Positions 1 to 64,000 of a DNA stretch of 64,000 nucleotides are shown here, piece after piece. The DNA comes from Candidatus Moraniibacteriota bacterium (GTDB lineage Bacteria > Patescibacteriota > Minisyncoccia > Moranbacterales > GCA-2747515), in NCBI GenBank assembly GCA_038208115.1, contig JBBQZC010000001.1, forward strand, positions 13,977-77,976, in the 5' to 3' direction. The translations under genes were made by a program, and so were the position numbers. The number at the start of each line of letters is the position of its first letter. The stretch's first letter is position 1. The notes under the pieces were generated by a model, which made no database searches, was not told the origin of the DNA, and saw only the letters and a list, made by a program, of their open reading frames with translations.

Positions 1-1173
1 AATGAACGGACCTGCAATCACAAATATGATGTGTAAGTAATACACGAGTGCAGGAATAATTGATTTTTTCCAATAAAACGAACCAGTAAAAAACGTATTT
101 CTAATGAAACTTTTCTTCCAACGAACTCGTTGTTTGATTACACCACTAAATGTATCCGGTAATATAGTCAACGATTTTGCAGATTTAGCATACACCACCT
201 TCCAATCTTTTATGGGATAATCGATTTCTTTCACACAATCTTCATTGGCATATTTTTCTTTCATTTTTTTCCCAATATACTTACTGCCAAGCAAAAAACC
301 AGTCAATGTCCTATCTGTAGCAAACTTGAATTCCTGCCCGAGAAATTTATCTTGTTCCCATGCAGGAATAAAATTAAAAATGGCCTCTTTGCGGAAAACT
401 GCCAATGGACCAGAAACACAACTCACCACACCGAAGTAACTCTCAAAGGCTTTATAAATGGCAAATTGACCCTCTGCCCAAGAATCCTGGGCACGCGTAA
501 GAATATTGGTACTTGAATTTTTTAATCGAAAGTGCCCACTGACTCCACCAACATCTGGAAAAACAGTAAAGATTGGCACAATTTTTTCAATCGCACTAGC
601 CTCCCATACCGAATCACTATCTGAAAAAGCAAAAATATTTCCGTGCGCTTCTCTCATTGCACGACCGAGCGCTCTTTTTTTACCTGCATTTTCTTGATGA
701 ATTACCTTTATTTTTCCCCTTTTGGCGTATCTGTTGAGGATTTTTGCTGTTCCGTCAATACTTCCATCATTTACAAAGATTACTTCTTTATTTTTATATG
801 TTTGATTGATGAGTGATAAAATGCATTGTTCAATATTATTTTCCTCATTATAGACCGCCACCATACAACTCACCAAAGGATCTTCTGGTTGCACACCCTT
901 TTCCAAATTCTTTTGTTCGATATCCTTTGCAATCAATGCCGGATCTTCATATTTAAAAATGGCATAATAGAAATTGATTGCCAAAACCACCGTAACCGCT
1001 ATTCCGTAAATATACAAAATAAAATAATCTGACTCTACAAAAAATGACTTTCCTATGATTATCGCAAAAATTGAAAAAACAATAAAATGAACTACTACCT
1101 TATGTCTTAAATTTAGTTGATCGCTTTTATAAAAAGTGTACTTTCTGACGCTTTTTGTTTTTCTGACATCCAT
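1..1173 (-). CDS. Processive family-2 glycosyltransferase (cellulose/chitin/hyaluronan-synthase-like), N-terminal ~390 aa; the gene continues past the window start
   Basis: Own minus-strand translation: start MDVRKTKS at 1173, two TM helices, then VAVYNEENNIEQCILSLINQTYKNKEVIFVNDGSIDGT (GT2 DxD region) and VIKQRVRWKKS (QxxRW motif of processive GT2). No stop occurs before position 1, so the ORF track does not list it. Confidence 0.8.
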   Translation of the reverse strand, partial: MDVRKTKSVRKYTFYKSDQLNLRHKVVVHFIVFSIFAIIIGKSFFVESDYFILYIYGIAVTVVLAINFYYAIFKYEDPALIAKDIEQKNLEKGVQPEDPLVSCMVAVYNEENNIEQCILSLINQTYKNKEVIFVNDGSIDGTAKILNRYAKRGKIKVIHQENAGKKRALGRAMREAHGNIFAFSDSDSVWEASAIEKIVPIFTVFPDVGGVSGHFRLKNSSTNILTRAQDSWAEGQFAIYKAFESYFGVVSCVSGPLAVFRKEAIFNFIPAWEQDKFLGQEFKFATDRTLTGFLLGSKYIGKKMKEKYANEDCVKEIDYPIKDWKVVYAKSAKSLTILPDTFSGVIKQRVRWKKSFIRNTFFTGSFYWKKSIIPALVYYLHIIFVIAGPFI

Positions 1174-1402
1174 ACAATTTACCAACCAATCATTACGTAT
1201 TATCTTTCATCAATATTACATGCATCTGCTTATCCTTGTTATCATTTTTCCCTTTTTATCTAAAAATCACATTCATACGTATGATAATTTTATGTCATGC
1301 CACATCCACTATCTACAACAAAATTATTTTTTTCTTTCTATTAATTATTATGTATTTTTATTACGTGCTATAACTTGTGGCTTTCTCATGTAATCATACA
1401 AA

Positions 1403-1595
1403 CAAAAAACCGACCAAACTAAAAAGCCAAAAAAGCTTTTTGTTCTAAGTCGGTTTCGCCACTCAACTCCCCGTACGCTCACAAGCGACCAAGAATACTT
1501 ACCATAAAATCATCACTCCGCACGGATCAATGTCCCTTAAATGTTCAATTTTCTATTGTTTTAAAAATTATACCAGGTAATTATCAAATCAACAA
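1403..1595 (-). ncRNA. Structured leader RNA, copy A (promoter + conserved core + intrinsic terminator), 5' of the GT2 synthase gene
   Basis: Minus strand: TTGTTG-17-TATAAT promoter (plus 1590-1595 and 1567-1572). Conserved core UUAAGGGACAUUGAUCCGUGCGG...GAGCGUACGGGGAGU...AAACCG. Hairpin plus U-tract at plus 1403-1450. Paralogous to the copies at 15.7, 17.6 and 21.9 kb. Confidence 0.5.
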
Positions 1596-1671
1596 CATGA
1601 ATGCATAATCCAAAAGCACTTCGATTTTCATCGAAGTGCAATCATATACAATATTTTGGATTAATCACTAT

Positions 1672-2439
1672 TTATGTGATCTTTTCCTTAGAAAGAAAAG
1701 CTTGGATATCATTAACTGTACCCATGAATTGTGCTGGAAAGATAATTGTCGAATTCTTTTCTACACTGATTTCTGCCATCGTCTGCAAGTTACGTAATTG
1801 CAATGCAATCGGATGTGCTGCCATCACATCAGCAGTCTCTGCCAATTTTTGACTCGCCAAAAGCTCCCCTTCTGCTGCAATGATCTTGGCACGCTTTTCC
1901 CTCTCTGCCTCTGCCTGTTTTGCCATTGCGCGTTGCATGTTTTCTGGGAGTTCTATATCTTTGATTTCAACGACAGATACCAAAACGCCCCATGGCTCTG
2001 TATTACTATCAAGTACTGTGCTAATTTCTCTGTTGATTTCATCTCGCTCAGACAGGACTTCATCCAATTGAAAACGCCCGACGATATTTCGCACTGTCGT
2101 CTGTGCAATCTGATTGATCGCACTGCGCACATCCTCGATGGATACTATACTTTTTTCTGCATCGACAATCTTATAGTAGGCTACAGCAGAGATGTCTACT
2201 GACACGTTATCTTTGGTGATGATTTTTTGTGGTGGAATCGGCAATGTCACAGTACGAAAATCGATTTTGCGCATTTTATCAATATACGGGATAATCCAAT
2301 TAAGCCCTGGATCTCTACTGGAAATGATCTTACCAAAACGAAATACTACACCTTTTTCATATTGTTGCACCACACGAAACCCCGGAAGGACTAGAAATAT
2401 AAAAAACGAGATTATAAACGTAACAATCACGTAGGCCAT
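1672..2439 (-). CDS. SPFH/band-7 (stomatin/prohibitin-like) membrane protein
   Basis: N-terminal TM helix, then a GKIISSRDPGLNWIIPYIDK...VTKDNVSVDISAVAYYKIVD band-7 core and a C-terminal coiled coil (AKQAEAEREKRAKII). Confidence 0.8.
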   Translation of the reverse strand: MAYVIVTFIISFFIFLVLPGFRVVQQYEKGVVFRFGKIISSRDPGLNWIIPYIDKMRKIDFRTVTLPIPPQKIITKDNVSVDISAVAYYKIVDAEKSIVSIEDVRSAINQIAQTTVRNIVGRFQLDEVLSERDEINREISTVLDSNTEPWGVLVSVVEIKDIELPENMQRAMAKQAEAEREKRAKIIAAEGELLASQKLAETADVMAAHPIALQLRNLQTMAEISVEKNSTIIFPAQFMGTVNDIQAFLSKEKIT

Positions 2440-2510
2440 AGATTTATATGTAAATTATTATATGATAACTATAGCATAACCTGCAAAAAAATAAAGCACC
2501 TTTTTATGCT

Positions 2511-3140
2511 TTATAATTCTATATATCCGGACCAACATGTATGATCTTCTGGTATATGTACGATATGAATTTGTTTTTTTTCAAATACTTCTTCTACTGC
2601 TTTTGTCGCTCCTGGACAATGCTCATGCCCATAATCATCAAAATAGATTACACTCGGTCGTGACATAATGGATTTTACATTTTCAGCGCAGTACTTCACA
2701 GGAACATACAGGTCACAATCAATATGTGCAAATGATATGTTTGTAAGATGAAGAGATTCTAAAATCTCTTCGACTTTGCCCTGATACAGAGTTATCCATT
2801 CTGCAAATCCATTTTTCTGAATATATTCTTCCATATCATCCTTTGTCACATCCGCATATTTTCCTACTGGATGCACAGCATGTCCATCTGAATATGGATG
2901 ACCCACAAATGTATCAATACCATATACCTTATACTCTGGACAAATCTTTTTTACTACTTCTGCCAGAGCAAGAAGCGTACCACCACGATATACTCCCACT
3001 TCCAAGACATTACCTGGATTTTTTGCAAGAGTTTCTGCACATTTATCAATTAAATATTGAAGCCGATTTTCAGGAATAACTGTTGTTCCATACGGAACAC
3101 TTTCCACAGGAGAATTCACATTAATTTTCTCTGTTTTCAT
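2511..3140 (-). CDS. Class I SAM-dependent O-methyltransferase (TylF/MycF macrocin-OMT-like)
   Basis: LEVGVYRGGTLLAL glycine-rich SAM motif and a DCDLY motif typical of the TylF family. Confidence 0.6.
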   Translation of the reverse strand: MKTEKINVNSPVESVPYGTTVIPENRLQYLIDKCAETLAKNPGNVLEVGVYRGGTLLALAEVVKKICPEYKVYGIDTFVGHPYSDGHAVHPVGKYADVTKDDMEEYIQKNGFAEWITLYQGKVEEILESLHLTNISFAHIDCDLYVPVKYCAENVKSIMSRPSVIYFDDYGHEHCPGATKAVEEVFEKKQIHIVHIPEDHTCWSGYIEL

Positions 3141-3159
3141 TATTAATAATATATACTCA

Positions 3160-3696
3160 TTAAAAATTTGCTACGTATGCAACTTCTGTTTCTGCCAAAA
3201 TCGTTTTTTGAAATGGCCCAAGATATGCTTTAACAATCAACTTTTGTCCATGCAATACCTGTGGGACCCAATCCTTATCAGCTGGCATCATTTCAGCAAA
3301 CGGAAGCATGTTAATATCAAACCCTGTTGGTGTGAGCATTTCATTGGTTTCTGCCGGATTCCCTGACCATTTAGTAGCCAAAAATACGTGGGCTTTACAA
3401 ATAAATTTTTCTCCATCACTTTTTGTATTATAAAAATCGACAATAGCCACTTTTTCTAAAAATTCTTCTGACACGATAACATGGCATTCCTCTCTCACCT
3501 CCCTCACCACCGCGTGAATCTCTGTCTCTCCAGCATCAATTCCGCCACCATAACCCATCCAACATCCCTCACCAATTTTGCTTGCCTTACGTGCCAATAT
3601 AACCGTATTATCTTTCATCAAAAAACAAATCACCGCATCAATCAAAACTTTTTCTTCTTTTATAATCATTTTTTTACACGATTTAGCACATATCAA
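3160..3696 (-). CDS. NUDIX hydrolase
   Basis: Nudix box GGGIDAGETEIHAVVREVREECHV. The true start may be the internal Met (MIIKEEK, about 3667). Confidence 0.75.
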   Translation of the reverse strand: MICAKSCKKMIIKEEKVLIDAVICFLMKDNTVILARKASKIGEGCWMGYGGGIDAGETEIHAVVREVREECHVIVSEEFLEKVAIVDFYNTKSDGEKFICKAHVFLATKWSGNPAETNEMLTPTGFDINMLPFAEMMPADKDWVPQVLHGQKLIVKAYLGPFQKTILAETEVAYVANF

Positions 3697-3805
3697 TATC
3701 TACTAAAATCTATTTAAAAAGTATATTTTGAGTTTATATCAATATTCTCAATCTATCAAATAAAAAACCACATGCCATTACGATGTGACACGTGGATTTG
3801 ATTAT

Positions 3806-4063
3806 TTATCTTACTTTTTCTTGTGATAACAAATATCCTTCTACAGGAATATTGTGATTTTGCAAGAATTTCGTCGCCATTTTTAGAAACTCACCTGTTG
3901 CTATAATCTCTGATGGCATATTGTCAAACTCTTTACTGGGTTTTTTAGCAAATACACAACAAAAAGCCACCGGCAAAGCTTTTTGCTTTTTAATTACAGA
4001 AAAAATTTTTCCTATCTGATCAATAACCATGTGAACAATCCCTGTGTGGACAGTGCATTGCAT
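3806..4063 (-). CDS. Hypothetical small protein
   Basis: 85-aa ORF with no recognisable motif. It directly abuts the 23S-like fragment, so its coding status is uncertain. Confidence 0.3.
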   Translation of the reverse strand: MQCTVHTGIVHMVIDQIGKIFSVIKKQKALPVAFCCVFAKKPSKEFDNMPSEIIATGEFLKMATKFLQNHNIPVEGYLLSQEKVR

Positions 4064-4160
4064 TCACTAGTTCTGATACCAGACGTTCGCTCGCCGCTAC
4101 TTGTCTTTCTCTCTGTAAAAGCCGGTGGAGTCCTACTTAACCCAGTGCTCCCATAATATT
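4064..4160 (-). other. Short fragment resembling the 23S rRNA 5' domain (relic/pseudo-rRNA)
   Basis: Minus strand reads ...GGGAGCACUGGGUUAAGUAGGACUCC...GAAAGACAAGUAGCGGCGAGCGAACGUCUGG. The block AGUAGCGGCGAGCGAACG is identical to the universally conserved 23S segment (E. coli about nt 230-250), with degenerate similarity upstream to GGAACUGAAACAUCUAAGUA. There is no further 23S-like sequence on either side. Confidence 0.3.
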
Positions 4161-4767
4161 TGAACATTCCTGGCTAATGCCATTTTATCAAAAATATATT
4201 GAATACACAACATTAAATCAATCTCATCTTACATTCTACTTAGCTCTATCAATTTTATCATTCACTTCAAAATAAAACCAGCAAAACAGAATAATTATAA
4301 ATGACCAAAAAAATGATCATTATTCTGCCCTTGATCGCTAAACAACCTTCACTAAAAGAGATATTCTCTCATAAACATTTTATTCAGATCAATTGATATT
4401 TTGTTTTCAAATATTTTCTCATATAATCCACGCATTCACGATGACCCTGTACGATTATTTTTAAAAAGAATACGTGTTTTTGATATGTTACAAAATCGCA
4501 TGTATTAATAACAATAAAGATGCTCATAATGTTGGCAAAAAATATAGGCCATGCTCGATAAAAAACTGTCCGATTGTAATGTCGATATTGTATGTATTTT
4601 TTTGTAATATATGCGAGATATTTGCTTTTTTGTGGAATATTCATTATTCTGTGAGCTAACGAGATATAAATCATATTTCTCCGTTCCTTTATATATAGTG
4701 ATGTGTCTCTATTCATTTTTGACACATTTAGCCAGTTCATTTAAATCATTGAGAGGAGAATCACACA

Positions 4768-6534
4768 ATGACCATACTACTAGAAAAGATCTTTACAGCA
4801 ACAGTCATCTCCAATCTTCCAGAAAGCATAGGCTCGAGCGTTCATAAATTACAGTTGCGTCTGAATAAAGATTGTTTTTCGGCAGGAGCAGGACAGTTTG
4901 TTGCCTTGGCTCCTATCAATCCTGCAACACTTGCACCACGACCATTTACGATCGTTTCTTATAGAGACAACGTGGTCACATTACTGATCAATGCAGTCGG
5001 GACAAATACTCGTGAATACACAAAGATGCCCTGCCAACACATTATTGAACTTTATGGATCGTATGGCAAAGAGATTGAGTTTGATCAAAGTTGCACATCA
5101 TGCATTTTCGTAGGAGGCGGAATAGGCAATGCAGCATTGGTCCTACCCACTCACAAAGCATTAATTCAACAAAAAGATGTTACGGTGTATCTCGGCGCAA
5201 GAGAAGAAGAACACATCCCTGCTCTTGCACATTTCCATGATCTCCCAATCACGCTCAAAACGATTGCTGAGCGCGGTTCTACACGATCAGGTTATGTCAC
5301 AGATCTGTTGTATGAAAAATTACTCACAGACAACGGCGTGTCCACTGTTGTGGCATGTGGACCAAAAGCTATGCTCAGAAAAATTCATAATCTTTGCGTC
5401 CAGTTCGGCAATCCTTGCATAACGATTGTGGAAGAAGTAATGATTTGTGGCATGGGTGCATGCAAAGGTTGTGCGATTTTTGGTGGCATCGAAGGTAAAG
5501 AAGTGTTGCATGTCTGTAGCGATGGTCCTGCTTTTGATTCACGATGGATCTTTTGGAATCAATTTTCCCCTCAACTCACTACCGTGCATGTAAGTGAATC
5601 TCGTTCGATTAGTGACAAGAATGATATTGACACTCATTGCATGATTGGTGACCTCAGACTTTCAACGCCTTTTATGAATTGCTCCGGCACATTGGATCTT
5701 GATGCGTGCATGGATGGTAGCTTTGATCTAACAGGAGTAGGCGCATTTGTGATTAAAGGACTTTCATTATATCCTCGTTCCGGTAATCCTATGCCGCGAG
5801 TATATGAAACACCCTCTGGCATGCTCAATTCCATCGGCTTGGAGTATATCGGCATAGAAGCATTTATCAAAGATGTTCTTCCGTATTTGCGCACATTAAA
5901 TATTCCAATCATCGCCAACATCAATGGCACATCCATCGATGAATATTGTGTTTTAACTAAACGCTTGAGTGAAACAGACATATCTGCTCTCGAAGTCAAT
6001 ATTTCGTGTCCAAATGTCAAAAAAGGTGGCATGATCTTTGGTATTGATCCAAGCTCTGCTGCTAAAGTTACATCTGCAGTAAAAATGTTAACACATTTGC
6101 CCGTCATTATTAAGCTCACACCAAATGTGACTGACATCACAGTGATTGCCAAAGCAGTGGAAGATGCTGGTGCAGATATTATCTCTTTGATCAACACTGT
6201 ACTTGGCACATCGATTGATATTTGGCATCGCAAAACACGTTTCGCAAACGTCGTTGCAGGATTATCAGGCCCTGCTATTCGTCCGATTGCATTGCGATGT
6301 GTGTTAAGTGTAGCAAATACCGTGCACATACCCATAATTGGTATGGGCGGTAATGAAAATGGTTACACAGCGGCAGAATTCATGATGGCAGGTGCGACAG
6401 CAACAGCATTTGGCACCTCTGGATTTGCAAATCGCACAATCTTTCGATCAGCAATCGACCAGTTGCGTGAAGTTGCACATTTTCATGGGTATTCCTCAAC
6501 ATCTAAACTTGTGAAATGCCTCAAAGTCCCCTAG
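4768..6534 (+). CDS. pyrD: Fused dihydroorotate dehydrogenase: electron-transfer subunit (PyrK-like, N-terminal) + class 1B catalytic subunit (PyrD, C-terminal)
   Basis: N-terminal half has an FAD/NAD-binding fold and a C-terminal 2Fe-2S motif MICGMGACKGC. The C-terminal half has DHODH signatures (LSTPFMNCSGT..., NISCPNVKKGG, TPNVTDI..., GGNENG). Confidence 0.75.
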   Translation: MTILLEKIFTATVISNLPESIGSSVHKLQLRLNKDCFSAGAGQFVALAPINPATLAPRPFTIVSYRDNVVTLLINAVGTNTREYTKMPCQHIIELYGSYGKEIEFDQSCTSCIFVGGGIGNAALVLPTHKALIQQKDVTVYLGAREEEHIPALAHFHDLPITLKTIAERGSTRSGYVTDLLYEKLLTDNGVSTVVACGPKAMLRKIHNLCVQFGNPCITIVEEVMICGMGACKGCAIFGGIEGKEVLHVCSDGPAFDSRWIFWNQFSPQLTTVHVSESRSISDKNDIDTHCMIGDLRLSTPFMNCSGTLDLDACMDGSFDLTGVGAFVIKGLSLYPRSGNPMPRVYETPSGMLNSIGLEYIGIEAFIKDVLPYLRTLNIPIIANINGTSIDEYCVLTKRLSETDISALEVNISCPNVKKGGMIFGIDPSSAAKVTSAVKMLTHLPVIIKLTPNVTDITVIAKAVEDAGADIISLINTVLGTSIDIWHRKTRFANVVAGLSGPAIRPIALRCVLSVANTVHIPIIGMGGNENGYTAAEFMMAGATATAFGTSGFANRTIFRSAIDQLREVAHFHGYSSTSKLVKCLKVP

Positions 6535-6648
6535 GTATGGTGAACTCATCACACAAAACTGAGGCAGTCGACACCATGTCGCACTGCCTCTTATATTTTT
6601 AAAAAAATGTGACATCAATTACTATTGCATTGCCTCAAGTATAAATAA

Positions 6649-7065
6649 TTATGTTCTACTTAGCTCTATCAATTCTCTCAGTCGCCGATCCATATCATCA
6701 CCAATGTTCAAATGCTTCGGACGAATGCTATCATACGCAATATCATCACTCCCAAAAGGTATCACGACGACATTGCTCGTTTTTTGATCTATGCCGAAAG
6801 CAATTTTCATCCCTTCATCCTTAAATCTCTGTATTAACTCATCAATTGGCGTAACAAATCCCGGAAAATCTTCTTCTTCCGCTTTCAATTTTGTATAACT
6901 ATGCGGATTGATCCCTGAAAAAGGAAACCGTTCGTTGCCTTCTGTGAGTTCTCGCACTAACATGATCCGCCGATCTCTCATCTGTGCTTTTTCTAATTCT
7001 TGCGCTTCTTTCAACTGTTCTTGTGACGGACCATTATACCCACTTGGCATTTCATGACTGGACAT
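6649..7065 (-). CDS. Hypothetical protein
   Basis: 138-aa ORF with coding-like composition and no recognised motif. Confidence 0.4.
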   Translation of the reverse strand: MSSHEMPSGYNGPSQEQLKEAQELEKAQMRDRRIMLVRELTEGNERFPFSGINPHSYTKLKAEEEDFPGFVTPIDELIQRFKDEGMKIAFGIDQKTSNVVVIPFGSDDIAYDSIRPKHLNIGDDMDRRLRELIELSRT

Positions 7066-7307
7066 ATCATTATGTTTTTATACAATTAACTTTACATGTC
7101 AAATCTAGCATAATTCTACCAAGTCACATACTAGTCCTTCATTAAAAAAAGACCAGGGTGTTTCCTGATCTTTCCTCGTTGAGAATTTAGTCTATTATTT
7201 GAGATCAATTTTATAACATCATTTTAAAGCACGCATTTATGAAATTTGATTTCAAATAAATAAGGACAATAACAAATTCTTGTTATTGTCCTATGCACCA
7301 GAAGGCG

Positions 7308-7898
7308 TCACGCTGCTATACACTCATCGTAATAGCGATCATCAGCCTGTCTCACTGCTGTGAAAAGCTTCTCAAAAAACTCCCGATTTTGACTAATATC
7401 CAGGAGGTATTGAATCCGAAGATCTTCCAGAGGAATTTTGAAGACGTATATCGCGATAACGATTGCGATTGCTTCATCTTCCCACTCTTTGAGACCAGAG
7501 ACTCCGATACCCCATGTCACCACTGGATCAATCGTGATCGATATAGCGCCGCCAAACTGATCGATGATCAGATTGCGACTCTGATAGGAAGTTAAATCTC
7601 CATGCATGAACATTCTATCTATTTTTTCTTCTGCAAACTCCCAACACCCCTTACGAAAATTGGCATCGGGAAAATCTGTACCGATTTTCGTCTTCAAGAG
7701 TGGGGTAGAAATGCCTTTTTTCCGCAAGGCAAGCACAAACGCCTTGCGTTCCACGGCCATAAGCAAATGCGAATCTATTGCCACCGCGAAAATCTGCTCA
7801 GTAGTGAGTTCAATCCTTCGCTTTAATGCATCACTCTCTACAGTAAAATCTGACACTTCAAATAATCCGCATGACATACGATCTCTCCTTTTGATCAA
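7308..7898 (-). CDS. Hypothetical protein
   Basis: 196-aa ORF with no recognised motif. Confidence 0.4.
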   Translation of the reverse strand: MIKRRDRMSCGLFEVSDFTVESDALKRRIELTTEQIFAVAIDSHLLMAVERKAFVLALRKKGISTPLLKTKIGTDFPDANFRKGCWEFAEEKIDRMFMHGDLTSYQSRNLIIDQFGGAISITIDPVVTWGIGVSGLKEWEDEAIAIVIAIYVFKIPLEDLRIQYLLDISQNREFFEKLFTAVRQADDRYYDECIAA

Positions 7899-8530
7899 AA
7901 ATGTTGGTACTCATCACATCTATTTCTCTGTAAAACTACAACGACTAACCATCATATCAAATACACAAAGCCCTGTCAATCTAGAAAAATAATATAAATT
8001 TGTATTTAAAATCAAAAACTTAAAGGATTGTAACATATCCCTCATCAATCCTAGTGACGCTCTAAATGTAATCCCACTTTTATGTAAAATTTTGCATGTC
8101 TCAACGCCACAAAAACCACATTATACTACTCCCTCTCCTTATTTTTTTCATTTCTTCAATTTTATAATCGTCAAAATCCACGTCCATAAAGTCAGTACAT
8201 TTACCAATTACTATATTGGTGAAAAAAATAGCGAAGTAATCTATCTGTAAAAACTTTGCATGGATTAAATCAATCCTTAATTGACAAAGAACAAACAGCT
8301 CAGAATGGTACAGCTGAAAGAAGTCATGGAGACGATGATGTTTGTAATCTGAAGAAAAAGATCCGTATATGAAATAAATACTTCAATAATTTAGAATATT
8401 ATGCCCTCCTCCATGTTTGATTATTACTATGTTTATTGTTAAAGTTACATCTTATATTCATCATATTTTCGACTTTCTGACAACAACCAAAAAATGAATC
8501 TGTTACCACCAATTGAAACGAATTTATTAT

Positions 8531-9919
8531 TTATTTGATTACTTTTAATTTCTCAAGTGCCATGAGGACGTGAATAGAAAAAACATCAAGAAATTCCAAT
8601 TCTTGTGACGCAATACTGTTATTTCCCTCAAACCCAAGAAATAGAAAACCTTTACATGAATTGTCTGCAATAAATGGAACTACTACAAAATAACTCAAAT
8701 TTCCATTTATATTAAAGTGGGCAATATCATAATATTCACATGAGGAACTTATTGTTCTTTGTTCTTTAATCATTTTTTTGATGAATGCAATTTTTTGCGA
8801 ATCCACTCTTCCAAAAACATTCATTTTTGTCTTATGATATCCCTCTCCAAATACCAAACTAAACAGACCCTTGCTATCATATTTATATATTAAAGCCACA
8901 TTTGCTTGCGAAGAAGTCATGGCAACATTTGTGATATGTGCAAAAAGTTCTTTTTTGTTTTTTTTATAATTTGAGTGCTTATCTATTTCCAATAATGCTG
9001 CAATTTTTCTATTGGAATAACCTACTTGCTCGTAAGCATCGATGAGATTATCTCTAATTTTTTGTTGCAACTCACTTTGAACTACGTGATATTCCTCTTG
9101 ACTTTTTTTTAGATCATAAAACAGTAAGCGATATGGATCCATAAGTCCGATTTCTAAAATGGCCTTATAAATCAAAAGAAATGAAATGTATTTTAGAAAA
9201 TGTCCAAGCATATTCTGGAAATCATAAACATTAATATATCCAGTGAAAATTAACTCTGAAATTACTTTAACGATGAGAGCGAGAGAAAGAAGATTATATA
9301 CTGAAGAATCAAATAATACTTTCTTTTTATAGAGCAATGCGATAGAAACAACAAAAATACCAACAATTACATATTCACTAACTACTTTGAAACGAGTAAG
9401 TCCAGCTGTTTCGGTGTACATATTTGGAAATACATGCCAATAAAATATAGATAGCAACATCAATATTACAATTATCATGTACGTCAGAAATATATAATTT
9501 GCATTGAGTAGAATCCTCCATTGATCTTGAACAGATTTTTTTCTTAAAATAATAAACGCTCCAATAAATGAAAATGCCTCAAGATAGCGTGCACTGATCC
9601 AGAGTTGTGTAGGAAGATTGGTCGTGTGATCCATAAATATATTCATTCCCTTATAACTCAAAACATGTAGCAAATCTAAGCCACCGACAAAAAAATAACC
9701 AATTCCCAGAATAAGCAGATAGTAGTTGCTCACAAAACTTTTTGACGACCATGCGACAGCAAATATGCCGAAAGATATGACTACGGTGAAAAGTTCGATG
9801 AGAGAATGAAATAATAAATAACTATGCAAACTGGTCAATTGTAATACGAAACAGCTCACAATAATCCCTAGTGGGAAAACAAGTTTTCTTATTGCTTTTT
9901 TGTCTGCATTCATATGCAA
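8531..9919 (-). CDS. Membrane sensor protein: multi-TM (MASE-like) N-terminal domain + cytoplasmic GAF-like domain, no obvious output domain
   Basis: About 8 predicted TM helices in residues 1-260, then a GAF-like region (FSLVFGEGYHK...YFVVVPFIADNSCKGFLFLGFEGNN). There is no kinase, GGDEF or HTH. Confidence 0.5.
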   Translation of the reverse strand: MHMNADKKAIRKLVFPLGIIVSCFVLQLTSLHSYLLFHSLIELFTVVISFGIFAVAWSSKSFVSNYYLLILGIGYFFVGGLDLLHVLSYKGMNIFMDHTTNLPTQLWISARYLEAFSFIGAFIILRKKSVQDQWRILLNANYIFLTYMIIVILMLLSIFYWHVFPNMYTETAGLTRFKVVSEYVIVGIFVVSIALLYKKKVLFDSSVYNLLSLALIVKVISELIFTGYINVYDFQNMLGHFLKYISFLLIYKAILEIGLMDPYRLLFYDLKKSQEEYHVVQSELQQKIRDNLIDAYEQVGYSNRKIAALLEIDKHSNYKKNKKELFAHITNVAMTSSQANVALIYKYDSKGLFSLVFGEGYHKTKMNVFGRVDSQKIAFIKKMIKEQRTISSSCEYYDIAHFNINGNLSYFVVVPFIADNSCKGFLFLGFEGNNSIASQELEFLDVFSIHVLMALEKLKVIK

Positions 9920-10132
9920 AAATGTGCTCAGTGGATAAATTTTTTTTGCGATTTATGCAACTAAAACCAAACGTTATCATTAAATATGAATCAGATTACA
10001 ATATCAACAAACACTACAAAATCTAATACGCGATCATTTAACAAAAAATATAAAACAAACCATATTCCACACAATACAAATCGCATCGAATTATCAAATT
10101 AATAAGCTGTCACCGCATTACACAATTAACTA

Positions 10133-10678
10133 TTATTCCGTTCTGGTATCTAGAGCAGTTACTTTTTGATCACGCTCTTTGTCAGCTTCTGGATCACTAA
10201 AACTTTTATCCTCCGTGTCGTTAGAGTTGTCTGGTGTTAAGTTCTGGTCCGATTCAGTGATTTGACTACCATCATTTGCCTGATCGACGTCGACACTATT
10301 TAGATTATTTTCTTCATCTGGCGTATCTACATCGGGATGGATAGGGTCTTCCGTCTCACTCGGCAAGTCAGTATCGGGACTACTTGACAAATCTTCTACA
10401 GCCACATCAAAGACAGTTACAGTATCATTTGGAGTTTCTTTTTGCGTAGAAATCTCCTCCACATCACCAAGCAGCAAATTACCGTCTTCACGAACTTCGC
10501 GTAAGAGTGCACCCTCTTCCGTCCACGTGGAAGCGATAAAAAAATTTTCTGAGGATTTTTCTTTATCAACAAAAATGGCATTCGTGCCACTGATACGATT
10601 TGCATTCATCATCAAAAAAACCAAAAACATGGCAAAGGAAATTTTTTTTATTGATTTAAAAATTGTTTTCATGATCAT
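10133..10678 (-). CDS. Small acidic secreted protein with a SipW-cognate-type signal peptide
   Basis: N-terminus MIMKTIFKSIKKISFAMFLVFLMMNANRISGTNAIFVDKEKSSENFFIAS resembles the TasA/SipW-cognate signal class. The rest is D/E/T/P-rich. Confidence 0.55.
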   Translation of the reverse strand: MIMKTIFKSIKKISFAMFLVFLMMNANRISGTNAIFVDKEKSSENFFIASTWTEEGALLREVREDGNLLLGDVEEISTQKETPNDTVTVFDVAVEDLSSSPDTDLPSETEDPIHPDVDTPDEENNLNSVDVDQANDGSQITESDQNLTPDNSNDTEDKSFSDPEADKERDQKVTALDTRTE

Positions 10679-10682
10679 ATGT

Positions 10683-11423
10683 TTACAAACCCATCCTTCT
10701 CCTCGCTTTTATTATTTTTTCTGGAACGATCTCTGTATTTTTGAAAGTAGCTTCCTGCGCTCTACTTTCGCCCGTGTAACGAAAATACTCTTCTTTGAGG
10801 GGATAAAATTCATCAAATTCCTGAATTCTACTTTTTCCCGTGAATCGGATAGGTTCTTTTTTGAGAGGATGAAATTCCTCCAGAATCTCGCTTTTTCTCT
10901 TTCTCCTTTTGTAGCTCTTCACTATTTCATCCTTAATATTCTTGATCTCTTCGTAAATAATTACCACTGCTGGAATGATCACGAGAAGAATGAATCCTGG
11001 CATCGTACGTGCATATCCAATCGGATAACCGATGTATGGGATTATGAAAATTTCTTTGCCGACAACATTACTTTGACTGGTCATCTCACCGTCCACATCC
11101 TCATTGGCATCACCCTTGGTTTTATATGAGATCTTTCCATTATCATTATTTATAGAAACAATGCGATGTGTAATCGTCACTTTCGAATCATTGGTTGCGC
11201 GAGTCACGATGTCACCGACATTATAGTTAGACATGGATTTCACAAAAATAAGACTGCCTGTATGTATCGTCGGTTCCATGGATCCAGATTGTACTGTATA
11301 AACCTTATAATTCCCTTTGATGGGTAAGAAAGTTATCACTATCAAAGCGAGGAATGACAAAATCACTACCCATATAAAACTTCCTATTATTTTGATGATC
11401 TTTGCTGTCATATCTTTTTTCAC
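10683..11423 (-). CDS. sipW: Signal peptidase I, SipW type (archaeal/eukaryotic-like S26B)
   Basis: N-terminal TM, then SGSMEPTIHTGSLIFV (catalytic Ser box) and GDIVT...ITHRIV (His box); C-terminal TM and basic tail. Adjacent to TasA-like genes. Confidence 0.8.
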   Translation of the reverse strand: MKKDMTAKIIKIIGSFIWVVILSFLALIVITFLPIKGNYKVYTVQSGSMEPTIHTGSLIFVKSMSNYNVGDIVTRATNDSKVTITHRIVSINNDNGKISYKTKGDANEDVDGEMTSQSNVVGKEIFIIPYIGYPIGYARTMPGFILLVIIPAVVIIYEEIKNIKDEIVKSYKRRKRKSEILEEFHPLKKEPIRFTGKSRIQEFDEFYPLKEEYFRYTGESRAQEATFKNTEIVPEKIIKARRRMGL

Positions 11424-11444
11424 TTATATTTCACATTATTGGTG

Positions 11445-12518
11445 TCAAAACCAATGATACTTTTCATGTGCACACTTTTTGTTTACACACGCATCATGTG
11501 TCTTTGGATTTTTGTCATCACAATCATCTTTTCCTCGACACGATGGATGCACACAATCATTGTTGACGATCCCATCGCAATCATTGTCCACATAATCATC
11601 ACAAATTTCCTCAACTGGCAGTACTTCACCTTTGCACTTTCCCCAACGTCCATCACGAGTACACGTCTCCAGACCGCTCCGACAACTACCAATATCTTTT
11701 GTGGTAGAATTGCCAGAATAACACGCACGTGTCGACCGTGGGACACATTTATCCGTATCACCTACAGTGATATCAGCACATCGAAAACTCTTATTTTTAT
11801 CTGACTGTTTAGCATAAAACTCAATATCAGCCTTATACGAATCGGTTTGTATGATGTTGCCGACAGAATCCAAAACAGTCCAACTGACTCCGAGATAGTA
11901 ATCTTTATTTTGTGTGAGTGGTCCGATATTTCCGCTAAAGACATTTGTATTTTCGCTATCCGCCAAAGGCAGTATAAGTGTTTGGAGAGGTCCTGTCCCG
12001 CTAGTTAATAACTGATCACAGTTAGGCTGATAAATATTATCGCCTGGTTTCACATGATTTTTTTTACAGACATCAGCCCACACTGTGAAATTGAGATTTT
12101 GTGCCAACTCTCCATCCCATGCATTAGAATTATTTTCTGCATCATCCTCGAGCAATTCCGGCTCGACAGAACTTATATCATCATTTTCTGTTGGGCGGAT
12201 GATCGCACAACCCCATGCGTCCTGATTTTTGAGATGTAAGCTAATTGTTCCCTCTCCCCAATCACCTGGTTTTACATCATCAAAGTTAAAAAACTTTTGA
12301 TGTGTAAGATCTTTTTGTCTCCAGTGTCCAGCATTTGGATTCCCATCTACATCCTTGTTATAATAACCAGCATAATCGATTTCCAAATCGAGTTTCTTCT
12401 TGGAGTATGTGTTCCAAATCGGCTCCTGACCCTGTACAAAACAAGCATATGCCTCATAGCCACCCATCGTTGCGATGATTGCTATGATAATAAGACTTTT
12501 GTAAAAACGCTTTAACAT
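11445..12518 (-). CDS. Secreted TasA/camelysin-like domain protein with a cysteine-rich C-terminal metal-binding-like module
   Basis: Signal peptide. FNFDDVKPGDWGEGTISLHLKNQDAWG is shared with the two downstream paralogs and resembles the TasA core LSNLKPGD. The C-terminus has CxxC...DNDCDG...C repeats. Confidence 0.55.
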   Translation of the reverse strand: MLKRFYKSLIIIAIIATMGGYEAYACFVQGQEPIWNTYSKKKLDLEIDYAGYYNKDVDGNPNAGHWRQKDLTHQKFFNFDDVKPGDWGEGTISLHLKNQDAWGCAIIRPTENDDISSVEPELLEDDAENNSNAWDGELAQNLNFTVWADVCKKNHVKPGDNIYQPNCDQLLTSGTGPLQTLILPLADSENTNVFSGNIGPLTQNKDYYLGVSWTVLDSVGNIIQTDSYKADIEFYAKQSDKNKSFRCADITVGDTDKCVPRSTRACYSGNSTTKDIGSCRSGLETCTRDGRWGKCKGEVLPVEEICDDYVDNDCDGIVNNDCVHPSCRGKDDCDDKNPKTHDACVNKKCAHEKYHWF

Positions 12519-12564
12519 AACTTCTTTTTAATCAGGAGATTATATTTTGTCATTTGCTCTTTGG

Positions 12565-13932
12565 TTAGGCTCCATCAAACCCAACTGGGTTGTTCTCATA
12601 TTGTTCAATTTCAAAAGTAATATCTGATTCAAATATATCTGTTTGTGCTTCATTACCCGTATCAGATGGCAATTCCCAACCGATGCCAAAATAGTAGGTC
12701 ACGCCAGAAGTCATGTGACCGTCCGCCGTAATTCCAGTAGCGAGGACATTTCCATTATCTGCATATGCTGCGAGAATTGCATCTGTAATAAGCCATTCTT
12801 CTCCACCAGCATCGACCGCACCTGGTTCGATGAGTACTATTTCTCCATCTTGCTTGATGTTGTCACCCTCACCGATGTCATTTCCCTTACCTTGAAAACC
12901 AGCCGTCACACCAGAATCCAGCCATACCTGAAAATCCAAATTTTCCCGAAGTTCACCCTTACCATCAGTACATGCGCTCCCCTCCGCTTCTTCTTCTGGA
13001 TCTACACAGGTACCATCTTCATCTTGCGTCACATCTACCACCATTTTTCCCCACGCGTCTCCATTGCTAATATGCAGACTGACAGTATTTTCTCCCACAT
13101 CACCAGGTTTTATGTCACCAAAATTGAAGAGTTTGTTAGTAGGCCCAAGATCAGTCATTGTCCACGTATTGTCACAACTCACACCATCGAGATCTTGAAC
13201 TGTAGACTCCGGACAATTCATCTCATGGATATCAACATTATCCAAAAACATGCCTAATTGATCATCTACTCCTGTTTCTTCAAAAATTATTTTTACTGTA
13301 CCCACAGTTGGTCCCGTGATAATCTGCGAAAATGAAGTCCATACAAAAGGATCGACTGAGGACAGAGAGGCATCAAGAATCACCGAATTGTCAAAAGTAA
13401 CTTTCAATTTGTTATCGTCGTGACCTGGTCGTGGTGCATATTTAAATGATATTAAATATTTTCCACTAGAGACTGCGCTGATATCCTGTGATAATTTAAC
13501 TGGGTAAAAACTATCCAATTCTACATATTGATTTCCATCAAATGCAGTAGAACCCAGGCTGATGTCATTTTCCTGATATTCCAAACCTTCAACATCTCCA
13601 GGCCCAGGCGTTCCTTCGACGATCCACGGTGCGATATCACCTCCTGAAAATATCTGCCAATGATCTGTATTATCAACATCAGGATCTTCAAAACTGCCAT
13701 TTGAGACCAAATTATCACCTACTGTCTCACAACTGGACTCATCAACCCATACTCCATCTTGACAGACGAAGCCATTATAATGTGCGGTACTGTCCACCTC
13801 CAAATCCAAACTATCAGCCATAAAAGTATTGCCTGTGGACGTCTCTGCATCTGAGAAAAAAGACCACGTAGCGCCAGAGGCAATCGCACCGACTACAGTC
13901 ACGATCGCCATACTTTTAAATATTTTTTTCAT
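12565..13932 (-). CDS. Secreted TasA/camelysin-like protein with SipW-cognate signal peptide
   Basis: N-terminus ...GATWSFFSDAETSTGNTFMADSLDLEV (SipW-cognate class). Core FNFGDIKPGDVGENTVSLHISNGDAWG. Confidence 0.6.
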   Translation of the reverse strand: MKKIFKSMAIVTVVGAIASGATWSFFSDAETSTGNTFMADSLDLEVDSTAHYNGFVCQDGVWVDESSCETVGDNLVSNGSFEDPDVDNTDHWQIFSGGDIAPWIVEGTPGPGDVEGLEYQENDISLGSTAFDGNQYVELDSFYPVKLSQDISAVSSGKYLISFKYAPRPGHDDNKLKVTFDNSVILDASLSSVDPFVWTSFSQIITGPTVGTVKIIFEETGVDDQLGMFLDNVDIHEMNCPESTVQDLDGVSCDNTWTMTDLGPTNKLFNFGDIKPGDVGENTVSLHISNGDAWGKMVVDVTQDEDGTCVDPEEEAEGSACTDGKGELRENLDFQVWLDSGVTAGFQGKGNDIGEGDNIKQDGEIVLIEPGAVDAGGEEWLITDAILAAYADNGNVLATGITADGHMTSGVTYYFGIGWELPSDTGNEAQTDIFESDITFEIEQYENNPVGFDGA

Positions 13933-13975
13933 AAAGCGTATATTATTAATTATATTTTAAAATTAAAATCTTTAT

Positions 13976-14005
13976 CCTCTCGCTCAGAAAAAATTGAGCG
14001 AGAGT
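13976..14005 (-). terminator. Intrinsic terminator hairpin after the 14027..15439 gene
   Basis: CCTCTCGCTCAgaaaaaatTGAGCGAGAG: a perfect 10-bp stem in an AT-rich context just 3' of the stop. Confidence 0.5.
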
Positions 14006-14026
14006 AAAAAGTATTAATAAAATACT

Positions 14027-15439
14027 TTAATTTGAGAAATCTGAGATTTCCCCATTAAAATCAATCCAATCGACATATCCAGTATCACCAGATGGTCCAG
14101 GCTGTCCAACGCGAACACCCAACCATGAATCAGTTGAACGTGTTTCGGCATTTGGATAATCCGCAAGGATTTGTGCCCATGTCTTGACTGTTGTTCCAGG
14201 AGTCGTACCTGTAACATCAACTAATCCAATTGGCCAAGTTGCACCCGAATAAGTCCATGAACCTGTAAGTGCATCTACAGTTGTCCACGTATTTGATACT
14301 AGACCAACAGGGACCTGGACAAGTCTTTTTTGCCAAATGTCAGTGTTATTGAAGTCGATATTGAAATTAAGGAATGGCGTGCCGTTCGAAGAATCAATGT
14401 CGTATATACGATATTTAAGAGAAGTTATACCAGACAATTTAACATCATTGTAGCGATAGGTTGCGATGTTGTAACGAGGATTGACACCGCTATCCAAAGT
14501 CATTTGTGCTGCTCCCGTAGATCCCGGACCAGCAACTATGTCATCAATGCCTGCAGTACCGCTAAACTGATTGATTGACATGATTGTGTCATTGGTATCA
14601 TTGTAGAAAAACCATCTGCCGCTTGTTTTTGCTGAAACCAGACTACTAGATTCTATATCATTAGCAGTTATCCCATTATTTCTTGGGGCCGGACAAGCAA
14701 AGTTGTCATTATTTCTCGCTTGTTCAATGTAGAACCAAACATCACCAATTAATGAATCGGATTGCGAAATATTTGTCACAGCCGAACCACTACAATTCAG
14801 GGTTCCGTTTTCAATTCCACTGATTGTTCCATAGCACCAATACAATCCCAGATATTTAGTAGTTGCACCAGTCAGTGTTCCCAAATCATAAGCCTTACCA
14901 GACAAAACATCACTAGCTGGTCCAAAAAATGGATTTGCAAATAAAGGATATTCTCCTGATTCCCAGATATTGTCACCATCAAGATCATCCCAAGCAAAAA
15001 CATTAAGTTCCTGTGCCAACTCTCCTTGGCCTATCCCACCAGTCGTGTCAAATTTGCTTTCTGGTTCAGTAATCCCGTTGTCATCACTTTTCATCTTGTC
15101 AAAAATAACACAAGCTCTCGCGTCATTATTTATAACATGAAGACTTATTGTATTTTCACCCTCGTCCCCTGGCTTTAAATCAGCAAAATCGAAAAACTTT
15201 TGATTTGTGATATCAACACCTGGACTATCTTGACCCCATGTTCCCGCTGGATACGAAGCTCCATTATACGTTGCTTGACTATCAACCTTCAAATCAATTG
15301 AACCAGCCGTAAAATTGTTTCCAGTAGATGTTTCCGTATCACTAAAGAATGAATACGTTCCGTACCCTGCAATCGCAGCGACAGATAGTACGATTAGTCC
15401 GCTTTTGATCATTTTTTTCATAATTTTTTGTTCCCTCAC
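14027..15439 (-). CDS. Secreted TasA/camelysin-like protein with SipW-cognate signal peptide
   Basis: N-terminus ...AGYGTYSFFSDTETSTGNNFTAGSIDLKV. Core FDFADLKPGDEGENTISLHVINNDARA. The likely true start is MKKMIKS (about 15421), with a GAGGGA SD. Confidence 0.6.
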   Translation of the reverse strand: MREQKIMKKMIKSGLIVLSVAAIAGYGTYSFFSDTETSTGNNFTAGSIDLKVDSQATYNGASYPAGTWGQDSPGVDITNQKFFDFADLKPGDEGENTISLHVINNDARACVIFDKMKSDDNGITEPESKFDTTGGIGQGELAQELNVFAWDDLDGDNIWESGEYPLFANPFFGPASDVLSGKAYDLGTLTGATTKYLGLYWCYGTISGIENGTLNCSGSAVTNISQSDSLIGDVWFYIEQARNNDNFACPAPRNNGITANDIESSSLVSAKTSGRWFFYNDTNDTIMSINQFSGTAGIDDIVAGPGSTGAAQMTLDSGVNPRYNIATYRYNDVKLSGITSLKYRIYDIDSSNGTPFLNFNIDFNNTDIWQKRLVQVPVGLVSNTWTTVDALTGSWTYSGATWPIGLVDVTGTTPGTTVKTWAQILADYPNAETRSTDSWLGVRVGQPGPSGDTGYVDWIDFNGEISDFSN

Positions 15440-15619
15440 ATTTTTTTATCTTTTTTCTTTTGTTGAAGTGAAAAAGTGTGAAGAAATAATTTATTAATTA
15501 ATTAATTTTCGCCACCACACATCGCATTGCGATCATTTGGTGAATATTTCGGACATTTTAGGTAGTCCGACACCTTCGACCTTTTGTGACTCATGCTTTC
15601 ACATTTTTTCTACTAAATT

Positions 15620-15926
15620 AAAAAGCCAATGGAATCTCACCAGTTCAACTGATGAGATAACATTGGCTTTTTAATACAAATGTTAATTTTGTTATGGTAC
15701 ATTCACCCGTAATTAATTTAATAAACATAAAAACCGACTTAAACCAAGAGAGTAAAAACTCTCTGACTCTAAGCCGGTTTTGCTATTTGACTCCCCACAC
15801 GCTCATTAGCAACCAATAGTTTCTGAACTTCATGAAACTCTTGCGTATGGATCAATGTCTCTTAAATAATTTTAAAATCACTCTGTTTTAAAATTTTATC
15901 ATAGGTTGTTAATTCATACAAATCAA
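15620..15926 (-). ncRNA. Structured leader RNA, copy B (promoter, conserved core, terminator hairpin 1, second strong hairpin), 5' of a TasA-like gene
   Basis: Minus strand: TTGATT-17-TATGAT (plus 15921-15926 and 15898-15903). Core UUAAGAGACAUUGAUCCAUACGC...UUGGUUGCUAAUGAGCGUGUGGGGAGUCAAAUAGCAAAACCGG. Hairpin plus U-run at plus 15720-15775. Second hairpin with flanking A and U tracts at plus 15620-15672. Confidence 0.55.
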
Positions 15927-16156
15927 GTTATGCACATGTTATGCACTTTTCTCATTTTCTTTTTTTTCGTTTCTCAAATACGCCCGCATTTTCGCTAAAA
16001 AAAATGATGTAATATACATCATTATTTTATCTCATATTATTTTTGCTAATATATATTCACATTTTGTGTGAAAGTACGATTTATATAAAAATCAATCCCT
16101 TCTGGAATTGACACGACGTGATATTTTATTCTTCTAGAGTAAACTGATATATATAC

Positions 16157-16492
16157 TCAAATATCACTCTTATCTTGCGTATTTTTGATTCTTTTGATCC
16201 CTCTCATCCCCAATATAATCAAACAAATAATAAGAATTTTTAAGAAATAGTGTCCACCCAGATCAATAAAATTCCGAGTCAAAGGTGTAATATGACCAAC
16301 AGCAATATGGATGACGATGCTCATGGGCAAAGTCAAAAATATCCAATTTCGTTTGGGTATGTGGATACCACATTTTTTAAATATCCACGACAGCAGCGGG
16401 GAAAGCATAAGAACTCCCAAAAAAGCCAGTGCGAGATCAAACACAGCAAATTCAAATATGCGAAATTGTCTGAGAAATTCTATTGAAATCAT
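16157..16492 (-). CDS. Small integral membrane protein (hypothetical)
   Basis: 111-aa ORF with 3-4 hydrophobic helices and a His-rich HIAVGH stretch. Confidence 0.35.
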   Translation of the reverse strand: MISIEFLRQFRIFEFAVFDLALAFLGVLMLSPLLSWIFKKCGIHIPKRNWIFLTLPMSIVIHIAVGHITPLTRNFIDLGGHYFLKILIICLIILGMRGIKRIKNTQDKSDI

Positions 16493-16776
16493 AATTTTAT
16501 TGAGTACGTAATTTCGTTATACACAGTTTTTTTCTTTTCAATTTTCGACTTACCCACACTAGATTATCTAAGGACACACTACCACACAATCACAGTAATA
16601 CAAAAAAAACACTTATGCACATTTTTATGTACCAGTGTTTCTCCTGGCACTATTTCACTTTCATTCACTTTTTTTTGTTCAGTAACGTGTTACGTAACAT
16701 ATTTTGATAGAGAGAATTTTTTTAAAAAACCAGACTAATCATTTCACTCAGACAATGTTTGATACATATAAACCGA

Positions 16777-17358
16777 CTATCTCATAATCTCATGAAGCAA
16801 CTCTGGAAATGTACTCGTACCCAATTCGCTTGTTCTATAGTGCCCTTTTCCTGTCAATTCGATTACTCGACCGCCTAGTGCATCATGGAAGATTTCCACG
16901 CTCTTTTTACCATCCTCACTTTCATCGTCTGCAGTAAAAATGACAATATCCTCCACTCTCTTTGTAATGGCTGTGTCTATATCATATGTATAAAAAGATA
17001 CTCTTCCACTATCGTCTTTATTGGCTATTTTCCATGGTGCTACAAGGATAAGTTTTGCTATGCTTCGTTGGGATTCTCCCAGCCAACGGACCAAAAAAGC
17101 ACATGCGCAACTGTGTCCGACGAGAATCGTTTTTTCATTAACATCATATTGTTGTAATTTTGTTTTAAATTTTTCATAATCAGGCGCCCATGAAAAAGGC
17201 ATCAGAGGTGCGTCTGCCATTATACTCTCTTTTATCAATTCTTCTTTTATCCACATAGTCCAATGATTTTCTGCAGTTCGTTGCGTCAGTTGTATGGCAT
17301 TCTCTTGATCATATTCGCAACCATGTATAATAATGCAGTTTTTTTGTGAATGAATCAT
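16777..17358 (-). CDS. Alpha/beta-fold serine hydrolase (YdeN/RBBP9-like esterase)
   Basis: About 190 aa with a nucleophile elbow ILVGHSCAC (GHSxG-like) and a C-terminal GKGHY. Confidence 0.55.
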   Translation of the reverse strand: MIHSQKNCIIIHGCEYDQENAIQLTQRTAENHWTMWIKEELIKESIMADAPLMPFSWAPDYEKFKTKLQQYDVNEKTILVGHSCACAFLVRWLGESQRSIAKLILVAPWKIANKDDSGRVSFYTYDIDTAITKRVEDIVIFTADDESEDGKKSVEIFHDALGGRVIELTGKGHYRTSELGTSTFPELLHEIMR

Positions 17359-17482
17359 ATTATTTGATAATATTTATTTAATCGAATAAAAAAAACAGTT
17401 TTAGCATCACCACTGGAGTGGCTTCCGTAATATTTGTGCAGATTCTCGAGACTGTTTGTTCAGATTTTCTCTCATGAATTTA

Positions 17483-17791
17483 AAAAGACCATGGCATCCC
17501 ACCAGTTAAAAACTGGTGGGATAGCATTGGCTTTTTAATGCAAATGTTAATTTTTTATGATACATTCACCCACATTTTTAATATTATAAAAATAAAAACC
17601 GACCTAAACCGAGAGAATATATGTTCTCTGGTTCTAAGCCGGTTTTGCTATTTGACTCCCCACACGCTCATTAGCAACCAATAGTTTCTGAACTTCATGA
17701 AACTCTTGCGTATGGATCGATGTCTCTTAAGTAATTTTAAAAAAACTTTGTTTCTTAATTATATCATAGCTTATTTATTCATACAAATCTA
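17483..17791 (-). ncRNA. Structured leader RNA, copy C (near-identical to copy B), 5' of the hydrolase gene
   Basis: Minus strand: TAGATT-17-TATGAT (plus 17786-17791 and 17763-17768). The same core as B with 3 substitutions. Terminator hairpin at plus 17594-17650. Second hairpin at plus 17483-17537, with the stem covarying relative to B (CCCACCAG/CUGGUGGG versus CUCAUCAG/CUGGUGAG). Confidence 0.55.
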
Positions 17792-18002
17792 GTTATTCAC
17801 ATGTTATGCACTTTTTTCATTTTCTTTTTTTTGTTTTCTCAAATACACTCGCATTTTCGCTAAAAAAACGATTACGATCACAGCAGGCCACCACCACAGA
17901 CCCTCATTTCCATATTGTGACCACAACCAAAGAGATGCGGAAATCGCAAGTATTGGCACCGCCCACATACGCACATTTCTTTTGATTTTTTCCATTTGTA
18001 CT

Positions 18003-20666
18003 CTAGATTGAGGGATTATTTTTCTTTGGAAAAAACGACCAGTCTATAGCGAGATAAAAAGCAACTATAGCCATTAGCCAAATCCAGAATGGTAGTCTAT
18101 CAGATGACTGCAGCTCACTGTCAACGATCGCATTTAGATATTCATTCGGTTTTGACTGGAGATCTTCCAGAGTAACAGGTAATTCTGCAGCATCAGCGAA
18201 GTTGATTAGGCTTGCATAGCCCAAAATTGTAAGTGCATTATAGTCTTTGTTGCTTTCCACTTTTTCTCCATATCCATCTTCACCCTTCGCATTGGTTGCA
18301 TATGCAATATCTGTCTTTTTTCCTGGATTATTCACTGAAAGTTCGTATTTAATCAAAATTTTATCACCCTTTTCCATACTGCCGATCTGCCAGGAATACG
18401 CAACTAATTCTGTATTGTTTTCATCAAGCATTTTGTCTTTGACTAAAATATTATAGATTGTACTATCTCCTGTATTTTCTACGATGATGGTGTTTTGGAT
18501 ATTATCACCAGGTATCACTGAAGCGCCAGCACTACTAATCCTCTTGATGTCAATCTCTGAATCCACATCTTCATCATCATACATAAATTCATCCCCATCA
18601 GATATACTATCAGCAGCAGCATCGTCAGCTACTTCATCGTATTGGTGTATCACCGATGTATCATCCGTAGCGTGATTATTATCTAATTTTACTTCTTTGG
18701 TCGCTGTCGAGATTTCCGCCACAACATGCATACGACTCTCCACATTTTCTGTTTTTTTAACTTTTGCATGAACGATGAGTGTTTTTTCTTCTCCTGCTTT
18801 CATCCCTGGCAAATCCCACGACGTTTGATCTGCCGATATTTCATCAGGCAATGTGAGATCAATCGTGGTCGCCTCACAATCAGCCTGTCCCGCGTTTTTA
18901 TACTGAATCGTATAATCGATGGCCTGTTCTGGTGACACCTGATCCAATCCATCGTCGATAGAAATAGTGAGGTCAGGATAGGCAAATTCGATATCTCCTT
19001 GCCAATGACCCATATTATTCACGACTCCAAAAAACCAATTATCACCAATGATATTGGTATTGATCATATTGAATATATTGGTAACAGCCGAGGCATTTCC
19101 GGTCGTGATATTTCCGCCTGCATTATTACCTCCTGTAAGTGCTGTTGTCTCCACGGTATTATCCACGTGTGCATGATTATTATTGTACACAGTGAGTGCT
19201 CCTACAGGAGATGCGTCGATGGACTCATGACTATCGATATCATACGCCAAGACATCACTCAAATTATCATTACCCCAATTCAAAAGCGTTCCATTCCAAC
19301 TCCCCATATTATTTACCAAGAGCAAAAACCAGTTATTTTTAATGATATTTGTATTGATGACATTTACCACATTCGTTGCAGAGATCGCATCACCAGTCTG
19401 AATGGTCGTAGAGTATGCAGAAGAGTTATTTCCTGTATCAGCTGTTGTCACCATGGTATTATCTACATGTGCATCGTTCTCATTGACAATCACCGTGTCA
19501 CGGAATACACGTGGAGATCTTGTCGTAAGCAATCCCTGACCCGGCACAATCAGATCTCCGATCCAATTCCCAAAAATATTTACATTTGCGAAAAGCCAGT
19601 TTTCACCTATGATATTTGTATTGACATGATTGACAATATCAGTGATAGCGGTCGCACTGCCAGTATTCACATCCACATCGCCTATCAATTCATTTGCGCC
19701 AGTAATTGCTTCTGTTATCACATTGTTTGTTAATTCAGCATTATTTATATTTGTAATCGCCGCACTGATGACATTGCTTCGGTCCTGTGCATCAGAAATA
19801 ATGTGGTGAAAAATTTCGAGAAGATTAATATCACTGACATAATCACCATAAATGTCTATGTTCAGATAATCCCCATTTTGCGTGATCACATTTGTATTAA
19901 TATCATTATTGACAATCGTCACACTCGCAGCATCTCCTGTTTCTACTTGTACAGCCTCATCTGCCTGAACCTGATTATGTGCATCATTGTCTACTATTTG
20001 GTCATACTGTTCATTTTGGCCAGTATTTGCAATTGTCTCTCCATCATTTGAGATCACAGCGTCGTTCACATTTTCAATCAGTACTTCTGGACAAGTTTCA
20101 GGACATATTACAGTCTCTTCACTATCGTCATACTCCTCACCATTTTTTTCATCATTTTCTGGATTAACCTCTCTAGGACACGCGCACGCATCGACGATAT
20201 TTTCTCCGGCAGGCATTGTTTGCACTGACTCTCCAGCAAGAGTAGCCTTATCCAACACATTTTCAGACACATTTACATCTGTCGTCAACGCACTAGCTGG
20301 ATTTGATTCATTTTGCTCTATAGAAGACACCGCTTGTGCAGTCGATTCCGACATAGAAGGATTTTTATCTGCATCATCTGTTTTTATGTCATCTTCATGA
20401 TCATTAGCTGTATCATCCTGTGCAGTTATGTCAACTTCCTCACTTTCAGATTTTTCCTCTGCTTTTTTATCACGTGAATCATCTGCGATTACATCTTCCT
20501 TTGCCTCATTCGTTATTGCAGTCTCTTCGGCATGTACGTAAAAAACAGGACAAAGCTGTCCGCATATTAAAAAAAATATCATAAAATGAGCAAGTATTTT
20601 GGGAAAGCGTCTTTTTTTCATCATATATTTATTACCACGTGTTCGGCTAATTATACGTATTTTCAC
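18003..20666 (-). CDS. Large secreted, cell-surface-anchored repeat protein (887 aa)
   Basis: Signal peptide, an acidic N-region, three about 100-aa internal repeats (..NTNIIGENW/NNW..NIFGNW/MGSWNGTL..), a DUF11/CARDB-like beta domain and a C-terminal hydrophobic anchor (LPFWIWLMAIVAFYLAI). Confidence 0.6.
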   Translation of the reverse strand: MKIRIISRTRGNKYMMKKRRFPKILAHFMIFFLICGQLCPVFYVHAEETAITNEAKEDVIADDSRDKKAEEKSESEEVDITAQDDTANDHEDDIKTDDADKNPSMSESTAQAVSSIEQNESNPASALTTDVNVSENVLDKATLAGESVQTMPAGENIVDACACPREVNPENDEKNGEEYDDSEETVICPETCPEVLIENVNDAVISNDGETIANTGQNEQYDQIVDNDAHNQVQADEAVQVETGDAASVTIVNNDINTNVITQNGDYLNIDIYGDYVSDINLLEIFHHIISDAQDRSNVISAAITNINNAELTNNVITEAITGANELIGDVDVNTGSATAITDIVNHVNTNIIGENWLFANVNIFGNWIGDLIVPGQGLLTTRSPRVFRDTVIVNENDAHVDNTMVTTADTGNNSSAYSTTIQTGDAISATNVVNVINTNIIKNNWFLLLVNNMGSWNGTLLNWGNDNLSDVLAYDIDSHESIDASPVGALTVYNNNHAHVDNTVETTALTGGNNAGGNITTGNASAVTNIFNMINTNIIGDNWFFGVVNNMGHWQGDIEFAYPDLTISIDDGLDQVSPEQAIDYTIQYKNAGQADCEATTIDLTLPDEISADQTSWDLPGMKAGEEKTLIVHAKVKKTENVESRMHVVAEISTATKEVKLDNNHATDDTSVIHQYDEVADDAAADSISDGDEFMYDDEDVDSEIDIKRISSAGASVIPGDNIQNTIIVENTGDSTIYNILVKDKMLDENNTELVAYSWQIGSMEKGDKILIKYELSVNNPGKKTDIAYATNAKGEDGYGEKVESNKDYNALTILGYASLINFADAAELPVTLEDLQSKPNEYLNAIVDSELQSSDRLPFWIWLMAIVAFYLAIDWSFFPKKNNPSI

Positions 20667-20997
20667 ATTTTTTTAAAAAAAGTATCTGATTTTTTCTTTC
20701 TTATGATGATACTTTGTATTTCGCATCGCGAATTGAAATACTGTTAGTTTTTTTATTTTGATATTTATTTTCAACAATCACATCGATCAGAATATCCACA
20801 CACGTGCACCAGAAATATTATTATTTTGGATACTCGTAGGAACATGTATTCATATTATGACCGAATCATCCGCTTTTTTATAAAATCTTATTGATTAAGT
20901 ATTTTTAACAAATTGAAACATGAAATCTTTTTTTATGATGACACGTCCACCACTAATGCAATGAAAAAATTATAATGATTTCTTTCTTTTAGGCTTA

Positions 20998-21028
20998 TAG
21001 GAGAAGACCGATATCAATCTTCTCCTAC
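20998..21028 (-). terminator. Terminator-like hairpin after the 21054..21584 gene
   Basis: TAGGAGAAGAccgatatcaaTCTTCTCCTA: a perfect 10-bp stem. Confidence 0.4.
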
Positions 21029-21053
21029 ACCTAACGAAAGTCAACTTACTCGC

Positions 21054-21584
21054 TTATTTGTTGATTGTAATATTGGAGGTACCTACGACATTCGTAAGAA
21101 GCATTTGTGCACCAGCGTAACCTGTCGTGACACTTCCTTTACCAATTTTGTTCTTTCCGGTATTAGCAGCAGTGATAACCATATTACCAATATTAGCATT
21201 GCTAGTGGTATTGATAGATACAGCACCTTGTGCAGGCATTGTGACTTTTATGGTTGCATCACCAGCGCCATTTCCCACTTCTGCCATAGCCTCAGCGTTA
21301 CCAGTAGTAATTGAGCCAGCTGAACTAGGATGATTATCATGACTGCGAGAATCCATCGTTTGCCCGCCTTTGGACAAATTTAACCCAGTATTACTAAGAG
21401 TCATAATTTTATTGGCAATAGTAGCATTGCTTGTGGTCGTAAGAGTCAAACTTGGACAACATGTGTTTTCACAATTGTTGCAATTGTGATCATCATGTCC
21501 CATTGTTGGAGCTTTAGCGAAAACTACGTTTGCTGTCAAAGCGAAAGCGAAAGTTGCTACTCCAAAGATTATTAATTTTTTCAT
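21054..21584 (-). CDS. Small secreted repeat protein related to the N-terminal repeats of the 887-aa surface protein
   Basis: Signal peptide, a Cys cluster (HNCNNCENTCCPS), then repeated T/N/G-rich units (TSNATIANKIMTLSNTGLN / TTSNANIGNMVITAANTGKN). Confidence 0.5.
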   Translation of the reverse strand: MKKLIIFGVATFAFALTANVVFAKAPTMGHDDHNCNNCENTCCPSLTLTTTSNATIANKIMTLSNTGLNLSKGGQTMDSRSHDNHPSSAGSITTGNAEAMAEVGNGAGDATIKVTMPAQGAVSINTTSNANIGNMVITAANTGKNKIGKGSVTTGYAGAQMLLTNVVGTSNITINK

Positions 21585-21791
21585 GCGTGTTTCACCTTCC
21601 TTTCTAGCTTAATCTGTTGAATAGACTTAAATTGATCCAACAGATTTGATATTACCAGCTGAGAGTTTCATGAACGCTTCAGCTGATCTTGACTTTTTAT
21701 GTGTCTACAAATTAAGTGCGGATGCACCAATCGTGATTTGTACATTCGTACGCAATTCACCCGTTTGCCTTTTGGGACAGGCAATTTGTAG

Positions 21792-22102
21792 AAAAAAAGC
21801 CAATTGCATCACACCAACCGACGTTGATAGTATGCAATTGACTTACAAAATTCAATTTGTATCTAGAAATAGACATTTCACCCGTACTTAATTTTTACGA
21901 AATAAAAAAACCGACTTATATCAAAAAACTCCTGTTTTTTGAATTAAGCCGGTTTTGCCATTTGACTCCCCACATGCTCGTTAGCAACCAATAAAGTTTC
22001 TCATCTCTTTAGAAACCCATGCATGTAGATCAACATCTCTTAAATATATTCGATTTTAAATTCAACTTTATTGAAGTATACCATTTTCAAAAAATCGCAC
22101 AA
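21792..22102 (-). ncRNA. Structured leader RNA, copy D, 5' of the small secreted repeat protein gene
   Basis: Minus strand: TTGTGC-16-TATACT (plus 22097-22102 and 22075-22080). Core UUAAGAGAUGUUGAUCUACAUGC...UUGGUUGCUAACGAGCAUGUGGGGAGUCAAAUGGCAAAACCGG. Terminator hairpin at plus 21904-21960. Second hairpin plus U-tract at plus 21792-21845. Confidence 0.5.
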
Positions 22103-22356
22103 GTTGAGTTATCCACAGTCCCCTCCATTTTAAAAAATACTCACTATAGAACTCTTTTATCAAAATCTCATACTACACATATGTAACTACGAAAAAATAT
22201 AAAAACCATTCCCATGCGCGAGACTGTTTTTTTTAAACATACAGTGTGACGAAAATTTATGAGAAATGCACTTTCTGCGTCTCCCACCAGGTAGTAGATG
22301 ACTATATTGTCATTTATTGGTTCTCATGATAAATTAAGTGCATATCGATTAGTTCT

Positions 22357-22875
22357 TTGCACCATTCAACTATCCACACAACAAGAAAAGGAGTCGTATT
22401 TATGGATATCAAGATTCGCATAGGCAAAACTCGTATCGTTGTTATCTGTGGATCCTTCGCATATAAGATCGTCCGTTTTCGCTTATATGACCTGCTGTGT
22501 AAATGGGTAAAACTGGAATATGAAAAGAGAAAATATGATAACAAAACCGCATATGTCAACGTAAAAAGACATACGCGAAAGCAACTTATAACAGATATGC
22601 TCATTGCATGTTTTCGCGCCAACTACACAGAACATGAACATTGGCGCAGATGTCCTAATGCAGACAAATTCGTACCAACACTTTTTACATTCTTCTATCT
22701 CATCAACATTCAAGAACGCGATGAGGTAGCACGAGATTATTCCAACAAGTTCATATCTTCCGCACACAATCGAAAATGTGGCGACTACTTACTGGGAGAT
22801 GACAGTTTACACATCGACAATTTTACAGTTGCAGGGAGACTACTTGATTATGGAGGAGTGCCTCTCGAACCGTAA
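22357..22875 (+). CDS. Hypothetical protein
   Basis: 172-aa ORF, probable start at internal MDIKIRIGK. Lone plus-strand gene in a minus-strand region. No motif recognised. Confidence 0.35.
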   Translation: MHHSTIHTTRKGVVFMDIKIRIGKTRIVVICGSFAYKIVRFRLYDLLCKWVKLEYEKRKYDNKTAYVNVKRHTRKQLITDMLIACFRANYTEHEHWRRCPNADKFVPTLFTFFYLINIQERDEVARDYSNKFISSAHNRKCGDYLLGDDSLHIDNFTVAGRLLDYGGVPLEP

Positions 22876-23112
22876 GATGCATATGACCATTTCACTAAAG
22901 CACAAACCTGTTTGGACGATTGTCCAGACAGGTTATTTTTTTCTTACATTATTGCTATTATATGCCTTTCACGCACACCGTGTATACTACCATATTTTTC
23001 ATCTATCCTGACATTTTACTTAACATTTATCTTCATTTTTTGTCCGTTGTATTGTAGCAAAATAAAAAAGTCGTCACATTGAAAATATTACACTCTCAAT
23101 GGACGACTCGCG

Positions 23113-23559
23113 TTATGTCTCTGTTTGATGGTTGATCAAACATAACAATATTTCTGCAATCACTTCATTATACGAATCGGTGACACCACAGACTGAAACC
23201 ATGCATCCCAGTCGATAAACTGCAGTAGCAGAAGGATGTATGTGATTATGTGTTTTTGACAAAGGCAAAAGATTAGCAGTTGTTACTCCGAGTTCTCTCA
23301 CTTTTTGTTTAAGATGCATAAGTGCATCATGTGCAGAATTCTGGCACTGTGCTGATGTCCCCCATACAGTCTCCCAATCACGATGATCTGAATTTTGTCC
23401 AAAATTAGCGACAAATACAGCATCAGTGTCCGCAGATGTGGCCAACGTCGATACAAACGACGGTCCCCATATTGCTTCCGGCTCATCCAATATTCTCAAA
23501 ATGGTTGGCGATGCCAATTTCACTGCTTTGTCCAGCATTTCCTTAGTCAATACCTTCAT
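23113..23559 (-). CDS. Hypothetical protein
   Basis: 148-aa ORF, coding-like, no motif recognised. Confidence 0.4.
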   Translation of the reverse strand: MKVLTKEMLDKAVKLASPTILRILDEPEAIWGPSFVSTLATSADTDAVFVANFGQNSDHRDWETVWGTSAQCQNSAHDALMHLKQKVRELGVTTANLLPLSKTHNHIHPSATAVYRLGCMVSVCGVTDSYNEVIAEILLCLINHQTET

Positions 23560-23723
23560 GTGTCTTTCTCCCTATGGATTTTTTGCAATCATTTCGACTC
23601 TTCTCAATAAACTATTAATTAAAAATGGATAATCATAGCACATCACTCTGTCAATTTTATCAAAATTTTTAAATAAATAACCGCTAATAGTTGCATTTCT
23701 ATCAACGGTTACTCCACGATATA

Positions 23724-24353
23724 TCATTTCATGAGGCTAATCTCATAAAGCATTAATGGATCACCATGGTTTTGTCTTTCAACTTCAAAACAAAACGGCT
23801 TTTCGTTTTCCAAAAGAAAATGCAAATACCATTCCAAATCTCTTCTCCCTGAACGAAATTCTGGTGCTGGCAATACACCTCTTGCAGAAATTTTTTTGCA
23901 GACCACAAATGGCGTTATTGTCTCAATGATCATCATATCGACTGAATCTCGAAGATTTCTACGCAAAACGTGCACGAGATCCGTCACACTTAGACACACC
24001 TTCTCATGCAAATCAAAATATTTTGAACGCCAAGAATCATCCTTGATTTCTTCCGCAGTGATGGTGATTACGCATCTGCAGTGATTGGTGAAAATAATTA
24101 AATTCTGATGAATTTTTAAAGAATGAAATAAAGAGAGAATTCTAAGCGCTGATGCGAGATCCGGAGAAATAATATTGATATATGGATCTAAGTTCATTTC
24201 GCCATCAGGCAAATTTATCCGATTCATAGACTCTGGCAACGCAGAAATATAAAGGTTCTTTACTCCGATATTTTTTAAACCCTCCCTAATAAGAACTATA
24301 ATACTTTTACTTTCGTCACCATAACCGAGCACACCTATTCTGACTACGGACAT
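23724..24353 (-). CDS. Hypothetical protein with Rossmann-like N-terminus
   Basis: N-terminus MSVVRIGVLGYGDESKSIIVLI suggests a beta-alpha-beta nucleotide-binding start. Family not identified. Confidence 0.4.
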   Translation of the reverse strand: MSVVRIGVLGYGDESKSIIVLIREGLKNIGVKNLYISALPESMNRINLPDGEMNLDPYINIISPDLASALRILSLFHSLKIHQNLIIFTNHCRCVITITAEEIKDDSWRSKYFDLHEKVCLSVTDLVHVLRRNLRDSVDMMIIETITPFVVCKKISARGVLPAPEFRSGRRDLEWYLHFLLENEKPFCFEVERQNHGDPLMLYEISLMK

Positions 24354-24773
24354 AGTCTTCTCCTCGTAAATTGATGTGAAAAATTAAATGGATGCATCCC
24401 AAAGAACATCTATAATGCGTACTATATACACTATATTAATTATTCACTATACTTTGTTTTCAAACTTTTGTCAATCAAATCTGCTCCAACTCCATTCTGA
24501 AGTGCAATTTTCTTTTCTATCAAAAAACACTTCGTAACTGTTTTTTTGGGTGGGGGGATGATATTATAGTATGATATAGCTACCACATTTGGATATGAAC
24601 AACTAAAAAATGAAGTAAATCTATATTGCAGATATTTTGTCATCACAACGTTCATTACTTTTTTATAATATTCTTTTATTGAAACATTATAGCTCAATTT
24701 CATCACTCGCTTCACATCTACAAAAAATTAAAAGTCAATCCCATAAATTCTGGGATTGACCTCTTTCTGCTTT

Positions 24774-25391
24774 TTACATCTGTGGACATACGGCAGTTTT
24801 CCACCAATTTGTGATGGCAGCATCATATGCGGCAGTAAGATCAAATACTTTTCCCGCCAGATAAAACCGCGTCTGTAATGTCGTGTTACCCGTTTTGCGG
24901 ATTTCTGCCAATACTTGTGGGTAATCCGCCGGATCTACAATGACTGTAACATCATGGAAATTTTTGGCAGCTGCACGTATCATACCCGGCCCTCCGATAT
25001 CGATGTTTTCGATAGCATCAGCAACCGAGCATTTCGGATTTGCGATAGTCTTTTCAAAAGCATACAGATTTACGAGGACGAGATCGATGTTCTTCAAATC
25101 ATGCGCAGCACATTCATCCTGATGCTTGAGATTGCTACGCTGGTTCAAGATGCCGCCATGCACTTTGGGATGCATGGTCTTGACCCGACCATCCAGCATT
25201 TCTGGAAAACCCGTGAACTCCGCGACGTCCATGACGGTCACGCCACTTTCCCGCAATTTATTTGCAGTGCCACCGGTTGACAGGATTTGGATTTTCATAT
25301 GTGCCAATTCTCTGGCAAAATCTTCAATACCAGATTTATCTGTCAAGCTGATAAGCGCCCGTTCGATTGGCCTGATGAGATGTGCTTGCAT
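24774..25391 (-). CDS. purH: Stand-alone IMP cyclohydrolase (PurH N-terminal MGS-like domain only)
   Basis: ALISLTDKSG...STGGTANKLRESG...GRVKTMHPKVHGGIL matches the PurH IMPCH domain. The protein is only about 205 aa, so the AICAR transformylase domain is absent. Start taken at the internal MQAHLIRP. Confidence 0.7.
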   Translation of the reverse strand: MQAHLIRPIERALISLTDKSGIEDFARELAHMKIQILSTGGTANKLRESGVTVMDVAEFTGFPEMLDGRVKTMHPKVHGGILNQRSNLKHQDECAAHDLKNIDLVLVNLYAFEKTIANPKCSVADAIENIDIGGPGMIRAAAKNFHDVTVIVDPADYPQVLAEIRKTGNTTLQTRFYLAGKVFDLTAAYDAAITNWWKTAVCPQM

Positions 25392-25565
25392 TATGTACTC
25401 CTTTCTTTCTATTCCTGACAATAAAAAGCTTTATGTGATCGATTGCGCAATCAGGTGCGCACATGAAACTATCCCTTTTTCAAATAACAACGATTCTTTA
25501 ATATATCGCAAAAATAGGTTAATTGTCAATAAAAAATTAACTGAATTTTAATCACATAAATAAAA

Positions 25566-25597
25566 AGCATCTCATCACGAACTCGCGAAAAGATGCT
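25566..25597 (-). terminator. Intrinsic terminator after the 25610..26089 gene
   Basis: Minus-strand RNA GGAGCAUCUUUUCGCGAGUUCGUGAUGAGAUGCUUUUUAUUU: hairpin plus U-tract. Confidence 0.45.
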
Positions 25598-25609
25598 CCA
25601 TCCTCGTCA

Positions 25610-26089
25610 TCAATAAGACGATGTCTGCCACTCTACCACTCGCGTGCCATGATTATTTACACACACACGAATAATCACGTAAATCGGCGAGAGACTCTTA
25701 TCTCTGTACTTTCTTACGACTGCCGTGCAGACTGGCAAGAGAATAAAGTATCGAGAAATATGTATTTGCATCCGTGTACCATTTTTTTCATAAGATGGCA
25801 CAGCATCATATAGAAAAACTGGTGTTTTTCTCATCGAGCGACTTGGGCATGAGATCTGCGACAACGAGATGCTCCTTACCACCGTAGCCTTTTTTGGCAG
25901 AGCGCCAAAAAGCAAATCTCCATCAAAGACTACAAGTGCCCTTTGCTCACGTTCATCCAGAGGAATACGATATTCACCTGAGAGTTCATCGGGAAAACTG
26001 ACAGAAACGCTTTTTGCATCGTTCCTATGTACATCCAATGTTCCGACAGATTTTTCATGACGATAATGGTAGATCTTTTCTGACATCAA
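25610..26089 (-). CDS. Hypothetical protein
   Basis: 159-aa ORF followed by a terminator. The C-terminal third is low-complexity and Cys-rich. Confidence 0.35.
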   Translation of the reverse strand: MMSEKIYHYRHEKSVGTLDVHRNDAKSVSVSFPDELSGEYRIPLDEREQRALVVFDGDLLFGALPKKATVVRSISLSQISCPSRSMRKTPVFLYDAVPSYEKNGTRMQIHISRYFILLPVCTAVVRKYRDKSLSPIYVIIRVCVNNHGTRVVEWQTSSY

Positions 26090-26327
26090 TAGTCCTCCTC
26101 AAATAAAATAGTGTAATAGCAAAATAGATTTCAACACAAAGAACATGAACAAAGCATTTTATCTCTCTTTTTACATCATGTCAATAACACGATCCTCAAC
26201 TCAAAACTCGCAACAATGTCCTCCCACACCAAGGAATCTTGACCATAAGAACGACAAAATAAAATAATATATTGCGAAATGGTCCTGAAAGTATCACGAC
26301 AAGCAATAACAATTCATGTATTCTTTT

Positions 26328-27251
26328 TTAATGGATTATATCCGCGATCGATTGACTTTTATATTGATCATTGCAAATCGTCTGTGCCACTTCATCACCA
26401 AACACCAATGCTTGATAAATCCCCTCTCCAGTAAAGCCTGAGGTTATACCCGCTGCATCACCAATCAAAAAAACGTTGTCAAAATGATATCCACGATAAT
26501 CACAATTGATTGGATGTGCTTCCATCGGAATATTATCAACGATGATGTTCTCTTTCTGAAGCCACATGTTAAATTTATCCATTGATTTTTTTGCTGACAA
26601 GATTTTTGGAAAATACCCTGTACCAATCGATGTCCTCTGTGCATACGGAAAAATCCATGCATACCATGAATGAAATAATCGCGTATCAAAGATGATTTCG
26701 ATATCTTTAAATTCTTTATAAGAAGTCGGTATAATATATTGATATGCCACACCAAATCTATCAGTAGCAATATTCAAAAATTTCCGCACGATTGAATGCG
26801 ACCCGTCGGCACCGACTAAATGATTATAGTAAATCTTATGCAAACCTTGTATGACAATATGATCGTTTGCAATACTGGTAACAGTTGTCCCAGAGCTTAC
26901 CGTCACATTTTTCATATCATCCAATTTGTGCAATTGCCATTGTCCCAGATTTTTACGGTCGATTGTATAGAGAAACACACCACCAAAATTGATACGCGTC
27001 ACAAATGATCCAATGCGAAACACGATGTTATCAAAAGTATTTTCTATGATTTGATCAGGCATTCCGATACTTTGCAAATAAACAATCGCTTTCCGTGTCA
27101 ACCCACCTGCGCAAATCTTGGGACCAATAAGGTCTTTTTTTTCAAGGATTAGGACACTTTTACCCGCATTGCCGAGCACCTCCGCACAACGCAAGCCACC
27201 TGGCCCAGCCCCCACGATCACCACATCATATTTTTCTTTGTATAACATCAC
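26328..27251 (-). CDS. FAD-dependent geranylgeranyl reductase family oxidoreductase
   Basis: YDVVIVGAGPGGLRCAE (FAD GxGxxG) and LIGDAAG (GD motif). The length and layout match the GGR/ChlP family. Confidence 0.7.
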   Translation of the reverse strand: MMLYKEKYDVVIVGAGPGGLRCAEVLGNAGKSVLILEKKDLIGPKICAGGLTRKAIVYLQSIGMPDQIIENTFDNIVFRIGSFVTRINFGGVFLYTIDRKNLGQWQLHKLDDMKNVTVSSGTTVTSIANDHIVIQGLHKIYYNHLVGADGSHSIVRKFLNIATDRFGVAYQYIIPTSYKEFKDIEIIFDTRLFHSWYAWIFPYAQRTSIGTGYFPKILSAKKSMDKFNMWLQKENIIVDNIPMEAHPINCDYRGYHFDNVFLIGDAAGITSGFTGEGIYQALVFGDEVAQTICNDQYKSQSIADIIH

Positions 27252-27424
27252 AAGGATAGCACTAAATTTATATTAAAAAATACTACATATAATCAGTAAT
27301 ATATTTTAATTCTACACAATAATCCCCTAAAATACAATTTCCACTCATGAAATACCAAAAATACAGATGACATGTGGTAGATGACAGTGTCGTATTACAG
27401 AAATAATATGGATATCTCTGGCAA

Positions 27425-27664
27425 TTAACGGAGTGCTCTGACAATTGCAATCAAAATGACTGCGCCAAGCAAAGCAACGAGAAAGCTATAAAAATTAAAC
27501 CCTGTTACACCAGTTTTGCCAAATATGCTCATGACATAGCCACCAATGACCGATCCTATAATCCCTACGATAATATCAAGAATAAGCCCTTCATTTGTAC
27601 CCATGATCATGGATGCGACCCACCCTACAATGGCACCAAATGCGATCCAAATAATGATTTCCAT
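27425..27664 (-). CDS. GlsB/YeaQ/YmgE family small membrane protein (transglycosylase-associated)
   Basis: IIWIAFGAIVGWVASMIMG...GIIGSVIGGYV pattern typical of PF04226. Confidence 0.7.
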   Translation of the reverse strand: MEIIIWIAFGAIVGWVASMIMGTNEGLILDIIVGIIGSVIGGYVMSIFGKTGVTGFNFYSFLVALLGAVILIAIVRALR

Positions 27665-27698
27665 AGTTTTAGTTGTTAATATTTAATTGAACTGCAGT

Positions 27699-28043
27699 TT
27701 ATCGGTCTTGTTGGCTTAATTTACTTTGAGCTATCATGTCACTAACAGGGCGACCCATCAAAAAAATTTTGATGACAGCCCACGCTACGAGCCAATAGAT
27801 TATCATAGCCAAAATTGTCGTCCTTTCAAAAAAACTGCCCTGCGTATACAGATTTCGAAAAACGGCTTCAAATGGTATGGCAAAAAAGCCAGATACACTG
27901 TAAATGAAACTAGTAAAACCAGCTAACGGATTAGCTTGAAGCAACTTCAATATGAAGCGAAGTAACAAAAAAGCCTCTAAAACCATCAAGACATACCAGA
28001 TAATCTGTGTTCCTCGATATAAAGATTTTGATTGTGTGTCCAT
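27699..28043 (-). CDS. Small membrane protein (YggT-like, tentative)
   Basis: 114 aa with two or three TM helices. Family call is tentative. Confidence 0.35.
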   Translation of the reverse strand: MDTQSKSLYRGTQIIWYVLMVLEAFLLLRFILKLLQANPLAGFTSFIYSVSGFFAIPFEAVFRNLYTQGSFFERTTILAMIIYWLVAWAVIKIFLMGRPVSDMIAQSKLSQQDR

Positions 28044-28305
28044 ATGTGTTTGTTTTAAAAATTATTCCTTGACGGAATATATTACTAACACATTGTCGAC
28101 CTCAATTTTTACTGACGTGCAATATATGCGGTACATTAACACATAAGTTGATGAACTACTAATACACAATGTGCACTCATGAGATATTAAAATCTCATTA
28201 TGATAAACCTTTTATCATTTATACGCTATTTTTTTGAAAACTACATCAACTCATAGATACAATCATCAAAACCATCACTATAGATGTGCAAAACAAAAAT
28301 ATTAA

Positions 28306-29304
28306 TTAATGAATCGGCGTTACATTTTTTGTATAGGAATTATTTCCTTCATCACTTTCATCAACGTCTGCATCAGAATCTACGACCGCCTTTGTCGTAT
28401 AATTCGCCCATCCACCATATGTATAGTCACACTCCACCGTTTCACTATCTCCCACTTTAAGGATATCGATTTTCTCGTGACACGCTCTGCTACCAGTAAC
28501 CGTTGGCCACCATTCCCAATAAAAATCTTCTGCATCGGTTTCGCCCTTGTTTTTAATCTTGAAGCTCACAGTGAACTCTTCTCCCTGCGTAGGATCATGA
28601 TTAAACTTATAATCACTAATGGACAGATCAGCCTTTTCTGCTACAGCAATCTCTTTTTTGCTTACATTATTATTCTCATCAATTTCATCATTTTCATCTT
28701 TTGTGTCTACAATGAACTTTGACGCATAGTCATCTACTTCATTATATACATAATCACACTCGATCATCTTTGTCGCACCGACAGCCAATCCATCTTCATC
28801 ACCTTTGCAATCACGACCGGAACTTGTCGGCCACCATTCCCAGCTGAAAGATTTTGACGCTACCGTGCCTTTGTTTCCTACAACAATCTTTGCCGTAAAC
28901 TCATCTCCAATCTTTGGGACTTCTCCGAGATCATAACTTTTCACATAGAGATCCGGCTTCTTTACAACATTTTTTGTTGCTTCGTCCGTATTTTTAGAGT
29001 CATTCACAGCGGGGGCATTTGATTCTTGTGTGATGCTCGGTGGCTTCGCTGTTGTGTCAACAGTGTTCTCACCAGAAGTTGTGGTTTTTTGTGTTTCCAT
29101 TTCATTCGGTTGACCATCATCCGATTTTTTTAGTGCGTAAACTACAAGAAATCCAATCAAAACAACTATTAAAACGACAAGGAGAACGGTCATAACCCAC
29201 TGAAACGGCGTAAACTTTTTTGAAGACTGAATATCCAAAGGGTGCTCAGTTACTTCCGTCGGCTTTGCGTCATTTTTTTCTATCGACATTGGTTCGTTTT
29301 CCAT
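28306..29304 (-). CDS. Membrane-anchored protein with two CARDB-like domains
   Basis: N-terminal TM (type II), a T/P-rich linker, then two about 110-aa repeats (VGNKGTVASKSFSWEWWPT... / IKNKGETDAEDFYWEWWPT...CDYTYG) typical of CARDB. Confidence 0.55.
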   Translation of the reverse strand: MENEPMSIEKNDAKPTEVTEHPLDIQSSKKFTPFQWVMTVLLVVLIVVLIGFLVVYALKKSDDGQPNEMETQKTTTSGENTVDTTAKPPSITQESNAPAVNDSKNTDEATKNVVKKPDLYVKSYDLGEVPKIGDEFTAKIVVGNKGTVASKSFSWEWWPTSSGRDCKGDEDGLAVGATKMIECDYVYNEVDDYASKFIVDTKDENDEIDENNNVSKKEIAVAEKADLSISDYKFNHDPTQGEEFTVSFKIKNKGETDAEDFYWEWWPTVTGSRACHEKIDILKVGDSETVECDYTYGGWANYTTKAVVDSDADVDESDEGNNSYTKNVTPIH

Positions 29305-29491
29305 CGATTTATTGTTAATTTTTACAGATATTCATTTAACAACAGTATACCATAAAAATCGTGAAATATGCGTAATTTGATGTCCTTGTTTTCTTTCGCG
29401 TATACGCATCTCTAATTTATTATTTTGCGAGAAAACACAAAATTCCCCGCAAAGTGAGCCATTTCTGACTCCATACTCATTCCTGGATATG

Positions 29492-29537
29492 ACTGTTCAA
29501 GGTAGCCCTCACGAGGAGATTTTTACCTTGAACAGTT
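29492..29537. repeat. Perfect 13-bp inverted repeat (hairpin) at the island boundary
   Basis: ACTGTTCAAGGTA-n20-TACCTTGAACAGT between the AIPR-like gene stop and the CARDB gene start. Confidence 0.5.
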
Positions 29538-29695
29538 TTGCAAACCACGCACCAATACGGCGGTTGGGCTTGTGCTTAAGTAACATATTCAGTTATCACC
29601 TACACTTTATCATTCATCTTAACTATGTCTAATTAAGGAGCTTTTTTTTATTTTTTAACATAATTAAATTAGTTTTTCCTAAATTTTGCCATATT

Positions 29696-30904
29696 TTACC
29701 TTTTATTTCTAACCAACTGATCCATCTTCAAATCCAAAGTTGTCCAAACTAAACGACTTTTTGCAAATGTTTGCGGCTCATAGCCAACCTCCTTTAATGC
29801 CTTTTTATAAGGTAATGCAATATCTTGCAAGTTCTCTTCTAAAAATTCTGATGGATTTTTTGAAAACTTCAAAATACCATTATCTTCAACTAATAAATTT
29901 CTAAAAGATGCAAAGAGAGGATAAATCCAACCAGCTGGGATTGCATAATCAACTTCATCATCAATATATGGCAAAAGAACTCTTCGTTGTTTAACTACAA
30001 GATCTCCACTTCTTTTCTCTATAGTCCTAAAGTCATCTCCTAAAATCTTTGGCATATTTAGATTAATATTATCCCAAAGTTCAACAATATCCGGCAACAA
30101 CCTTGTATATTTTGCAACATTTTTTTCATCAAACATTTTTTCAAATGTTTCCAAAACCTTTTTTTTACTTGAATATGCTTCAATTGGTACATTTTCACCT
30201 TCAATTGGATATTTATCAATATTATATGCAACCAAATATCCAACCAGATCTGCAACTTTAATTTTTTTAACTCTTCCGTCATCATCAGTCTCATATTCAG
30301 AATATGATATTTGATTTTGGTACGGCTTACCATCTACAGCAACTTTAATATCATCAAATACATTCATCATATTATACAAAGTTTCTTTTCTGACCTGCAA
30401 TGCTGTATTTCTACTTTCCACAATATCTGTAACAGACTCTCTTGTATTAAAACCAACCAAAAATTCAATCTTTAAATACACCTCATCTTTAGCCAACTCA
30501 TCAGTGCTATCTGAAAAATAGTCTTTTAAAACATCGTATGTATGACCACCATCTGCAATTCCATGAAAACTTCTGTTATTTAATGTGATTGTAATTGATT
30601 GATTTTTATTATCAAAAACAAAATCATCTGCAAGCATCAAAAGCCCTTTATTACGATAAAAAAACTGATCGGGGCTATCATCAAGAGTCTCGCGCATTGC
30701 TTTCCACGCAAGTGAGCTTCTACGAGGTTCTCGTGGATTTATTGCACGAAATGCATCTAATTTATCAGCTTGATTTATAAATGCCATCGCATTCACAGTA
30801 ACAACAAATGACTTAATTCCTTTCTTTTCGTGACCAGGCACTACAGACAATTTCTTGACTGCATCATTATCAAAAACTGGTAACGTAATTACAACATCTT
30901 TCAT
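29696..30904 (-). CDS. AIPR-like (abortive-infection phage-resistance) family protein, putative
   Basis: 402 aa. The N-terminal region has NPREPRRSS...YRNKGLLMLADD...HGIADGGHTY, reminiscent of AIPR/DGQHR-type Abi proteins. Family assignment is from memory and not verified. Confidence 0.35.
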   Translation of the reverse strand: MKDVVITLPVFDNDAVKKLSVVPGHEKKGIKSFVVTVNAMAFINQADKLDAFRAINPREPRRSSLAWKAMRETLDDSPDQFFYRNKGLLMLADDFVFDNKNQSITITLNNRSFHGIADGGHTYDVLKDYFSDSTDELAKDEVYLKIEFLVGFNTRESVTDIVESRNTALQVRKETLYNMMNVFDDIKVAVDGKPYQNQISYSEYETDDDGRVKKIKVADLVGYLVAYNIDKYPIEGENVPIEAYSSKKKVLETFEKMFDEKNVAKYTRLLPDIVELWDNINLNMPKILGDDFRTIEKRSGDLVVKQRRVLLPYIDDEVDYAIPAGWIYPLFASFRNLLVEDNGILKFSKNPSEFLEENLQDIALPYKKALKEVGYEPQTFAKSRLVWTTLDLKMDQLVRNKR

Positions 30905-31138
30905 AATTAATATCTTAAAAAATAAAAAATTCGCACCTACAAAATGCGAATAAAGACACTAATCAATTTATATTTATAATATAAACTCTCTAGATTGATA
31001 ATATCCCCATTGCCGATCTTTCGATACAACACTTTGATAGTTTCCACTAATCTTTAGGTACAATGCTATCATATCACAGCAGTCCTATTTTGTCAATGTT
31101 TTATTAAAGAGAAAAAGTATGTTAATCCGTGCATCTCA

Positions 31139-31981
31139 TTACAAAATCTGAAAATTATCCTGGTTCATGGCGATATGACAGGTCATACACAGAGTTACAA
31201 GATTTTCTAGATCATTTGAATCCGAATAACGTCTATGCACAAATAAGTCTTTCCCAAATATTTCTCTATGTTTTTCTCTTGTAATCCCACAAATAATGCA
31301 TTTTTCTCCATCTCTTCGTATCGCTTTTTCTCTATTATTTTCAAAGTTTTTCTCTAATTGTTTTTGTAACAGTCTTTTTCTGACATCTGGCCTTCTAGAA
31401 TATACAAGATTCTTTTTTTTTATTGTTTCTCCATTCTTTTGATGATATCGACGAATTTGCTTCTTATGTTCTTCGCTTTTGCCATAACATTTAATGCACA
31501 CCCCCTTCGATCGATGTTTATATTTGGTACTTTCACAAATTTTGCAAAATTCATTTTCAATTGACCATTTTTTCTTTTTATTATTCAAGATTCTAGTATA
31601 TATTTCAGGATATATTTTTTTTACAAGTCTCGCATTTTTTCCTAAATAATCATTTAATTCTGTTATGCTACCAAATGTTTCAATTCCTCTGTTTTCTAAA
31701 TTTTTTACTACATCACTTATACTTTCTTTTTTTTTATTTAAATTACTCTGAAAATGCACTTTTTTAATTTTTTTGAGTCGATCCTTAATTGCTTCAATCA
31801 ATACCCATTCATATTCATACACAAAACCACTTTTGTTCCATTCGCATATTATTTGTTTTTTGATTTCTGCAGATATTTTTTGACGGATTCTTTCCCTTGT
31901 TACGCCAAGTTTCTCTCCGATAATTTGATATGTTTCTCCATTACAATATAATTTTACTAAACTTTTTTCAGAATCGCACAT
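31139..31981 (-). CDS. HNH endonuclease with N-terminal sigma-70 region-4-type HTH
   Basis: N-terminus LGVTRERIRQKISAEIKK (HTH), CxxC pairs (CKICE...CIKCYG) and an HNH core CIICG...H...N...LCMTCH. Confidence 0.6.
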   Translation of the reverse strand: MCDSEKSLVKLYCNGETYQIIGEKLGVTRERIRQKISAEIKKQIICEWNKSGFVYEYEWVLIEAIKDRLKKIKKVHFQSNLNKKKESISDVVKNLENRGIETFGSITELNDYLGKNARLVKKIYPEIYTRILNNKKKKWSIENEFCKICESTKYKHRSKGVCIKCYGKSEEHKKQIRRYHQKNGETIKKKNLVYSRRPDVRKRLLQKQLEKNFENNREKAIRRDGEKCIICGITREKHREIFGKDLFVHRRYSDSNDLENLVTLCMTCHIAMNQDNFQIL

Positions 31982-32046
31982 ATAATTTTATCTAAATTAT
32001 AATCTTGATAAATTTTAACATTTATTATACTTATTCTCAACACAAC

Positions 32047-33087
32047 CTATTTATTCAAATCCAAAAAATCCCTATGCGCTTTCTTTGCTTTTTCCTTATC
32101 AACTCCAAGATAATACTTGCACGTTGTATCCAATCTCTCGTGACCAAGGATCTCTTTGACATGCACGATTGGACATCCATTGAAAACAAGATTTGTCGCA
32201 ACTGTATGGCGAAGAATATGCGGTGTGAGCTTTTTATGGATTTTTGCCAATCTGCGGTGTCTTTCAAAAAATCGCCACACATCATCCCTACGCAAACGAT
32301 CATGCGGTTTTTTAGTTATAAACACAGCTTCATGCATGTCCGTGCGCCTTTCCAAATATCTCTCCAACCATTCCAATGATCGTTTTGTAAAAAACACTGT
32401 TCGTTCTTTACTACCTTTACCTATGATCTTAGCTTCCCGTCTTTCCCAATCGATGTCCCTACGATTAAGTGACAATGTTTCTCCAATTCGCATTCCTGAA
32501 CCCAGCAAAAGCTCAACAAGCGCACGAAAGCGAATATCATACCATCGATCTGTTCTGATTGTTTTCAAAAATGCATCTATTTCTTCTTTTGTGAGATAAA
32601 TCACTTCTCGTTTATAGCGTTTTGGTGGCCGGATCTGCTTTGGGTGCAGCGTTTTGATCTTTAAAAAACCTCCGCAATATCCAAAAAAACTTTTCATAGC
32701 ATATACGACACTTGCAATACGTGCAGGACTCAAACCACGATCCATCATGAGCCTTTTTAATCTCACAAACTCTTGTACATCATAATACGCGACCGGTTTA
32801 TCACCAATATCGCGCACAAAGCTTTTAAGACTATCTCTGTATTTTATAATAGTCTGTGGTGAAAAGTTCAATTCATAGCGTGCATATTCCAAAAAATCTT
32901 CAATAAGTTCCGTCATTGGCTTTTCATCATTTTTTCTAATGTCGGAGAATGCATTTCTTTCAACGACAGTTTTTGGATCATTTTGCATTTCTACATGTTC
33001 ATATGTCATAAACAAAAAAACCATAGTCCAAAAACTACAGTATCTATTGCCTAGCAAAGTATATGAACCAATATTTGGCTCTATCAC
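32047..33087 (-). CDS. Tyrosine recombinase/integrase (XerC/D-like)
   Basis: C-terminal catalytic box HILRHTVATNLVFNGCPIVHVKEILGHERLDTTCKYY (R..H..R..Y), an ARG box RIGETLSLNRRDID, and an N-terminal SAM-like core-binding domain. Confidence 0.85.
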   Translation of the reverse strand: MIEPNIGSYTLLGNRYCSFWTMVFLFMTYEHVEMQNDPKTVVERNAFSDIRKNDEKPMTELIEDFLEYARYELNFSPQTIIKYRDSLKSFVRDIGDKPVAYYDVQEFVRLKRLMMDRGLSPARIASVVYAMKSFFGYCGGFLKIKTLHPKQIRPPKRYKREVIYLTKEEIDAFLKTIRTDRWYDIRFRALVELLLGSGMRIGETLSLNRRDIDWERREAKIIGKGSKERTVFFTKRSLEWLERYLERRTDMHEAVFITKKPHDRLRRDDVWRFFERHRRLAKIHKKLTPHILRHTVATNLVFNGCPIVHVKEILGHERLDTTCKYYLGVDKEKAKKAHRDFLDLNK

Positions 33088-33096
33088 AAACTTTTG

Positions 33097-33120
33097 TGGT
33101 TAGTCCTACTCTATAAATGA
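33097..33120 (-). other. 3' half of the 16S pre-rRNA processing stem (pairs with 34862..34885)
   Basis: CACAAACTTTTGTGGTTAGTCCTA is the near-exact reverse complement of 34862-34885 (TAGGACTAACCACAAAAAATTGTG). This is a classic RNase III stem flanking 16S. Confidence 0.6.
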
Positions 33121-33212
33121 GTCACGAATACACATTATAAAAGATGTGTAAACGACCATTATGGGTTTAAGAATTTGAGATGACTCTCAACTCTTTTCAC
33201 CTTTACTCCCTA

Positions 33213-34702
<1,490 letters not shown>

Positions 34703-35267
34703 AACATGTCTTGATTTTCACTATGATTTGTATGAATCACCAGAATCATAGAAGTTTCTAAAAGAAACTTTCAATAGTTTGAACCTTTAGTCCGAAGACT
34801 AAATTTTTTTGACTCGATTTATAGATCAGGACACTATAATAAATTATAGTGACATTATTTTTAGGACTAACCACAAAAAATTGTGATTTAGTATATTTGC
34901 TAGTTGTCATCAAATACTGTTACTAAAGTATTTGATCAACGTATATTCTTTTGTTAAAGTTCTTGTTTTCTCATTTCTCCCTACGAGAAAGAAAAACACA
35001 TCTCTAACAACTTTATCATATGATGAAAATTTTGTCCAGAGATGTATCATTCTTTCACCCTCGTGAATGGAGTCAACGATACCGTATTCATTTCTTAACA
35101 CTAAAATCAATTATACACGGCTTTAAAATCCTGTCAAGTGCGACCTAAAATTATGAAAAAATAATTGGAATGATGATAAATTTTGAGATGACTTTTGTTG
35201 ATATTTTTATCCATTATTACTATCTTTTATTGAAAAAAGAAAACACAATATCAAAATAAAAAAATTA

Positions 35268-35301
35268 AATCGGTTTTCTCACTTTTGTGAAAAAACCGAT
35301 T
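35268..35301 (-). terminator. Intrinsic terminator after the 35334..36077 gene
   Basis: AAUCGGUUUUUUCACAAAAGUGAGAAAACCGAUU hairpin followed by a U-run on the minus strand. Confidence 0.5.
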
Positions 35302-35333
35302 ATTCATTATCCCATTTGAAAAAATTACTTGTT

Positions 35334-36077
35334 TCAGCCGGTCATCAATTTACCAACATCTTCAACAGACATGTTGCAAAGATTGCCTACATCAGAAGAA
35401 ATATTTTCAGAGTCGACAATACCACAACTCTTCTGATACGAAACAATGCGAATGAGATTACTGATTGCTTCTGCAAGTGCATCTTCGTTTCCACTGGTAT
35501 CGATCGAAGAAATGGCATCATGTAAATCTATGAGAGCAACGGATGATTGTTTCAAGCGAAGAATTTCTGCATTCTTTTTGACAACAATGGTCTGAAGATT
35601 TTCAATGCCTTTCTTGCGAGAGACGGCAATCCCAGCTGATATCTTCTGCTGTTCACTTGTAACTTTCAACTGCCTTTTCAAACTTTGATTTTCATCTACA
35701 AGTTTCTCAATCCGCACCTGATCTTTTTTGCGCCCTTTCTTCAACTTCTTGATCTCGGCGACAGACTTGGCATCTGCATCAAAAAAAGATATGACGTTGC
35801 CATACAGTTTCTGCACTTGTGCATTCTTACCGGCGAGATCGGCTTCAGCAAAGATTTGCTCCGGTCGCTTTGCGCTGGAAACACATTTGATATCAAGTGC
35901 ATCAAGAAACTCCTTCGGTGCATTCTCGAGGATCTCATCACGCTCCTTATCCGTCATTTGTGCCAAATTTAAAGTCATTGACGCAGCAAATCCTTTCTTT
36001 TTTTTCTCTTTTATAACCACTTTTATGTATTCTTCCACAGTTAGAGGTCTTCCACAACCACACGGACATGTTGGCAT
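35334..36077 (-). CDS. Coiled-coil protein with N-terminal CxCxC zinc-ribbon-like motif (paralog 1)
   Basis: MPTCPCGCGRPL start, then ENAPKEFLDAL...KRPEQIFAEADLAGKNAQVQKL...SFFDADAKSVAEIKKLKK and a long heptad-rich region. Paralogous to 36310..37155. Confidence 0.5.
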   Translation of the reverse strand: MPTCPCGCGRPLTVEEYIKVVIKEKKKKGFAASMTLNLAQMTDKERDEILENAPKEFLDALDIKCVSSAKRPEQIFAEADLAGKNAQVQKLYGNVISFFDADAKSVAEIKKLKKGRKKDQVRIEKLVDENQSLKRQLKVTSEQQKISAGIAVSRKKGIENLQTIVVKKNAEILRLKQSSVALIDLHDAISSIDTSGNEDALAEAISNLIRIVSYQKSCGIVDSENISSDVGNLCNMSVEDVGKLMTG

Positions 36078-36140
36078 CTTGCTCTCCTTTGATTTTTTTA
36101 AGTTAACTCATGAAAATTCTGACGCGACGCCAGATTTGAC

Positions 36141-36169
36141 ATAATATCAGCTTTTAAGTGCTTTGTCAA
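36141..36169 (-). promoter_or_regulatory. Sigma-70-like promoter for 35334..36077
   Basis: Minus strand TTGACA-17-TATTAT. Confidence 0.5.
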
Positions 36170-36247
36170 TCCAAAATTCACACAATTGCATTGTGATATA
36201 TAAGAATAATTATGCTAAATTACTTATATCAATATTACCAAAGAAAA

Positions 36248-36279
36248 AAGCTGATCTCACATGTGTGTGAAATCAGCTT
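36248..36279 (-). terminator. Intrinsic terminator after 36310..37155
   Basis: AAGCUGAUUUCACACACAUGUGAGAUCAGCUUUUUUCUUU on the minus strand. Confidence 0.55.
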
Positions 36280-36309
36280 AGTAAGACTCGTTGAGACACT
36301 TATGTCTTA

Positions 36310-37155
36310 CTATTTACCATTTGCTTCGACGCCTGCATCTTCCTCGGGAGATTTCTCCTGTGAGGTTTCTGCGGCGAGAGTTTCATCAGCGGCGACATCG
36401 GAATTATTGTCTTTCTGTTGCATCGCTACAGCAAGAGCTTGAATCCTTCCGATTTCTCCAAAAAGAGAACTTTTGTTTCCGCTGGCATCCATGGCAATGA
36501 CGGCATTTTGCAGTTTTGCAAATGAATCAGCAGTCGACGCCAGAGTGACAATTTCCCGACTCTTTTGTTCAACCGTGACCTGTGAATCGCGGAGATCCTG
36601 AAATGCTTCGGTCAGCAATAAATTCTTCTCCGCAACCTGAACACCGAGTCGATTATTTTGATGAATCTGGTGATCGACATCTTCTTGAAGTCGACGGATT
36701 TTATCGGTTTGTTCTGCATTGACTGCCTCAAGCTTTTTCTTTTCTTTCTTGAGCTTCTTTATTGCAGCCGTGGATTTCTCATCCTGAATGAAGAATCCAT
36801 TGACAGAATTCTGCAGGTGTGTAATCTGAGCAGCATTGCCGGCCAGTTCAGATTCAGCCAAAATCCATTCTGGCCGTTTCCTCTCATTAACTTTGACAAC
36901 GGTGTATCCGAGTTTCTTTAACACCTCCTCTGGCATACTCTTGAGAATCTCCTCGCGAACCTCATTCGGCATTTTTGCCAGGCGTTTTTTCAAATCCTCG
37001 AAACCAATCTGGTCACTGCTTTCCCGTGCCCGAGAAACGCCGCCAAAGAGATCCTCAAAAGCGTCCGGAAAACCATCAATTATATTATTGAATCGATCTA
37101 CGCGCCTTCCGCATACAATCTCCGAAAGCTCAGCTAAAAATCGCCTTGAATCCAT
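36310..37155 (-). CDS. Coiled-coil protein (paralog 2 of 35334..36077)
   Basis: Shared blocks with paralog 1: KSMPEEVLKKL...KRPEWILAESELAGNAAQITHL...FFIQDEKSTAAIKKLKK, then a coiled coil and an acidic tail. Confidence 0.5.
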   Translation of the reverse strand: MDSRRFLAELSEIVCGRRVDRFNNIIDGFPDAFEDLFGGVSRARESSDQIGFEDLKKRLAKMPNEVREEILKSMPEEVLKKLGYTVVKVNERKRPEWILAESELAGNAAQITHLQNSVNGFFIQDEKSTAAIKKLKKEKKKLEAVNAEQTDKIRRLQEDVDHQIHQNNRLGVQVAEKNLLLTEAFQDLRDSQVTVEQKSREIVTLASTADSFAKLQNAVIAMDASGNKSSLFGEIGRIQALAVAMQQKDNNSDVAADETLAAETSQEKSPEEDAGVEANGK

Positions 37156-37224
37156 CTTATGACCTCTCCTTCTATAGTTTTATCAAGATTACTACTGTAA
37201 ATCTGACCCCATGCCAGAATTGAC

Positions 37225-37253
37225 ATGATAGCAAATTTTAAGTACTTTGTCAA
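37225..37253 (-). promoter_or_regulatory. Sigma-70-like promoter for 36310..37155 (duplicate of the 36141..36169 promoter)
   Basis: Minus strand TTGACA-17-TATCAT. The surrounding 40 nt are about 80% identical to the paralog's promoter region. Confidence 0.5.
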
Positions 37254-37443
37254 TAGTAAAAAATCGAGTCTGAAAACTCCATTTTTATCAAAGTTACTAA
37301 TGAACTATTTACATAAACTCTCATATTTTGTAACGTCCATTTATCTGTTATGTCCGTAAAAATGGGGATTCAGAAATCTCGCATATATGACATAATATTC
37401 CGAGATTTTCACCTTCGCAAAAAAAATATTTTAAAAAAAACGA

Positions 37444-37911
37444 TCATATAAATTCCAATAATTTTTGCACTTTATCACGTAAATTTTCTGTGCTACCCAT
37501 AATCGGTGATCGCGGAATCACTTTAATCGTTTTGCGACCTGCTAATACATCCTCGATAATCATTTTGGTCTCCTCTGGAGAATAATCGCGATCCTGTGAC
37601 GCTGAATATGCACCGCCCATGCGATCGATCATTTTACATATGATAGCTTTTTCTTTTTCAAAAAATTCTTTTTGCAATTGCATAATCTCACTATTGATCC
37701 GTGCCAGAATTGTTCGATCTGCGTGTACGATATCTCTAAAAGCGAGAATGCCTTCTTTTTGTTTCTTGAGATCAGCTATACGCAATAATAATAAATCATT
37801 ATTATTATCAACTGCTTCTATCTGGATAGTCGCATCAAGATCTGGTTTGCCGTGCGGTTTCTGCTCTACCGCTTTTTTTGCCACATCGACGCCTCCTTCA
37901 TACATCATCAT
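37444..37911 (-). CDS. Hypothetical protein
   Basis: 155-aa ORF, partly coiled-coil, no motif recognised. Confidence 0.4.
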   Translation of the reverse strand: MMMYEGGVDVAKKAVEQKPHGKPDLDATIQIEAVDNNNDLLLLRIADLKKQKEGILAFRDIVHADRTILARINSEIMQLQKEFFEKEKAIICKMIDRMGGAYSASQDRDYSPEETKMIIEDVLAGRKTIKVIPRSPIMGSTENLRDKVQKLLEFI

Positions 37912-37927
37912 ACAATAGTGTTATTTA

Positions 37928-38503
37928 TTATTTAGTCGTTTCATACGCAAAATTATTTTTTAGATCACTAAAAACCATGTTATTTTGATCTTTCTCCGAC
38001 ACAATCGGATTAACGATACCATATTTATCCAATTGCCAATCAATCGCGATTGATAGGTCATCCCACGCAAGAGCGCCCTCTGCATCTTTTACATAGACAT
38101 CTGTGCATTTGTAGCTGAATATTGTATCATCCTCCAGAGCCAGAAATCCATGCGCAAAACCCTCTGGAATCCAAAACTGTTTTTTATTATCAGCCGAAAG
38201 CTCTACAGACACCCACTGTCCGTACGTCGGTGACCCATGCCGAATATCCACAGCAACATCGAGTACACCCCCCACGATTACCTGCACGAGCTTACCTTGT
38301 GCATGTGGACGCCTCTGAAAATGCAATCCTCGCAAAACGCCCTTTGCTGATCGTGATAAGTTATCTTGTACAAATTCGTCTGATATGCCATTCGCTTTGT
38401 ACCGCTCCCTATTATACGTTTCCGCAAAAAAACCGCGCAGATCTCCAAATATATCAGGCGTGATCACTAACAATCCATCTATCTTTGTTTCTTCTGTTTT
38501 CAT
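37928..38503 (-). CDS. rfbC: dTDP-4-dehydrorhamnose 3,5-epimerase
   Basis: GDLRGFFAETY, VLRGLHFQ and WIPEGFAHGF signatures of the RmlC cupin. Confidence 0.85.
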   Translation of the reverse strand: MKTEETKIDGLLVITPDIFGDLRGFFAETYNRERYKANGISDEFVQDNLSRSAKGVLRGLHFQRRPHAQGKLVQVIVGGVLDVAVDIRHGSPTYGQWVSVELSADNKKQFWIPEGFAHGFLALEDDTIFSYKCTDVYVKDAEGALAWDDLSIAIDWQLDKYGIVNPIVSEKDQNNMVFSDLKNNFAYETTK

Positions 38504-38610
38504 ATAGCGTCAGATGTAATTTTATATTTCTCTATTATATCATAAAAAAACACCAATCCCGTGAGAAAAGTGTTTTTTTGTGATGTAAATAGACTGAAAA
38601 AATACATGTA

Positions 38611-40011
38611 CTATTTCTTTTTCATCACATCTGACAAAATAACGTCTGTATCCATTGTAAATACATATTCTTGTATATCCATTCCTGGATTTTTTACACG
38701 CACATTCACTGGAATATTATGCACACCAGATTGCTTTTGAATTTTAAGATCGTATGGATAACTATTTTTCAGATTGATTGGCAAATTATAACGCACAACA
38801 AAATCTTTCTCTGTACCAAGTGGCACGTGTATGAGGCAACCTACATAGCGTTTATCGTATTTTGTACCATATTGTGCTGGCAATACACAATTTGACATAT
38901 CTGTGAACCATGTATCATTTGGTGCATATACACGTACATACGTTTGATAATCATTTGTCTTCCAATCTTTTTGTGTTGCTGTATTGTCATAATGAATCGT
39001 CAATACTGCCTGTGGAATTGTACCAGAAAGATCAATGTCGTAACCAATGCTCCGCTCCACAACATGATCCGTTTTATATGAAGCAAGATTTGCATCCACT
39101 ACCATTATATAATCCTTATTCCACGCAGTATCAACAGCGCCACGCCAATTCACAGCATCCACGAGCTGTGTCATACGCATGTCCGTAAAATATAATTGAA
39201 TATCTTTACTATCAAGCACATATATGAATTGACTCACCAATGTCAGCTTCTCTCGTATTGATAGCGCCTTTGTTCGCTTAACAATCTCTTTTAGTAATTC
39301 ATCCATAATGACCTTACGATCACCCTTTTTAATATCTTGCTCTTTATAACCTTTTTCGACTTGATATTCCAATTTTAAAATTGCATCTCCACTACGATAT
39401 GTGTCTGGAAAACCATCTAAAGTAATCGGTCCTGTCATATTCAATACTGTGTCGAGAACAGTAGCATTTATAGCGATAATACCATCAAATTGTTCCAAAC
39501 CACCACCGAGATGATAAAAATCCTCCGCCACGCGTGCGTTCGTTGCAAAATCAGGCATCCAGTTGCTATCACGCAACTTCCATGCATTGATATTCATCGT
39601 TTCTTTCATCGGATATGGCACATCAAGTGTGTCAGGGATGCGACCATCAAAGTTTGCCGTATCATGCACAGCACTTTCAACCACTATACCGTTCTTCATC
39701 TTAACAATCGCAAAAGAACCGATGTAACCACCGCCAGGACGAAGTTCCATATTGTTTTGCAAGAGGATCATGAATGTACGTTCCGTATCATCCTCTTGAA
39801 GGAGGTAATGTGCCAATTCGAGTGATGTGTCATATTTATCACCCAAGGGTAATACTTTAGACGTATTGTATGCATAACCAATCAATTTTTTAGGATCATT
39901 TTTCACTTGCAAAAAGATATACCATCCTATCAATAAAGGAATAGCAACCACCCAAAATATAATTAATTTTTTAGTTGTATAGTTGTAAGACATAGTATTA
40001 CAATTTACCAT
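38611..40011 (-). CDS. DUF4012-like cell-envelope protein (membrane-anchored)
   Basis: N-terminal TM, then MILLQNNMELRPGGGYIGSFAIV (the LRPxGGxIG motif typical of DUF4012 proteins found near cell-wall glycan loci). Confidence 0.45.
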   Translation of the reverse strand: MVNCNTMSYNYTTKKLIIFWVVAIPLLIGWYIFLQVKNDPKKLIGYAYNTSKVLPLGDKYDTSLELAHYLLQEDDTERTFMILLQNNMELRPGGGYIGSFAIVKMKNGIVVESAVHDTANFDGRIPDTLDVPYPMKETMNINAWKLRDSNWMPDFATNARVAEDFYHLGGGLEQFDGIIAINATVLDTVLNMTGPITLDGFPDTYRSGDAILKLEYQVEKGYKEQDIKKGDRKVIMDELLKEIVKRTKALSIREKLTLVSQFIYVLDSKDIQLYFTDMRMTQLVDAVNWRGAVDTAWNKDYIMVVDANLASYKTDHVVERSIGYDIDLSGTIPQAVLTIHYDNTATQKDWKTNDYQTYVRVYAPNDTWFTDMSNCVLPAQYGTKYDKRYVGCLIHVPLGTEKDFVVRYNLPINLKNSYPYDLKIQKQSGVHNIPVNVRVKNPGMDIQEYVFTMDTDVILSDVMKKK

Positions 40012-40969
40012 TTAATAATTCATTTAATCGTGCCTTCAATTCTTCTTCCGTTGGTTCAGCCGGTGATACATCGATCTGACTATTGATGATATCCGCGTCT
40101 CTCTTTCTAAATCCCAAAGCACTGATATCTACTACAGGCAAATTGCCAGGTATTGTAGGCAGCCCATCTGGGACAGATGTTTTATGTGTTATTGGCGCCA
40201 CTATTTCTTTTTTTTCTTCTTTTAGTGCTACCTCTTGTATCTTTTCTGCTTTTTTAACTTGAGTGACTGATTGTATAGCGGTCGCAACTTCTTTGTGTTC
40301 TTCTTTCTTTTCTTGTGCACGTGGTTTCACATCTTTATCTTCACGCTGCATATATTCCGAGAGAATATTCGGTTGATATTTTTCAAATATTTTTTTTCCA
40401 TCGATAGTATTTTTTTCTGATTTAACGTCTCGCATGAGATCGATCATCTGAAACAATGCCAACACCCCAGCTATTGCACCCATCGCAATAACAATCATTA
40501 ATACATATGGAACAACACCTGCTGAAATTGTCTTTTTTGACTCTTGATCTTTGTGTATGATCTTTACTGATATATCTTTATTGATTGTATAATATTTCTG
40601 TACATTGTTAAAAATTGTATTATATACCTTTGTTTGGATATTGCGCATATTATCTTTTGCGTCCGCATAAATCGCGATGCTAATCATGTCAGTATTGGTA
40701 ATACGCTCAACATGCACATATTGCATTACATTTCCCACCTCATTACTTGATGCAACAGATTCTCTTGCAATATACACGATATTATTTACAATATGATCAA
40801 TATTTGCAAAAACCGTAGGATTTCTTGAATCAATTAACACTGTTGTCTGCATCACATAATCAGCACGAGGAACAATTACAAAGACATACAAAAAAACAGA
40901 AATGATTGCAGCAATAATAAATAATGTATATAATCGTATCATATGTGGGATTTTTTCGAAATAAATCAC
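39998..40969 (-). CDS. Wzz-like polysaccharide chain-length determinant/co-polymerase (tentative)
   Basis: TM1, an about 150-aa extracytoplasmic domain, TM2 (GVVPYVLMIVIAMGAIAGVLALF), then a charged coiled C-terminal tail. Confidence 0.4.
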   Translation of the reverse strand: MIYFEKIPHMIRLYTLFIIAAIISVFLYVFVIVPRADYVMQTTVLIDSRNPTVFANIDHIVNNIVYIARESVASSNEVGNVMQYVHVERITNTDMISIAIYADAKDNMRNIQTKVYNTIFNNVQKYYTINKDISVKIIHKDQESKKTISAGVVPYVLMIVIAMGAIAGVLALFQMIDLMRDVKSEKNTIDGKKIFEKYQPNILSEYMQREDKDVKPRAQEKKEEHKEVATAIQSVTQVKKAEKIQEVALKEEKKEIVAPITHKTSVPDGLPTIPGNLPVVDISALGFRKRDADIINSQIDVSPAEPTEEELKARLNELLNGKL

Positions 40970-41095
40970 AAAAATGCAGTAACAGACTGACTAAACATTC
41001 AATTTCAGTCGTTTCTTGCATAACAGTATATTCTACCAAAAGTTTAAGGTTTTGTCAAGAACCCTATTATTCTTCTAATCATTCTCAAAAATCGC

Positions 41096-41995
41096 ATGTC
41101 ACACATAACAATCAGTTCCTTCTCAGCAAAGTGGATTGATAAACTTGACCGCATAGATTTTGAGCTCATTGTTGCTCATTTTATTGGCAAAGAACGTTCA
41201 TTTGTCATTGCACATCCGGACCACATGATTGCATCTGAAGCACATTCTACATTAACACTTGCATTAAACCAGCGCATGAGTGACATGCCCTTGGCCTATA
41301 TTATTGGAAAAAAAGAATTCTTCGGCAGAGATTTTATCGTTACCAAAGACACGCTCATTCCTCGTCCAGAAACAGAGTTCATCATCACTGATATCATCCA
41401 CAATAAAAATACCATTCCTGCAAAAACGCTCATCGTCGATGTTGGCACAGGTAGTGGCGCTATCATCGTTACTCTTGCAAAAGAGCTAGCTGTTATGAAA
41501 AAAAATATTTCTTTCATTGGATCAGATATTTCACATGAAGCTTTATCCATTGCACGTAAAAATTCAAAGATCCATTTTGTCGACTCATATATTAATTTTT
41601 TTCATTCTGATCTTTTGAGTTATCCACAGTTACATCATGCTCTCAGTTATCCACAACTCACTAAAATTATTTTTACTGCAAATTTACCATACGTTGATGA
41701 AACAATAAAAAATGAGTTACTTCAAAAAAAAGAATCACGCTCGCTCATCCACGAACCACAAATCGCACTTTGGTCAAGTGACCATGGACTTCATCATTAT
41801 CGATTATTGATTGATCAAATTTTTTTACTAAAAAATAAATTACCACAAACGACATGTGAAATATATTGCGAGATCAGCTCCGAACAGAAAGAGATTTTTT
41901 TTACGCTGCTCGCATCCTATCACGTCGCACCAGCGCGCGTCACAATCATAAACGACCTCACAAATCGACCGCGCATCATCCACTTTACGATATGA
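41096..41995 (+). CDS. prmC: Release-factor glutamine N5-methyltransferase
   Basis: LIPRPETE, VDVGTGSGAI (SAM motif I) and NLPY (NPPY variant). Confidence 0.8.
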   Translation: MSHITISSFSAKWIDKLDRIDFELIVAHFIGKERSFVIAHPDHMIASEAHSTLTLALNQRMSDMPLAYIIGKKEFFGRDFIVTKDTLIPRPETEFIITDIIHNKNTIPAKTLIVDVGTGSGAIIVTLAKELAVMKKNISFIGSDISHEALSIARKNSKIHFVDSYINFFHSDLLSYPQLHHALSYPQLTKIIFTANLPYVDETIKNELLQKKESRSLIHEPQIALWSSDHGLHHYRLLIDQIFLLKNKLPQTTCEIYCEISSEQKEIFFTLLASYHVAPARVTIINDLTNRPRIIHFTI

Positions 41996-42321
41996 CGCTA
42001 TATGATCATATGTTAAAAAAGTCCATATAATTAGGGCTTTTTACTCCACAAAACATAAAACTCCAGATATTACTGGAGCTTTATGTTTTATTCGTTTGTA
42101 GACTATACTCGAAGAAATTATTATTTCTTTTTTTTAGCTACTTTTTTTACAACTTTTTTAGCTACTTTTTTCTTTGTTGCTTTTTTTGCTGCCATAGTTA
42201 TTTCACCATCCTTTCTATTTTTAATTTTCTATTTATTCACAAAATATTTTTTATTTAAAAAACATTTTGATTTCTATTTATATTATAAATAATATTTTAT
42301 ATTATATCAACAAATTCAAAA

Positions 42322-42843
42322 TTAGAAAAGAGCAAATCCAAAAATCGCGATCATTATAAATGAAATAAAAATATTTGTGATGACACCAAAAATAAAACCA
42401 ATGATTGTACCCACACTTGCTTTGATCGCAGTGTGTGTTTTTTTGTACTGTAAATATTCTCCAATGAATGTTCCTATAAAAGATCCAATGATCATACCTA
42501 TTATATTTGCAAATATAAAACCACAGATCATACCCAGTACCGCACCGGAAATGCCCACCCAACTCGCACCATATATTTTTGCTCCAAGTACGCCAGCAAT
42601 GATTTCTATAATACTTCCAATCATCATGAACAAACCCGTTATCAAAACAATCGTCACTGTCACCTCCTCAAAATTTGTTGCATAAGCATAAACGACGATG
42701 CCAAACCATATAACGGGTAGACTCGGGATGACTGGCACAAATATACCGAGAATGCCAATAATAAATAATAGTAAAACAAAAATGAGTAAAATGATATGCA
42801 TTGTATTTTTTGATGATTGTATTAATAAAGTGAATCGAAGCAC
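42322..42843 (-). CDS. DUF456-family integral membrane protein
   Basis: ILGIFVPVIPSLPVIWFG...LGAKIYGAS pattern with 4 TM helices. Confidence 0.5.
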   Translation of the reverse strand: MLRFTLLIQSSKNTMHIILLIFVLLLFIIGILGIFVPVIPSLPVIWFGIVVYAYATNFEEVTVTIVLITGLFMMIGSIIEIIAGVLGAKIYGASWVGISGAVLGMICGFIFANIIGMIIGSFIGTFIGEYLQYKKTHTAIKASVGTIIGFIFGVITNIFISFIMIAIFGFALF

Positions 42844-42998
42844 TAAATATATTAGACCAAAAAAACCGCATATTGTCTACGTTGACGCATAATATATTGA
42901 CTGTACAATTAAAAGAGATTTCGTTGTCCGCTCATGGCGGACGGCTTCAACGTAAGCTATTTAACAATTTAAAACTAGAAAGGACGGTGTTATACACA

Positions 42999-43742
42999 AT
43001 GACTGAAGAAAATAATGTTTCAAATTGGATTCAAGACAACCTGCGTATTATTATTAGTATTGGTATTGTTTTGTTACTTGTCTTTGCAATTTACTCCTAT
43101 TCTAAGAGAAATGCACGAACAGGTGTGATCGTTGATGATTCTCAAATAAATGAAGTTGCAATGACTGCAACAAACAATAATGATGAGATTAATCAAATCA
43201 TTGATGAGATCAAAGATGATACAAAACAAGAAATCGCAGTAACGACTACTACTCCTGAACCGGAAGGAAAAGGAGTGGAAGCACCAAAAACGGTTGCTCA
43301 AGAACAACCACCTACAGAAGTGAAAACTGAAGAAGTGCCTGCAGTTGTAGCAGAAGAAAAGTCTGCTAAAACAGATACTGTCCCAGTAAAGGAAGAAACT
43401 GCTAAAGATGTAGTACGTGAAGTAATTGAATCACATACAGAACAGCCGAAGGATGGCGTCATAAAAATTGTTGCTGTACGTGGAGATAGCGCAACAACTC
43501 TAGCTCGTAAGGCGGCTGCTGACTATATTTCCAAAAACAATATTTCGAGCATTACGCCTGCACATAAAATCTATATCGAAGATTATTTGCGCAAAGCTCA
43601 GCAAGCACGACAGATACATCCAGGTACGGAAATGTCATTTACAAATGCAGCAATCGCAGAAGCAGTAGCAAAATCGCAGAATCTCACAGAAAAACAATTA
43701 TCACATCTTGATACATATGCAAAACATGTTTCACAATTATAG
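42999..43742 (+). CDS. Membrane-anchored hypothetical protein
   Basis: Start chosen at MTEENNVS (AAGGACGG SD upstream). One TM, then an E/K/T-rich linker and a conserved-looking C-terminal domain. Confidence 0.45.
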   Translation: MTEENNVSNWIQDNLRIIISIGIVLLLVFAIYSYSKRNARTGVIVDDSQINEVAMTATNNNDEINQIIDEIKDDTKQEIAVTTTTPEPEGKGVEAPKTVAQEQPPTEVKTEEVPAVVAEEKSAKTDTVPVKEETAKDVVREVIESHTEQPKDGVIKIVAVRGDSATTLARKAAADYISKNNISSITPAHKIYIEDYLRKAQQARQIHPGTEMSFTNAAIAEAVAKSQNLTEKQLSHLDTYAKHVSQL

Positions 43743-43899
43743 AGCATGAACCGCACAGTAATTATATTCAGTTTGATGATTAGTTTGTTGCATAGATCAC
43801 TATAAGATGTTCTTTATAAAACAAAAACCTCTGGCAATGTTCCAGAGGTTTTTGTTTTGTATTGGATTATCTCTATAACGTATACAAATGTATGATTTG

Positions 43900-45288
43900 T
43901 TAGTATTTTTTCATTTTTTTCCTGATAAAAGCAGGAATTTCAATATCATTCTCCTCACTGTCTCCTATAATCTTTTTTGCAGACTGCGTGATAGATCGCA
44001 TTTGTGAATTAATTGGCTCGTCAATGATCATTTTGGTTTTCATCGGATTTTGTGATGGAATATCCATATCATTGTTACCCGACGTCTTCATCATGCGCAC
44101 ATCTTGTCCCATATCACTACTACGACGTTGCTTGGAAATATACATATCTTGTTGTCGAGCTGGTTCTTGACGACCCATCTGTGACTCCCTCTCATATTTA
44201 TCATCGTCTTCCTCTTCCTGCATGTATTTGCTGACAGGAGGATTTTTAACTTCATTGATAAATCCGCGACCATGCACTGCTGAGTCGTCTTTTCTTGCTT
44301 CCAACATACTCTCACTCTCATATGGTTCATCATTAAATCCTGTAGCGATTACAGTGATTTGAATTTCACCTTTTGGCAAGTTATCATCGATAACCGTACC
44401 AAAGATAATCCGTGCATCTGGATCGACTGATTCTGTGATAACATTTGATGCTTCTTCCACTTCAAACATCGTAATATCACTACTGCCTGTAATATTGAAC
44501 AATACTCTCTTTGCACCATCAATTGACAAATCAAGGAGCGGACTATTCACTGCAGCTCTTGCGGCTTCCTGTGCACGATTTTCGCCTGTTGCAATACCAA
44601 TTCCCATAAGCGCATCGCCACTGTTTGACATAGTCGTTTCCACATCTTTGAAATCAACGTTCACGCTCTCTGAACTACTGTTACAAATAATATCTGAAAT
44701 ACCTTGTACACCTTGTCTGAGAACATCATCCACAATGCGAAATGAATTTACAAGACTCGTTTTTTTATCGATAATTGATAAAATTTTATCATTTTGTATT
44801 GAGATAATCGTATCAACTCTTTTTTTGAGAGCAGCCAAACCTTCTTCAGCAATCGCACGACGGCGTGATCCTTCAAATGAAAATGGTTTTGTCACGACTG
44901 CAACCGTCAATATACCGAGTTCTTTTGCTGTTTCTGCAACCACTGGTGCAGCACCCGTCCCAGTACCACCACCAAGACCACATGTCACAAAAACCATATC
45001 AGCACCTTTAAGCACATTTTGAATTTCTTCACGACTCTCCTCTGCTGCTTGTCTACCTACTTCCGGATTCATTCCTGCACCCAATCCTTTTGTGAGACTT
45101 TTTCCAATATGAACTTTTTCTTCTGCTTTAGAATGATGCAGTGCTTGTGTGTCAGTATTAATTGCAACAAATTCTACACCTTTAAGATCTGCATCGATCA
45201 TACGAGAAATTGCATTACCTCCACCACCTCCAACACCAATCACCTTAATCCGTGAAAATGTTTCAATATCAGTTTTTACTTCTGCCAT
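43900..45288 (-). CDS. ftsZ: Cell division GTPase FtsZ
   Basis: [19 protein letters not shown] and [13 protein letters not shown] (T7 loop). Start taken at MAEVKTD; the ORF-track N-terminal extension is unlikely. It has a long C-terminal tail. Confidence 0.9.
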
Positions 45289-45401
45289 AACATTAATTAT
45301 AGTAGTTAAATAATATAAAAGAATTATTAATACCCTACAGTTTTTTACTGTACCACGCTCAGAAGACAAATGTCAATACGACTATTTTTACAGATAATCT
45401 A

Positions 45402-46643
45402 TTACGGCAAAAAACGACCTATCGTGCCACGGATTTTATCTGTCATCTTCTTTATGTTACCAATGGTACCTTGTCCAAAACGTGGACCGCTCGCATGTGA
45501 CCCATGTAACGCCCATAAAAGCAAACCAATTACCGTTGCATATGAAGAATCATCGACATGATCCACTACACCGAGAAGGTTTGCTGGTTGTCCAATCGAT
45601 ACAGGTAAACGTAATTTTTGTTTTGCAAAATCTATAATATGTGGCAAATGTGCACCACCACCCGTTAGCACAGCTCCTGCTGGCAATAGCTGATCTTTAC
45701 CGATTTTTTCGAGTTCATTAATGACAAGATCAAATATTTCATCAAGTCGCGCTTCAATGATCTCTAATACATGTGTATGATACACAAGATCTTTTTCTCG
45801 TTCATCAATATGAGAAAGATCGATCATACTTTTTTTATCTACGCTATCAATATCAGCACTCCCAAATTCAAATTTCACACGCTCAGCGATATCAATTTCT
45901 GTTCGTAATCCGATTGCAATGTCGTATGTGATAAAATCAGATCCAACTGGCAATACTGCTGTATGAATCAATTCTCCCTCTTCGTACACTGCAACAGATG
46001 TTGTACTTGCACCAAGATTGACTAGTACAACCCCCAATTCTTTTTGTTTTTTGGTTAATGTTGATTCAGCAGCTGCGAGAGGTTCAATAATAAAATCATC
46101 AATAGCTATGTCAGCTCGATCCATTGCGCCAGTAAGATTTTTTACATGATTGCTCGGTGCTTCAACAATAACTGCATCCACTTCCAAACGTACACCACGC
46201 AAACCAACAGGATCTTTGATATCTCTCTGATCATCCAGGCGGAAAGATCGAGGGATAACATGTATAACCTCATTATTGGATGGGATGGAAATCGCTTGTG
46301 CCGCATCGATCACTCGCACGACATCATCTTCATTTACTTCACCATCTGCTCTACCGATTGCTATCACACCTTGTGTTTCTTTCACAACAATACCAGCGCC
46401 ACCAATACTCACAATTGCATTTTTTACTCTCTCACCACTCATCTGCTCAGCACGCTCCACAGCAGCAGAAATCGTATCAGCCGCATCATTGATATCCACA
46501 ACCGCTCCGCGGCGCATCCCACTTGCTGGAACAATACCCGCACCCAAAACACGCACTTGACCATCCTCTAAAGAAACATCGGCAATCACACAGCGAACTG
46601 TGGATGACCCAAGATCAATACTTGTAATAATATTTGTTTTCAT
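45402..46643 (-). CDS. ftsA: Cell division protein FtsA
   Basis: Actin-like ATPase blocks (IDLGSSTVRC, VLVNLGASTTSVAVY, LTGGGAHL) immediately upstream of ftsZ. Confidence 0.9.
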   Translation of the reverse strand: MKTNIITSIDLGSSTVRCVIADVSLEDGQVRVLGAGIVPASGMRRGAVVDINDAADTISAAVERAEQMSGERVKNAIVSIGGAGIVVKETQGVIAIGRADGEVNEDDVVRVIDAAQAISIPSNNEVIHVIPRSFRLDDQRDIKDPVGLRGVRLEVDAVIVEAPSNHVKNLTGAMDRADIAIDDFIIEPLAAAESTLTKKQKELGVVLVNLGASTTSVAVYEEGELIHTAVLPVGSDFITYDIAIGLRTEIDIAERVKFEFGSADIDSVDKKSMIDLSHIDEREKDLVYHTHVLEIIEARLDEIFDLVINELEKIGKDQLLPAGAVLTGGGAHLPHIIDFAKQKLRLPVSIGQPANLLGVVDHVDDSSYATVIGLLLWALHGSHASGPRFGQGTIGNIKKMTDKIRGTIGRFLP

Positions 46644-46655
46644 ACGATGACTCTA

Positions 46656-47021
46656 TTATCTTATTGACGCAATCAGTAGTGGCAGAAAAATGATTACTCC
46701 TACAATGCTTGCCCCCAAACTCAACACAAGAACTGATGCTGCAGAGACATCTTTGATTACTCCTGCATACGGATGTTGTCGTGGTTTTAATATATCTACA
46801 ACACGCTCAATTGCTGTGTTCATCAATTCTATCATAAAAACCAAAAAAATCATTGTCATGATTACCGCTACTTGAAGTAATGACGCACGTAGCACATAAA
46901 GAGCACATGTAACAATGATCGCAACATAAACCTCGACACGAAAATTTCGCTCATTCTTAAAGGCATATATCAAACCTCTCCCAGCTGCTTTTGCACTTCG
47001 TGCAATCGTATATCCTTTCAT
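46656..47021 (-). CDS. dgkA: Diacylglycerol kinase family (DgkA/undecaprenol kinase)
   Basis: 121 aa, 3 TM, with NERNFR...E..N.A.E motifs. Confidence 0.7.
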   Translation of the reverse strand: MKGYTIARSAKAAGRGLIYAFKNERNFRVEVYVAIIVTCALYVLRASLLQVAVIMTMIFLVFMIELMNTAIERVVDILKPRQHPYAGVIKDVSAASVLVLSLGASIVGVIIFLPLLIASIR

Positions 47022-47485
47022 ATGTTATTTTTTGTACAAAATTCTTTACTTATTATTTCCTGCATATAAAACATTTCTTGTCCATGTTGAAATCCTAGCA
47101 AATGTAGTATACCATGAACAAACACTAAATAAAACTCTTCTGAAATAGATATTTTTCTCTCTTGCGCAGATTCTACTATATAATTATAACATAGAATAAT
47201 TTCTCCTAAGAAAACTTCATTTTTTGTCTCTCGTGAAATGTCCTGATCATCACTATAATCACCTATGGAAATCACATCTGTAGTTTGGTTCTTGCCACGC
47301 AACAACTGATTAACTCTCTGAATCTCTTTTTCATCGACTATTGCAACACTGATCGTTATATTGTGGACATCACTGCTGATTTTTTTTGCTGCGACTATTG
47401 TACGCATCGCGATATCATGCAATGACTCCTTACTAAACTGATCATAGATACCAGCATTTAATTCAACGATTACACTCATATACAC
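47018..47485 (-). CDS. ybeY: rRNA maturation endoribonuclease YbeY
   Basis: HGILHLLGFQH zinc-binding motif. Confidence 0.8.
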   Translation of the reverse strand: MYMSVIVELNAGIYDQFSKESLHDIAMRTIVAAKKISSDVHNITISVAIVDEKEIQRVNQLLRGKNQTTDVISIGDYSDDQDISRETKNEVFLGEIILCYNYIVESAQERKISISEEFYLVFVHGILHLLGFQHGQEMFYMQEIISKEFCTKNNI

Positions 47486-47502
47486 GTAAAAACGAGATTA
47501 GC

Positions 47503-47955
47503 TTAGACCAAAATTTCATTTACAACCTGACGCACTGTATTGCCATCTGAGGCATCTCCAATCTCTTGCATCACAATTCCCATGACCTTGCCCATATCAG
47601 CCTTAGATGTCACCCCAAGACTCTCCACAGCCTTTTTGACAATCACTCGGACATCATCTATGCTCATTTGCTGTGGAAGATATTTTTCTATAATAGTGAT
47701 TTCGGTTTCTTCTTTGCTTGCGAGATCTTCCCTGCTACCAGCACGAAACTGCAACGCGCTGTCTTTTCGTTGTTTTATGGCGCGTTTGATCAAAATAACT
47801 GTATGCATGTCATCCAATCCTGTCTCACGTTTTTTTTGTGCGATTTCTTCGTTTTTGATCATACTGTCAATCGTACGTAATGTGTCTCTGCTCGTTGTAT
47901 CCCCTGCCTTCATCGCAATTTTCAAGTCTTCAATAATTTTTTCTCGCAATAACAT
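47503..47955 (-). CDS. GatB/YqeY-domain protein
   Basis: LKIAMKAGD...ILIKRAIKQRKDS...DMGKVMGIVMQEIG pattern. Start taken at MLLREKI. Confidence 0.7.
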   Translation of the reverse strand: MLLREKIIEDLKIAMKAGDTTSRDTLRTIDSMIKNEEIAQKKRETGLDDMHTVILIKRAIKQRKDSALQFRAGSREDLASKEETEITIIEKYLPQQMSIDDVRVIVKKAVESLGVTSKADMGKVMGIVMQEIGDASDGNTVRQVVNEILV

Positions 47956-48044
47956 ATTTTTGTATTGAATAATAAAATATAAATAGTATTCATGCACAAT
48001 TTAGTTATTGCATTGTGCATAGAACTCGCTACATTCAACGATCA

Positions 48045-48302
48045 TTATTTTTTGATCTTCTTTTTCAATTCTTTGAAAGAATCTTCGTCAAACCGACCAA
48101 GTTTTTTCAATTTATTTACTTCTTTGCGCATCTTTGTCTTATAGAGAGCTTCTTGTCGACGTTCTGTCTTGCTCTTATCATCTGCAGCAAAACGATTCTT
48201 TCGAACATGCATTAAAACGCCACTTTGTTGCACTCGTCGTGTAAAGCGTTTAATAAGGTTTTCAGTTGTCTCGCGATCATTTTTCTTATATACGTAAACC
48301 AT
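48045..48302 (-). CDS. rpsU: 30S ribosomal protein S21
   Basis: Small basic protein. LIKRFTRRVQQSGVLMHVRKNRF aligns with the S21 core. Confidence 0.65.
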   Translation of the reverse strand: MVYVYKKNDRETTENLIKRFTRRVQQSGVLMHVRKNRFAADDKSKTERRQEALYKTKMRKEVNKLKKLGRFDEDSFKELKKKIKK

Positions 48303-48385
48303 GAGGTCACACTCCTTTCTAAATTTTCCACAAATGTGGACGACAGAATTTACATGAAATACCCATATAAACTCTACATCTTCAT

Positions 48386-48739
48386 TTATGTCATTGGATG
48401 AATATTCTCAGACAACAGAGCCCCGCCGATTATGTGTAAGTGTATATGTGGAACTTCTTGCCCACCATGTTTCCCCGTTCTGATCAATAATTTATATCCA
48501 TCATCAGCAATATGATAATCCTTTGCGATCTGCACTGCAGCAATAAACATCTCAGCAATAACAGGTGCATGTTCTGTGTCGATGTCATTCATCGAAACAA
48601 TATGTTTGCGGGGAACAATTAAAAAATGCACTGGTGCTATAGGATGAATATCTGCAAAAGCAACTACCGTAGCAGACTCATATGCCATTTTTGTTGGAAC
48701 TACTCCATTACTTATATTGCAAAATATACAGTTATTCAT
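48386..48739 (-). CDS. HIT-family (histidine triad) hydrolase
   Basis: HIHLHIIGG histidine triad. Confidence 0.8.
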   Translation of the reverse strand: MNNCIFCNISNGVVPTKMAYESATVVAFADIHPIAPVHFLIVPRKHIVSMNDIDTEHAPVIAEMFIAAVQIAKDYHIADDGYKLLIRTGKHGGQEVPHIHLHIIGGALLSENIHPMT

Positions 48740-48749
48740 ATTAACACAG

Positions 48750-50054
48750 TTATTTTGAATTCACAAGTTTTGACGATTCTTTCAAGTTCTTTTTGACAAA
48801 ATTTACAATTTTTCTCTGTGCAACAGTCTCTTGCGTACCTGTAAGCATGTTTTTGACAATCACTGTCTCATCCAATGCCTCTTGTTGACCGATGATAAGC
48901 GTAAGTTCTACACCGAGCTTATTTGCATGACGTAATTGTGTTTTGAGACTACCACGACCAAAGCTCTCGGCAACTAAAATACCCGATTGTTCAATATCAG
49001 CAAATAATCGCAAACTCTTTTTCTTTGCAAGTTCTCCCAATTGTGCCAAAAATACACGCGGCTGCGGTGATTGGTATTTTTTTGCTTTTACGCGCTTCAT
49101 TTCCATAACCAATCGATCAATGCCAAAAGCAAATCCGATAACAGGCGTAGGTTCACCGCCAAACATTTCTACTAAACCATCAAATCGTCCACCACCACCC
49201 AATGAATGACCTTTACCATCTCCATCACTTGCATAAATCTCAAAAACTGTTCGTGTATAATAATCCAATCCTCGTACGAGTTGCGGATTGATTGTGTATG
49301 GCAAATCTAACTCATCAAGATATTCCAAAAGATTTTTGAAGTGATCACGAGAATCTTTATCTAAATGATCAATAGATTGCGGTGCTCCTGCACATACCTG
49401 CATACATTTATCATCCTTTGCATCAAATATGCGTAATGGGTTTGTTTCAATCATATCTCTAAATCGCGCAGGCAATTTTGCTTTTTTGGAACGAAAATAT
49501 GCCTTTAAAAGTTTTAAATAATCCTTACGTGATTCTGTCGTGCCAATTGAGTTTACATAAAATTGTACATTGTTAATACCAAGGCTCTTTAATACACGAT
49601 GTGCAATTTGCATAACTTGCGCATCCAAGATTGGGTCATCCTCTCCAAAAATATTGAATTCTGTCTGATAAAATTCACGATAACGCCCTTCTTGTGGTCG
49701 ATCATAGCGATATACAGGTCCAAGCGAAAACAATTTGATAGGCTTCGGAAGAATGGACATGCCATGTTGGATATACGCACGACAAATTGACGCTGTCATC
49801 TCAGGACGTAGCGCGACTTGATCACCACCCTTTGTACGAAAAGTATACATTTCCTTATCTACAATATCCGTACCTTCTCCAATTGGACGTGCAAAAATAT
49901 TTTCAAACTCCACAAGCGGCGTGTCTATACGTGAAAAGCCATATTCAATTGATCTTTTTTCAAGCACTTTGCGAATTTGCTGCCAATATGGCTGATCACC
50001 CGGAAGAATATCACGCATACCACGTACGGTCTGTATTACCAATTCTTCTTGCAT
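48750..50054 (-). CDS. hisS: Histidyl-tRNA synthetase
   Basis: VRGMRDILPGD (motif 1 region), FRTKGGDQVALRPEMTAS, FRYDRPQEGRYREFYQ (motif 2) and GGGRFDGL (motif 3). Start taken at MQEELVI. Confidence 0.85.
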   Translation of the reverse strand: MQEELVIQTVRGMRDILPGDQPYWQQIRKVLEKRSIEYGFSRIDTPLVEFENIFARPIGEGTDIVDKEMYTFRTKGGDQVALRPEMTASICRAYIQHGMSILPKPIKLFSLGPVYRYDRPQEGRYREFYQTEFNIFGEDDPILDAQVMQIAHRVLKSLGINNVQFYVNSIGTTESRKDYLKLLKAYFRSKKAKLPARFRDMIETNPLRIFDAKDDKCMQVCAGAPQSIDHLDKDSRDHFKNLLEYLDELDLPYTINPQLVRGLDYYTRTVFEIYASDGDGKGHSLGGGGRFDGLVEMFGGEPTPVIGFAFGIDRLVMEMKRVKAKKYQSPQPRVFLAQLGELAKKKSLRLFADIEQSGILVAESFGRGSLKTQLRHANKLGVELTLIIGQQEALDETVIVKNMLTGTQETVAQRKIVNFVKKNLKESSKLVNSK

Positions 50055-50150
50055 CTTTGCCGCTGAACGTTTTTTACTCACATTTTTCTGTGCCAATTTT
50101 TGTCGTACCATAAGCATTGCATCAATTATAATTACACGTTGATTAAATTT

Positions 50151-50753
50151 TTAGAAATAGTGAAGACGACTCGCAGGCCATGCTCGCAACAATACTTTTC
50201 CGATTATTGCCTCTTTATTCAATGGTCCTGACATACGTGAATCACTACTGGCAGGTCGATTGTCACCTAAAACATAATATTCATCTTCTGATAAAATAAC
50301 TTTTTGTGAACCATTTGTTTTACGTCCGTCAGGAAGATATGCACCCTCTTCTAAAACAAAACCATTTGGATTTTCTGCATTTGTGATAATAACCTCTCCA
50401 TTATCGATCTCGACTGTTTCACCTGGTAATCCGACAATTCTTTTGATATAAAATTGCTTCTCATCATGCCATGATCGAAATACGACGACATCCTCTCTTT
50501 TAAGATTTTTATGTGACTCAACTGTCATAAGATCCTTTCCAAGTATCCGTATTGGCGTACTTTTATAACCAAATTCATTGATTACGAGGTATTCCTTTTC
50601 ATGGAAATTTGGCTCCATACTCGCCCCGCGCACAATGAATGGCTGAAATAAAAACATCCGCACTGGCACGATAATCACCAAAGCTAAAAAAAACATCTTT
50701 ACAACTTCAATGATAAAATCCTTCATGTTTTCCTGCTCATGTTGTTCAATCAT
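50151..50753 (-). CDS. lepB: Signal peptidase I (LepB, S26A)
   Basis: RGASMEPNF (Ser box), KRIVGLPGE (Lys box) and LGDNRPASSDSR. Confidence 0.85.
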   Translation of the reverse strand: MIEQHEQENMKDFIIEVVKMFFLALVIIVPVRMFLFQPFIVRGASMEPNFHEKEYLVINEFGYKSTPIRILGKDLMTVESHKNLKREDVVVFRSWHDEKQFYIKRIVGLPGETVEIDNGEVIITNAENPNGFVLEEGAYLPDGRKTNGSQKVILSEDEYYVLGDNRPASSDSRMSGPLNKEAIIGKVLLRAWPASRLHYF

Positions 50754-51097
50754 ATATATTGTTTTTATCTATTTTTTAACCATACAGTATAGAAGCACTT
50801 TTGCACATTGTACAAAAGAATTCTACTGTAAACGGAGTTATCATATCACATTTTTTGCTTATGTGCAAACGTTCACACCAACATCACATCTTCAATTATA
50901 TACAGCACTACAATACTGTTTGTTTTTTCTTTCGCGATGATTATGTGTCATTCTCAGTTGTGATTGCAGACACATGACAATGAGAGGCATCATCCTGATC
51001 ATTTATATTTCTATAGACGCTCTCAATCATCAAAAACGCACGATTTTCATGATGAACTCCTAAAAAAAATCCGGACATCGTAGTCCGGATTATTTTT

Positions 51098-51370
51098 TTA
51101 TTCAATGATTGCGATAACGTCTTTTGCATTCACAATTACATAGCTTATTTTTTCAAATGTAACTTCCTCTCCACCATATTTTTTAAATATGACAACGTGA
51201 CCTTTTTTTACTTTAATCTTTTCACTGTCTCCGATTGCTATCACCGTTCCTTGTTGAGAAGGCTCATTTGTTGCATTTTCTGGGATATAGATTCCTGAAG
51301 CAGTCTTTGCCTCTGGTGTTACCATTTTGATTAACACATTTTCACCTAGCGGTGTAATTTTTGTACTCAT
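51098..51370 (-). CDS. groES: Co-chaperonin GroES
   Basis: MSTKITPLGENVLIK...GIYIPENA... matches the Cpn10 fold. No groEL is adjacent. Confidence 0.8.
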   Translation of the reverse strand: MSTKITPLGENVLIKMVTPEAKTASGIYIPENATNEPSQQGTVIAIGDSEKIKVKKGHVVIFKKYGGEEVTFEKISYVIVNAKDVIAIIE

Positions 51371-51484
51371 ATCGCATTTTTTTACTAATAAAATTATATT
51401 ATACTTCGTATAGTATAACAAAAATTAGCACTCAGTCAAGTGAAGTGCTAATTTTATGCCACTGATGCTATTTTATACAAGACC

Positions 51485-52783
51485 TTACTTCACGCTCATT
51501 TTTTGCTTAACAATTTCAATTGCCTTATCGAGCTGTGGGTCTTGATTATTTTTGTAATTTTCTTCTGTGTATTCTACAACCTCATCAGGATCAATGCCTT
51601 TTTTGTTAATTTGATCACCATTCGGTGTAAGCCATTTAGCCACTGTGATTTTTGCTGCAGTGGTTGTGCTTGTTGGTATCAACTCTTGCACTGATCCTTT
51701 CCCATATGATTTTTTTCCAATGAGTACCACATCTTCACGATGATCACGAAGTGCTCCCGCCAAAATTTCTGATGCACTTGCACTACCTTCATTGATTAAA
51801 ACCACTACAGGCATATCGAGAAATGGATGCGCCCCTGAAGTATATAAATTTGTACGCTTGTCTTGTGCATCTTGTTCGATCACAACAACAGAATTATCTG
51901 GTAAAAATTTACTCGCAATCACCGTAGCTGTGTGCAATATGCCACCTGGATTATTTCGTACATCTACGATAATAGCTTTTGACCCATGATTCATCACATC
52001 AGAAATTGCCTGATTAAATTCGCGAATAGTATTTTCACCAAATTGTAATATTTTAATCTGAGCAATATCTCCTTCTAAAAATGATACTCGCACACTATCC
52101 AAACGGATTGTATCACGCAAAACAACAATCTCCTGTGTATCGCCGACACCATCATTTAATCGAAATATGCGCAATTTTAACTCCGTCCCCTTTGGGCCAC
52201 GCATTTTTTTAACCGCCTCATCTATCGTCATATCTGATGTTGTTTGACCATCAATCTCCACAATCTTATCACCTGCACGAATACCCGCTTTTTGCGCTGG
52301 GGAATCTTCGAGAGGTGTGACAATTGTGACAATATTGTCTTTCATATCGACTTCTGCTCCAATTCCTTCAAAGCTACCGTTCAATTCTTCATTAAGAGCA
52401 CTAAACTGCTCTGAATCGAGAAATACGGTATATGGATCACCTGTTGCAGATAACATCCCATTGATCGCACCATTGATCATATCTTCCGCCTTCAATTGAT
52501 CATGATCAACATATTTCTCTTTAACCAAATCCCACACATCCCAAAATAGAGCAAAATCTACGTTTTTATCTCCATCTTTATTTTCCACAACAGCGAGATC
52601 AAAGGGCACATTTTTCTCTCCATGATCTTTACCGATACTAAATCCGAAAATAAAGAATATTCCCGAAAAAAATACTGCGATAAGCATTGTTAAAATATGT
52701 GACGTGATCTTGCTTTTTTTATGCGCTTTTACGACTACTTCCTTATTAATTTCTTGATCCATTTTTTTATTATAAATTTTCAA
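51485..52783 (-). CDS. ctp: C-terminal processing (tail-specific) peptidase, S41 family with PDZ domain
   Basis: N-terminal TM, a PDZ region (GIRAGDKIVEIDG) and the S41 catalytic region (LINEGSASASEI...GKKSYGKGSVQ). Confidence 0.85.
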   Translation of the reverse strand: MKIYNKKMDQEINKEVVVKAHKKSKITSHILTMLIAVFFSGIFFIFGFSIGKDHGEKNVPFDLAVVENKDGDKNVDFALFWDVWDLVKEKYVDHDQLKAEDMINGAINGMLSATGDPYTVFLDSEQFSALNEELNGSFEGIGAEVDMKDNIVTIVTPLEDSPAQKAGIRAGDKIVEIDGQTTSDMTIDEAVKKMRGPKGTELKLRIFRLNDGVGDTQEIVVLRDTIRLDSVRVSFLEGDIAQIKILQFGENTIREFNQAISDVMNHGSKAIIVDVRNNPGGILHTATVIASKFLPDNSVVVIEQDAQDKRTNLYTSGAHPFLDMPVVVLINEGSASASEILAGALRDHREDVVLIGKKSYGKGSVQELIPTSTTTAAKITVAKWLTPNGDQINKKGIDPDEVVEYTEENYKNNQDPQLDKAIEIVKQKMSVK

Positions 52784-53591
52784 TTATTTTTGGGACTGGT
52801 CTACCTCGATATTTCTTAAAATATTTTATACCACTTGCAATATGAATCCACGTCAGCCGATTAAACAGTAGCCCCTTCAATATACCACCTTTTGCACTGC
52901 CCTTTCCATAAAAATGATACATTGTTACTTGTGGATTATAGCATACAATATATCCTTTTTCCCAAAATCGTCGACACCAGTCAACATCTTCCATATACAT
53001 GAAAAAACGCTGATCCATCTTACCGACATCTTCCATCGCCGACCGTCGCACAAACATTGCACTTCCGATCACCCACTCTACTGGATACGGCTCTGACCTA
53101 TTCACATCTTTCATTTCAAAATGTGCAAGATGCTTTTGTGCAAAAAGAAAGCGCTTTAAAAATGTACGACGATACACAATTGTCATCGGTTGATAAAAGC
53201 GAAATCGTGTATTTTCATATTTACCGTTGAAATTCTTTTGTTTTGGTGCACAAAGACCGACGCGTGTGTGTGCATCCATAAACTCTATAAGACGAGAAAC
53301 TGTTTCTTTTTCTAAAACTGTATCGGGATTGATGAAAAAAACATATTCACCCTTTACTCTGTCAATACATGCATTGACCATTGCACCAAATCCTACATTT
53401 TCTTTATGTGGAATAAAAATCGCCTCAGGAAAATCCTCTCGCATCATCATGATCATATCATCTTCCGTTGCACAATCAGCAACAATTAACTCATGATCGA
53501 TATTTTTACAATGTTCTCGAACAGACTGTAGACACAAAGAGAGCATTTCCGGATTTTTATAACTCTGCACTGCAATAGAAACTTTTGGCAT
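52770..53591 (-). CDS. Family-2 glycosyltransferase
   Basis: VSIAVQSYKNPEMLSLCLQSV... and FINPDT (DxD-like). Confidence 0.7.
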   Translation of the reverse strand: MPKVSIAVQSYKNPEMLSLCLQSVREHCKNIDHELIVADCATEDDMIMMMREDFPEAIFIPHKENVGFGAMVNACIDRVKGEYVFFINPDTVLEKETVSRLIEFMDAHTRVGLCAPKQKNFNGKYENTRFRFYQPMTIVYRRTFLKRFLFAQKHLAHFEMKDVNRSEPYPVEWVIGSAMFVRRSAMEDVGKMDQRFFMYMEDVDWCRRFWEKGYIVCYNPQVTMYHFYGKGSAKGGILKGLLFNRLTWIHIASGIKYFKKYRGRPVPKIIENL

Positions 53592-53666
53592 GAAATTTTA
53601 GTATACAAGTAAATCGTATTTTTGATATATGAAATTTTCATTGATAATAAACTGATGTACTATTTA

Positions 53667-54827
53667 TTAAATAATACTAGTAAATAGTTCTCGAATGCGA
53701 TCATATGAATCTCCGCGAGGCATAAGTATATATCCACGCTCATCACCCTCATGTGAATACAAAAGACCTTCTTCTGAGTTTTCCAAGACTTTGTGTGTCA
53801 CAGGAATATCATTACCCATCTTTTGATAAAGCTCAAAGAATCGTTGCATCTCCCAAAGCTCCATATCCGTATTTGTATTATCACTCAATGCGCCAATCAA
53901 CTCTTGCACCTTGCCAAAATCAGATAAAACTCCCATCGAAAAGGCTTTTGTCTTGATCTGTCCAATAACATCCTGTTGACGTCGCGCACGATCAAAATCA
54001 CTAGATGTTGCACGAGCACGCACATAACACAAAGCTCTATCACCATTAAGGATCGAAACACCCGCAGACACTTTGAACACACCGCCACACTCTTCTTGTG
54101 CATTATAACAGAGTGGGTATTGTGCAACTACCTTGCCACGGTCATTTGTTTTTGTCTCAAATTGCCCACTTTTTACAGTGAATACACGCGGATCACATAC
54201 TTTTGCCTCATGAAATTGCACTGGCTCGATGAACTCTTCTGCAAGATTGACTTCCACGCCACCCAAAGTATCCACGATCCTTTTAAATCCTTCAAAATTA
54301 ATCTCTACTGCATAATGCATTGGTTGACCAGTGATATCTTGCAGGATCTGTTTCATTGCTTCCATACCTTGACCATCACCTTTTTGCTCACCGTATGCAT
54401 ACACACCATTTATTTTTGTGTAATTTGTTGTTCCAGGAATTGTGACATAGAGATCACGTGGCACTGACACCATTGATGCCTTATATTCTTTATCACCTTC
54501 AGCATTCTCTGCAATACGAATACTCAAAATCATGATTGTATCCGCAAGTGTCCCACCACCAACAACGCCTTTTCCACGCATACCCAAAAGCACGACATTT
54601 ACACGCCCGTCCTTTTCACCGTCAATTTTATTTTCTGCAAGTGGTAAATTCTTCATCAAACTACCCAAAACATTACTATTTGGTGCAATCTTATCAATTA
54701 CTTTTACTGCAGCAAAAGCACAACCGCCAATAAGAAAAATACAAATAGCAGCAATTACAAGTCGCCTCTTTGTTTTACTTGCTTGCTGACCGTTTTTGGC
54801 ATTATTTTGTCGCGTATTTGGGATCAT
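53667..54827 (-). CDS. LytR-CpsA-Psr (LCP) family cell-envelope polymer transferase
   Basis: N-terminal TM, then VVLLGMRGKG...DTIMILSI...MVSVPRDLYV...INGVYAYG core motifs. Confidence 0.8.
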   Translation of the reverse strand: MIPNTRQNNAKNGQQASKTKRRLVIAAICIFLIGGCAFAAVKVIDKIAPNSNVLGSLMKNLPLAENKIDGEKDGRVNVVLLGMRGKGVVGGGTLADTIMILSIRIAENAEGDKEYKASMVSVPRDLYVTIPGTTNYTKINGVYAYGEQKGDGQGMEAMKQILQDITGQPMHYAVEINFEGFKRIVDTLGGVEVNLAEEFIEPVQFHEAKVCDPRVFTVKSGQFETKTNDRGKVVAQYPLCYNAQEECGGVFKVSAGVSILNGDRALCYVRARATSSDFDRARRQQDVIGQIKTKAFSMGVLSDFGKVQELIGALSDNTNTDMELWEMQRFFELYQKMGNDIPVTHKVLENSEEGLLYSHEGDERGYILMPRGDSYDRIRELFTSII

Positions 54828-54903
54828 AATTCTCTAAAATAAATATTACTATTGAATGATATGTAAAAAAGCGTCTTCTGCCTTGTATTCATAAAAAAAC
54901 ACT

Positions 54904-56028
54904 CTACTCAAGCGATTGATACAATCTCATGAGTTTTTGAGCAGAGATTCCCCATGAAAATCGATTTTCATGCGTCATCGTCAAAATATCACTTTTTATC
55001 TTATCATTATCTAAAACATCATACAACATTTTTTTACATTGGTCAAGACTCCTTGGATCAAAGAAAAAAACACCGCGATCCGCAATTTCTCGATGTGATG
55101 GAATATCACTCGCCACCACACACGTACCCATAGAACGTGCCTCTAAAATCGGTATACCAAAACCTTCATATAGAGATGGAAATACAAAAATTTCGGCGTT
55201 TTTATACAATACACACTTCTCTACATCTGGTGCATACCCTGTCAAAATGATGCGATTTTGTATATGTGGATATCGCGCAATCGCATTATCGATCGCACGA
55301 TCAAAATTATGTGATCGCTTACCTACTAATACGAGGAGAAGATCTTTTTTTTCTTGTGCAATTTCCGCAAAAGCCTCAATAAGAAATGGGATGTTTTTTC
55401 GTGGTTGCATCGTGCCAAGAGCCATAATATATCTTCCTGGCAATGTGTACTTCTCTCTCACAGACATTTCGTCGGTATGTGAATCACAATGCATACTTAC
55501 CGCGTTATAAATCACATGCACTTTTTCATTTGCACAATGATAATATTTTATGATTTCATCTTTGGTAAACTGCGACACTGCAATCACACAATGCGATTTT
55601 TTGATAGCATGCGGAATGAGCAGGTTAAGAAAAAAAGCATCTGTCTTTTTTATCATCTCTTTATGTACACGAAAAGATACATCATGAATATGTGTCACAA
55701 CTTTTACTGTCCTTGGCATAAAAAAAGGAATAATATATTGTGTGTGATAAATATCAATTTTTTCTCTTTTGCAGTATTGTGGTACGCTCCATAAGTTCCA
55801 TGTAAACTTATTCCCTGAACCGATTTGCACAACAATAAAATTTTTCTTTTGCACAATGCCAAGTCGATTGATCACATGTGCGAGATTTTCTGGTATACGT
55901 GTATCGATCAGTAAATGATATGTGTTTTTATCATCATAAAGCGCAAGATGGCGCACCAATTCAAAAAAGACCACCTCATCTCCCGTGCGTCCCTTTCCAA
56001 TATTTCGTATATCAATCGCGATTTTCAT
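54904..56028 (-). CDS. Family-4 glycosyltransferase
   Basis: FPSLYEGFGIPILEA (E-x7-E motif region). Confidence 0.75.
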   Translation of the reverse strand: MKIAIDIRNIGKGRTGDEVVFFELVRHLALYDDKNTYHLLIDTRIPENLAHVINRLGIVQKKNFIVVQIGSGNKFTWNLWSVPQYCKREKIDIYHTQYIIPFFMPRTVKVVTHIHDVSFRVHKEMIKKTDAFFLNLLIPHAIKKSHCVIAVSQFTKDEIIKYYHCANEKVHVIYNAVSMHCDSHTDEMSVREKYTLPGRYIMALGTMQPRKNIPFLIEAFAEIAQEKKDLLLVLVGKRSHNFDRAIDNAIARYPHIQNRIILTGYAPDVEKCVLYKNAEIFVFPSLYEGFGIPILEARSMGTCVVASDIPSHREIADRGVFFFDPRSLDQCKKMLYDVLDNDKIKSDILTMTHENRFSWGISAQKLMRLYQSLE

Positions 56029-56123
56029 ATAAAAATAAATCCTAATATTATTACAAGCATATCATATCTACACAAAGAAAAACAGGACCGTAGCGACGAC
56101 CCTGCTTAGTACATGTGCTTTTT

Positions 56124-56315
56124 TTAATCCAGTAGGATTATATTAGGAATATTTCCATTGTGCAAAAGTTGTCGATATTCCTCTGCATCCAATCTTGCGC
56201 GCAACGCACCGGTTTGTACATCAATTGCATGAAATTGTTTTGTTTCACCATGCATGATTATATTACACTCAAATACATTGTCGCCACAATCCACAGATAC
56301 CCAAGAAAGACTCAT
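56124..56315 (-). CDS. Small hypothetical protein
   Basis: 63-aa ORF between GT4 and the Wzy-like gene. Confidence 0.3.
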   Translation of the reverse strand: MSLSWVSVDCGDNVFECNIIMHGETKQFHAIDVQTGALRARLDAEEYRQLLHNGNIPNIILLD

Positions 56316-56376
56316 CGTGTTTCATCACCCCCTTCTGATTATTTTTTAAAAAAATCTTTTTGTGATATTCATAAAA

Positions 56377-57921
56377 TTACAACTTATTAAACAAAATTGC
56401 AACCATGCCAAAATAAATCCAGATAAATCCCAAAAACAATCCTGTGTTGAAAAAATTTGGCACTATGATCGCCACGGTACCTAAGATACCAAAAAGTGCA
56501 ACGGCATTAGTCATCATGTCATAATTCTGATAAAAAACATATCCAGATCGCATTATGATTACTATAAAAATGAGCATCAAAATTCCTGCTCCTATGATCC
56601 CAATAGATAATGCTGTTTCAAAGAAAATATTACTTGCATTTAGAGGCGTACCGCGTTCATCCGTGCCCAAAATGACACTACTGCTTCCCCACCCAGTACC
56701 TATCATCATATTTTCTTTGATCGAACGAAACGTTTTGGTATAAATCGTCTTTCTAATCGCAACTGTCGGATCATCACGATAGATCATAATAACTGGACGT
56801 CCTGCAGAAACTTCTGATGCAACTTCTTCCACATTTATATGACGGCATGCATACGCAGATAATTCATCGATTGATGTTATATGTCCTTTTCTTTCCAATG
56901 TTTCTGCATATTTTACATCATCACACGATACTGTAATTTCTTGCTGTCCCGTGCCAAGGCTCGAAACACGATCATCAAGTGCAAAATTGGTAACCTGGAA
57001 AACCGTAACAAAACCACTCCCCAGAAGCACTAAGCTACCTGTCCATAAAGCATGTCGAGCACACATTTTGTATTTCCTTTGTAAAAAAATAATACTGAGA
57101 TATATGACGCTAACAACGATCATCCCGAGCCACGCGCTGCGCGCAGCTGTGATGATGACTGCTGACACAATTGTAAAAGTTGCCCCATACAAAGCAATAT
57201 CAAAAAACTTCCATACATGTTTATGATGCGCATTATAATAGAGATATGCAAGACACATTGCAAAAACAAATACCAAATACATCCCAAGCCAATCTGGTTC
57301 CATAAATGTTGCATTTGATCTTCCAGGCATCACTTCATGTTGCATCAATCCCTGAAAATATAATACATTTTCACCAATCGCATATAATGCAATTACCCAT
57401 CCACTCCCTATCATAATCGGAAAAAGACCAAGCACATCCTTAATCTGCTTCACATAGACCCGAACAACAAAAAATAACACGCCATAAGATAAAAGAATGA
57501 TTGTTTGTCGTAATGAAATTCCGACATCCGTTGCACCTGCAAGGACGCCAAAGCTTAAACCAATAAATATACCGATGAGCGCATCTAGTGAATGCCACTT
57601 AAAAGTAATTTTTTGTCCACGCATATAGCGTGAGAAGATACCTATAAAGCATGCAATCCCAAAAAGCTGGTATGGTCGTAAGACTACAGAATAACTCGGC
57701 GGAATAAGTGTCATAATTTCCACAGGAATCACTGCAATAAACAATACAAAAGCAATGGCGGGTCGAAAAATTGAAAAAGCAATCACTGCACAAATGATAC
57801 TTATTGATACAAAAATATTTATATGAACAAGTACATCAAAATGATATATCCCCACAATCAAAAACAGTACCACCGTTGATAATATAGTAAGCATTCTCTT
57901 ATTTACTCCGTACGTATCCAT
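56377..57921 (-). CDS. O-antigen ligase/polymerase-like (Wzy/WaaL family) integral membrane protein
   Basis: About 12 TM helices with a large extracytoplasmic loop. Sits within a glycan locus. Confidence 0.55.
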   Translation of the reverse strand: MDTYGVNKRMLTILSTVVLFLIVGIYHFDVLVHINIFVSISIICAVIAFSIFRPAIAFVLFIAVIPVEIMTLIPPSYSVVLRPYQLFGIACFIGIFSRYMRGQKITFKWHSLDALIGIFIGLSFGVLAGATDVGISLRQTIILLSYGVLFFVVRVYVKQIKDVLGLFPIMIGSGWVIALYAIGENVLYFQGLMQHEVMPGRSNATFMEPDWLGMYLVFVFAMCLAYLYYNAHHKHVWKFFDIALYGATFTIVSAVIITAARSAWLGMIVVSVIYLSIIFLQRKYKMCARHALWTGSLVLLGSGFVTVFQVTNFALDDRVSSLGTGQQEITVSCDDVKYAETLERKGHITSIDELSAYACRHINVEEVASEVSAGRPVIMIYRDDPTVAIRKTIYTKTFRSIKENMMIGTGWGSSSVILGTDERGTPLNASNIFFETALSIGIIGAGILMLIFIVIIMRSGYVFYQNYDMMTNAVALFGILGTVAIIVPNFFNTGLFLGFIWIYFGMVAILFNKL

Positions 57922-57924
57922 ATT

Positions 57925-59076
57925 TTATATTGTACTCACTTCTCGAATCTTTTCAACAAATTTTGTCCAAGAAAAAATCTGCGCACGCTCTTTGCTTGCA
58001 TAGCTCATTTTTTCTTGTAATGCAGAATTTGTGATAATCTCTCGCATCGCATCACATAGTTGCGCATCATCATGGTTTACATAGCGGACTGCATCTCCAC
58101 CTACCTCACGGAGACTCGTATCACTAGATGTAATGACTGGCGTACCAATCGTCATAGCCTCTAATACTGGCATACCGAATCCCTCATATGACGAAGGAAA
58201 AATAAACACTTGCGCACCTTTATATAAAGCTGGTAAATCCACCTGATCCACAAAACCGAGAATCTTGACATGATCTACCAATCCAAGATCATAAACAACT
58301 TGCTCCACATCTGTGATCAGCGGAGCTAAGTGCGGCAATAATTTACCCGACACAACTAAATCTGGTGCATTAGGAATCTGTTCTCTCAACATTTTGTACG
58401 CACGCAATGTACGATCTACATTTTTACGCACTTCCAATCCGCCACCAGTATACATGTATTTTTTATACGCTAAATTATATTTCTGCATCACGTGTTGTAT
58501 TTCATCATCCACAACGTCCCTTGTAAATATTGGATCCACCGCTATTGGAGCAACTGTGATTTTTGTCGCTTTAATATTTAATTTATCTTCAAGATCGCTC
58601 TTTGTGTATTCTGATACGGCAACAATGGAGCTGGCAGAATACATCCCTATTTCAACACGCTCCCAATACAATTTCTTACGCAAATTATTTATATATTCTG
58701 GGCACGCATGTGGAATCACATCATGCACGATCATTACATGTTTCATGTCAATATATTTAATCACTGTTGCTGACTGATACAAGCTAATAAATACATCACA
58801 ATGATCACGATGTGCTTTATGCAGAAGACTATATTTTTCCCACAGTAATTTCCGAAACAAATCATCTCGACGATAAAACGGCAAAAAAGATCTCACAATA
58901 AAATTCTTTGGCAATTTTATATCAATAGGATCTTCGGTGTAAATAAAAAATTTATGATTTCTCAATGAACGATTTGATTTTACTTGTTTTGCAAGTTCTG
59001 TAAGGAAATGCAAAGTCACTTGACCAATGCCATTTCCTGGCTTTCGCAGAAATGATGCGTTAATACCAATATTCAT
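57925..59076 (-). CDS. Family-4 glycosyltransferase
   Basis: FPSSYEGFGMPVLEAM. Confidence 0.75.
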   Translation of the reverse strand: MNIGINASFLRKPGNGIGQVTLHFLTELAKQVKSNRSLRNHKFFIYTEDPIDIKLPKNFIVRSFLPFYRRDDLFRKLLWEKYSLLHKAHRDHCDVFISLYQSATVIKYIDMKHVMIVHDVIPHACPEYINNLRKKLYWERVEIGMYSASSIVAVSEYTKSDLEDKLNIKATKITVAPIAVDPIFTRDVVDDEIQHVMQKYNLAYKKYMYTGGGLEVRKNVDRTLRAYKMLREQIPNAPDLVVSGKLLPHLAPLITDVEQVVYDLGLVDHVKILGFVDQVDLPALYKGAQVFIFPSSYEGFGMPVLEAMTIGTPVITSSDTSLREVGGDAVRYVNHDDAQLCDAMREIITNSALQEKMSYASKERAQIFSWTKFVEKIREVSTI

Positions 59077-59253
59077 AATACGCCCCTATTCAATTATTAT
59101 TGATAATCCATAAAATGAATGTAAAACTTTCACTTATCATTATACACCCTTATACATCCACACTCAAACGTATAGTTTTACACACTTTTGTAAATATAGC
59201 AAAATACTGTATGATGTAGTGAAGTATAAATAATAATCTATAAATATAACCTT

Positions 59254-60528
59254 ATGAATACACAAACAGTTGCTGTAATTGGACTTGGCTATGTGGGACT
59301 CCCCCTCGCTGTACGCGCAAAGGAGCGTGGTTATCATGTGATTGGCATCGAGCTCGATAAACACAAAATTGCATTGATTAACAAGAATATTTCCCCAATA
59401 GAAGAAAAATATCTCCATGACAATCTCCCATTATTTCCCATTTCCGCGACCGATGATGCAAAGGAGATTAAGAAAGCTGACATTGTGCTCATTTGTGTCC
59501 CTACGCCTGTCGACAAACTTTATAATCCTGATCTTTCACCTGTGATAGGCGCATGTGAAATGGCAGCAAAAAATCTCAAAAAGGGCGCACTTGTCGTTCT
59601 TGAATCCACTGTAAATCCTGGAGTCTCGGAGGAAATTGTACGTCCAATATTCGAGGAACATGGCTTTACGATCGGCACAGATGTATTCATCGCCCATTGT
59701 CCAGAACGTATCAATCCTGGTGATCCCAAATGGAATGTCACAAATATTCCACGTGTTGTCGGTGCATTTACAAAAAAAGGACTTGAAAAAGCAATTAATT
59801 TTTACGAATCGATCGTTGATGCCACAATTCGACCGATGAAACACATCCGTGAAGCAGAAGCCTGTAAGGTTGTTGAAAATTCTTTCCGAGATATCAACAT
59901 CGCTTTTGTCAATGAACTCGCAAAATCGTTTGACGCACTTGGCATTGATGTTAAGGATGTCATCGATGGAGCTAGCACGAAACCATTTGCATTTATGGCT
60001 CACTATCCATCTCGCGGCATCGGTGGACATTGTATCCCAGTTGATCCCTATTATTTGATCGAGCGAGCTAAGCGGGCTGGCTTTGATCACAAATTTCTCC
60101 GCACATCACGCGAAATCAATAATTCCATGCCGGCATACACCGTAGAACTCCTCCAGGATAAACTTAATCAGATCAAACTTCCGCTCAACGGTACAAACAT
60201 TGGCATCCTCGGCATTGCATACAAAGCAAATGTCGATGATGACCGAGAATCACCCTATTATGGTATAGTCACAGCACTTAAAAAACATGGTGCAAAGATC
60301 CATTCATTTGATCCTCACATTCTCAAAAAATCGTCTGTCAAAACTCTTGGTGCACTCCTCAAAAAATCTACTGCGATCATTCTCGTCACGCATCATGCTG
60401 AGTTTGCAGAAGTCACTGGTGCACTCCTCAAAAAAAATGGTGTGAAAATAATCATTGATGGTATGAACGTCCTCGACAAAAAGGACATGGAAAAACATAA
60501 AATTATCTACAAAGGTATCGGCCGATAA
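59254..60528 (+). CDS. Nucleotide-sugar 6-dehydrogenase (UDP-glucose/UDP-ManNAc dehydrogenase family)
   Basis: VAVIGLGYVGLPLA (NAD fold), the catalytic Cys region GGHCIPVDPYY and a C-terminal UDP-binding domain. Confidence 0.85.
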   Translation: MNTQTVAVIGLGYVGLPLAVRAKERGYHVIGIELDKHKIALINKNISPIEEKYLHDNLPLFPISATDDAKEIKKADIVLICVPTPVDKLYNPDLSPVIGACEMAAKNLKKGALVVLESTVNPGVSEEIVRPIFEEHGFTIGTDVFIAHCPERINPGDPKWNVTNIPRVVGAFTKKGLEKAINFYESIVDATIRPMKHIREAEACKVVENSFRDINIAFVNELAKSFDALGIDVKDVIDGASTKPFAFMAHYPSRGIGGHCIPVDPYYLIERAKRAGFDHKFLRTSREINNSMPAYTVELLQDKLNQIKLPLNGTNIGILGIAYKANVDDDRESPYYGIVTALKKHGAKIHSFDPHILKKSSVKTLGALLKKSTAIILVTHHAEFAEVTGALLKKNGVKIIIDGMNVLDKKDMEKHKIIYKGIGR

Positions 60529-60536
60529 TAACCTAC

Positions 60537-60572
60537 AAAAAACAAGCATGCATCATAATGCTTGTTTTTTGA
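60537..60572 (+). terminator. Intrinsic terminator after the dehydrogenase gene
   Basis: AACAAGCAUGCAUCAUAAUGCUUGUUUUUU. Confidence 0.6.
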
Positions 60573-60621
60573 TGTGAAAAATAAAAAAATCAACTCTTAC
60601 GCGGAAGAGTTGAAATAAAAC

Positions 60622-60717
60622 GGTGTGTGACGACACCTGAGCCCACAAAAATTAGGAGGTTTCTTAGGAGAAAGAACGATCGGAAGATATTGACTCAAAA
60701 AAAGTGGCGTCACACAC
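60622..60717 (+). promoter_or_regulatory. Structured 5' leader element upstream of the GT2/GT4 operon (class unknown)
   Basis: A perfect 10-bp long-range stem GUGUGUGACG...CGUCACACAC encloses about 75 nt with internal hairpins and AGGAGG-like tracts, 140 nt before the GT2 start. Confidence 0.35.
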
Positions 60718-60859
60718 AATCACAACAAGTCTTCCAATTTATAAATGAGTATACATTATATGTTATACTTTGTCAAGTATCGACTCCTAGTGTACAATGG
60801 TCTATAGACATTGATAGAAAAACTGTGTATCATAACTCATCATTCATAAATATCACAAT

Positions 60860-61828
60860 ATGAAACTTATTATCAATATCCCTGCATATAACGAGGCAAA
60901 AGTAATTGGAGAAACAATTCGGAATATTCCTCGCTCATACGAAGGTATCACAGAAGTACTTATCCAGGTAATAGATGACGGATCTCATGATAGCACAGCT
61001 GATATCGCGCGCAAAGCAGGCGCTGACATCGTCGTGTCTCACAAAACAAATCACCGACTTGGCTATGCGTTCAATACAGCTGTCCGTAGTGCGCTAGCAA
61101 ACGACGCTGATATCATGGTCAATATTGACGCTGATGGTCAATTTGATCCAGAAGAGATCAAAAATTTATTAAAACCAATAATTGATGGGATCGCTGACAT
61201 CACGATCGGTGATCGATTCAAAGGTGGACATGCTGATGGTATTCCATTTATCAAAAAATTTCTCAATAAATTTGCTGCAAAACTTGTAAGTGCATTTCTT
61301 AATACAAAGATCGACGATCTCACATGTGGCTTTCGTGCACATAGTCGCGAAGCTCTCCTACGACTCAATACTGTAAATGGCTTTACATACACGCAAGAAA
61401 CAATCATCGATGCTATCGGTAAGAATCTCAAACTCATCTGGATTCCAGTCAATGTGCGTTACTTTGAAAATCGTCAATCTCGCATCGTCAAAAGTGTCTG
61501 GAAATTTGTCAGCAATAGTGCAAAGATCATCATCAAAGCAGTACGTGACGTGCGTCCAATGAAATTTTTTGGCATCCCAGGATTATTCGTCATATTTTTG
61601 TCGTTTGTGATGTTTGCAATTTTTCTCATACAATACATCCCAAAATTGGAAGTTACACCATATCGTAATTATCTCCTCACTGCAATCGTGCTCTTTTTCG
61701 TCGGTATGCAATTTCTCGTATTTGCACTCATCGCCGATATGATCAAAGCTAATCGTCAACTCACGGAAGAAACGATGTACCGCATGCGTAAACAAAAGTA
61801 TTGTCGGGATAACAACATAATAAAATAA
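60860..61828 (+). CDS. Family-2 glycosyltransferase, polyprenyl-phosphate sugar transferase type (DPM1/ArnC-like)
   Basis: IPAYNEA...VIDDGSHDST, DADGQFDP and two C-terminal TM helices. Confidence 0.75.
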   Translation: MKLIINIPAYNEAKVIGETIRNIPRSYEGITEVLIQVIDDGSHDSTADIARKAGADIVVSHKTNHRLGYAFNTAVRSALANDADIMVNIDADGQFDPEEIKNLLKPIIDGIADITIGDRFKGGHADGIPFIKKFLNKFAAKLVSAFLNTKIDDLTCGFRAHSREALLRLNTVNGFTYTQETIIDAIGKNLKLIWIPVNVRYFENRQSRIVKSVWKFVSNSAKIIIKAVRDVRPMKFFGIPGLFVIFLSFVMFAIFLIQYIPKLEVTPYRNYLLTAIVLFFVGMQFLVFALIADMIKANRQLTEETMYRMRKQKYCRDNNIIK

Positions 61829-62953
61829 ATGAATCACATGAATTCACCTTTGCGCATACTTTTTGTATCACGCGCATACCCACCAATATTTGGTGGGATC
61901 GAAAATCAAAACTATGGCATTGCGCATGCTTTAAAAAATATCACACCTACTACAATCATTGCTAACACACGAGGCAAAAAAGCATTACTATTCTTCTTGC
62001 CGTATGCATTGATCAAAATACTCTTTTTCCTTCCAAAAAACGATGTCGTCCTTTTTGGCGATGGAGTTTTAGCGCCTCTCGGTCGTGTTGCACATCTATT
62101 TTATCCACACAAAAAGTTTGTTTCGATTGTCCATGGACTTGATATCACTTATGCTAAAAAGTCGTCACTGCTTGGCAAAGCATATCGTGCAATCAATATC
62201 CCAGCGCTACGACATCTCGATAAACTCATTACAGTAGGAACACACACGATTACTGAAGCAATGCGCTTTGATATCAATCGAGATAAATGTGTTTTCATCC
62301 CAAATGGGATTGATCCTGCGGAATATTTCATCACACATACACGCGATGAACTCGCGCAATTATTACACAGTGATCTCACAGATAAAAAAGTCATTCTCCG
62401 CATGGGACGCTTCGTGCCACATAAAGGCGTTGCATGGTTTCTGGACCACGTGATGCCCCTTTTGCCAGAAAACTACATCTTTGTCGCAATGGGTGGCGCT
62501 GTATCTAATACAGCTGGGGATGTCAATTCGCTATCACTTGCGCAAAAGATGGTACAAAAACACAACTTACATGACCGTGTCTTCCTCCTCCCAAATCGTC
62601 CAGACACTGAAAAAATTATTCTTTTCAATACGGTAGATCTCGTCATTTCACCAAATATCGATATTCCCGGATCCATGGAAGGATTTGGGATCAATGCTAT
62701 CGAAACCGCAGCGTGTGAACGAGTTGTTATTGCATCAAATTTTCAAGGACTCAAGGATGCCATACATGATGGCAAAAACGGCTTTCTCATCGAACACGAA
62801 AACATCCCGGCATGGAGAGACAAAATCACAGAGGTTCTCGCGGATGATTTTGATAGAATTGCATTTGGCAAAAAAGCCCGTCTCTACACGATAGAGCACT
62901 TCAGTTGGGGAAAAATTGCTACGCAATATCGTGAAGAGCTGGAAAGTTTATAA
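61829..62953 (+). CDS. Family-4 glycosyltransferase
   Basis: SMEGFGINAIETAA and GKNGFLIE. Start codon overlaps the upstream stop. Confidence 0.7.
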   Translation: MNHMNSPLRILFVSRAYPPIFGGIENQNYGIAHALKNITPTTIIANTRGKKALLFFLPYALIKILFFLPKNDVVLFGDGVLAPLGRVAHLFYPHKKFVSIVHGLDITYAKKSSLLGKAYRAINIPALRHLDKLITVGTHTITEAMRFDINRDKCVFIPNGIDPAEYFITHTRDELAQLLHSDLTDKKVILRMGRFVPHKGVAWFLDHVMPLLPENYIFVAMGGAVSNTAGDVNSLSLAQKMVQKHNLHDRVFLLPNRPDTEKIILFNTVDLVISPNIDIPGSMEGFGINAIETAACERVVIASNFQGLKDAIHDGKNGFLIEHENIPAWRDKITEVLADDFDRIAFGKKARLYTIEHFSWGKIATQYREELESL

Positions 62954-63060
62954 AACAGATATCTTGACTATTTATTTTTACATTGCTAGTATTCATAGTC
63001 GTAATACTTCATTTGCAACACACGTATTTTATACAAACCACTCACACAAAGGAGAAAAAG

Positions 63061-63429
63061 ATGCCAATTGCATGGGTTAAGTACGATAAGGGAAAACTTA
63101 ACTGCCACGTTATTTATAAAATGGTTTATGACCTCGAAGCAAACTTGCCAAGATTAATTGCCGAAGCACTCAACGTTCCGTCTGTTCTGGGAGCACAATT
63201 AACGGAAAATGATGTCGAAGCGCGTATCGAGCCATTTGATGCCCTGAATACCAAAGCACACAAAGATCTTGAAATCGTGATTTTTGCAAATTATTTCGCA
63301 GAGCGTGAAAGAAATCTCGATACTGAAAGAGCACCCTACATCGCGAAAGAAGTAAAAAAACTGATACCTTACGGCATGAGTGGATTCGTTTACGTACGTC
63401 TCGCGCCATCTGGCTTCGCCGAATTTTAA
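63061..63429 (+). CDS. Hypothetical protein (start MPIAWVKY)
   Basis: About 123 aa. Pro2 after Met hints at a tautomerase/MIF-like fold, but the family is unverified. Confidence 0.35.
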   Translation: MPIAWVKYDKGKLNCHVIYKMVYDLEANLPRLIAEALNVPSVLGAQLTENDVEARIEPFDALNTKAHKDLEIVIFANYFAERERNLDTERAPYIAKEVKKLIPYGMSGFVYVRLAPSGFAEF

Positions 63430-63568
63430 CTCATCTATACAGCCGTGCAAACGCCGCGTACTTACACAAGTACGCGGCTATTTATTTGCTACACAAATAA
63501 TTGTAAATTGTGTTTTATTATAAACTCCATTGTGGTATGCTAAGGAGAGAAGATTTTAATCATCACTT

Positions 63569-64000
63569 ATGTTTATGGATAGTTTTTTTGTGCACCAACT
63601 TATTTTTGCCTGCACTACATGTGCATTACTACTAATTCCCGGATGGTTTTTCCTCTCAGCATGTTTTGCGCGCAATCAATTTGCACTGCTAGAAAAATTC
63701 ATTCTCAGCGTACCTGCCAGCTTTTCACTTCTTACTCTCGCCATTATCCTCGTTGATCGATTTCATCTACTACTCGACAAAAACACACTTCTCATGATCA
63801 TTGCAGTAATCACACTTCCCTTTGTAATCATGACAATTTTTACAAAAATAACAACACATACAAATATTGATATCTTCACTTTTACAAAAAAGCAATATAC
63901 CCTGCTCGGTATTATCATTATTTTCACCATACTTGCAAAAAGTCTTTTTTTGATCAATAGCATCTTCCCGACAGCTACCGACCTCGCACACCATCTTTAC
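63569..64000 (+). CDS. Polytopic membrane protein, N-terminal part (runs off window end)
   Basis: ATG at 63569 is followed by at least 4 TM helices with no stop before the window end. Possibly a GT-C-type glycosyltransferase. Confidence 0.35.
   Translation, partial: MFMDSFFVHQLIFACTTCALLLIPGWFFLSACFARNQFALLEKFILSVPASFSLLTLAIILVDRFHLLLDKNTLLMIIAVITLPFVIMTIFTKITTHTNIDIFTFTKKQYTLLGIIIIFTILAKSLFLINSIFPTATDLAHHLY

Follow-up and report, generated by a model that had tools for sequence, protein, structure and literature searches.

A candidate c-di-GMP-II-type riboswitch variant upstream of glycosyltransferase and matrix protein genes in Patescibacteria-like sequences

The element at positions 1403-1595 of the window (the whole 64-kb stretch of DNA that was analyzed) is one of four related leader elements in that stretch, designated copy A, and precedes a gene for a processive family-2 glycosyltransferase (GT2). 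Judged by comparative sequence analysis, copy A is probably a transcription-terminating ON riboswitch of the c-di-GMP-II clan (Rfam CL00127). Taken jointly with this ON-switch reading, the RNA class is judged likely to be an unannotated c-di-GMP-II variant, that is, a subclass outside Rfam coverage and seen so far only in Patescibacteria-like sequences.

Organization of the copy A locus

The functional strand, as read from the sequence, is the minus strand. The interval 1403-1595 runs exactly from promoter through terminator, 1595 being the first base of a -35-like hexamer and 1404 the last U of the terminator tail. The features of the locus are listed below in descending order; the promoter elements are putative.

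1590..1595, minus strand: -35-like hexamer TTGTTG, 17 nt before the -10 hexamer, aligning with promoter-like regions of copies B-D
1567..1575, minus strand: extended -10 element TGgTATAAT (hexamer 1572-1567), read from the sequence
1444..1541, minus strand: aptamer-like domain of copy A with a c-di-GMP-II-like fold, from the P1 5' strand to the P1 3' strand (cmscan and the covariance model built here)
1536..1541, minus strand: P1 5' strand UUUAAG, partner 1444-1449 (CUUAGA); 90.8% of cells paired, one-sided changes only in 20 sequences
1535, minus strand: unpaired P1/P2a junction, G in copy A, A in 19/20 relatives and at Rfam consensus position 12
1527..1534, minus strand: P2a GAC (1534-1532), k-turn bulge AUU (1531-1529) and GA (1528-1527); partners GGA 1470-1468 and GUU 1467-1465
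1519..1525, minus strand: P2b 5' strand CCGUGCG, pairing with 1471-1477 (covariation, RNAalifold)
1492..1518, minus strand: variable P2-loop insertion, 21-30 nt in the family (cmscan: 36-42 nt against a consensus of 12-18)
1484..1491, minus strand: pseudoknot 5' strand UGG-UCGCU; UCGCU pairs with GGCGA 1460-1456 and UGG is complementary to CCG 1453-1451
1450..1463, minus strand: 3' core A-G-U-G-GCG-AAA-CCG-A, aligning to canonical A61...A74, with A-A 1455-1454 equivalent to A69/A70 (cmscan)
1404..1456, minus strand: intrinsic terminator (-21.3 kcal/mol, U6 tail) whose 5' arm AAACCGACUUAG comprises the binding core and the 3' strand of P1
1174..1403, minus strand: AT-rich spacer of 230 nt, without the second hairpin module or the extra motifs of copies B-D
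1..1173, minus strand: processive family-2 glycosyltransferase, first 391 codons of 470 aa, cut by the window edge, ATG at 1173

A first-pass annotation of this DNA had described a conserved RNA-like leader element at 1403-1595, lying about 230 nt before a GT2 gene with a QRVRW motif and having one hairpin but no second hairpin module. This description holds on the minus strand, where the element belongs to a four-copy family with covariance-model matches elsewhere; the distance from the end of the U tail (1404) to the ATG (1173) leaves a spacer of 230 nt; and copies B, C and D each carry another strong hairpin with a U-run after the first terminator (~15647-15700, ~17511-17560 and 21799-21822, respectively), which copy A lacks. 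No terminator-like hairpin was found in 1403-1174, the sole other one on that strand being at 1639-1616. The latter belongs to the upstream Band-7 gene (2439-1672), and since that gene thus has its own terminator the RNA element is a separate unit; an origin as the 3' UTR of the Band-7 gene was ruled out on the same ground. The leader promoter would be of the sigma-70 type, with ~25 nt of leader between the -10 element and the structured domain in copy A, and its equivalent in copy B was found by promoter scan as TTGATT-17-TATGAT.

Repeat family and homologues

A repeat search of the window returned four co-oriented copies, at 1446-1494, 15770-15818, 17635-17683 and 21945-21993, and the alignment of the four spans ~190 nt with the promoter-like stretch included. 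The full extents of the three sister copies are as follows.

15729..15874, minus strand: copy B (aptamer 15763-15874, terminator 15729-15780), before an operon of proteins with SipW-type signal peptides
17594..17739, minus strand: copy C, before a 193-aa Ser_hydrolase-like gene
21904..22052, minus strand: copy D, before genes for a 176-aa secreted protein and an 887-aa DUF11-repeat protein

Copies C and B are 89% identical over 291 nt, and copies B, C and D have further conserved modules after the terminator. Homologues were sought with a pattern taken from the conserved 3' core, followed by a covariance model built from 20 distinct sequences; the model search covered the retained loci only. 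Within the window the model scored copy A at 88.5 bits (E ~1e-18), copy B at 110.3, copy C at 106 and copy D at 95.7 bits, and no fifth copy was detected by it in the 64 kb. The search of 185,579 species genomes yielded one true match, in a Candidatus Moraniibacteriota MAG (locus L002), and a second match that was rejected as a coding false positive. Metagenome contigs gave 30 matches, about 20 of them true and 15 both distinct and full-length; the other ~10 lay in coding sequence, for the most part in a single conserved stretch that recurred among the matches, and were dropped by eye. No true copy was found in viral contigs. Two weaker, divergent copies were detected with the covariance model in loci L011 and L028 (25-29 bits).

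The homologues (one genome and ~15 metagenomic sequences) are apparently all from Patescibacteria, as are the database neighbors of the window proteins. The window itself has a GC content of 37% and carries a 16S gene without a 23S, 5S or tRNA gene within the 64 kb. Separately, a 29.7-kb Logan contig matching P0121 ends inside copy B.

Likeness to Rfam families

Copies A, B and D were the top matches of a 21-kb cmscan and align to RF01786 (c-di-GMP-II) over positions 1-84 of 84, with scores of 27.7, 28.9 and 30.7 bits that do not reach the gathering threshold of 53.5 bits. The corresponding E-values were 0.005-0.036 in the 21-kb scan, and 0.0004 for copy A in a 241-nt search. Copy C was not reported by cmscan against RF01786. 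At Rfam gathering thresholds the window gave no match at the element, and none of 17 homologue loci reached any Rfam threshold. When the region 1300-22300 was scanned at E-values up to 10 for other RNA families, only c-di-GMP-II stood above noise, the snoRNA and miRNA matches being hairpin noise. Both divergent members (L011 and L028) have RF03169 (c-di-GMP-II-GAG) as their best Rfam match, the L011 copy at 30.7 bits against a threshold of 40; the window copies score lower with RF03169 than with RF01786.

The whole nested architecture of the RF01786 model (P1, P2a, internal loop, P2b) is present. As in the c-di-GMP-II riboswitches of Clostridium acetobutylicum (3Q3Z) and C. difficile (Cdi-2-1 to Cdi-2-4), P1 is followed by an unpaired purine, P2a, a k-turn and P2b, the P2 loop pairs with the 3' strand as a pseudoknot, and the A..U...AACCG core and the UGG of the loop are conserved; the proposed ON logic and the adhesin and matrix genes downstream are also shared. 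This full-length resemblance lends support to the c-di-GMP control that the first-pass annotation had raised as a possibility. The element nevertheless scores about half the gathering value, and it differs from the canonical class in its pseudoknot (UYGCU/RGCRA, canonical GCAC/GUGC), in having A for C68 with the partner changed from G to U, in one additional nucleotide after P2a and a loop insertion of 21-30 nt, in an AU-rich P1 of 6 bp where the canonical helix has up to 11, and in its host lineage, the Patescibacteria. The c-di-GMP-II-GAG family shares the U-A pair at position 68, and its pseudoknot strands CGGuCGCC ... UGGCGA compare with UGGUCGCU ... UGGCGA here, whereas its defining G69 is A in these sequences (GAA or AAA, not GAG). 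To our knowledge, the ligand of c-di-GMP-II-GAG has not been established. With c-di-GMP-I (GEMM-I) the element shares its presumed ligand and the type of regulon, but that fold is unrelated and no Rfam similarity to it was found here.

Secondary structure and covariation

The Rfam architecture was transferred to a MAFFT alignment of the 20 distinct sequences and the pseudoknot added. In this alignment 93.6% of cells are paired, a share that falls to 28-47% once the 3' partners are shifted. P2b shows changes on both sides at 8/8 pairs and is recovered by RNAalifold unaided. The pseudoknot UYGCU/RGCRA has 99% of its cells paired, and the pair at alignment columns 76/109 is UA in 13 sequences and CG in 7 with no mismatch, copy A having CG (C1487-G1457); the UGG/CCG pairing is invariant and therefore uninformative on the pseudoknot. 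The k-turn signature GAC-AUU-GA ... GGA-GUY has a 3-nt bulge and a GA opposite GGA, and both GA and GGA are invariant in 20/20 sequences.

The evidence for the two remaining helices is of another kind. P2a has 100% of its cells paired in the 20 sequences and varies by wobble-type changes alone, and P1 gains double changes at two pairs once two divergent members are added; double changes in P1 and P2a appear only with these additions, in a model-fitted alignment. At the 3' end RNAalifold prefers a small competing hairpin that does not covary. With one-sided changes in the main set and this preference for another 3' hairpin, P1 and P2a rest mainly on homology to the Rfam model. The insertion in the P2 loop forms a hairpin in about half of the sequences, and a conserved hairpin at this place was rejected as not general across the family.

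Binding core and choice of ligand

Ligand contacts in 3Q3Z are A13, A14, U37, G39, U60, A61, C68, A69, A70, C71, C72, G73 and A74 (PMC7288161, a review, on whose list the contact mapping given here rests), and a second review (PMC7583470) places the ligand in a triplex on the pseudoknot. The 3' strands of the canonical class, the GAG variant and the present family compare as follows in the cmscan alignments.

Canonical 3' strand: A G U g G U G C A A C C G g C
GAG-variant 3' strand: A g U G G C G A G A C C G a C
3' strand here: A R U R G C R A A A C C G R C

By this alignment, in which the 3' core was set by the search pattern, the equivalents of A61, A69, A70, C71, C72, G73 and R74 are kept. 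The UGG of the loop is also kept and would correspond to U37/G39, and the A replaced by G1535 in copy A is likely, by position, to be one of the A13/A14 contacts. The UGG...AAACCG core is invariant across the 20 sequences, an invariance that is in part a product of the metagenome search pattern, in which the 3' core was fixed; the GA/GGA of the k-turn and the UGG of the loop are invariant too, although the pattern did not include them. Position 68 is A, not C, and its pseudoknot partner is U, not G, so that the pair adjoining the pocket is U-A rather than G-C in 20/20 sequences. Positions 67-69 read GCA in the canonical class, GAG in the GAG variant, GCG in the other named variant (as deduced from its name) and RAA here, a combination absent from Rfam: GAA in copy A and 7 others, AAA in copies B, C and D and 10 others, none of which is the GAG of RF03169.

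The GAG and GCG variants are suspected of altered ligand specificity. The same fold and terminator logic could then serve another ligand, such as 3'3'-cGAMP, c-di-AMP, pGpG or a similar compound, which would make the element a specificity variant. The RAA at 67-69 falls on the positions whose changes define both curated variant families, the divergent members match RF03169 best, the pocket-side pair is the U-A just described, and c-di-GMP enzymes were not seen in the sequence covered: searches by tblastn with consensus sequences found no GGDEF, EAL, PilZ or DAC domain in the window and ~300 kb of loci. Nor does the GT2 (P0001, 470 aa) contain a PilZ domain. A MASE3 protein at 8531-9919, beside the copy B operon, was considered as a diguanylate cyclase and rejected for want of a GGDEF motif; its C-terminal 200 aa gave no Pfam domain and the protein no PDB sequence match. 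Patescibacteria MAGs are reported to encode diguanylate cyclases, which are enriched in attached populations (PMC9938205).

Set against a change of ligand, A69/A70 are kept at the place where both named variants share a change, together with C71, C72, G73, A61 and the loop UGG; the change of C68 to A has a compensating partner change, as expected for a neutral pseudoknot pair; and the gene contexts are classical c-di-GMP outputs (PMC6200980). The core series as a whole favors retained c-di-GMP binding without being proof of it, and a different ligand is considered unlikely. The fuller form of that alternative is held to be equally unlikely: it would make the RAA subclass a specificity variant, joining a GAG-like U-A pair to canonical A69/A70, whose non-c-di-GMP ligand signals the deployment of fibres, giant adhesins and exopolysaccharide in ultra-small episymbiotic bacteria, in many loci with two further leader modules. 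One of these modules is a GGGUGA box followed by its own second terminator, the other a AAAGGUCGA pseudoknot.

Expression platform and proposed mechanism

The terminator hairpin with its U-run starts at the first A of AAACCG in 19/19 distinct sequences examined; in 17 of these the overlap was predicted by folding (-20 to -34 kcal/mol), and in L023 and L024 it was read by eye. The terminator thereby takes up the equivalents of A69-G73 and the P1 3' strand, and the minimum-energy fold of the whole copy A leader contains the terminator and excludes P1. Since the aptamer and the terminator cannot form together, a bound ligand should keep transcription from terminating, which would make the element an ON switch. 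In C. difficile the four class II riboswitches are all ON switches and lie before adhesin and pilin genes (PMC6200980).

Under the favored c-di-GMP-II reading, the leader transcript would start from the promoter at 1595-1567 and fold into P1, P2a, the k-turn and P2b, and the pseudoknot would join the P2 loop (UGG-UYGCU) to the 3' strand (RGCRA-AA-CCG). That 3' side of the RNA, here AAACCGRC together with the 3' strand of P1, would double as the 5' arm of the terminator. Without ligand the terminator would form and transcription would end at ~1404; binding of the ligand, most probably c-di-GMP, would lock the pseudoknot and P1 and block the terminator, and transcription would read through into the GT2 gene. 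The sister copies are proposed to act likewise on TasA-like/SipW fibre operons and surface proteins, so that high c-di-GMP would turn on a matrix and adhesion programme.

Gene contexts of the RNA

The start of the GT2 was confirmed by an identical database protein (P0001, 470 aa, starting MDVRKTKS). The protein matches Glycos_transf_2 (E 9e-32), Chitin_synth_2, PgaC_IcaA (143 bits) and NodC (104 bits), the last two at scores far below the equivalog cut-offs, and it contains KQRVRWKKS (the QRVRW motif) and hydrophobic segments at both the N and the C terminus. Its closest named homologues are MAG proteins of Moranbacteria, Moraniibacteriota and other Patescibacteria. The genes that follow at orthologous GT2 loci encode polysaccharide deacetylases, and heparinase-like and GH18/CBM5 genes lie close by; these neighbors suggest a PNAG- or chitin-like polymer as the product.

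The operon after copy B (15439-10133) encodes two proteins with SipW-dependent signal peptides (TIGR04088), a 357-aa protein, a SipW-type signal peptidase and another small protein.

11423..10683, minus strand: SipW-type signal peptidase of the copy B operon (TIGR02228, 114 bits)

Five loci elsewhere likewise have the RNA before TasA-like genes, 4/5 with a SipW-type peptidase in the operon. At six further groups of loci it precedes genes for secreted proteins, most of them very large, with lengths from over 1,000 to over 1,600 aa where the contig is long enough, and those that were scanned bear Ig-like, LTD, TSP3 or beta-helix domains; the second copy in L011 precedes small secreted proteins. 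Copy C qualifies this picture in that it precedes a serine-hydrolase-like gene. At L023, in a second organism, the RNA lies 54 nt before a processive GT2 with a QRSRW motif, followed by PMT_2 and GH5 genes; this GT2 is unrelated to that of the window, the two having 23% local identity only. That two processive GT2 genes of unrelated type have both recruited the RNA speaks for a functional link, not an inherited one.

The first-pass annotation had placed the exopolymer synthase in one RNA-defined regulon with TasA-like and secreted repeat proteins, a proposal that additional copies mostly before unrelated housekeeping genes or inside genes would have undermined. When the downstream genes were tabulated, none of the copies in the window and the other loci was found inside a gene or before a housekeeping gene, and the contexts of the sister copies and ~16 homologues support placing the GT2 synthase in a matrix-protein regulon. 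The arrangement resembles the Bacillus subtilis matrix regulon (tapA-sipW-tasA and eps), in which a SipW-type peptidase, proteins with SipW-dependent signal peptides and an exopolysaccharide glycosyltransferase are likewise under shared control. Matrix control is exerted there by the protein repressors SinR and AbrB, whereas the shared element in the window is an RNA.

The spacer between RNA and gene bears on how the two are coupled. The 230-nt spacer of copy A could hold a second promoter, so that coupling of the leader to GT2 expression is presumed here. Were such a promoter to drive the GT2 gene, the element might instead be a terminated transcript of ~155 nt acting in trans or as a decoy, or else a protein-dependent attenuator. 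Its own promoter and strong terminator would suit a small transcript, as would the long spacers of many loci (230-350 nt), a weak promoter-like site at 1315-1287 and the conserved modules that B, C and D carry past the terminator. Promoter-like sites in the region are, however, not more numerous than in shuffled sequence, and spacers are only 54-99 nt in L023, L012, L002 and L007. Moreover, in ~20 loci from different organisms the element invariably lies immediately before genes of a single functional class and in the same orientation, and a binding core that overlaps the terminator, as is conserved here, is what marks a switch acting in cis. A role as a separate small transcript or protein-dependent attenuator is thus rated very unlikely, and a cis-acting riboswitch is preferred.

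The distribution of the RNA is uneven. Four orthologous GT2 loci from as many other lineages (L033/34, L035, L036/37 and L038/39) and three orthologous TasA-like loci (L042, which is the complete Moraniibacteriota genome CP064975.1, L043/44 and L045) were without the RNA with search filters off, and no known Rfam family replaces it at those loci. Occurrence of the class is therefore patchy, and the link to this GT2 gene is lineage-specific. On another reading the family works while copy A is decaying or retuned: G1535 and the weak loop insertion would impair binding, leaving mostly a constitutive terminator or a much less sensitive switch. In favor of this, copy A has G1535 where nearly all relatives and the Rfam consensus have A, the lowest model score among the four window copies, and a loop insertion that folds at only -1.3 kcal/mol, and GT2 orthologues elsewhere manage without the RNA. 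Its helices, k-turn, pseudoknot (with the compensatory C-G) and terminator overlap are all intact, though, which argues for continued selection, and riboswitches of one class in C. difficile vary in threshold with function kept (PMC6200980). Decay or retuning of copy A is on this evidence quite unlikely, and a working ON switch is the preferred reading for copy A as for its sisters.

Significance

Few of the Patescibacteria (CPR) have been brought into culture. Their cells live attached to a host or a surface, and very few regulators have been recognised in them. If the c-di-GMP-II reading is true, it would extend c-di-GMP-II-type sensing to this group, for which a literature search found no report combining CPR, c-di-GMP and riboswitch, and it would mean that Rfam thresholds miss a coherent subclass. 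A68/A69 would then be a fourth combination beside the canonical CA and the variants CG and AG, and would help to map the pocket nucleotides that set specificity. It would also supply a mechanistic reason for the GT2 synthase to share a regulon with matrix proteins. With TasA-like/SipW fibre operons, Ig-like proteins of >1,500 aa and PNAG/chitin-type synthases among the genes that it fronts, a multi-copy riboswitch class of this kind would give a testable handle on attachment decisions in Patescibacteria.

Conserved elements of the leaders

The leaders carry conserved elements beyond the four minus-strand c-di-GMP-II-like riboswitch candidates (copies A-D). A further RNA motif of ~40 nt, an H-type pseudoknot, lies 60-150 nt 5' of TasA-like (SipW-type) genes. 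On the 5' side AAAGGUCGA is invariant, and over 8 sequences the proportion of paired cells was 92%, versus 24-47% in slid controls (pairing recounted after shifting the 3' partners), with two-sided changes at 7 of 10 pairs. No similarity to Rfam was found for this motif, and the leader of copy A lacks it. Occurrences were as follows, L-numbers denoting loci on other contigs or genomes.

Pseudoknot motif upstream of TasA-like genes
Window about 15553-15600, minus strand, leader of copy B
L011:6344-6391, minus strand
L018:3625-3672
L022:485-532
L023:100-147, minus strand
L024:681-728, minus strand
L028:6863-6910
L015:1470-1517

A second hairpin module, placed downstream of the riboswitch terminator and ahead of the gene, is kept across organisms. 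It consists of a conserved (UAC)GGGUGA box followed, 40-80 nt on, by a second strong hairpin and a U-run, and may act as a second regulated terminator.

Second hairpin module
Window 15647-15720, minus strand
Window 17511-17590, minus strand
Window 21799-21880, minus strand
Other organisms: L008, L017, L020, L029, L011 and L022

Directly after the first terminator in L008, L028, L029 and L011, and also at window 21745-21760 (minus strand), TACGAAT(N) was observed in tandem direct repeats, of which ctacgaattacgaattcatacgaatatacgaatg is an example; these look like repeated sites for a DNA-binding regulator, or an internal promoter region. Immediately 5' of helix P1, most homologues (e.g. L008, L023, L024, L028) have a sequence-conserved box, AUUGAAUAUUU, with the version AAUUGAACAU in copy A (window 1550-1541, minus strand). 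The box is left unexplained by the c-di-GMP-II model; it may belong to the promoter/transcription start region or may extend P1.

Copies B and C, together with their promoters, form a 291-nt duplication of 89% identity (window 15713-16003 and 17578-17868). The duplication is recent, and the two leaders precede unrelated genes. In L041 (Logan SRR19962012), a publicly available assembly from this organism, the sequence breaks off exactly within copy B, and the duplication is the probable cause.

Divergent riboswitch candidates

Two divergent members of the same clan as copies A-D were found 5' of small secreted proteins similar to the gene after copy D.

L011:2244-2354, minus strand
L028:10160-10272, plus strand

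In both, the pseudoknot strand lies 5' of the loop hairpin, whereas in the main class it lies 3', and the main-class extra nucleotide 3' of helix P2a is missing. Rfam position 12 is C, and the top Rfam match is the GAG variant family RF03169 (30.7 bits).

Other features of the window

8531-9919, minus strand: MASE3 membrane protein, 462 aa (MASE3 sensor domain, E 6e-82)
29456-29570, minus strand: LOOT RNA (RF03000), 64.2 bits, above the gathering score
33214-34702, minus strand: full-length 16S rRNA gene

The MASE3 protein gene is directly 3' of the TasA/SipW operon. The protein contains no GGDEF motif, and its C-terminal domain (~200 aa), without a Pfam or PDB sequence match, looks GAF-like by eye. 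LOOT RNA was the sole other non-rRNA Rfam match across the window. No 23S, 5S or tRNA genes accompany the 16S gene anywhere in the 64 kb, so the rRNA genes are unlinked.

Neighbourhoods of GT2 orthologues

The edge of the window precedes the position of genes equivalent to those after the orthologues of its processive GT2. At four orthologue loci (L033, L035, L036, L038), one or two polysaccharide deacetylases lie 3' of the GT2, with a PMT_2 membrane-protein gene intervening in L038. L033 also has a heparinase II/III-like fusion 3' of the GT2, and upstream in this locus lie another GT2 and a GH18/CBM5_12 gene. These gene sets suggest a partly deacetylated GlcNAc polymer.

Follow-up and report, generated by a model that had tools for sequence, protein, structure and literature searches.

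In this study, we analyzed a 64-kb stretch of DNA (the window), in which positions 10133–15439 are probably a single operon of a Patescibacteria (CPR) bacterium, nearest to Moranbacteria, whose products make a TasA-type extracellular fibre. Five co-directional ORFs on the minus strand fill this interval, with the same limits that an earlier note on this DNA had given for a five-gene cluster. These ORFs, and the sequence upstream of them, are as follows.

14027–15439, minus strand: P1, 470 aa from a GTG start; predicted TasA-superfamily subunit with a putative C-terminal CBM-like beta-jelly-roll
12565–13932, minus strand: P2, 455 aa; predicted TasA-superfamily subunit with a SipW-cognate signal and a DUF642/choice-of-anchor-C-like insert
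11445–12518, minus strand: P3, 357 aa; predicted TasA-superfamily subunit with its donor-strand motif replaced and a 13-Cys end module
10683–11423, minus strand: signal peptidase I, SipW-type (ER/archaeal-type, S26B), 246 aa
10133–10678, minus strand: P5, 181 aa; small secreted protein with a signal peptide, a donor-strand-like motif and an acidic tail
15440–16156, minus strand: presumed operon promoter region, a non-coding stretch of 717 nt upstream of P1

The motif F-x-F-x-D-x-KPGD-x-GE-x-T-x-SLH-x-x-N-x-DA is common to P1, P2 and P3, and over aligned columns P2, P3 and P5 are 44, 36 and 28% identical to P1, respectively. Against an HMM of the family core the three paralogs scored E 6e-68 to 2e-108 (P1 5.9e-68, P3 1.7e-108), and no other ORF in the window scored. 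Comparison by hhalign of the CPR core alignment with Bacillus TasA/CalY gave a probability of 97.1% (E 5e-11) spanning the signal, donor strand and KPGD strand, with default settings covering the first 77 columns only; in global mode the probability was 98.2% (E 3e-13) over 231 columns, and 'GNiiQsDs..aDItFy.eQ' was confidently paired with 'QNKyQGDS...F.fEAtQW'. Residues F27, P84 and Q238 are invariant or near-invariant in the CPR family, which conserves counterparts of the TasA interface residues F29, P62 and Q232. In addition, an AF2 model of the P3 core (pLDDT 84.5, pTM 0.77) had as its two best matches among 350,542 PDB chains the TasA fibre (8aur_A, E 1.5e-4) and the bundling pilin AbpA (7ueg_A, E 7.6e-4). 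These profile and fold comparisons bear out the earlier proposal that the paralogs share a TasA-superfamily core, and argue that this core is distantly but genuinely TasA-like. The suggested check with Peptidase_M73/TasA models succeeded only in part, as PF12389 (cut-off 22.5) matched P1 at 29 bits over residues 8–56 only, P2 fell below the cut-off at 20.6 bits and P3 had no match. The Pfam Peptidase_M73 matches are confined to the first ~50 residues, which comprise the signal and donor strand, and so profile-profile and fold comparisons were needed to show that the body is TasA-like. TasA was not recovered in a family-profile HMM search of PDB sequences.

The signal signatures of P1 (GTYSFFSDTETSTGNNF) and P2 (ATWSFFSDAETSTGNTF) both pass the curated SipW-cognate model TIGR04088 (23.6 and 21.1 bits, cut-off 19), as had been claimed for two TasA-like proteins, whereas P3 and P5 do not pass it; since both fail that model, they may be processed by a different peptidase. 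An HMM of the N-terminus, based on other members of the family, found four significant ORFs among the 418 in the window, namely P1, P2, P3 and P5, the last of them being P5 (E 6e-4; next best E 0.089). The statement that P5 has the same cognate signal therefore holds as a resemblance, but not by the curated model. The peptidase passes TIGR02228 at 114 bits (cut-off 51.85) and scores 36.8 bits against the bacterial-type model TIGR02227, under its cut-off of 47; its closest PDB relatives are human SEC11C and SEC11A, with which the GSMEP Ser, THR His and KGDAN Asp align. It is thus of the SipW/ER type rather than the LepB type, as had been proposed. The peptidases of the related loci L001, L002 and L023 are 60–62% identical to it in alignments that begin at residue 5; its real start is likely the ATG at 11411, and its charged C-terminal tail is probably cytoplasmic.

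Conservation of the operon was counted over 79 species-level related loci, almost all of them from Patescibacteria, and the nearest, in Moraniibacteriota and Parcubacteria MAGs, support the CPR-like host suggested in the earlier note. At least two tandem TasA-like genes were present in 76 of the 79 loci, and two to four such genes with SipW immediately downstream in 70, so that the cluster is indeed conserved in related genomes; a further signal-bearing gene directly followed the peptidase in 29. Operons of this type abound in Patescibacteria and have already been annotated automatically, with close relatives named 'TasA family protein [Patescibacteria group bacterium]' by NCBI and 'predicted ... 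peptide with SipW-like signal peptide' by JGI. We therefore rejected the notion that the arrangement is unusual for CPR, in which it is the rule. Patescibacteria are also among the phyla with PF12389 matches in a 2022 paper (PMC9245690); those proteins are of the same family as P1–P3, and the earlier annotations are at the level of names only. The literature searched gave no description of the operon architecture, the add-on domains or the P5-type protein.

Some features of the present operon are variant, and the add-on module differs in each paralog, being CBM-like in P1, DUF642/choice-of-anchor-C-like in P2 and the 13-Cys module in P3. The core of P1 occupies residues ~1–250 of the 470-aa ORF and is followed at ~255–470 by a jelly-roll domain that has no Pfam family and is rare (20 homologues among 5.8 billion proteins). 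The AF2 model of this domain (pLDDT 90.6) has CBM11, CBM30, CBM4 and CBM22 as its best PDB folds, with a best E of 4e-3 and none ≤1e-3, which weakly suggests that it is CBM-like. In P2 the core HMM match is split (residues 1–87 and 234–449) by an insert (residues ~74–235) in the loop that joins the first strand to the KPGD strand. P2 aligns with positions 2–156 of the 157 of DUF642 at 20.4 bits, below the cut-off of 27, and with all 157 of TIGR04362 at 39.3 bits, below the cut-off of 120. The locus L029 has a full-length orthologue of P1 (50% identity) and an orthologue of P2 that passes DUF642 (40.2 bits, cut-off 27). These extra domains of P1 and P2 were absent from the earlier note.

In P3 the donor-strand motif is replaced (AYA↓CFVQGQEPIW), and full-length orthologues of 356–368 aa retain YAC[FV]V; those in L001 and L002 are 61–63% identical to P3. 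Its last 112 residues contain 13 Cys and the previously noted DNDCDG motif, although the CxxC reported alongside it was not found literally in the P3 sequence. We do not uphold the designation of this module as an unusual metal-binding-type domain, because it matches the 30-residue MopE motif (PF11617) at 14.6 bits, below the cut-off of 27, and Pfam itself labels that motif only as 'putative' metal-binding.

P5 has a donor-strand-like motif (GTNAIFVDKEKSSENFFIASTW) and an acidic tail (23% Asp+Glu, pI 4.05) that is probably disordered, and it has no Pfam or NCBIfam match. Its conservation is limited to the N-terminal ~55 residues. Orthologues directly follow sipW in L001 (E 1.6e-11) and L002 (E 2.6e-8), and only two other relatives, of the same build, were found among 1.84 billion representatives. 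The tail drifts, but the N-terminal motif has been kept in five independent sequences, which points to selection on the donor-like strand. In L023, L029 and L005 the gene at this position has a similar N-terminus joined to a Lamin Tail Domain (Ig-like). By comparison, TapA, which acts as initiator, comprises a homologous N-terminal donor strand, a complete Ig domain and flexible termini. P5 resembles a minimal TapA and is its positional counterpart. It was rejected as a TapA homologue; a folded middle domain is missing altogether, and no similarity between its sequence and those of the TapA families was detectable.

The operon shares with tapA-sipW-tasA of B. subtilis (PDB 8AUR, 5OF1) a gene for a dedicated ER-type signal peptidase beside its substrate genes, substrates with a P2' Phe signal peptide and an N-terminal donor strand, a jelly-roll body with a KPGD strand and terminal-strand Gln as in TasA, and a minor protein whose N-terminus is donor-like and which has charged, flexible regions, as in TapA. 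The parallel drawn by the earlier note is therefore real, but its term 'amyloid' is outdated, as TasA fibres consist of folded subunits polymerised by donor-strand exchange (PMC9674648, PMC10151520). In contrast to B. subtilis, the gene order here is three tasA-like genes, sipW and a tapA-like gene, three diverged paralogs with an extra module on each take the place of one major subunit, the cores have conserved cysteines, and P5 is without an Ig domain. The peptidase also scores 113.8 bits against the Bacillus SipW equivalog NF046067, for which 190 are needed, and the similarity to the TasA body is seen only by profile-profile or fold comparison.

The subunits of Bacillus cereus are plain TasA/CalY proteins with a PF12389 match along their length, and to our knowledge no lectin-like add-ons have been described for them. 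The B. cereus locus, sipW-tasA ... calY, is similar in that several TasA-family paralogs accompany one SipW (PMC4292775), but it has two TasA paralogs and no TapA. AbpA of Pyrobaculum calidifontis (PDB 7UEG), the second-best fold match of the P3 core, is a jelly-roll pilin resembling TasA that assembles through donor-strand insertion, and its TapA-like partner is proposed to supply the first complementing strand; however, the operon of AbpA/AbpB has no dedicated signal peptidase (PMC9245690) and its sequence relationship is more remote than that of TasA. The Pam pili of the CPR bacterium Ca. Mycosynbacter amalyticus are likewise surface filaments formed by donor-strand exchange. A single operon encodes several pilin paralogs, cysteines are paired, and tip and terminator subunits have been proposed. 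Pam pilins differ in having two domains (a 9-strand sandwich and a truncated Ig) with the inter-domain linker as donated strand, and their operon has PapD/FimC-like membrane-anchored chaperones and no signal peptidase; TasA and SipW both go unmentioned in the paper (bioRxiv 10.64898/2026.03.03.709456).

In the mechanism we propose, the Sec system would export P1, P2, P3 and P5. The membrane-bound peptidase, with its Ser/His/Asp, would cut their signal peptides at small-X-small sites (TYS↓FF, TWS↓FF, AYA↓CF and TNA↓IF) with Phe at P2', a context that LepB is described as handling poorly. Once free, the N-terminal strand of either P1 or P2 (FFSD[TA]ETSTGN.F) would enter the jelly-roll of the next subunit by donor-strand exchange, with contact through the family counterparts of TasA F29, P62 (in KPGD) and Q232. 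As their donor strands are nearly identical, P1 and P2 would probably co-polymerise into one shaft displaying two different lectin-like modules, one CBM-like (C-terminal in P1) and one DUF642-like (inserted in P2). P3 has an acceptor body, a lost donor motif and a disulfide-rich end, and we therefore propose that it would be terminal, receiving a strand without donating one. The groove left free at the opposite fibre end may be filled by P5, much as TapA initiates TasA fibres; both polarity roles are assigned by analogy. If true, the product would be an adhesive glycan-binding fibre suited to attachment of the cell to a host or surface.

The large appended domains might hinder polymerisation, which is a point against a fibre. 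Possibly, the paralogs are instead non-polymerising secreted or surface adhesins or lectins sharing a SipW leader and jelly-roll scaffold, with the peptidase as their dedicated maturation enzyme. This would suit the Foldseek matches of the P3 core after the top two, which score similarly and belong to carbohydrate-binding modules and lectins, as well as the further CBM-like modules on two paralogs, the low TM-scores of the P3 core to the TasA fibre and the good folding of monomer models alone. Folded-monomer crystals are known for TasA too, however, and the donor-strand-equivalent segment (residues 19–39 of the P3 core) is unstructured in the monomer model. The invariant or near-invariant P2' F, KPGD P and terminal-strand Q of the CPR family align with the inter-protomer 'proline box' of TasA, and their conservation is hard to explain except by a TasA-type inter-protomer interface. 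A donor-strand-only P5 would also make little sense without an acceptor groove, and we consider the adhesin explanation unlikely. Still less credible, to the point of being very improbable, is a role for these proteins as secreted enzymes that act on host envelopes, be they metalloproteases of the camelysin type (MEROPS M73) or others, as the name of the matching Pfam family, 'Camelysin metallo-endopeptidase', might suggest. That match covers the signal and donor strand only, the fold is a jelly-roll as in the structural TasA and AbpA, and the cores of P1, P2 and P3 contain no HExxH or other metalloprotease motif, a lone HEKYH lying in the last 8 residues of P3.

A fibre may also be made without P3 and P5, in which case P3 would be a surface protein in its own right, rich in disulfides and exported through the general signal peptidase, and P5 a functionless, fast-evolving leftover of a formerly larger gene of TapA/LTD type. 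Both proteins fail TIGR04088, sites in the P3 subfamily are of the ordinary AxA kind and its donor motif is missing, and P5 has lost the Lamin Tail Domain of its equivalents and has so few relatives. We nevertheless think this rather improbable, as the acceptor core of P3 is complete and includes the residues invariant in the family, its gene also directly precedes sipW in L001 and L002, the N-terminal motif of P5 is conserved, and 4 nt separate the sipW stop from the P5 start. The other intergenic gaps of the presumed fibre operon are 94 nt (P1–P2), 46 nt (P2–P3) and 21 nt (P3–peptidase), and the cluster is flanked by 717 nt upstream and 213 nt downstream.

Promoter-like hexamers occur in the upstream stretch at 16049–16021 and 15926–15898, such matches being no commoner than expected from shuffling. 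The upstream gene is followed by a terminator-like hairpin at 16112–16091. The real start of P1 is likely the ATG at 15421, which is preceded by GAGG.

The interval 10133-15439 was found to be filled exactly by five co-directional ORFs on the minus strand, so the five-gene cluster described in the earlier note is real. The ORF calls are:

14027-15439, minus strand, TasA-like protein P1, 470 aa (ORF call)
12565-13932, minus strand, TasA-like protein P2 (ORF call)
11445-12518, minus strand, TasA-like protein P3 (ORF call)
10683-11423, minus strand, signal peptidase (sipW), 246 aa (ORF call)
10133-10678, minus strand, acidic secreted protein P5, 181 aa (ORF call)

The gaps separating P1, P2, P3, the peptidase and P5 are 94, 46, 21 and 4 nt, respectively, and the cluster has non-coding flanks of 717 nt upstream and 213 nt downstream, making a single operon the natural reading. 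A scan for promoters and terminators around the operon gave no matches above shuffle expectation. The true start of P1 is most likely the ATG at 15421, which is preceded by GAGG, and that of the peptidase is most likely the ATG at 11411, as the alignments of its orthologues begin at residue 5. Two of the five exact proteins are present in the protein collection searched; the exact 181-, 246- and 470-aa products are absent from it, and P5 has a single public copy (P0262, 165 aa), which begins at Met17 and so lacks the Lys-rich n-region of its signal peptide. These observations suggest that the deposited annotation used other start codons.

P1, P2 and P3 have the block F.F.D.KPGD.GE.T.SLH..N.DA in common, and the identity to P1 over aligned columns is 44% for P2 and 36% for P3. 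The Peptidase_M73 profile (PF12389, cut-off 22.5) is matched by 31 of 36 family members, with scores of 29.0 bits for P1 and 20.6 bits for P2; P3 had no match to it. The match of P1, P2 and ten relatives is confined to profile positions ~3-58 of 196, that is, to the signal peptide and donor strand, so NCBI's name "TasA family" for the relatives rests on the leader, and database names such as this or "Peptidase M73" have as their basis only ~50 N-terminal residues of such proteins. TasA was found neither with P1 alone nor with the family profile in sequence searches of the PDB, and hhalign against a single TasA sequence aligned only the leader, which made an alignment of Bacillus TasA/CalY sequences necessary. 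The body was compared by hhalign between a 36-sequence core alignment of the Patescibacteria (CPR) family and a 38-sequence Bacillus TasA/CalY alignment. The local comparison had a probability of 97.1% (E 5e-11) and extended through the KPGD strand, whereas the permissive and global modes aligned the two families end to end, with a global probability of 98.2% (E 3e-13) over 231 columns and a confident match of the C-terminal strand ("GNiiQsDs..aDItFy.eQ" to "QNKyQGDS...F.fEAtQW"). These alignments argue that the body, beyond the leader, is homologous to that of bona fide TasA/CalY.

Residues F27, P84 and Q238 (P3 numbering) were placed by hhalign on TasA F29, P62 and Q232, which together with F200 form the "proline box", in which Roske et al. 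saw the strongest conservation of the TasA protomer interface (PMC10151520). P1, P2 and P3 all have counterparts of F29, P62 and Q232, and across the CPR family F27 is near-invariant and P84 and Q238 are invariant; no counterpart of TasA F200 could be placed in that family. The AlphaFold model of the P3 core is a beta-sandwich (pLDDT 84.5, pTM 0.77) in which residues 19-39, the equivalent of the donor strand, are unstructured. Its best Foldseek match among 350,542 PDB chains was the TasA fibre (8aur_A, E 1.5e-4) and its second best the archaeal bundling pilin AbpA (7ueg_A, E 7.6e-4), followed by generic CBM and lectin sandwiches. The core is thereby modelled as a jelly-roll like that of TasA, and both the profile comparison and the model support the assignment of the shared domain to TasA/camelysin that had been made by eye.

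The peptidase exceeded the cut-off of the archaeal/ER-type signal peptidase I profile (TIGR02228, 114 bits, cut-off 51.85) and fell below those of the bacterial LepB-type profile (TIGR02227, 36.8 bits, cut-off 47) and PRK10861 LepB (12.9 bits, cut-off 277). Human SEC11C and SEC11A are its sole relatives of solved structure, and in alignment with them the Ser of SGSMEP, the His of (I/T)HR and the Asp of TKGD(A/N)N are all matched; in SEC11 these are the catalytic residues, in place of a Ser-Lys dyad. Because the one profile was passed, the other failed and the SEC11 residues aligned, the enzyme is assigned from its sequence to the ER/archaeal type (SipW type, MEROPS S26B), the same subfamily as Bacillus SipW, as had been proposed over a LepB-type enzyme. 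It is not a Bacillus SipW orthologue, as its score of 113.8 bits on the Bacillus SipW equivalog NF046067 (profile positions 4-181 of 189) is below the cut-off of 190. The charged C-terminal tail of the peptidase carries a tandem repeat of ~22 residues (EEFHPLKKEPIRFTGKSRIQ then DEFYPLKEEYFRYTGESRAQ; window 10740-10871, minus strand, residues ~185-228), and its orthologues in the related loci L001 and L002 are 28 residues shorter (218 aa). In related CPR loci, the ORFs of SipW-type peptidases reach 390-593 aa in approximately one third of cases (L003:9607-11055, L012:11814-13496, L050:7039-8820 and ~25 other loci); the peptidase of L003 is fused to a Lamin Tail Domain, the type of domain also found in proteins encoded after sipW, at the TapA position, in other genomes.

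The earlier note had ascribed SipW-cognate signals to P1, P2 and P5, which held for the first two: P1 (23.6 bits) and P2 (21.1 bits) pass TIGR04088 (cut-off 19), whereas P3 and P5 had no match to it at E<=1, and among the relatives of P5 only P0263 gave a match (11.9 bits). An HMM of the family N-terminus, built without the window sequences and tested on 418 window ORFs, returned E-values of 8e-22 for P1, 2e-19 for P2, 3e-14 for P3 and 6e-4 for P5, which was the fourth and last significant ORF (the next had E 0.089). The predicted cleavage sites are TYS↓FF, TWS↓FF, AYA↓CF and TNA↓IF, so that positions -1 and -3 are occupied by small residues and P2' by Phe in each of the four proteins, a feature that, according to one report, renders the TasA site incompatible with LepB (PMC10269814).

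P3 represents a distinct subtype. In all full-length P3 orthologues (356-368 aa) the FSDTETSTGN donor motif is replaced by (A/T)YA↓C(F/V)V.G.E.(I/F)W (arrow, predicted cleavage), and in more remote members a plain AEA↓ site precedes a segment rich in Cys and Trp, so the earlier description of a standard signal peptide is apt. P3 keeps the acceptor body and probably does not donate a strand. Every full-length orthologue (YAC[FV]V) keeps Cys26 (window 12441-12443, minus strand), predicted to be the +1 residue of mature P3. It is the unpaired one of 17 cysteines; possible roles for it are an intermolecular disulfide, lipidation or a tether. A lipoprotein is suggested by the Cys at +1, but the residues at -4 to -1 (E-A-Y-A) make a poor lipobox, and a lipobox regular expression matched just one distant homologue, P0023; we therefore remark on lipidation without claiming it. 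The C-terminus of P3 is a 112-residue module with 13 Cys and the DNDCDG motif; the CxxC ascribed to this module is absent, as P3 has no literal CxxC. The match behind the metal-binding type proposed earlier is sub-threshold: P3 scored 14.6 bits (E 0.039) on the MopE-type "putative metal-binding motif" PF11617, below the cut-off of 27. The L001 orthologue scored 20.6 bits on the same profile and the orthologues P0006 and P0007 have precomputed matches to it; "metal-binding" is for P3 a label, not a finding. P3 was also rejected as a metalloprotease, since its only HExxH (HEKYH) falls within the last 8 residues.

P5 starts 4 nt after the sipW stop and had no Pfam or NCBIfam match at E<=1. Its N-terminus, SGTNA↓IFVDKEKSSENFFIASTW, aligns with the leader and donor strand of P1 and P2 (GTNAIFVDKEKSSENFF to GTYSFFSDTETSTGNNF), and conservation is confined to the first ~55 residues, beyond which is an acidic low-complexity tail (23% Asp+Glu, pI 4.05). 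P5 orthologues lie directly 3' of sipW in L001 and L002, and among 1.84 billion representatives searched there were only two further relatives, of the same build, so P5 is lineage-restricted and not a widespread class. The gene at the TapA position in the related loci L023, L029 and L005 encodes an N-terminus of the P5 kind joined to one or two Lamin Tail (Ig-like) Domains, and that of L029 just passes TIGR04088. These proteins mirror TapA, an initiator with a donor-like N-terminus, a complete Ig domain and flexible termini. P5 resembles TapA in that its N-terminal segment is homologous to the major subunit's donor strand and its gene lies beside sipW; P5 differs in having neither the folded central Ig-type domain nor membership of TapA by sequence. 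By this analogy P5 would be a stripped-down version, TapA-like in action at most and not a member of the TapA family. The parallel drawn earlier with tapA-sipW-tasA can thus be kept for sipW, the TasA-like genes and the donor-like N-terminus of P5, and not for P5 as TapA; the earlier interpretation was right in outline and needed correction in detail. The proteins at this position form a natural series, from donor strand plus Ig-like domain to donor strand plus acidic tail, which could show how little suffices for a TasA-type fibre to be initiated or capped.

P1 and P2 each carry an additional module. That of P2 is an insert of ~160 residues (74-235) that separates the first strand from the KPGD strand, in keeping with which the core HMM match to P2 is split. 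The insert covers the whole profiles of DUF642 (PF04862, 20.4 bits, cut-off 27) and choice-of-anchor C (TIGR04362, 39.3 bits, cut-off 120) at scores below both cut-offs, and the P2 orthologue of L029 passes PF04862 with 40.2 bits. The C-terminal ~215 residues of P1 (residues 250-470; window 14030-14692, minus strand) belong to a very rare family that has no Pfam model and 20 homologues among 5.8 billion proteins, most of which are stand-alone secreted proteins; some have a C-terminal C..GW...FKNQG.C motif. This domain was modelled as a jelly-roll (pLDDT 90.6), weakly nearest to CBM11, CBM30, CBM4 and CBM22 (best E 4e-3).

The operon is of a kind that is very common in CPR. A single peptide pattern identified 389 relatives among GTDB species genomes, and the 79 loci kept from this search are nearly all from Patescibacteria (Moraniibacteriota, Parcubacteria, Paceibacteria, Saccharibacteria, Woesebacteria and others), with a few from archaeal MAGs. 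Two to four tandem TasA-like genes are present in 76 of the 79 loci, the peptidase is immediately downstream of them in 70, and in 29 the peptidase is followed by one more gene with a leader. The layout of a TasA-type operon with its own ER-type peptidase is thus near-universal across many CPR classes. The P3-SipW-P5 arrangement is common to the window, L001 and L002, and P1-P2-SipW to the window and L029; the variants of the window are the lectin-like decoration and the minimal TapA-like protein. CPR-type TasA-like genes also occur in archaeal MAGs of Hadarchaeota (L010, L072), Aenigmatarchaeota (L024) and Heimdallarchaeaceae (P0062), beside SipW-type peptidases in L010 and L024, which points to either cross-domain transfer or binning errors. 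Patescibacteria were listed by Wang et al. (2022) among the phyla with PF12389 matches (PMC9245690). Our literature search for TasA, SipW and camelysin in CPR found nothing beyond that one sentence on distribution, and no paper on the operon or its products in CPR.

In the mechanism that we propose, the four proteins P1, P2, P3 and P5 would be exported by Sec and cleaved by the SipW-type peptidase, upon which P1 and P2 would polymerise through N-terminal donor-strand exchange. Since their donor strands are nearly identical, the shaft is probably mixed, and it would show two lectin-like modules with a potential to bind glycans. P3, an acceptor only with a Cys-rich module, would be at one end of the fibre, and P5, a donor only with an acidic tail, would occupy the open groove at the opposite end, where it might serve as initiator, cap or anchor, giving the fibre a polarity.

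Little is known about how Patescibacteria hold on to the microbes to which they live attached. So far the filaments considered have been type IV pili, to which a 2026 preprint adds Pam pili. The latter, a different donor-strand system of CPR, combine pilins of two domains with a donor strand in the linker and PapD/FimC-like chaperones, and have no peptidase (bioRxiv 10.64898/2026.03.03.709456); by a comparison of descriptions only, the window operon differs in having a signal peptidase and donor motifs at the N-terminus, which the Pam paper does not mention. We tentatively raise the idea, doubtful as it is in its full extent, that no surface-filament system might be more widespread in Patescibacteria than the TasA-like/SipW operon, which would form a second donor-strand-exchange organelle, free of chaperones and separate from both type IV and Pam pili. 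In the lineage of the window it would be a modular heteropolymer, with a P1/P2 shaft whose two lectin domains bind the host envelope, a non-donating, disulfide-rich P3 at one end, and P5 replacing TapA as initiator or cap at the other. In that case no smaller initiator or cap would be known for a fibre built by donor-strand exchange. The lectin-like modules on the subunits in this genome make the operon a concrete, testable candidate for host or surface attachment.

The window also has a lone complete bacterial 16S rRNA gene (33214-34702, minus strand); there was no match to 23S or 5S rRNA anywhere in the 64 kb, nor any tRNA gene by ARAGORN. An unlinked rRNA gene is consistent with a CPR genome. 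In 2-kb bins the G+C content lies mostly between 35 and 40%, with extremes of 30 and 42%. A LOOT RNA (Rfam RF03000) was identified at 29456-29570 on the minus strand (64.2 bits, gathering score 46.4, model positions 1-121 of 121). Beyond the 3' end of the operon, after 213 nt, the next gene on the same strand (8531-9919, minus strand) encodes a protein with a MASE3 membrane sensor domain (275 bits) and an unassigned C-terminal part of ~200 residues, and a regulatory link between it and the fibre operon is possible. An 887-aa protein encoded 2.5 kb upstream of the operon (18003-20666, minus strand), with DUF11 repeats and a sub-threshold match to DUF7507, is probably another cell-surface protein.

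Follow-up and report, generated by a model that had tools for sequence, protein, structure and literature searches.

The locus examined here raises the question of which kind of RNA, and of which kinship, stands before four surface- and matrix-type transcription units of a Candidatus Moraniibacteriota bacterium. In the 64,000-nucleotide stretch that we analyzed (the window), a leader element occurs in four homologous copies on the minus strand, at approximately 1404-1595 (A), 15620-15926 (B), 17483-17791 (C) and 21792-22102 (D). An earlier note, made from the sequence alone, had listed these copies as promoter-driven, riboswitch-like leaders and had left their class unnamed. We now consider it probable that A-D are transcriptional riboswitches with an aptamer that belongs, as a divergent member, to the class-II c-di-GMP clan (CL00127); most likely, they turn on genes for surface fibres, polysaccharide and secreted proteins when c-di-GMP is high.

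Copies and fold of the leader element

Both alignments and a covariance model built from insertion-type members of the family (R1) bore out the four copies. Over the 64 kb, R1 found only A-D credible, at 94-109 bits (A, 94.1; B, 109.1; C, 106.1; D, 96.0) and E values from 1e-23 to 5e-28, and the core recognized earlier, UUGGUYGCU..GAGC.U..GGGGAGU...GC.AAACCG, was present in all four. The aptamers, each placed by R1, by the Rfam model RF01786 and by a second model described below (R2), occupy 1440-1545 in A, 15764-15870 in B, 17629-17735 in C and 21939-22048 in D, all on the minus strand. Their UUAAG starts lie at 1540, 15865, 17730 and 22043, and the U-runs of the first terminator end at 1404, 15729, 17594 and 21904, respectively.

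The fold runs from P1 (UUAAG/CUUAG) through one unpaired A, P2 (3 bp), a kink-turn and P3 (8-9 bp, with an insertion in its loop) to a pseudoknot in which the P3 loop, UUGG-U-YGCU, pairs with the 3' tail, RGCR-A-AA-CCGR; this pseudoknot would build the ligand pocket. The c-di-GMP-II structure 3Q3Z has a documented kink-turn (PMC4316175). Here it is predicted from its sequence signature of a 3-nt bulge with tandem G.A/A.G, in which the GA at columns 18-19 and the GA at columns 84-85 are invariant in 14 of 14 sequences. The insertion, 20-30 nt long, often hairpin-forming and located toward the 5' side of the P3 loop, is one mark of the subfamily, and one extra nucleotide after P2' is the other; a third difference from canonical members is a U-A pair in place of G40-C68.

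The helix that had been reported to covary between the copies is real and corresponds to P3. B and C share the arms UCCAUACGC/GCGUGUGGG; those of D are UCUACAUGC/GCAUGUGGG, and those of A are UCCGUGCG/CGUACGGG. The strings given earlier for A, B and C match these, and the one given for D starts one base later (UACAUGC). When 14 insertion-type sequences were considered together, 92% of the cells were paired, compared to 85.1 ± 0.9% after shuffling (0 of 500 shuffles reached 92%), and sliding the partner by 1-3 columns left 30-46% paired. Fourteen pairs, distributed across P1, P2, P3 and the pseudoknot, changed on both sides. The paired fraction was 87% for P1, 98% for P2 and 92% for P3, with changes on both sides at 5/6, 2/3 and 6/9 of their pairs, respectively. 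Within the pseudoknot, UUGG/CCGR was 100% paired and YGCU(A)/(U)RGCR 89% paired; the pair at columns 66-96, which our search pattern left free (Y and N), is U-A in eight sequences and C-G in six.

A dispersed DNA repeat or mobile-element remnant, without RNA function, is a barely credible alternative: copies B and C do share one 385-nt duplication of 89% identity, but A and D differ from them mainly by compensatory changes in helices, the element invariably has the sense orientation, with a promoter-like site before it and a terminator and a gene after it, and other genomes carry it in the same context. No att-like repeats were found around the integrase that adjoins the 16S gene.

Kinship with class-II c-di-GMP riboswitches and the ligand pocket

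At gathering thresholds, only 16S rRNA and LOOT RNA passed in an Rfam scan of the whole window, which excludes a known family at threshold for A-D. Below threshold, RF01786 (c-di-GMP-II, clan CL00127; gathering score, 53.5 bits) was the top match for all four copies, with 27.7 bits for A, 28.9 for B, 23.8 for C and 30.7 for D (E values, 4e-4 to 5e-3). The alignments span model positions 1-84 and place 36-42 nt as an insertion in the P3 loop. None of the four copies reached the gathering score of RF01786 or that of RF03169 (c-di-GMP-II-GAG; 40 bits). The scan keeps the best clan member per site, and because that member was RF01786 at A-D (24-31 bits), RF03169 scored no higher there. GEMM-I (c-di-GMP-I, RF01051) gave no match at these sites, permissive thresholds included.

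Relatives in other genomes connect the copies to the curated families. A scan of genomes with the core pattern returned 32 loci, 17 of which were run against Rfam; compact aptamers that pass gathering were present in 11 of these, 10 loci (11 aptamers) passing RF03169 at 40.5-56.3 bits and one (L030) passing RF01786 at 54.4 bits. R1 scored the compact members at 29-41 bits. In the reverse direction, R2, a model made from 12 Rfam-passing compact sequences only, was run over the window with filters off and returned A-D as its four best sites, at 25.5-32.3 bits (A, 26.9; B, 32.3; C, 29.4; D, 25.5) and E values of 9e-8 to 1e-5, with the next site at 15.3 bits. Since the pattern that fetched the relatives fixed both UUGGUYGCU and GCNAAACCG, the conservation of these two strings among the relatives is by construction, and the independent observations at those positions are the four window copies only.

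The earlier note could not match the core to c-di-GMP-II, a view that these results do not support: RF01786 is the best match along its full model, compact relatives pass Rfam, and R2 finds exactly A-D. The Rfam scan that the earlier note had proposed has, in substance, returned a known element that explains all copies, below the curated threshold. What endures is the idea of a riboswitch-type family of cis-regulatory leaders, supported together with a terminator expression platform. A new riboswitch or sRNA class without kinship to known families agrees with the lack of any Rfam match reaching gathering at A-D, but it is very improbable in the face of the full-length, sub-threshold RF01786 alignments of all four copies, the continuity of A-D with Rfam-passing relatives under R1 and R2, and the class-II identity of the helices, kink-turn signature, pseudoknot and most putative pocket nucleotides. 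A-D are a previously unflagged divergent subfamily, that is, a structural variant within a known riboswitch class.

Compared with RF01786 as represented by 3Q3Z from Clostridium acetobutylicum, A-D are alike in P1, the unpaired A, P2, the kink-turn, P3 and the pseudoknot between loop and tail, and have in common the 3' segment ...GAG-P2'-A..U.GC..AACCG..; alike too are the link to adhesion and matrix genes and the terminator-based ON logic, which for A-D is predicted. They differ in their short P1 (5-6 bp), their P3-loop insertion and the extra nucleotide after P2'. Next to the U-A swap, moreover, their pseudoknot pairs are C-G/U-A and G-C, whereas RF01786 has C-G and A-U, and their host is a CPR bacterium rather than one of the Firmicutes. 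With RF03169, A-D share the U40-A68 pair and the GGUCGC/GCGA pseudoknot sequences, and the compact relatives fetched by the window core pass this model, but A-D themselves score lower against it than against RF01786; the variant has G69 (GAG), where copy A has GAA and B, C and D have AAA. GEMM-I, which shares the ligand proposed for A-D and controls the same kind of regulon, has an unrelated fold.

All members of the insertion subfamily that we recovered came from MAGs of Moraniibacteriota/Parcubacteria, a single Chloroflexota MAG and metagenome contigs with no taxonomic label. SRR19962012 includes a contig identical to that of the window. A metagenome scan with the insertion-type pattern gave seven loci, two of which duplicate a genome locus and one of which is not of the insertion type; either the subfamily is rare or the search pattern was too strict. 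Diguanylate cyclase genes have been reported in Patescibacteria MAGs (PMC9938205), which makes c-di-GMP plausible as the ligand. A search for literature on c-di-GMP riboswitches in Patescibacteria found no match. Because annotation at Rfam gathering leaves A-D unreported, c-di-GMP riboswitch regulons in Patescibacteria/CPR genomes have probably been under-counted. The subfamily also offers a natural test of class-II tolerance, combining a 20-30 nt insertion in the pseudoknot loop with a swapped pair on the pocket floor.

The residue numbering of 3Q3Z was transferred to A-D by way of what we take to be the 3Q3Z sequence. Thirteen nucleotides contact the ligand in that structure, listed as A13, A14-U60, U37, G39, A61, C68, A69, A70, C71, C72, G73 and A74 (PMC7288161), and our numbering agrees with all 13 residue identities given there. 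By this presumed numbering, all four copies retain U37, G39, A61, A69, A70, C71, C72 and G73. At A13, copy A has G and the other three retain A; A74, conversely, is kept in A and is G in B, C and D. The A14-U60 pair is G-C in B, C and D, which is also the RF01786 consensus, and G.U in A. C68 is A in all four copies, with a compensating change of G40 to U; across the 14 sequences, U-A invariably takes the place of G40-C68, which RF03169 shows too. At position 69, A-D have A, and so does every relative fetched, in which the search pattern fixed it. Thus, of the G-A-G at 67-69 that defines RF03169, A-D have the A68-U40 pair, and G69 was not found in them.

These substitutions bear on whether the class-II fold could serve another ligand here, such as 3'3'-cGAMP, c-di-AMP, pGpG or some other metabolite. 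The change of pocket-floor G40-C68 to U-A in 14 of 14 sequences is the one seen in RF03169, the extra nucleotide after P2' adjoins A61, the scores of A-D fall under the RF01786 threshold, and no GGDEF motif occurs within the 64 kb; a change of ligand would also parallel the variant classes that Rfam has split from c-di-GMP-II. We nevertheless regard another ligand as improbable. A69 and A70, whose positions set the GAG and GCG variants apart, have the A-A of canonical c-di-GMP-II, the swap from G-C to U-A keeps an isosteric Watson-Crick pair, and the best clan member for A-D is c-di-GMP-II and not GAG. Furthermore, adhesins, fibres and an exopolysaccharide synthase make up a classic c-di-GMP regulon (PMC6366702). 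We found no report of a ligand for the c-di-GMP-II-GAG variant in three papers that name it, and Weinberg et al. 2017 do not describe the GAG and GCG variants in their main text. Separately, and with low confidence, we suggest that the CPR-specific changes in the aptamer, namely, the U40-A68 pair, the nucleotide added next to A61 and the insertion in the P3 loop, might move ligand specificity away from c-di-GMP. In what follows, c-di-GMP is taken as the probable ligand.

Promoter-like sites, terminators and predicted switching

A promoter-like site lies upstream of each aptamer on the minus strand. The site of copy A, TTGTTG-17-TATAAT (1567-1595), keeps a position relative to P1 that is shared across the family; that of B, TTGATT-17-TATGAT (15898-15926), was picked up by a consensus scan and has the family position, as does the site of D, TTGTGC-16-TATACT (22075-22102); and the site of C, TAGATT-17-TATGAT (17763-17791), is homologous to that of B within the duplication. 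The hexamers that the earlier note had read as promoters are in place. A plain consensus scan of the AT-rich window did not rise above chance (31 sites versus 28.5 expected). Among 14 family members from different genomes, however, 12 have a similar -35/-10 pair whose end lies 23-31 nt upstream of P1, and we treat the four sites as putative promoters. Transcripts had been supposed to begin at UUAAG; the predicted start is instead about 20-25 nt farther upstream. The string TGTGGATAA, at 22109-22117, precedes the promoter-like site of copy D.

The aptamers overlap a terminator hairpin, T1, at 1404-1457 in A (-22.6 kcal/mol, followed by a 6-U run), 15729-15781 in B (-27.8 kcal/mol, with 14/14 first nucleotides paired), 17594-17646 in C (-24.7 kcal/mol) and 21904-21956 in D (-23.3 kcal/mol, followed by a 7-U run), again on the minus strand. 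In copy B, T1 overlaps the 3' strands of the pseudoknot and of P1, and in copy A these two strands, together with the AAA of the ligand site, make up its 5' arm. The same arrangement holds for the subfamily: in 13 of 13 insertion-type sequences, T1 is a hairpin of -18 to -29 kcal/mol followed by 5-7 U, with 12-14 of the first 14 nucleotides of its 5' arm (the AAA, pseudoknot and P1 strands) paired. A terminal hairpin with a U-run, as described earlier for the element, thus occurs in every copy; it is single in A, but B, C and D have two in succession.

Because the 5' arm of T1 reuses the 3' strands of the pseudoknot and P1, a c-di-GMP ON switch is predicted. With no ligand, the adenines of the ligand site and the 3' strands of the pseudoknot and P1 (AAACCGGCUUAG) would enter the 5' arm of T1, which would form and halt transcription some 135 nt past P1. 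Binding of c-di-GMP would keep those nucleotides in P1 and the pseudoknot, T1 would not form, and RNA polymerase would read through, so that high c-di-GMP in vivo would presumably turn on the downstream genes. The class-II riboswitches of Clostridioides difficile are terminator-based ON switches that control pili and adhesins (PMC6366702). Like A-D, they occur in several copies per genome, each before a gene for a surface structure (Cdi-2-4 before pilA1; Cdi-2-3 and Cdi-2-1 before adhesins), and their ligand prevents terminator formation (PMC6366702), as we propose here. Unlike A-D, they are canonical and pass Rfam, and no second terminator module of the sort present in B, C and D has been described for them.

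This second module lies beyond T1 on the minus strand. In copy B (15620-15710), it comprises a box, ACGGGUGAA (15702-15710), a small hairpin and a further hairpin, T2 (15620-15672); in copy C (17483-17575), the box variant GUGGGUGAA and T2 (17483-17536); and in copy D (21756-21885), the box ACGGGUGAA (21877-21885), T2 (approximately 21792-21840) and a second box (21756-21764). T2 is a long, near-perfect hairpin followed by a U-run and looks bidirectional. Placed between T1 and the gene and apparently strong, it would, if constitutive, block the proposed read-through.

The leaders of B, C and D could accordingly be imagined as riboswitch-gated small RNAs or two-input attenuators, whose transcripts would stop at T1 under low ligand and at T2 under high ligand. 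The additional 110 nt or so, with ACGGGUGAA, would then have a trans-acting role, or passage through T2 would depend on a second factor, and the downstream genes would be controlled indirectly or via a second signal. The pairing of T2 is kept between B/C and D through compensatory changes, evidence that is thin because it comes from three sequences, two of which are recent duplicates. The three exact matches to ACGGGUGAA in the 64 kb all fall in these leaders, and the stretches from T2 to the start codons have no predicted sigma-70-like promoter. On the other hand, the box is not enriched in the window when one mismatch is allowed (11 versus 8.9 expected), and copy A and all nine relatives are without T2 and box, the gene in those relatives starting 70-180 nt after T1. 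T2 itself is confined to those three sequences, and the aptamer and T1 are fully explained without the second module. We therefore hold such gating to be unlikely, and equally tentative is the proposal that the three leaders are composite two-stage devices in which the aptamer gates T1. The second module of such a device could integrate a second signal, as an AND gate on matrix genes, or could define a c-di-GMP-dependent sRNA of about 250 nt. Two other candidate functions were rejected: a leader peptide between T1 and T2, since the reading frames differ among B, C and D, and pairing of the ACGGGUGAA box with the downstream leader or RBS, which is inconsistent between copies.

Genes downstream of the element

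The simple switch, in which ligand binding by the aptamer would prevent T1, leads in all four copies to a minus-strand gene. The distance from T1 to the start codon is 231 nt in A, 308 nt in B, 236 nt in C and 320 nt in D, in line with the 230-320 nt estimated before. Copy A is followed by a membrane GT2 glycosyltransferase resembling chitin and hyaluronan synthases (1-1173, running off the window; Glycos_transf_2, 9e-32; Chitin_synth_2, 2e-11). After copy B comes an operon (8531-15421) assigned by Pfam and by homologues named "TasA family" or "SipW-dependent-type signal peptide"; it encodes two TasA/camelysin-like proteins (14027-15421 and 12565-13932), a SipW-like signal peptidase (10683-11423) and a MASE3 membrane sensor (8531-9919), together with a 357-aa and a 181-aa protein. 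Copy C precedes an alpha/beta serine hydrolase (16777-17358; Pfam Ser_hydrolase, 6e-13). The gene after copy D (21054-21584) encodes a 176-aa secreted repeat protein that has no Pfam match and that, among 5.8 billion proteins, matched itself only; it may be co-transcribed with the gene for an 887-aa surface protein (18003-20666; Pfam DUF11). The surface and matrix context proposed earlier therefore stands, with Pfam naming the GT2 synthase, the TasA/camelysin-like proteins and the Ser_hydrolase and with the fourth gene being that for the secreted repeat protein.

The host is an ultra-small CPR bacterium that is probably host-dependent. Four switches within 22 kb suggest that c-di-GMP times the building of an attachment matrix in this small-genome bacterium.

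The link between element and gene is patchy: TasA-like operons of seven other relatives carry neither the element nor any Rfam family, and their leaders are conserved neither with each other nor with the window. Where relatives do carry the element, the gene kinds seen after A-D recur: in nine relatives, it is followed by the same kinds, among them GT2 synthases (L007, L017 and L038) and tandem TasA-like genes (L014), and giant Ig-like or SpaA-like surface proteins also lie downstream of it (L034, L031, L033/L036 and L027).

Class assignment of the four leaders

Four homologous minus-strand leaders, A (about 1404-1595), B (15620-15926), C (17483-17791) and D (21792-22102), are present in the window, as the earlier note had proposed; exactly four copies were returned both by a regular-expression search and by R1, a covariance model built from insertion-type family members (those with a 20- to 30-nt insertion in the P3 loop). 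R1 scored these copies at 94 to 109 bits and found no other credible match over the 64 kb. B and C fall within an ~385-nt duplication with 89% identity; A and D are far more diverged, and their differences from B/C are largely paired substitutions.

The earlier note had not matched the core to GEMM c-di-GMP-I/II or another known riboswitch. At curated thresholds, the only Rfam matches in the window were the 16S rRNA and a LOOT RNA. In a permissive search, the class-II c-di-GMP riboswitch (RF01786) was the top match for each copy, with alignments spanning the full model (1-84) and a 36- to 42-nt insertion in the P3 loop, although all scores (A, 27.7; B, 28.9; C, 23.8; D, 30.7 bits) lie under the gathering score of 53.5. 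Relatives were sought with the core TTGGTYGCT..GGGGAG..GCNAAACCG as an exact pattern, searched in one genome per species; the 32 loci returned belong to Saccharibacteria, Moraniibacteriota/Parcubacteria, Actinomycetota and Chloroflexota. Among the 17 of these scanned with Rfam at gathering, 10 loci with 11 compact aptamers, which lack the insertion, passed as RF03169 (c-di-GMP-II-GAG; 40.5 to 56.3 bits), and L030, a locus from a Chloroflexota MAG, passed as RF01786 (54.4 bits); gathering was reached by none of the scanned loci with a window-like insertion. As a reciprocal comparison, a model derived solely from the 12 compact sequences that pass Rfam (R2) was run on the window with filters off. 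Its top four matches were A, B, C and D (25.5 to 32.3 bits; E, 9e-8 to 1e-5), the fifth-ranked match scoring 15.3 bits.

Together, the subthreshold RF01786 matches, the Rfam-passing relatives and the reciprocal R2 result place the element within the c-di-GMP-II clan as a divergent member rather than in a new RNA class: it is a structural variant of a known riboswitch that escapes Rfam thresholds, recovered mainly from Moraniibacteriota/Parcubacteria MAGs. The earlier interpretation, a riboswitch family with real covariation serving a surface/matrix regulon, was right in kind but wrong as to class. The chief value of the assignment is for annotation and CPR biology.

Two arrangements were seen among the compact relatives. 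A Dehalococcoidia MAG (L019, 6729-7370, plus strand; L039 is identical in sequence) carries three tandem class II-type aptamers spaced ~260 to 300 nt apart. In L030, the c-di-GMP-II aptamer (2357-2440, minus strand) and a c-di-GMP-I-GGC variant aptamer (2948-3038, plus strand) lie ~500 nt apart on opposite strands, pointing away from each other.

Fold, covariation and ligand pocket

Fourteen insertion-type sequences (A to D; L007, L014, L017, L027 and L031 from Moraniibacteriota/Parcubacteria MAGs; L033, L034, L036 and L038 from metagenomes; and L013 from a Chloroflexota MAG) were aligned to R1, and pairing was scored against a structure that we specified, including the pseudoknot. Paired cells amounted to 92%, versus 85.1 ± 0.9% in column shuffles, none of 500 shuffles being as high; sliding the partners by 1 to 3 columns left 30 to 46% paired. 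Both sides changed in 14 pairs. P1 is UUAAG/CUUAG, with A-U or G-U for G-C in relatives, and P2 is GAC/GUC, with GGC/GCC in relatives. Covariation is strong in P3 (six of nine pairs), which pairs UCCAUACGC with GCGUGUGGG in B and C, UCUACAUGC with GCAUGUGGG in D and UCCGUGCG with CGUACGGG in A; the covarying helix singled out earlier is real. At the pseudoknot pair of columns 66-96, both positions of which were free in the search pattern, eight sequences have U-A and six have C-G. All 14 sequences carry an invariant kink-turn signature, in which a 3-nt bulge is followed by GA opposite GA, and a kink-turn is documented at the corresponding place in structure 3Q3Z (PMC4316175). Two marks set the subfamily apart. 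One is the 20- to 30-nt insertion, situated toward the 5' side of the P3 loop; it folds as a hairpin in B, C, D, L033, L036 and L027 but only weakly in others. The other is one extra nucleotide directly 3' of P2'.

In 3Q3Z, c-di-GMP contacts A13, A14, U37, G39, U60, A61, C68, A69, A70, C71, C72, G73 and A74 (PMC7288161). In the relatives, the search pattern left no freedom at positions 36-40 and 65-73, and the independent evidence there comes only from the window copies. Residues were mapped provisionally with the 3Q3Z sequence at an offset of 6; the sequence used agrees with the identities of all 13 contact residues and also aligns with the RF01786 consensus. On this provisional mapping, U37, G39, A61, A69, A70, C71, C72 and G73 are unchanged in A to D, A13 is retained except in A, which has G, A74 is retained only in A, the other three copies having G, and A14-U60 is replaced by the Rfam-consensus G-C in B, C and D and by G.U in A. 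In all four copies, C68 is replaced by A and its partner G40 by U, an isosteric Watson-Crick swap of G40-C68 to U-A. The Rfam GAG variant has the U-A pair too, but its position 69 is G; the window copies keep A69, and membership in that variant was therefore rejected.

Predicted promoters, proposed switching and downstream genes

Promoter-like hexamers are present where the earlier note placed them. A consensus scan of the window (37% G+C) gave 31 sites versus 28.5 expected, which is not above chance; in 12 of 14 family members, which come from different genomes, a comparable -35/-10 pair nevertheless ends 23 to 31 nt 5' of P1, so the predicted transcript start lies ~20 to 25 nt before UUAAG and not at UUAAG itself, where the earlier note had put it. 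An exact DnaA-box-like 9-mer, TGTGGATAA, occurs at 22109-22117 (minus strand), 6 to 7 nt upstream of the copy D -35 element, and at the equivalent position 5' of the riboswitch promoters in L034 and L031, two relatives from other genomes; B and C carry TGTGCATAA and TGTGAATAA in its place. With one mismatch allowed, it is overrepresented in the window (40 matches versus 25 ± 4.8 expected), 33 of the 40 being on the minus strand, and it could be a transcription factor site or a strand-biased genomic motif.

In all 13 sequences whose downstream stretch was folded, a long hairpin (-18 to -29 kcal/mol) is followed by 5 to 7 U residues, and 12 to 14 of the first 14 nucleotides of its 5' arm are paired. 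In this first terminator, T1, those 14 nucleotides comprise the 3' strands of the pseudoknot and of P1 together with the adenines of the ligand site, a reuse that makes the aptamer and the terminator mutually exclusive. Ligand binding to the aptamer should prevent termination, making the element an ON switch. The same behavior holds for class-II riboswitches of Clostridioides difficile, ON switches located before pilus and adhesin genes (PMC6366702). We consider c-di-GMP-dependent antitermination the most likely function, with good though not high confidence. No GGDEF motif was found within the 64-kb window; Patescibacteria MAGs are reported to contain diguanylate cyclase genes (PMC9938205).

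Copy A precedes a membrane GT2 synthase, and C precedes an alpha/beta serine hydrolase. Downstream of B are two TasA/camelysin-like proteins, a SipW-like signal peptidase and, as the last gene of the operon, a MASE3 membrane-sensor protein (8531-9919, minus strand; E, 6e-82), whose C-terminal ~200 aa contain no Pfam output domain (no GGDEF, EAL or HisKA). The gene following D encodes an orphan 176-aa secreted repeat protein (21054-21584, minus strand), whose sole match among 5.8 billion proteins is itself; a downstream 887-aa DUF11 surface protein is possibly also under D. Like aptamers elsewhere precede GT2 synthases (L007, L017 and L038), tandem TasA-like genes (L014) and giant Ig-like or SpaA-like surface proteins (L034, L031, L033/L036 and L027). 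The link is not universal: the TasA-like operons of seven other relatives lacked the element. A related TasA-like operon (L041; 65% protein identity) has an ~700-nt leader (3299-4000, plus strand) ending in a terminator-like hairpin; this leader contains no riboswitch or Rfam family and is not conserved in the other relatives.

The second terminator and genomic surroundings

In B, C and D, a second terminator, T2 (15620-15672, 17483-17536 and about 21792-21840, respectively; minus strand), begins 55 to 70 nt after T1 as a strong, symmetric, nearly perfect hairpin with a U-run and an A-run on its 5' flank. It is preceded by the box ACGGGUGAA, one arm of a small hairpin; in D the box recurs after T2. 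Compensatory changes maintain T2 pairing between B/C and D, a comparison of three sequences of which two are duplicates. T2 was found in neither copy A nor any relative examined; no promoter was predicted between T2 and the genes, and the T2-bearing leaders share no conserved small ORF. T2 may be leaky, may be a second regulated step, or may mark the end of a ligand-gated small RNA, which would be made only once ligand lets polymerase pass T1; the module is a lead for further work.

Proteins labeled Patescibacteria group bacterium and Candidatus Moraniibacteriota bacterium share 80 to 83% identity with the window HisRS. A complete, solitary 16S rRNA gene lies at 33214-34702 (minus strand); with no 23S rRNA, 5S rRNA or tRNA gene in the 64 kb, the lone 16S indicates that the rRNA genes are unlinked. 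A phage-type integrase (32047-33087) lies 127 nt past the 16S 3' end. The LOOT RNA (RF03000; 29456-29570, minus strand; 64.2 bits versus a gathering score of 46.4) adjoins a CARDB-domain protein (28306-29304) on one side and an AIPR abortive-infection-type gene (29696-30904) on the other. No att-like direct repeat was found here; the 28306-33087 region looks like an integrated island next to the 16S gene.

Follow-up and report, generated by a model that had tools for sequence, protein, structure and literature searches.

A putative c-di-GMP-II-class riboswitch followed by two predicted terminators in a duplicated leader cassette of a Moraniibacteriota bacterium

We analyzed a stretch of 64,000 nt from Candidatus Moraniibacteriota bacterium (GCA_038208115.1, contig JBBQZC010000001.1; hereafter, the window) that carries four copies, A to D, of one leader RNA. 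Cassettes B, C, and D have all of their features on the minus strand, and all three are co-oriented with the genes after them, which encode a TasA/camelysin-like protein, a Ser_hydrolase-family protein, and a putative secreted protein, respectively (Table 1). A SipW-type signal peptidase gene closes the operon downstream of B, and the gene behind D is followed by one for an 887-aa DUF11 surface protein (by Pfam). In the direction of transcription, the elements of B and C are the 3′ end of a small ORF, a sigma-70-like candidate promoter, an aptamer, a first terminator-like hairpin (T1), a short sequence box, and a second such hairpin (T2); copy D (~21790 to ~22050) shows the same layout and spacing.

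Table 1. Features of the leader cassettes and neighboring genes in the window. R1, leader model; R2, model of box plus T2.
Feature	Coordinates	Strand	Basis
Leader copy A (aptamer and T1; no box, no T2)	1404-1546	-	RF01786 27.7 bits; R1 129.1 bits
SipW-type signal peptidase, end of operon begun by 14027-15421	10683-11423		TIGR02228, NF046067
SipW-dependent-type signal-peptide protein (TasA/camelysin-like), downstream of B	14027-15421	-	PF12389, TIGR04088
Cassette B, upstream of TasA/camelysin-like operon	15613-16004	-	Repeat search and gapped alignment
T2 of B	15617-15675	-	dG -34.4 kcal/mol, tail UUUUUAAUUU; core stem 15625-15667, U-tract 15620-15624
Box of B, CGGGUGAAUGU	15699-15709	-	Motif scan
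T1 of B	15729-15781	-	dG -28.3 kcal/mol, U5
c-di-GMP-II-class aptamer, B	15763-15871	-	RF01786 28.9 bits, E=6e-4; P1, P2/k-turn, P3 with 36-nt loop insert, pseudoknot
Candidate sigma-70-like promoter of B, TTGATT-17-TATGAT	15898-15926	-	Predicted by consensus scan, 9/12 matches
Ser_hydrolase-family protein, downstream of C	16777-17358	-	PF06821, E=6e-13
Cassette C (3′ end of small ORF, promoter, aptamer, T1, box, T2)	17475-17869	-	Alignment to 15613-16004
T2 of C	17480-17538	-	dG -31.9 kcal/mol, tail UUUUUAAAUU; U-tract 17482-17486
Box of C, UGGGUGAAUGU	17562-17572	-	Motif scan
T1 of C	17594-17646	-	dG -25.2 kcal/mol, U5
c-di-GMP-II-class aptamer, C	17628-17736	-	96% identical to B aptamer; R1 152.6 bits
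Candidate promoter of C, TAGATT-17-TATGAT, overlapping TATAAT	17763-17791	-	Position homologous to B promoter (offset 1865, no gaps)
Small membrane-protein ORF, 63 aa	17804-17995	-	ORF list; two hydrophobic segments; called in Logan assembly
176-aa protein, signal-peptide-like N-terminal hydrophobic stretch, downstream of D	21054-21584	-	ORF translation
Second box of D, GGGUGAAUUG	21753-21762	-	Motif scan
T2 of D	21792-21844	-	Hairpin 21797-21844 and U7 tail 21792-21798, dG -23.9 kcal/mol, tail UUUUUUUCU
Box of D, CGGGUGAAAUGU (one extra A)	21873-21884	-	Motif scan
T1 of D	21904-21956	-	dG -23.8 kcal/mol, U7
c-di-GMP-II-class aptamer, D	21938-22049	-	RF01786 30.7 bits; R1 138.8 bits

A gapped alignment of cassettes B and C, scored by segment, revealed 343 identical columns out of 396 (87%, with 5 gap columns), whereas identity drops to 35–40% in the flanks, indicating that the block is embedded in unrelated AT-rich DNA. 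A first-pass annotation had described a repeat of ~450 to ~480 bp at ~90% identity. The repeat holds over the whole alignment and is no short chance similarity, but its size (~395 bp per copy) and identity are smaller than proposed, and the left end given for B (15541) lies ~70 bp beyond the homology limit at 15613. An ungapped search returned the matches 15713–16003 versus 17578–17868 (291 nt, 89%) and 15647–15690 versus 17511–17554 (44 nt, 91%), and a 30-nt leader core occurs three times against zero expected. The block ends at the T2 U-tract, which would also fit transcripts normally ending there, and both duplication junctions sit in T-runs. Short hairpins and T-runs are common in AT-rich DNA, and the window comes from a single metagenomic source; nevertheless, the chance that the likeness of B and C is a coincidence or an assembly artefact, with a second hairpin devoid of function, is negligible. 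In addition to the contrast with the flanks, 53 columns differ between the copies, the folding z-scores are −8.7 and −7.5, and the T2 stability test (see below) gives p ~0.001. Furthermore, a contig from an independent assembly (Logan L017) matches window positions 15824–17662 exactly and breaks within the identical aptamer cores, so B and C are real and distinct rather than an assembly duplicate. Chance or artefact as the source of the block is already refuted.

The 63-aa ORF upstream of C has only weak Pfam matches. Its last 22 codons fall within cassette C, and the upstream 66 nt of B (16004–15939) are a non-coding relic of those codons, which suggests that the duplication ran from C to B. 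The stop codon of this ORF (17804–17806) is ~10 nt from the −35 element of the C promoter candidate, with no terminator between the ORF and that promoter, so upstream transcripts must enter the C leader; a terminator-like hairpin is found upstream of cassette B, at 16091–16112. The C promoter candidate by itself scores below the scan threshold. Between T2 and the start codons, the same consensus scan, which is insensitive, showed no promoter-like site.

RF01786 was the best Rfam match for the leaders of copies A, B, and D, the three that these scores cover (the C aptamer being nearly identical to that of B), with all values under the gathering score of 53.5 bits because the leaders have a 36-nt insert, forming an extra hairpin, where the model has a 12-nt P3 loop. 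Among nine leaders of the candidate-phyla-radiation (CPR) type, 95.3% of the cells in the P1, P2/k-turn, and P3 helices are paired, compared with 27–46% in slid controls, and double substitutions occur in seven aptamer pairs, six of the eight P3 pairs among them. In the same set, the 8-pair pseudoknot (GG-UUGCUA / UAGCAA-AA-CC) is 94% paired; as in RF01786, two bulged adenines lie beside its CC/GG clamp. One of its pairs alternates between U-A and C-G, and this switch is seen in 17 of the 18 leaders listed (14 relatives and the 4 window copies). Metagenomic aptamers retrieved with the pattern TTGGTNGCT...GGGGAGT...GCNAAACCG reached 61.0, 57.8, and 56.5 bits on RF01786, and another reached 53.0 bits on RF03169; those passing the RF01786 gathering score have the same pseudoknot core as the window leaders. 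The Rfam match and the covariation thus identify the leader as a predicted c-di-GMP-II-class riboswitch, in a CPR variant with an enlarged P3 loop; the element had been noticed before as a leader RNA, but its class and its location on the minus strand had been missed. The sister model c-di-GMP-II-GAG fits some relatives better than RF01786 does, and c-di-GMP is therefore the presumed ligand.

The first hairpin of the earlier annotation is present as T1, located +61 to +69 nt from GGGGAGU in B, C, and D and conserved among nine leaders (90% paired, with six covarying pairs). What had been overlooked is its probable role as the riboswitch's expression platform: the 5′ strand of T1 overlaps the 3′ strands of the aptamer pseudoknot and P1, which suggests an ON switch.

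We found that T2, which had also been reported as a strong second hairpin in B and C, has the hallmark of an intrinsic terminator in B, C, and D, namely, a stable G-C-closed stem followed directly by a U5 to U7 tract. This tract lies 172–175 nt after GGGGAGU, and T2 lies 117–206 nt from the start codons. T2 of B ranks among the strongest hairpin-plus-U-tract sites in the window, and T2 is at least as strong as the hairpins, at 23070, 25567, and 36250, that directly follow genes in this genome. On these grounds, T2 is predicted to be an intrinsic terminator. As the first-pass annotation proposed, copy D has an analogous hairpin preceded by the box; the distance between the two matches that in B and C, and an in-register alignment with pair counts showed its homology to the T2 hairpins of the other two copies. 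Across these three sequences, which represent two independent lineages, 89% of the T2 stem cells are paired (22–43% with slid partners) and three pairs are fully compensatory double changes. Between B and C, the paired substitutions previously emphasized are fewer than was implied, consisting of a single fully compensatory exchange of U-A for C-G and a U.G wobble replaced by Watson-Crick C-G, and the outer stem of C has two mismatches; the T2 internal loops are not conserved. However, T2 of C differs from that of B by 7 stem substitutions and still reaches −26.8 kcal/mol, compared with a mean of −11.6 kcal/mol for random mutants with an equal number of stem substitutions (p ~0.001), and T2 of D, with 12 stem substitutions, reaches −23.4 kcal/mol against a mean of −8.3 kcal/mol (p ~0.002). 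The conservation claimed earlier for this hairpin is thereby borne out, and the pairing and stability data argue that the structure of T2 is under selection.

In B and C, T2 has both an A-tract and a U-tract. T2 of D has no A-tract, so the hairpin is a predicted terminator on the minus strand only; a plus-strand or bidirectional terminator was rejected on this ground, and the DNA beyond T2 is non-homologous between the copies. In the thermodynamic model, the minimum-free-energy folds of B and C contain the complete T2 whether the aptamer is free or held closed, showing T2 to be independent of the aptamer state as far as these predicted folds go. Since it would fold regardless of the aptamer, T2 would act as a second stop in series, and the two terminator-like hairpins in tandem after one structured leader, as first described, are recovered in the T1 and T2 folds. 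We also considered other origins for T2. Local alignment of the segment from GGGGAGU to T1 with that from the box to T2 is no better than that of shuffles (p = 0.26–0.90), which speaks against T2 being what remains of a second riboswitch unit. The idea that T2 belongs to a dispersed palindromic repeat or MITE was dismissed because only the B, C, and D copies exist in the window plus 22 related loci (175 kb), where box and T2 never occur without a c-di-GMP-II leader; a scan of viral contigs yielded no T2 copies.

The spacer of ~55 nt between the T1 U-tract and the T2 stem holds the box, YGGGUGAA(A)UG. As YGGGTGAA(A)T[GT], the box occurs four times in the 64 kb, exclusively in leaders B, C, and D (twice in D), and is 41 nt from T2 in B and D and 40 nt in C. 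Spacer and T2 have no Rfam match, and the spacer forms no more favorable duplex with the T2 5′ strand than shuffled spacers do (p = 0.17, 0.04, and 0.88). An antiterminator inside the spacer was rejected, there being no complementarity above shuffles; the pairings in partial-transcript folds do not share a register between B and C, and D lacks them. Translation of a leader peptide from the box AUG was likewise rejected: the three copies would encode peptides of unequal length (21, 19, and 39 aa) in differing frames, and the AUG is 0–1 nt after GGUGA, compared with 7 nt in gene D, whose GGUGA-type ribosome-binding site is the sole clear one here. By inspection of the sequence, 9 of 10 positions of the box in B and C could pair with the 5′ region of the aptamer, an idea that was dropped because D does not retain this complementarity. 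No conserved ligand-binding domain, as a tandem riboswitch would have in its second aptamer, was found in the spacer or T2. The earlier suggestion of two stacked RNA modules, the second with its own sensor, fails on the short T1-to-T2 distance, the lack of an Rfam match or antiterminator, and the predicted independence of T2 from the aptamer.

The order of T1 and T2 after a single aptamer and before an ORF is conserved in B, C, and D. Copy A consists of a promoter, aptamer, and T1 and has no ORF for 1.4 kb downstream, a region in which no homology to local proteins was found. Neither copy A nor any of the relatives fetched carries the box or T2, and none of the five CPR-type relatives has a second terminator, so T2 is no general feature of this riboswitch class. 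The related leaders are located 45–90 nt upstream of secreted-protein genes. The neighboring proteins all form singleton 90% clusters, and no leader of this kind accompanies the TasA-like homologues nearest in sequence (65% and 57% identity).

The likeliest reading, towards which we lean with modest confidence on the basis of sequence and predicted folds, is a dual-terminator expression platform like that of the Bc1 riboswitch, spread by segmental duplication before SipW/TasA-like surface-protein operons. Without ligand, T1 would form and transcription would end after ~160 nt. With ligand bound, the pseudoknot and P1 would be held and T1 blocked, and RNA polymerase would go on, giving the ON switch that the strand overlap suggests. 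The polymerase would reach T2 ~110 nt later, which, having no aptamer of its own, would fold whatever the aptamer state and would allow very little basal read-through into the surface-protein operons. If T2 were as efficient as its structure suggests and nothing relieved it, the riboswitch could not turn the downstream genes on; we found no relief mechanism, and we infer that T2 is itself leaky or relieved by some factor, with the box as its sole candidate site. The SipW/TasA-like operon and the DUF11 and other secreted proteins downstream are consistent with this model. Multi-step attenuation, as the arrangement was originally called, is a reasonable description, except that a sensor is identifiable for the first step alone. 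The unit of aptamer, T1, box, and T2 would have arisen once in this lineage and then been copied, with D as the older paralogue and B and C the products of a 395-bp segmental duplication that took along the last 22 codons of the small gene, and duplication would thus have brought three adjacent surface/fibre operons under the same control.

Alternatively, the box and T2 may form a separate attenuator, in which an RNA-binding protein or small ligand acting at the box or spacer would prevent T2, giving AND logic with c-di-GMP. The box is the sole conserved single-stranded element, is confined to these leaders, and has a nearly fixed distance to T2; moreover, partial-transcript folds of B and C show pairing between the box region and the inner 5′ strand of T2, and tiny terminator-embedded sensors behind another riboswitch are known from 131 TPP/HMP-PP cases (PMC9481103). 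We nevertheless consider such a two-input gate unlikely, given that the spacer's complementarity to T2 does not exceed that of shuffled controls, that the pairing changes register between B and C and is missing in D, that the internal loops have drifted, that Rfam offers no match, and that the module always accompanies a c-di-GMP-II leader in the 175 kb searched. It is quite unlikely, too, that box and T2 are a new, very small protein- or ligand-sensed attenuator behind a c-di-GMP-II riboswitch, acting as an AND gate in a cassette that spreads by duplication; if so, surface-fibre expression in this CPR bacterium would need two signals.

A riboswitch-controlled small RNA, in which c-di-GMP would select between transcripts of ~160 nt (ending at T1) and ~275 nt (with T2 as the true 3′ end), the box of the longer form would be a functional or seed region, and the downstream genes would have their own promoters, also seems rather doubtful. 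Riboswitch-controlled small RNAs with a second terminator exist, EutX/Rli55 being an example; the B/C homology stops right past the T2 U-tract, T2 is a strong predicted terminator unresponsive to the aptamer state, and copy A suggests that such leaders can exist without a nearby gene. However, each of the three cassettes is co-oriented with its following genes, which are of the kind directly controlled by the leaders of relatives, the insensitive promoter scan left those genes without a site of their own past T2, and a search around local gene starts turned up no complement of the box. Finally, T2 could be a conserved 5′-UTR structure, such as an mRNA stabilizer, a processing or protection hairpin, or a stop for upstream transcripts entering C. 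Selection on structure while the sequence drifts would suit such a role, as would the position of the 63-aa ORF just ahead of the C promoter, but the U-tract directly behind a G-C-closed stem in all three copies is terminator-specific, and cassette B keeps T2 despite the terminator-like hairpin upstream of it, making this role improbable.

CPR bacteria are uncultured organisms with tiny genomes and a lifestyle of attachment to other cells, and to our knowledge almost nothing is known about their second-messenger signaling. The presence of c-di-GMP-II-class riboswitches at three adjacent operons of the secreted or fibre type would suggest that this group uses c-di-GMP to control its cell surface, through a riboswitch variant that routine annotation overlooks because its enlarged P3 loop leaves it under the Rfam gathering score. 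A T2 selected for structure would provide an evolutionarily independent second example of the dual-terminator platform, so far described essentially only for Bc1, and B and C illustrate the copying of a whole promoter-riboswitch-terminator cassette to a position before new genes.

Among known systems, RF01786 (clan CL00127) shares with the window leaders the layout of P1, P2/k-turn, and P3, the GGAG core, the pseudoknot between the P3 loop (UUGGUYGCU) and the 3′ tail (GCRAAACCG) with its bulged AA, a terminator overlapping the 3′ strands, and the location upstream of surface, adhesion, and fibre genes; core strings are common to the window leaders and to the metagenomic members above threshold. 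The window variant differs in its P3 loop and occurs in genomes of the CPR (Parcubacteria/Moranbacteria-like). EutX/Rli55 is controlled by an AdoCbl riboswitch with two alternative terminators, the ligand picking the short or the long transcript. Its series of promoter, riboswitch, T1, short functional extension, and T2 resembles the window cassettes, except that the latter are directly upstream of co-oriented genes typical of their riboswitch class and no trans target was found. In the tandem of a TPP riboswitch and the thiS HMP-PP element, a riboswitch and its terminator likewise precede a hairpin easily mistaken for a plain terminator (PMC9481103); in contrast, no conserved aptamer features are found in or around T2 of the window, whose internal loops vary.

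The closest parallel in mechanism is the Bc1 c-di-GMP-I riboswitch of the Bacillus cereus group, in which two terminators located 28 bp apart form one expression platform and T2 stays folded when c-di-GMP opens T1, a dual-terminator arrangement that its authors call rare (PMC11218506). In both systems, one aptamer is followed by two rho-independent terminators ahead of the ORF, with a ligand-responsive T1 and a T2 that remains folded (here by prediction), and the sequence between or around the terminators offers a possible protein-binding site, Zur in Bc1 and the box in the window cassettes (PMC11218506). The aptamer class, however, is GEMM-I in Bc1 and class II here, with no sequence homology; the terminators are 28 bp apart there and ~55 nt (U-tract to stem) here; and T2 of Bc1 adjoins the ribosome-binding site and affects translation, whereas T2 of the window cassettes keeps its distance from the start codons. 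The two would share a mechanism rather than membership in a homologous family, and the arrangement is a "double-lock" leader that is unusual but not unprecedented.

The duplication proved genuine but, at ~395 bp (copies B and C), shorter than the 450 to 480 bp claimed by the first-pass annotation, as identity dropped to 35–40% on either flank. In a gapped alignment of the two cassettes, 343 of 396 columns (87%) were identical, with ungapped matches of 291 nt (89%) and 44 nt (91%). Specifically, B and C shared 96% identity in the aptamer, 91% in an upstream ORF-derived stretch, and 79–81% in the promoter, the remainder of the riboswitch terminator (T1), the spacer, and the second terminator-like hairpin (T2). 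An independent Logan assembly contig (L017) matched one part of the locus exactly and ended within an 87-nt stretch shared identically by both aptamers, as a genuine repeat would give. Homology begins within a T-run, which in copy C lies inside the last 22 codons of a 63-aa ORF, and stops directly past the U-tract of T2; since both junctions of the 395-bp duplication fall in T-runs, T-tract microhomology may have been used at both ends. The counterpart of those 22 codons in copy B is a non-coding relic, which suggests that duplication ran from C to B. An AT-rich hairpin, ATGATGTA-TAT-TACATCAT, coincides precisely with the upstream boundary of cassette B and is followed by T8, the T-run in which the B/C homology begins.

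Coordinates of features in the window (strand in parentheses where reported)
Feature	Position	Detail
Leader copy A	1404–1546
Copy A promoter, aptamer, T1 and downstream stretch	1–1546 (−)
MASE3 membrane sensor protein	8531–9919 (−)	E = 6e-82
Cassette B	15613–16004 (−)	aligned as 16004–15613
Exact match to L017	15824–17662
AT-rich hairpin at B junction	15996–16022 (−)
Cassette C	17475–17869 (−)	aligned as 17869–17475
63-aa ORF	17804–17995 (−)
Second box and hairpin of copy D	21690–21771 (−)
Copy D	~21790–22050
Terminator-like sites directly after genes	23070, 25567, 36250
CARDB-domain protein	28306–29304
LOOT RNA (RF03000) match	29456–29570 (−)	64.2 bits (gathering score, 46.4)
AIPR-domain gene	29696–30904
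16S rRNA gene, complete, bacterial	33214–34702 (−)	1414.9 bits

Every gene near the cassettes lies on the minus strand, along which the cassette features also read 5′ to 3′. There, leader D (an older third copy) is followed by a 176-aa gene, whose product is probably secreted, and then by a gene for an 887-aa DUF11 protein. Next come the 63-aa ORF and cassette C, then a Ser_hydrolase gene and a 111-aa gene, and then cassette B, after which lie genes for three TasA/camelysin-like proteins (a pair of them with a recognised SipW-dependent signal peptide) and for a SipW-type signal peptidase. The closest homologues of the locus proteins belong to Moranbacteria, Kaiserbacteria, and other Parcubacteria, and in a species-level genome collection the leader has a single relative, from a Moraniibacteriota MAG; the organism is accordingly a bacterium of the candidate phyla radiation (CPR). 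No close relative of it has been sequenced, given that each of the 10 neighbouring proteins tested was either a singleton among 90% clusters or missing from that collection. Immediately downstream of the SipW/TasA-like operon is a MASE3 membrane sensor protein, the C-terminal ~200 aa of which gave no match in a Pfam search; as MASE3 is commonly N-terminal to c-di-GMP-turnover or kinase domains, this region could be a divergent output domain. The window also holds a LOOT RNA match, flanked by the AIPR-domain gene and the CARDB-domain protein, and a 16S rRNA gene with several helices shorter than the Rfam consensus; the 64 kb yielded no tRNA genes.

The Rfam scan at gathering threshold returned no match at the leader. 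With a relaxed threshold, RF01786 was the only meaningful match for copies A, B, and D (27.7–30.7 bits versus a gathering score of 53.5), the low scores being due to a 36-nt insert (an extra hairpin) in place of the 12-nt P3 loop of the model. Searching with a pattern from the leader core yielded 14 metagenomic loci. Several of these score above the Rfam cutoff, either that of c-di-GMP-II (61.0, 57.8, and 56.5 bits) or that of its sister model c-di-GMP-II-GAG, and many sit 5′ of TasA-like or other secreted-protein genes. An alignment of nine CPR-type leaders (the four window copies plus L002, L003, L004, L006, and L009) supported P1, P2, P3, and the pseudoknot, with 95% of cells paired (27–46% in slid-partner controls) and seven pairs showing double substitutions; T1 was likewise conserved (90% of cells paired, six covarying pairs). 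The leader belongs to a known riboswitch class, c-di-GMP-II, while its clade and variant form are unusual. Since the 5′ strand of T1, AAAACCGGCUUAGA, doubles as the 3′ strand of the pseudoknot and P1, and T1 is present in the unconstrained fold, ligand binding should block T1, making the leader a predicted ON switch. Tandem aptamers of the c-di-GMP-II clan precede TasA/camelysin-like genes at high-GC metagenomic loci, with three in L014 (1780–2197; the gene-proximal one best matching the GAG variant) and two in L007 (218–474).

T2 ranks among the strongest hairpins of its kind in the window: its free energy is −34.4 kcal/mol in B, −31.9 in C, and −23.9 in D, and every copy is closed by G-C pairs and has a tail of five to seven U. 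When the whole window was scanned for single hairpins (−14 kcal/mol or better) with five or more U after them, 17 sites emerged, 7 of which are T1 or T2; others lie directly after genes, indicating that this genome employs intrinsic terminators of the T2 type. Aligned at full length and in register, T2 of B, C, and D had 89% of cells paired versus 22–43% with partners slid, and three pairs changed on both sides (G-C/U-A, U-A/C-G, and G-C/A-U), with a shift in internal loop position. Because only three T2 sequences were at hand, we added a stability test in which copy B received random mutations, as many as the stem substitutions seen in C or D. From B to C (7 substitutions), the real hairpin had −26.8 kcal/mol versus a random mean of −11.6 (p about 0.001); from B to D (12 substitutions), −23.4 versus −8.3 (p about 0.002). 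This retained stability shows that the T2 structure is under selection, even as its sequence drifts at about the rate of those parts of the block that seem unconstrained. The covariation first proposed for this hairpin is thinner between B and C than claimed, but copy D and the stability test compensate, and structural conservation stands.

The T2 U-tract lies 172–175 nt downstream of the leader core string GGGGAGU, and a box, YGGGUGAA(A)UG, restricted to these leaders, lies 40–41 nt upstream of the T2 stem. T2 of copy D lacks the A-tract on its 5′ side, so the conserved function is on the minus strand rather than bidirectional. In D, the entire 326-nt 5′ UTR is strongly structured (z = −4.4) and contains a second box, GGGUGAAUUG, ~120 nt past the first. 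The hairpin that follows this box has no U-tract, and together they may be the remains of a second box-plus-T2 module after partial deletion.

The best-supported reading is that the cassette acts as a dual-terminator expression platform, in which c-di-GMP would open T1 and T2 would form a second stop without its own aptamer, cutting read-through into the surface-protein operons. Passage beyond T2 could mean that T2 is just leaky or that a factor acts on the conserved box. A true two-input attenuator is unlikely, and no antiterminator for T2 was detectable. In thermodynamic folding, T2 formed both when the aptamer was free and when it was held closed. The multi-step attenuation proposed by the first-pass annotation is reasonable with T1 and T2 in series, while its alternative of stacked modules, with a second sensor, found no support. 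T2 was also considered as the relic of a second riboswitch unit, but is not recognisable as such. Neither Rfam nor a purpose-built model located the box-plus-T2 module elsewhere in the window or 22 related loci; copy A and the five CPR-type relatives carry T1 only, and in the relatives the gene lies 45–90 nt beyond.

A riboswitch-controlled small RNA with its 3′ end at T2 would fit the boundary of the B/C block and the gene-less copy A, yet we consider it quite improbable; an insensitive scan found no promoter-like site between T2 and the start codons 117–206 nt downstream. That T2 is a stabilising or insulating hairpin seems very unlikely. Copy A itself has a good promoter (TTGTTG-17-TGgTATAAT), an aptamer, and T1, while the ~1.4 kb beyond contains no ORF of >85 aa on either strand, resembles none of the local surface proteins, and has more G than C on the minus strand (304 versus 175). 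This arrangement may represent an orphan riboswitch, a decayed gene, or a long non-coding RNA under riboswitch control.

The aptamer-T1-box-T2 unit arose once within the lineage, with D diverging first and B and C stemming from the later duplication; by this history, the cassette behaves as a portable regulatory unit. In functional terms, the dual terminator has a close precedent in the Bc1 c-di-GMP-I riboswitch, which has two terminators 28 bp apart, the second remaining intact while c-di-GMP unfolds the first, and whose dual terminator is encoded by DNA to which the protein Zur binds (PMC11218506). The dual terminator is a rare arrangement that has already been described.
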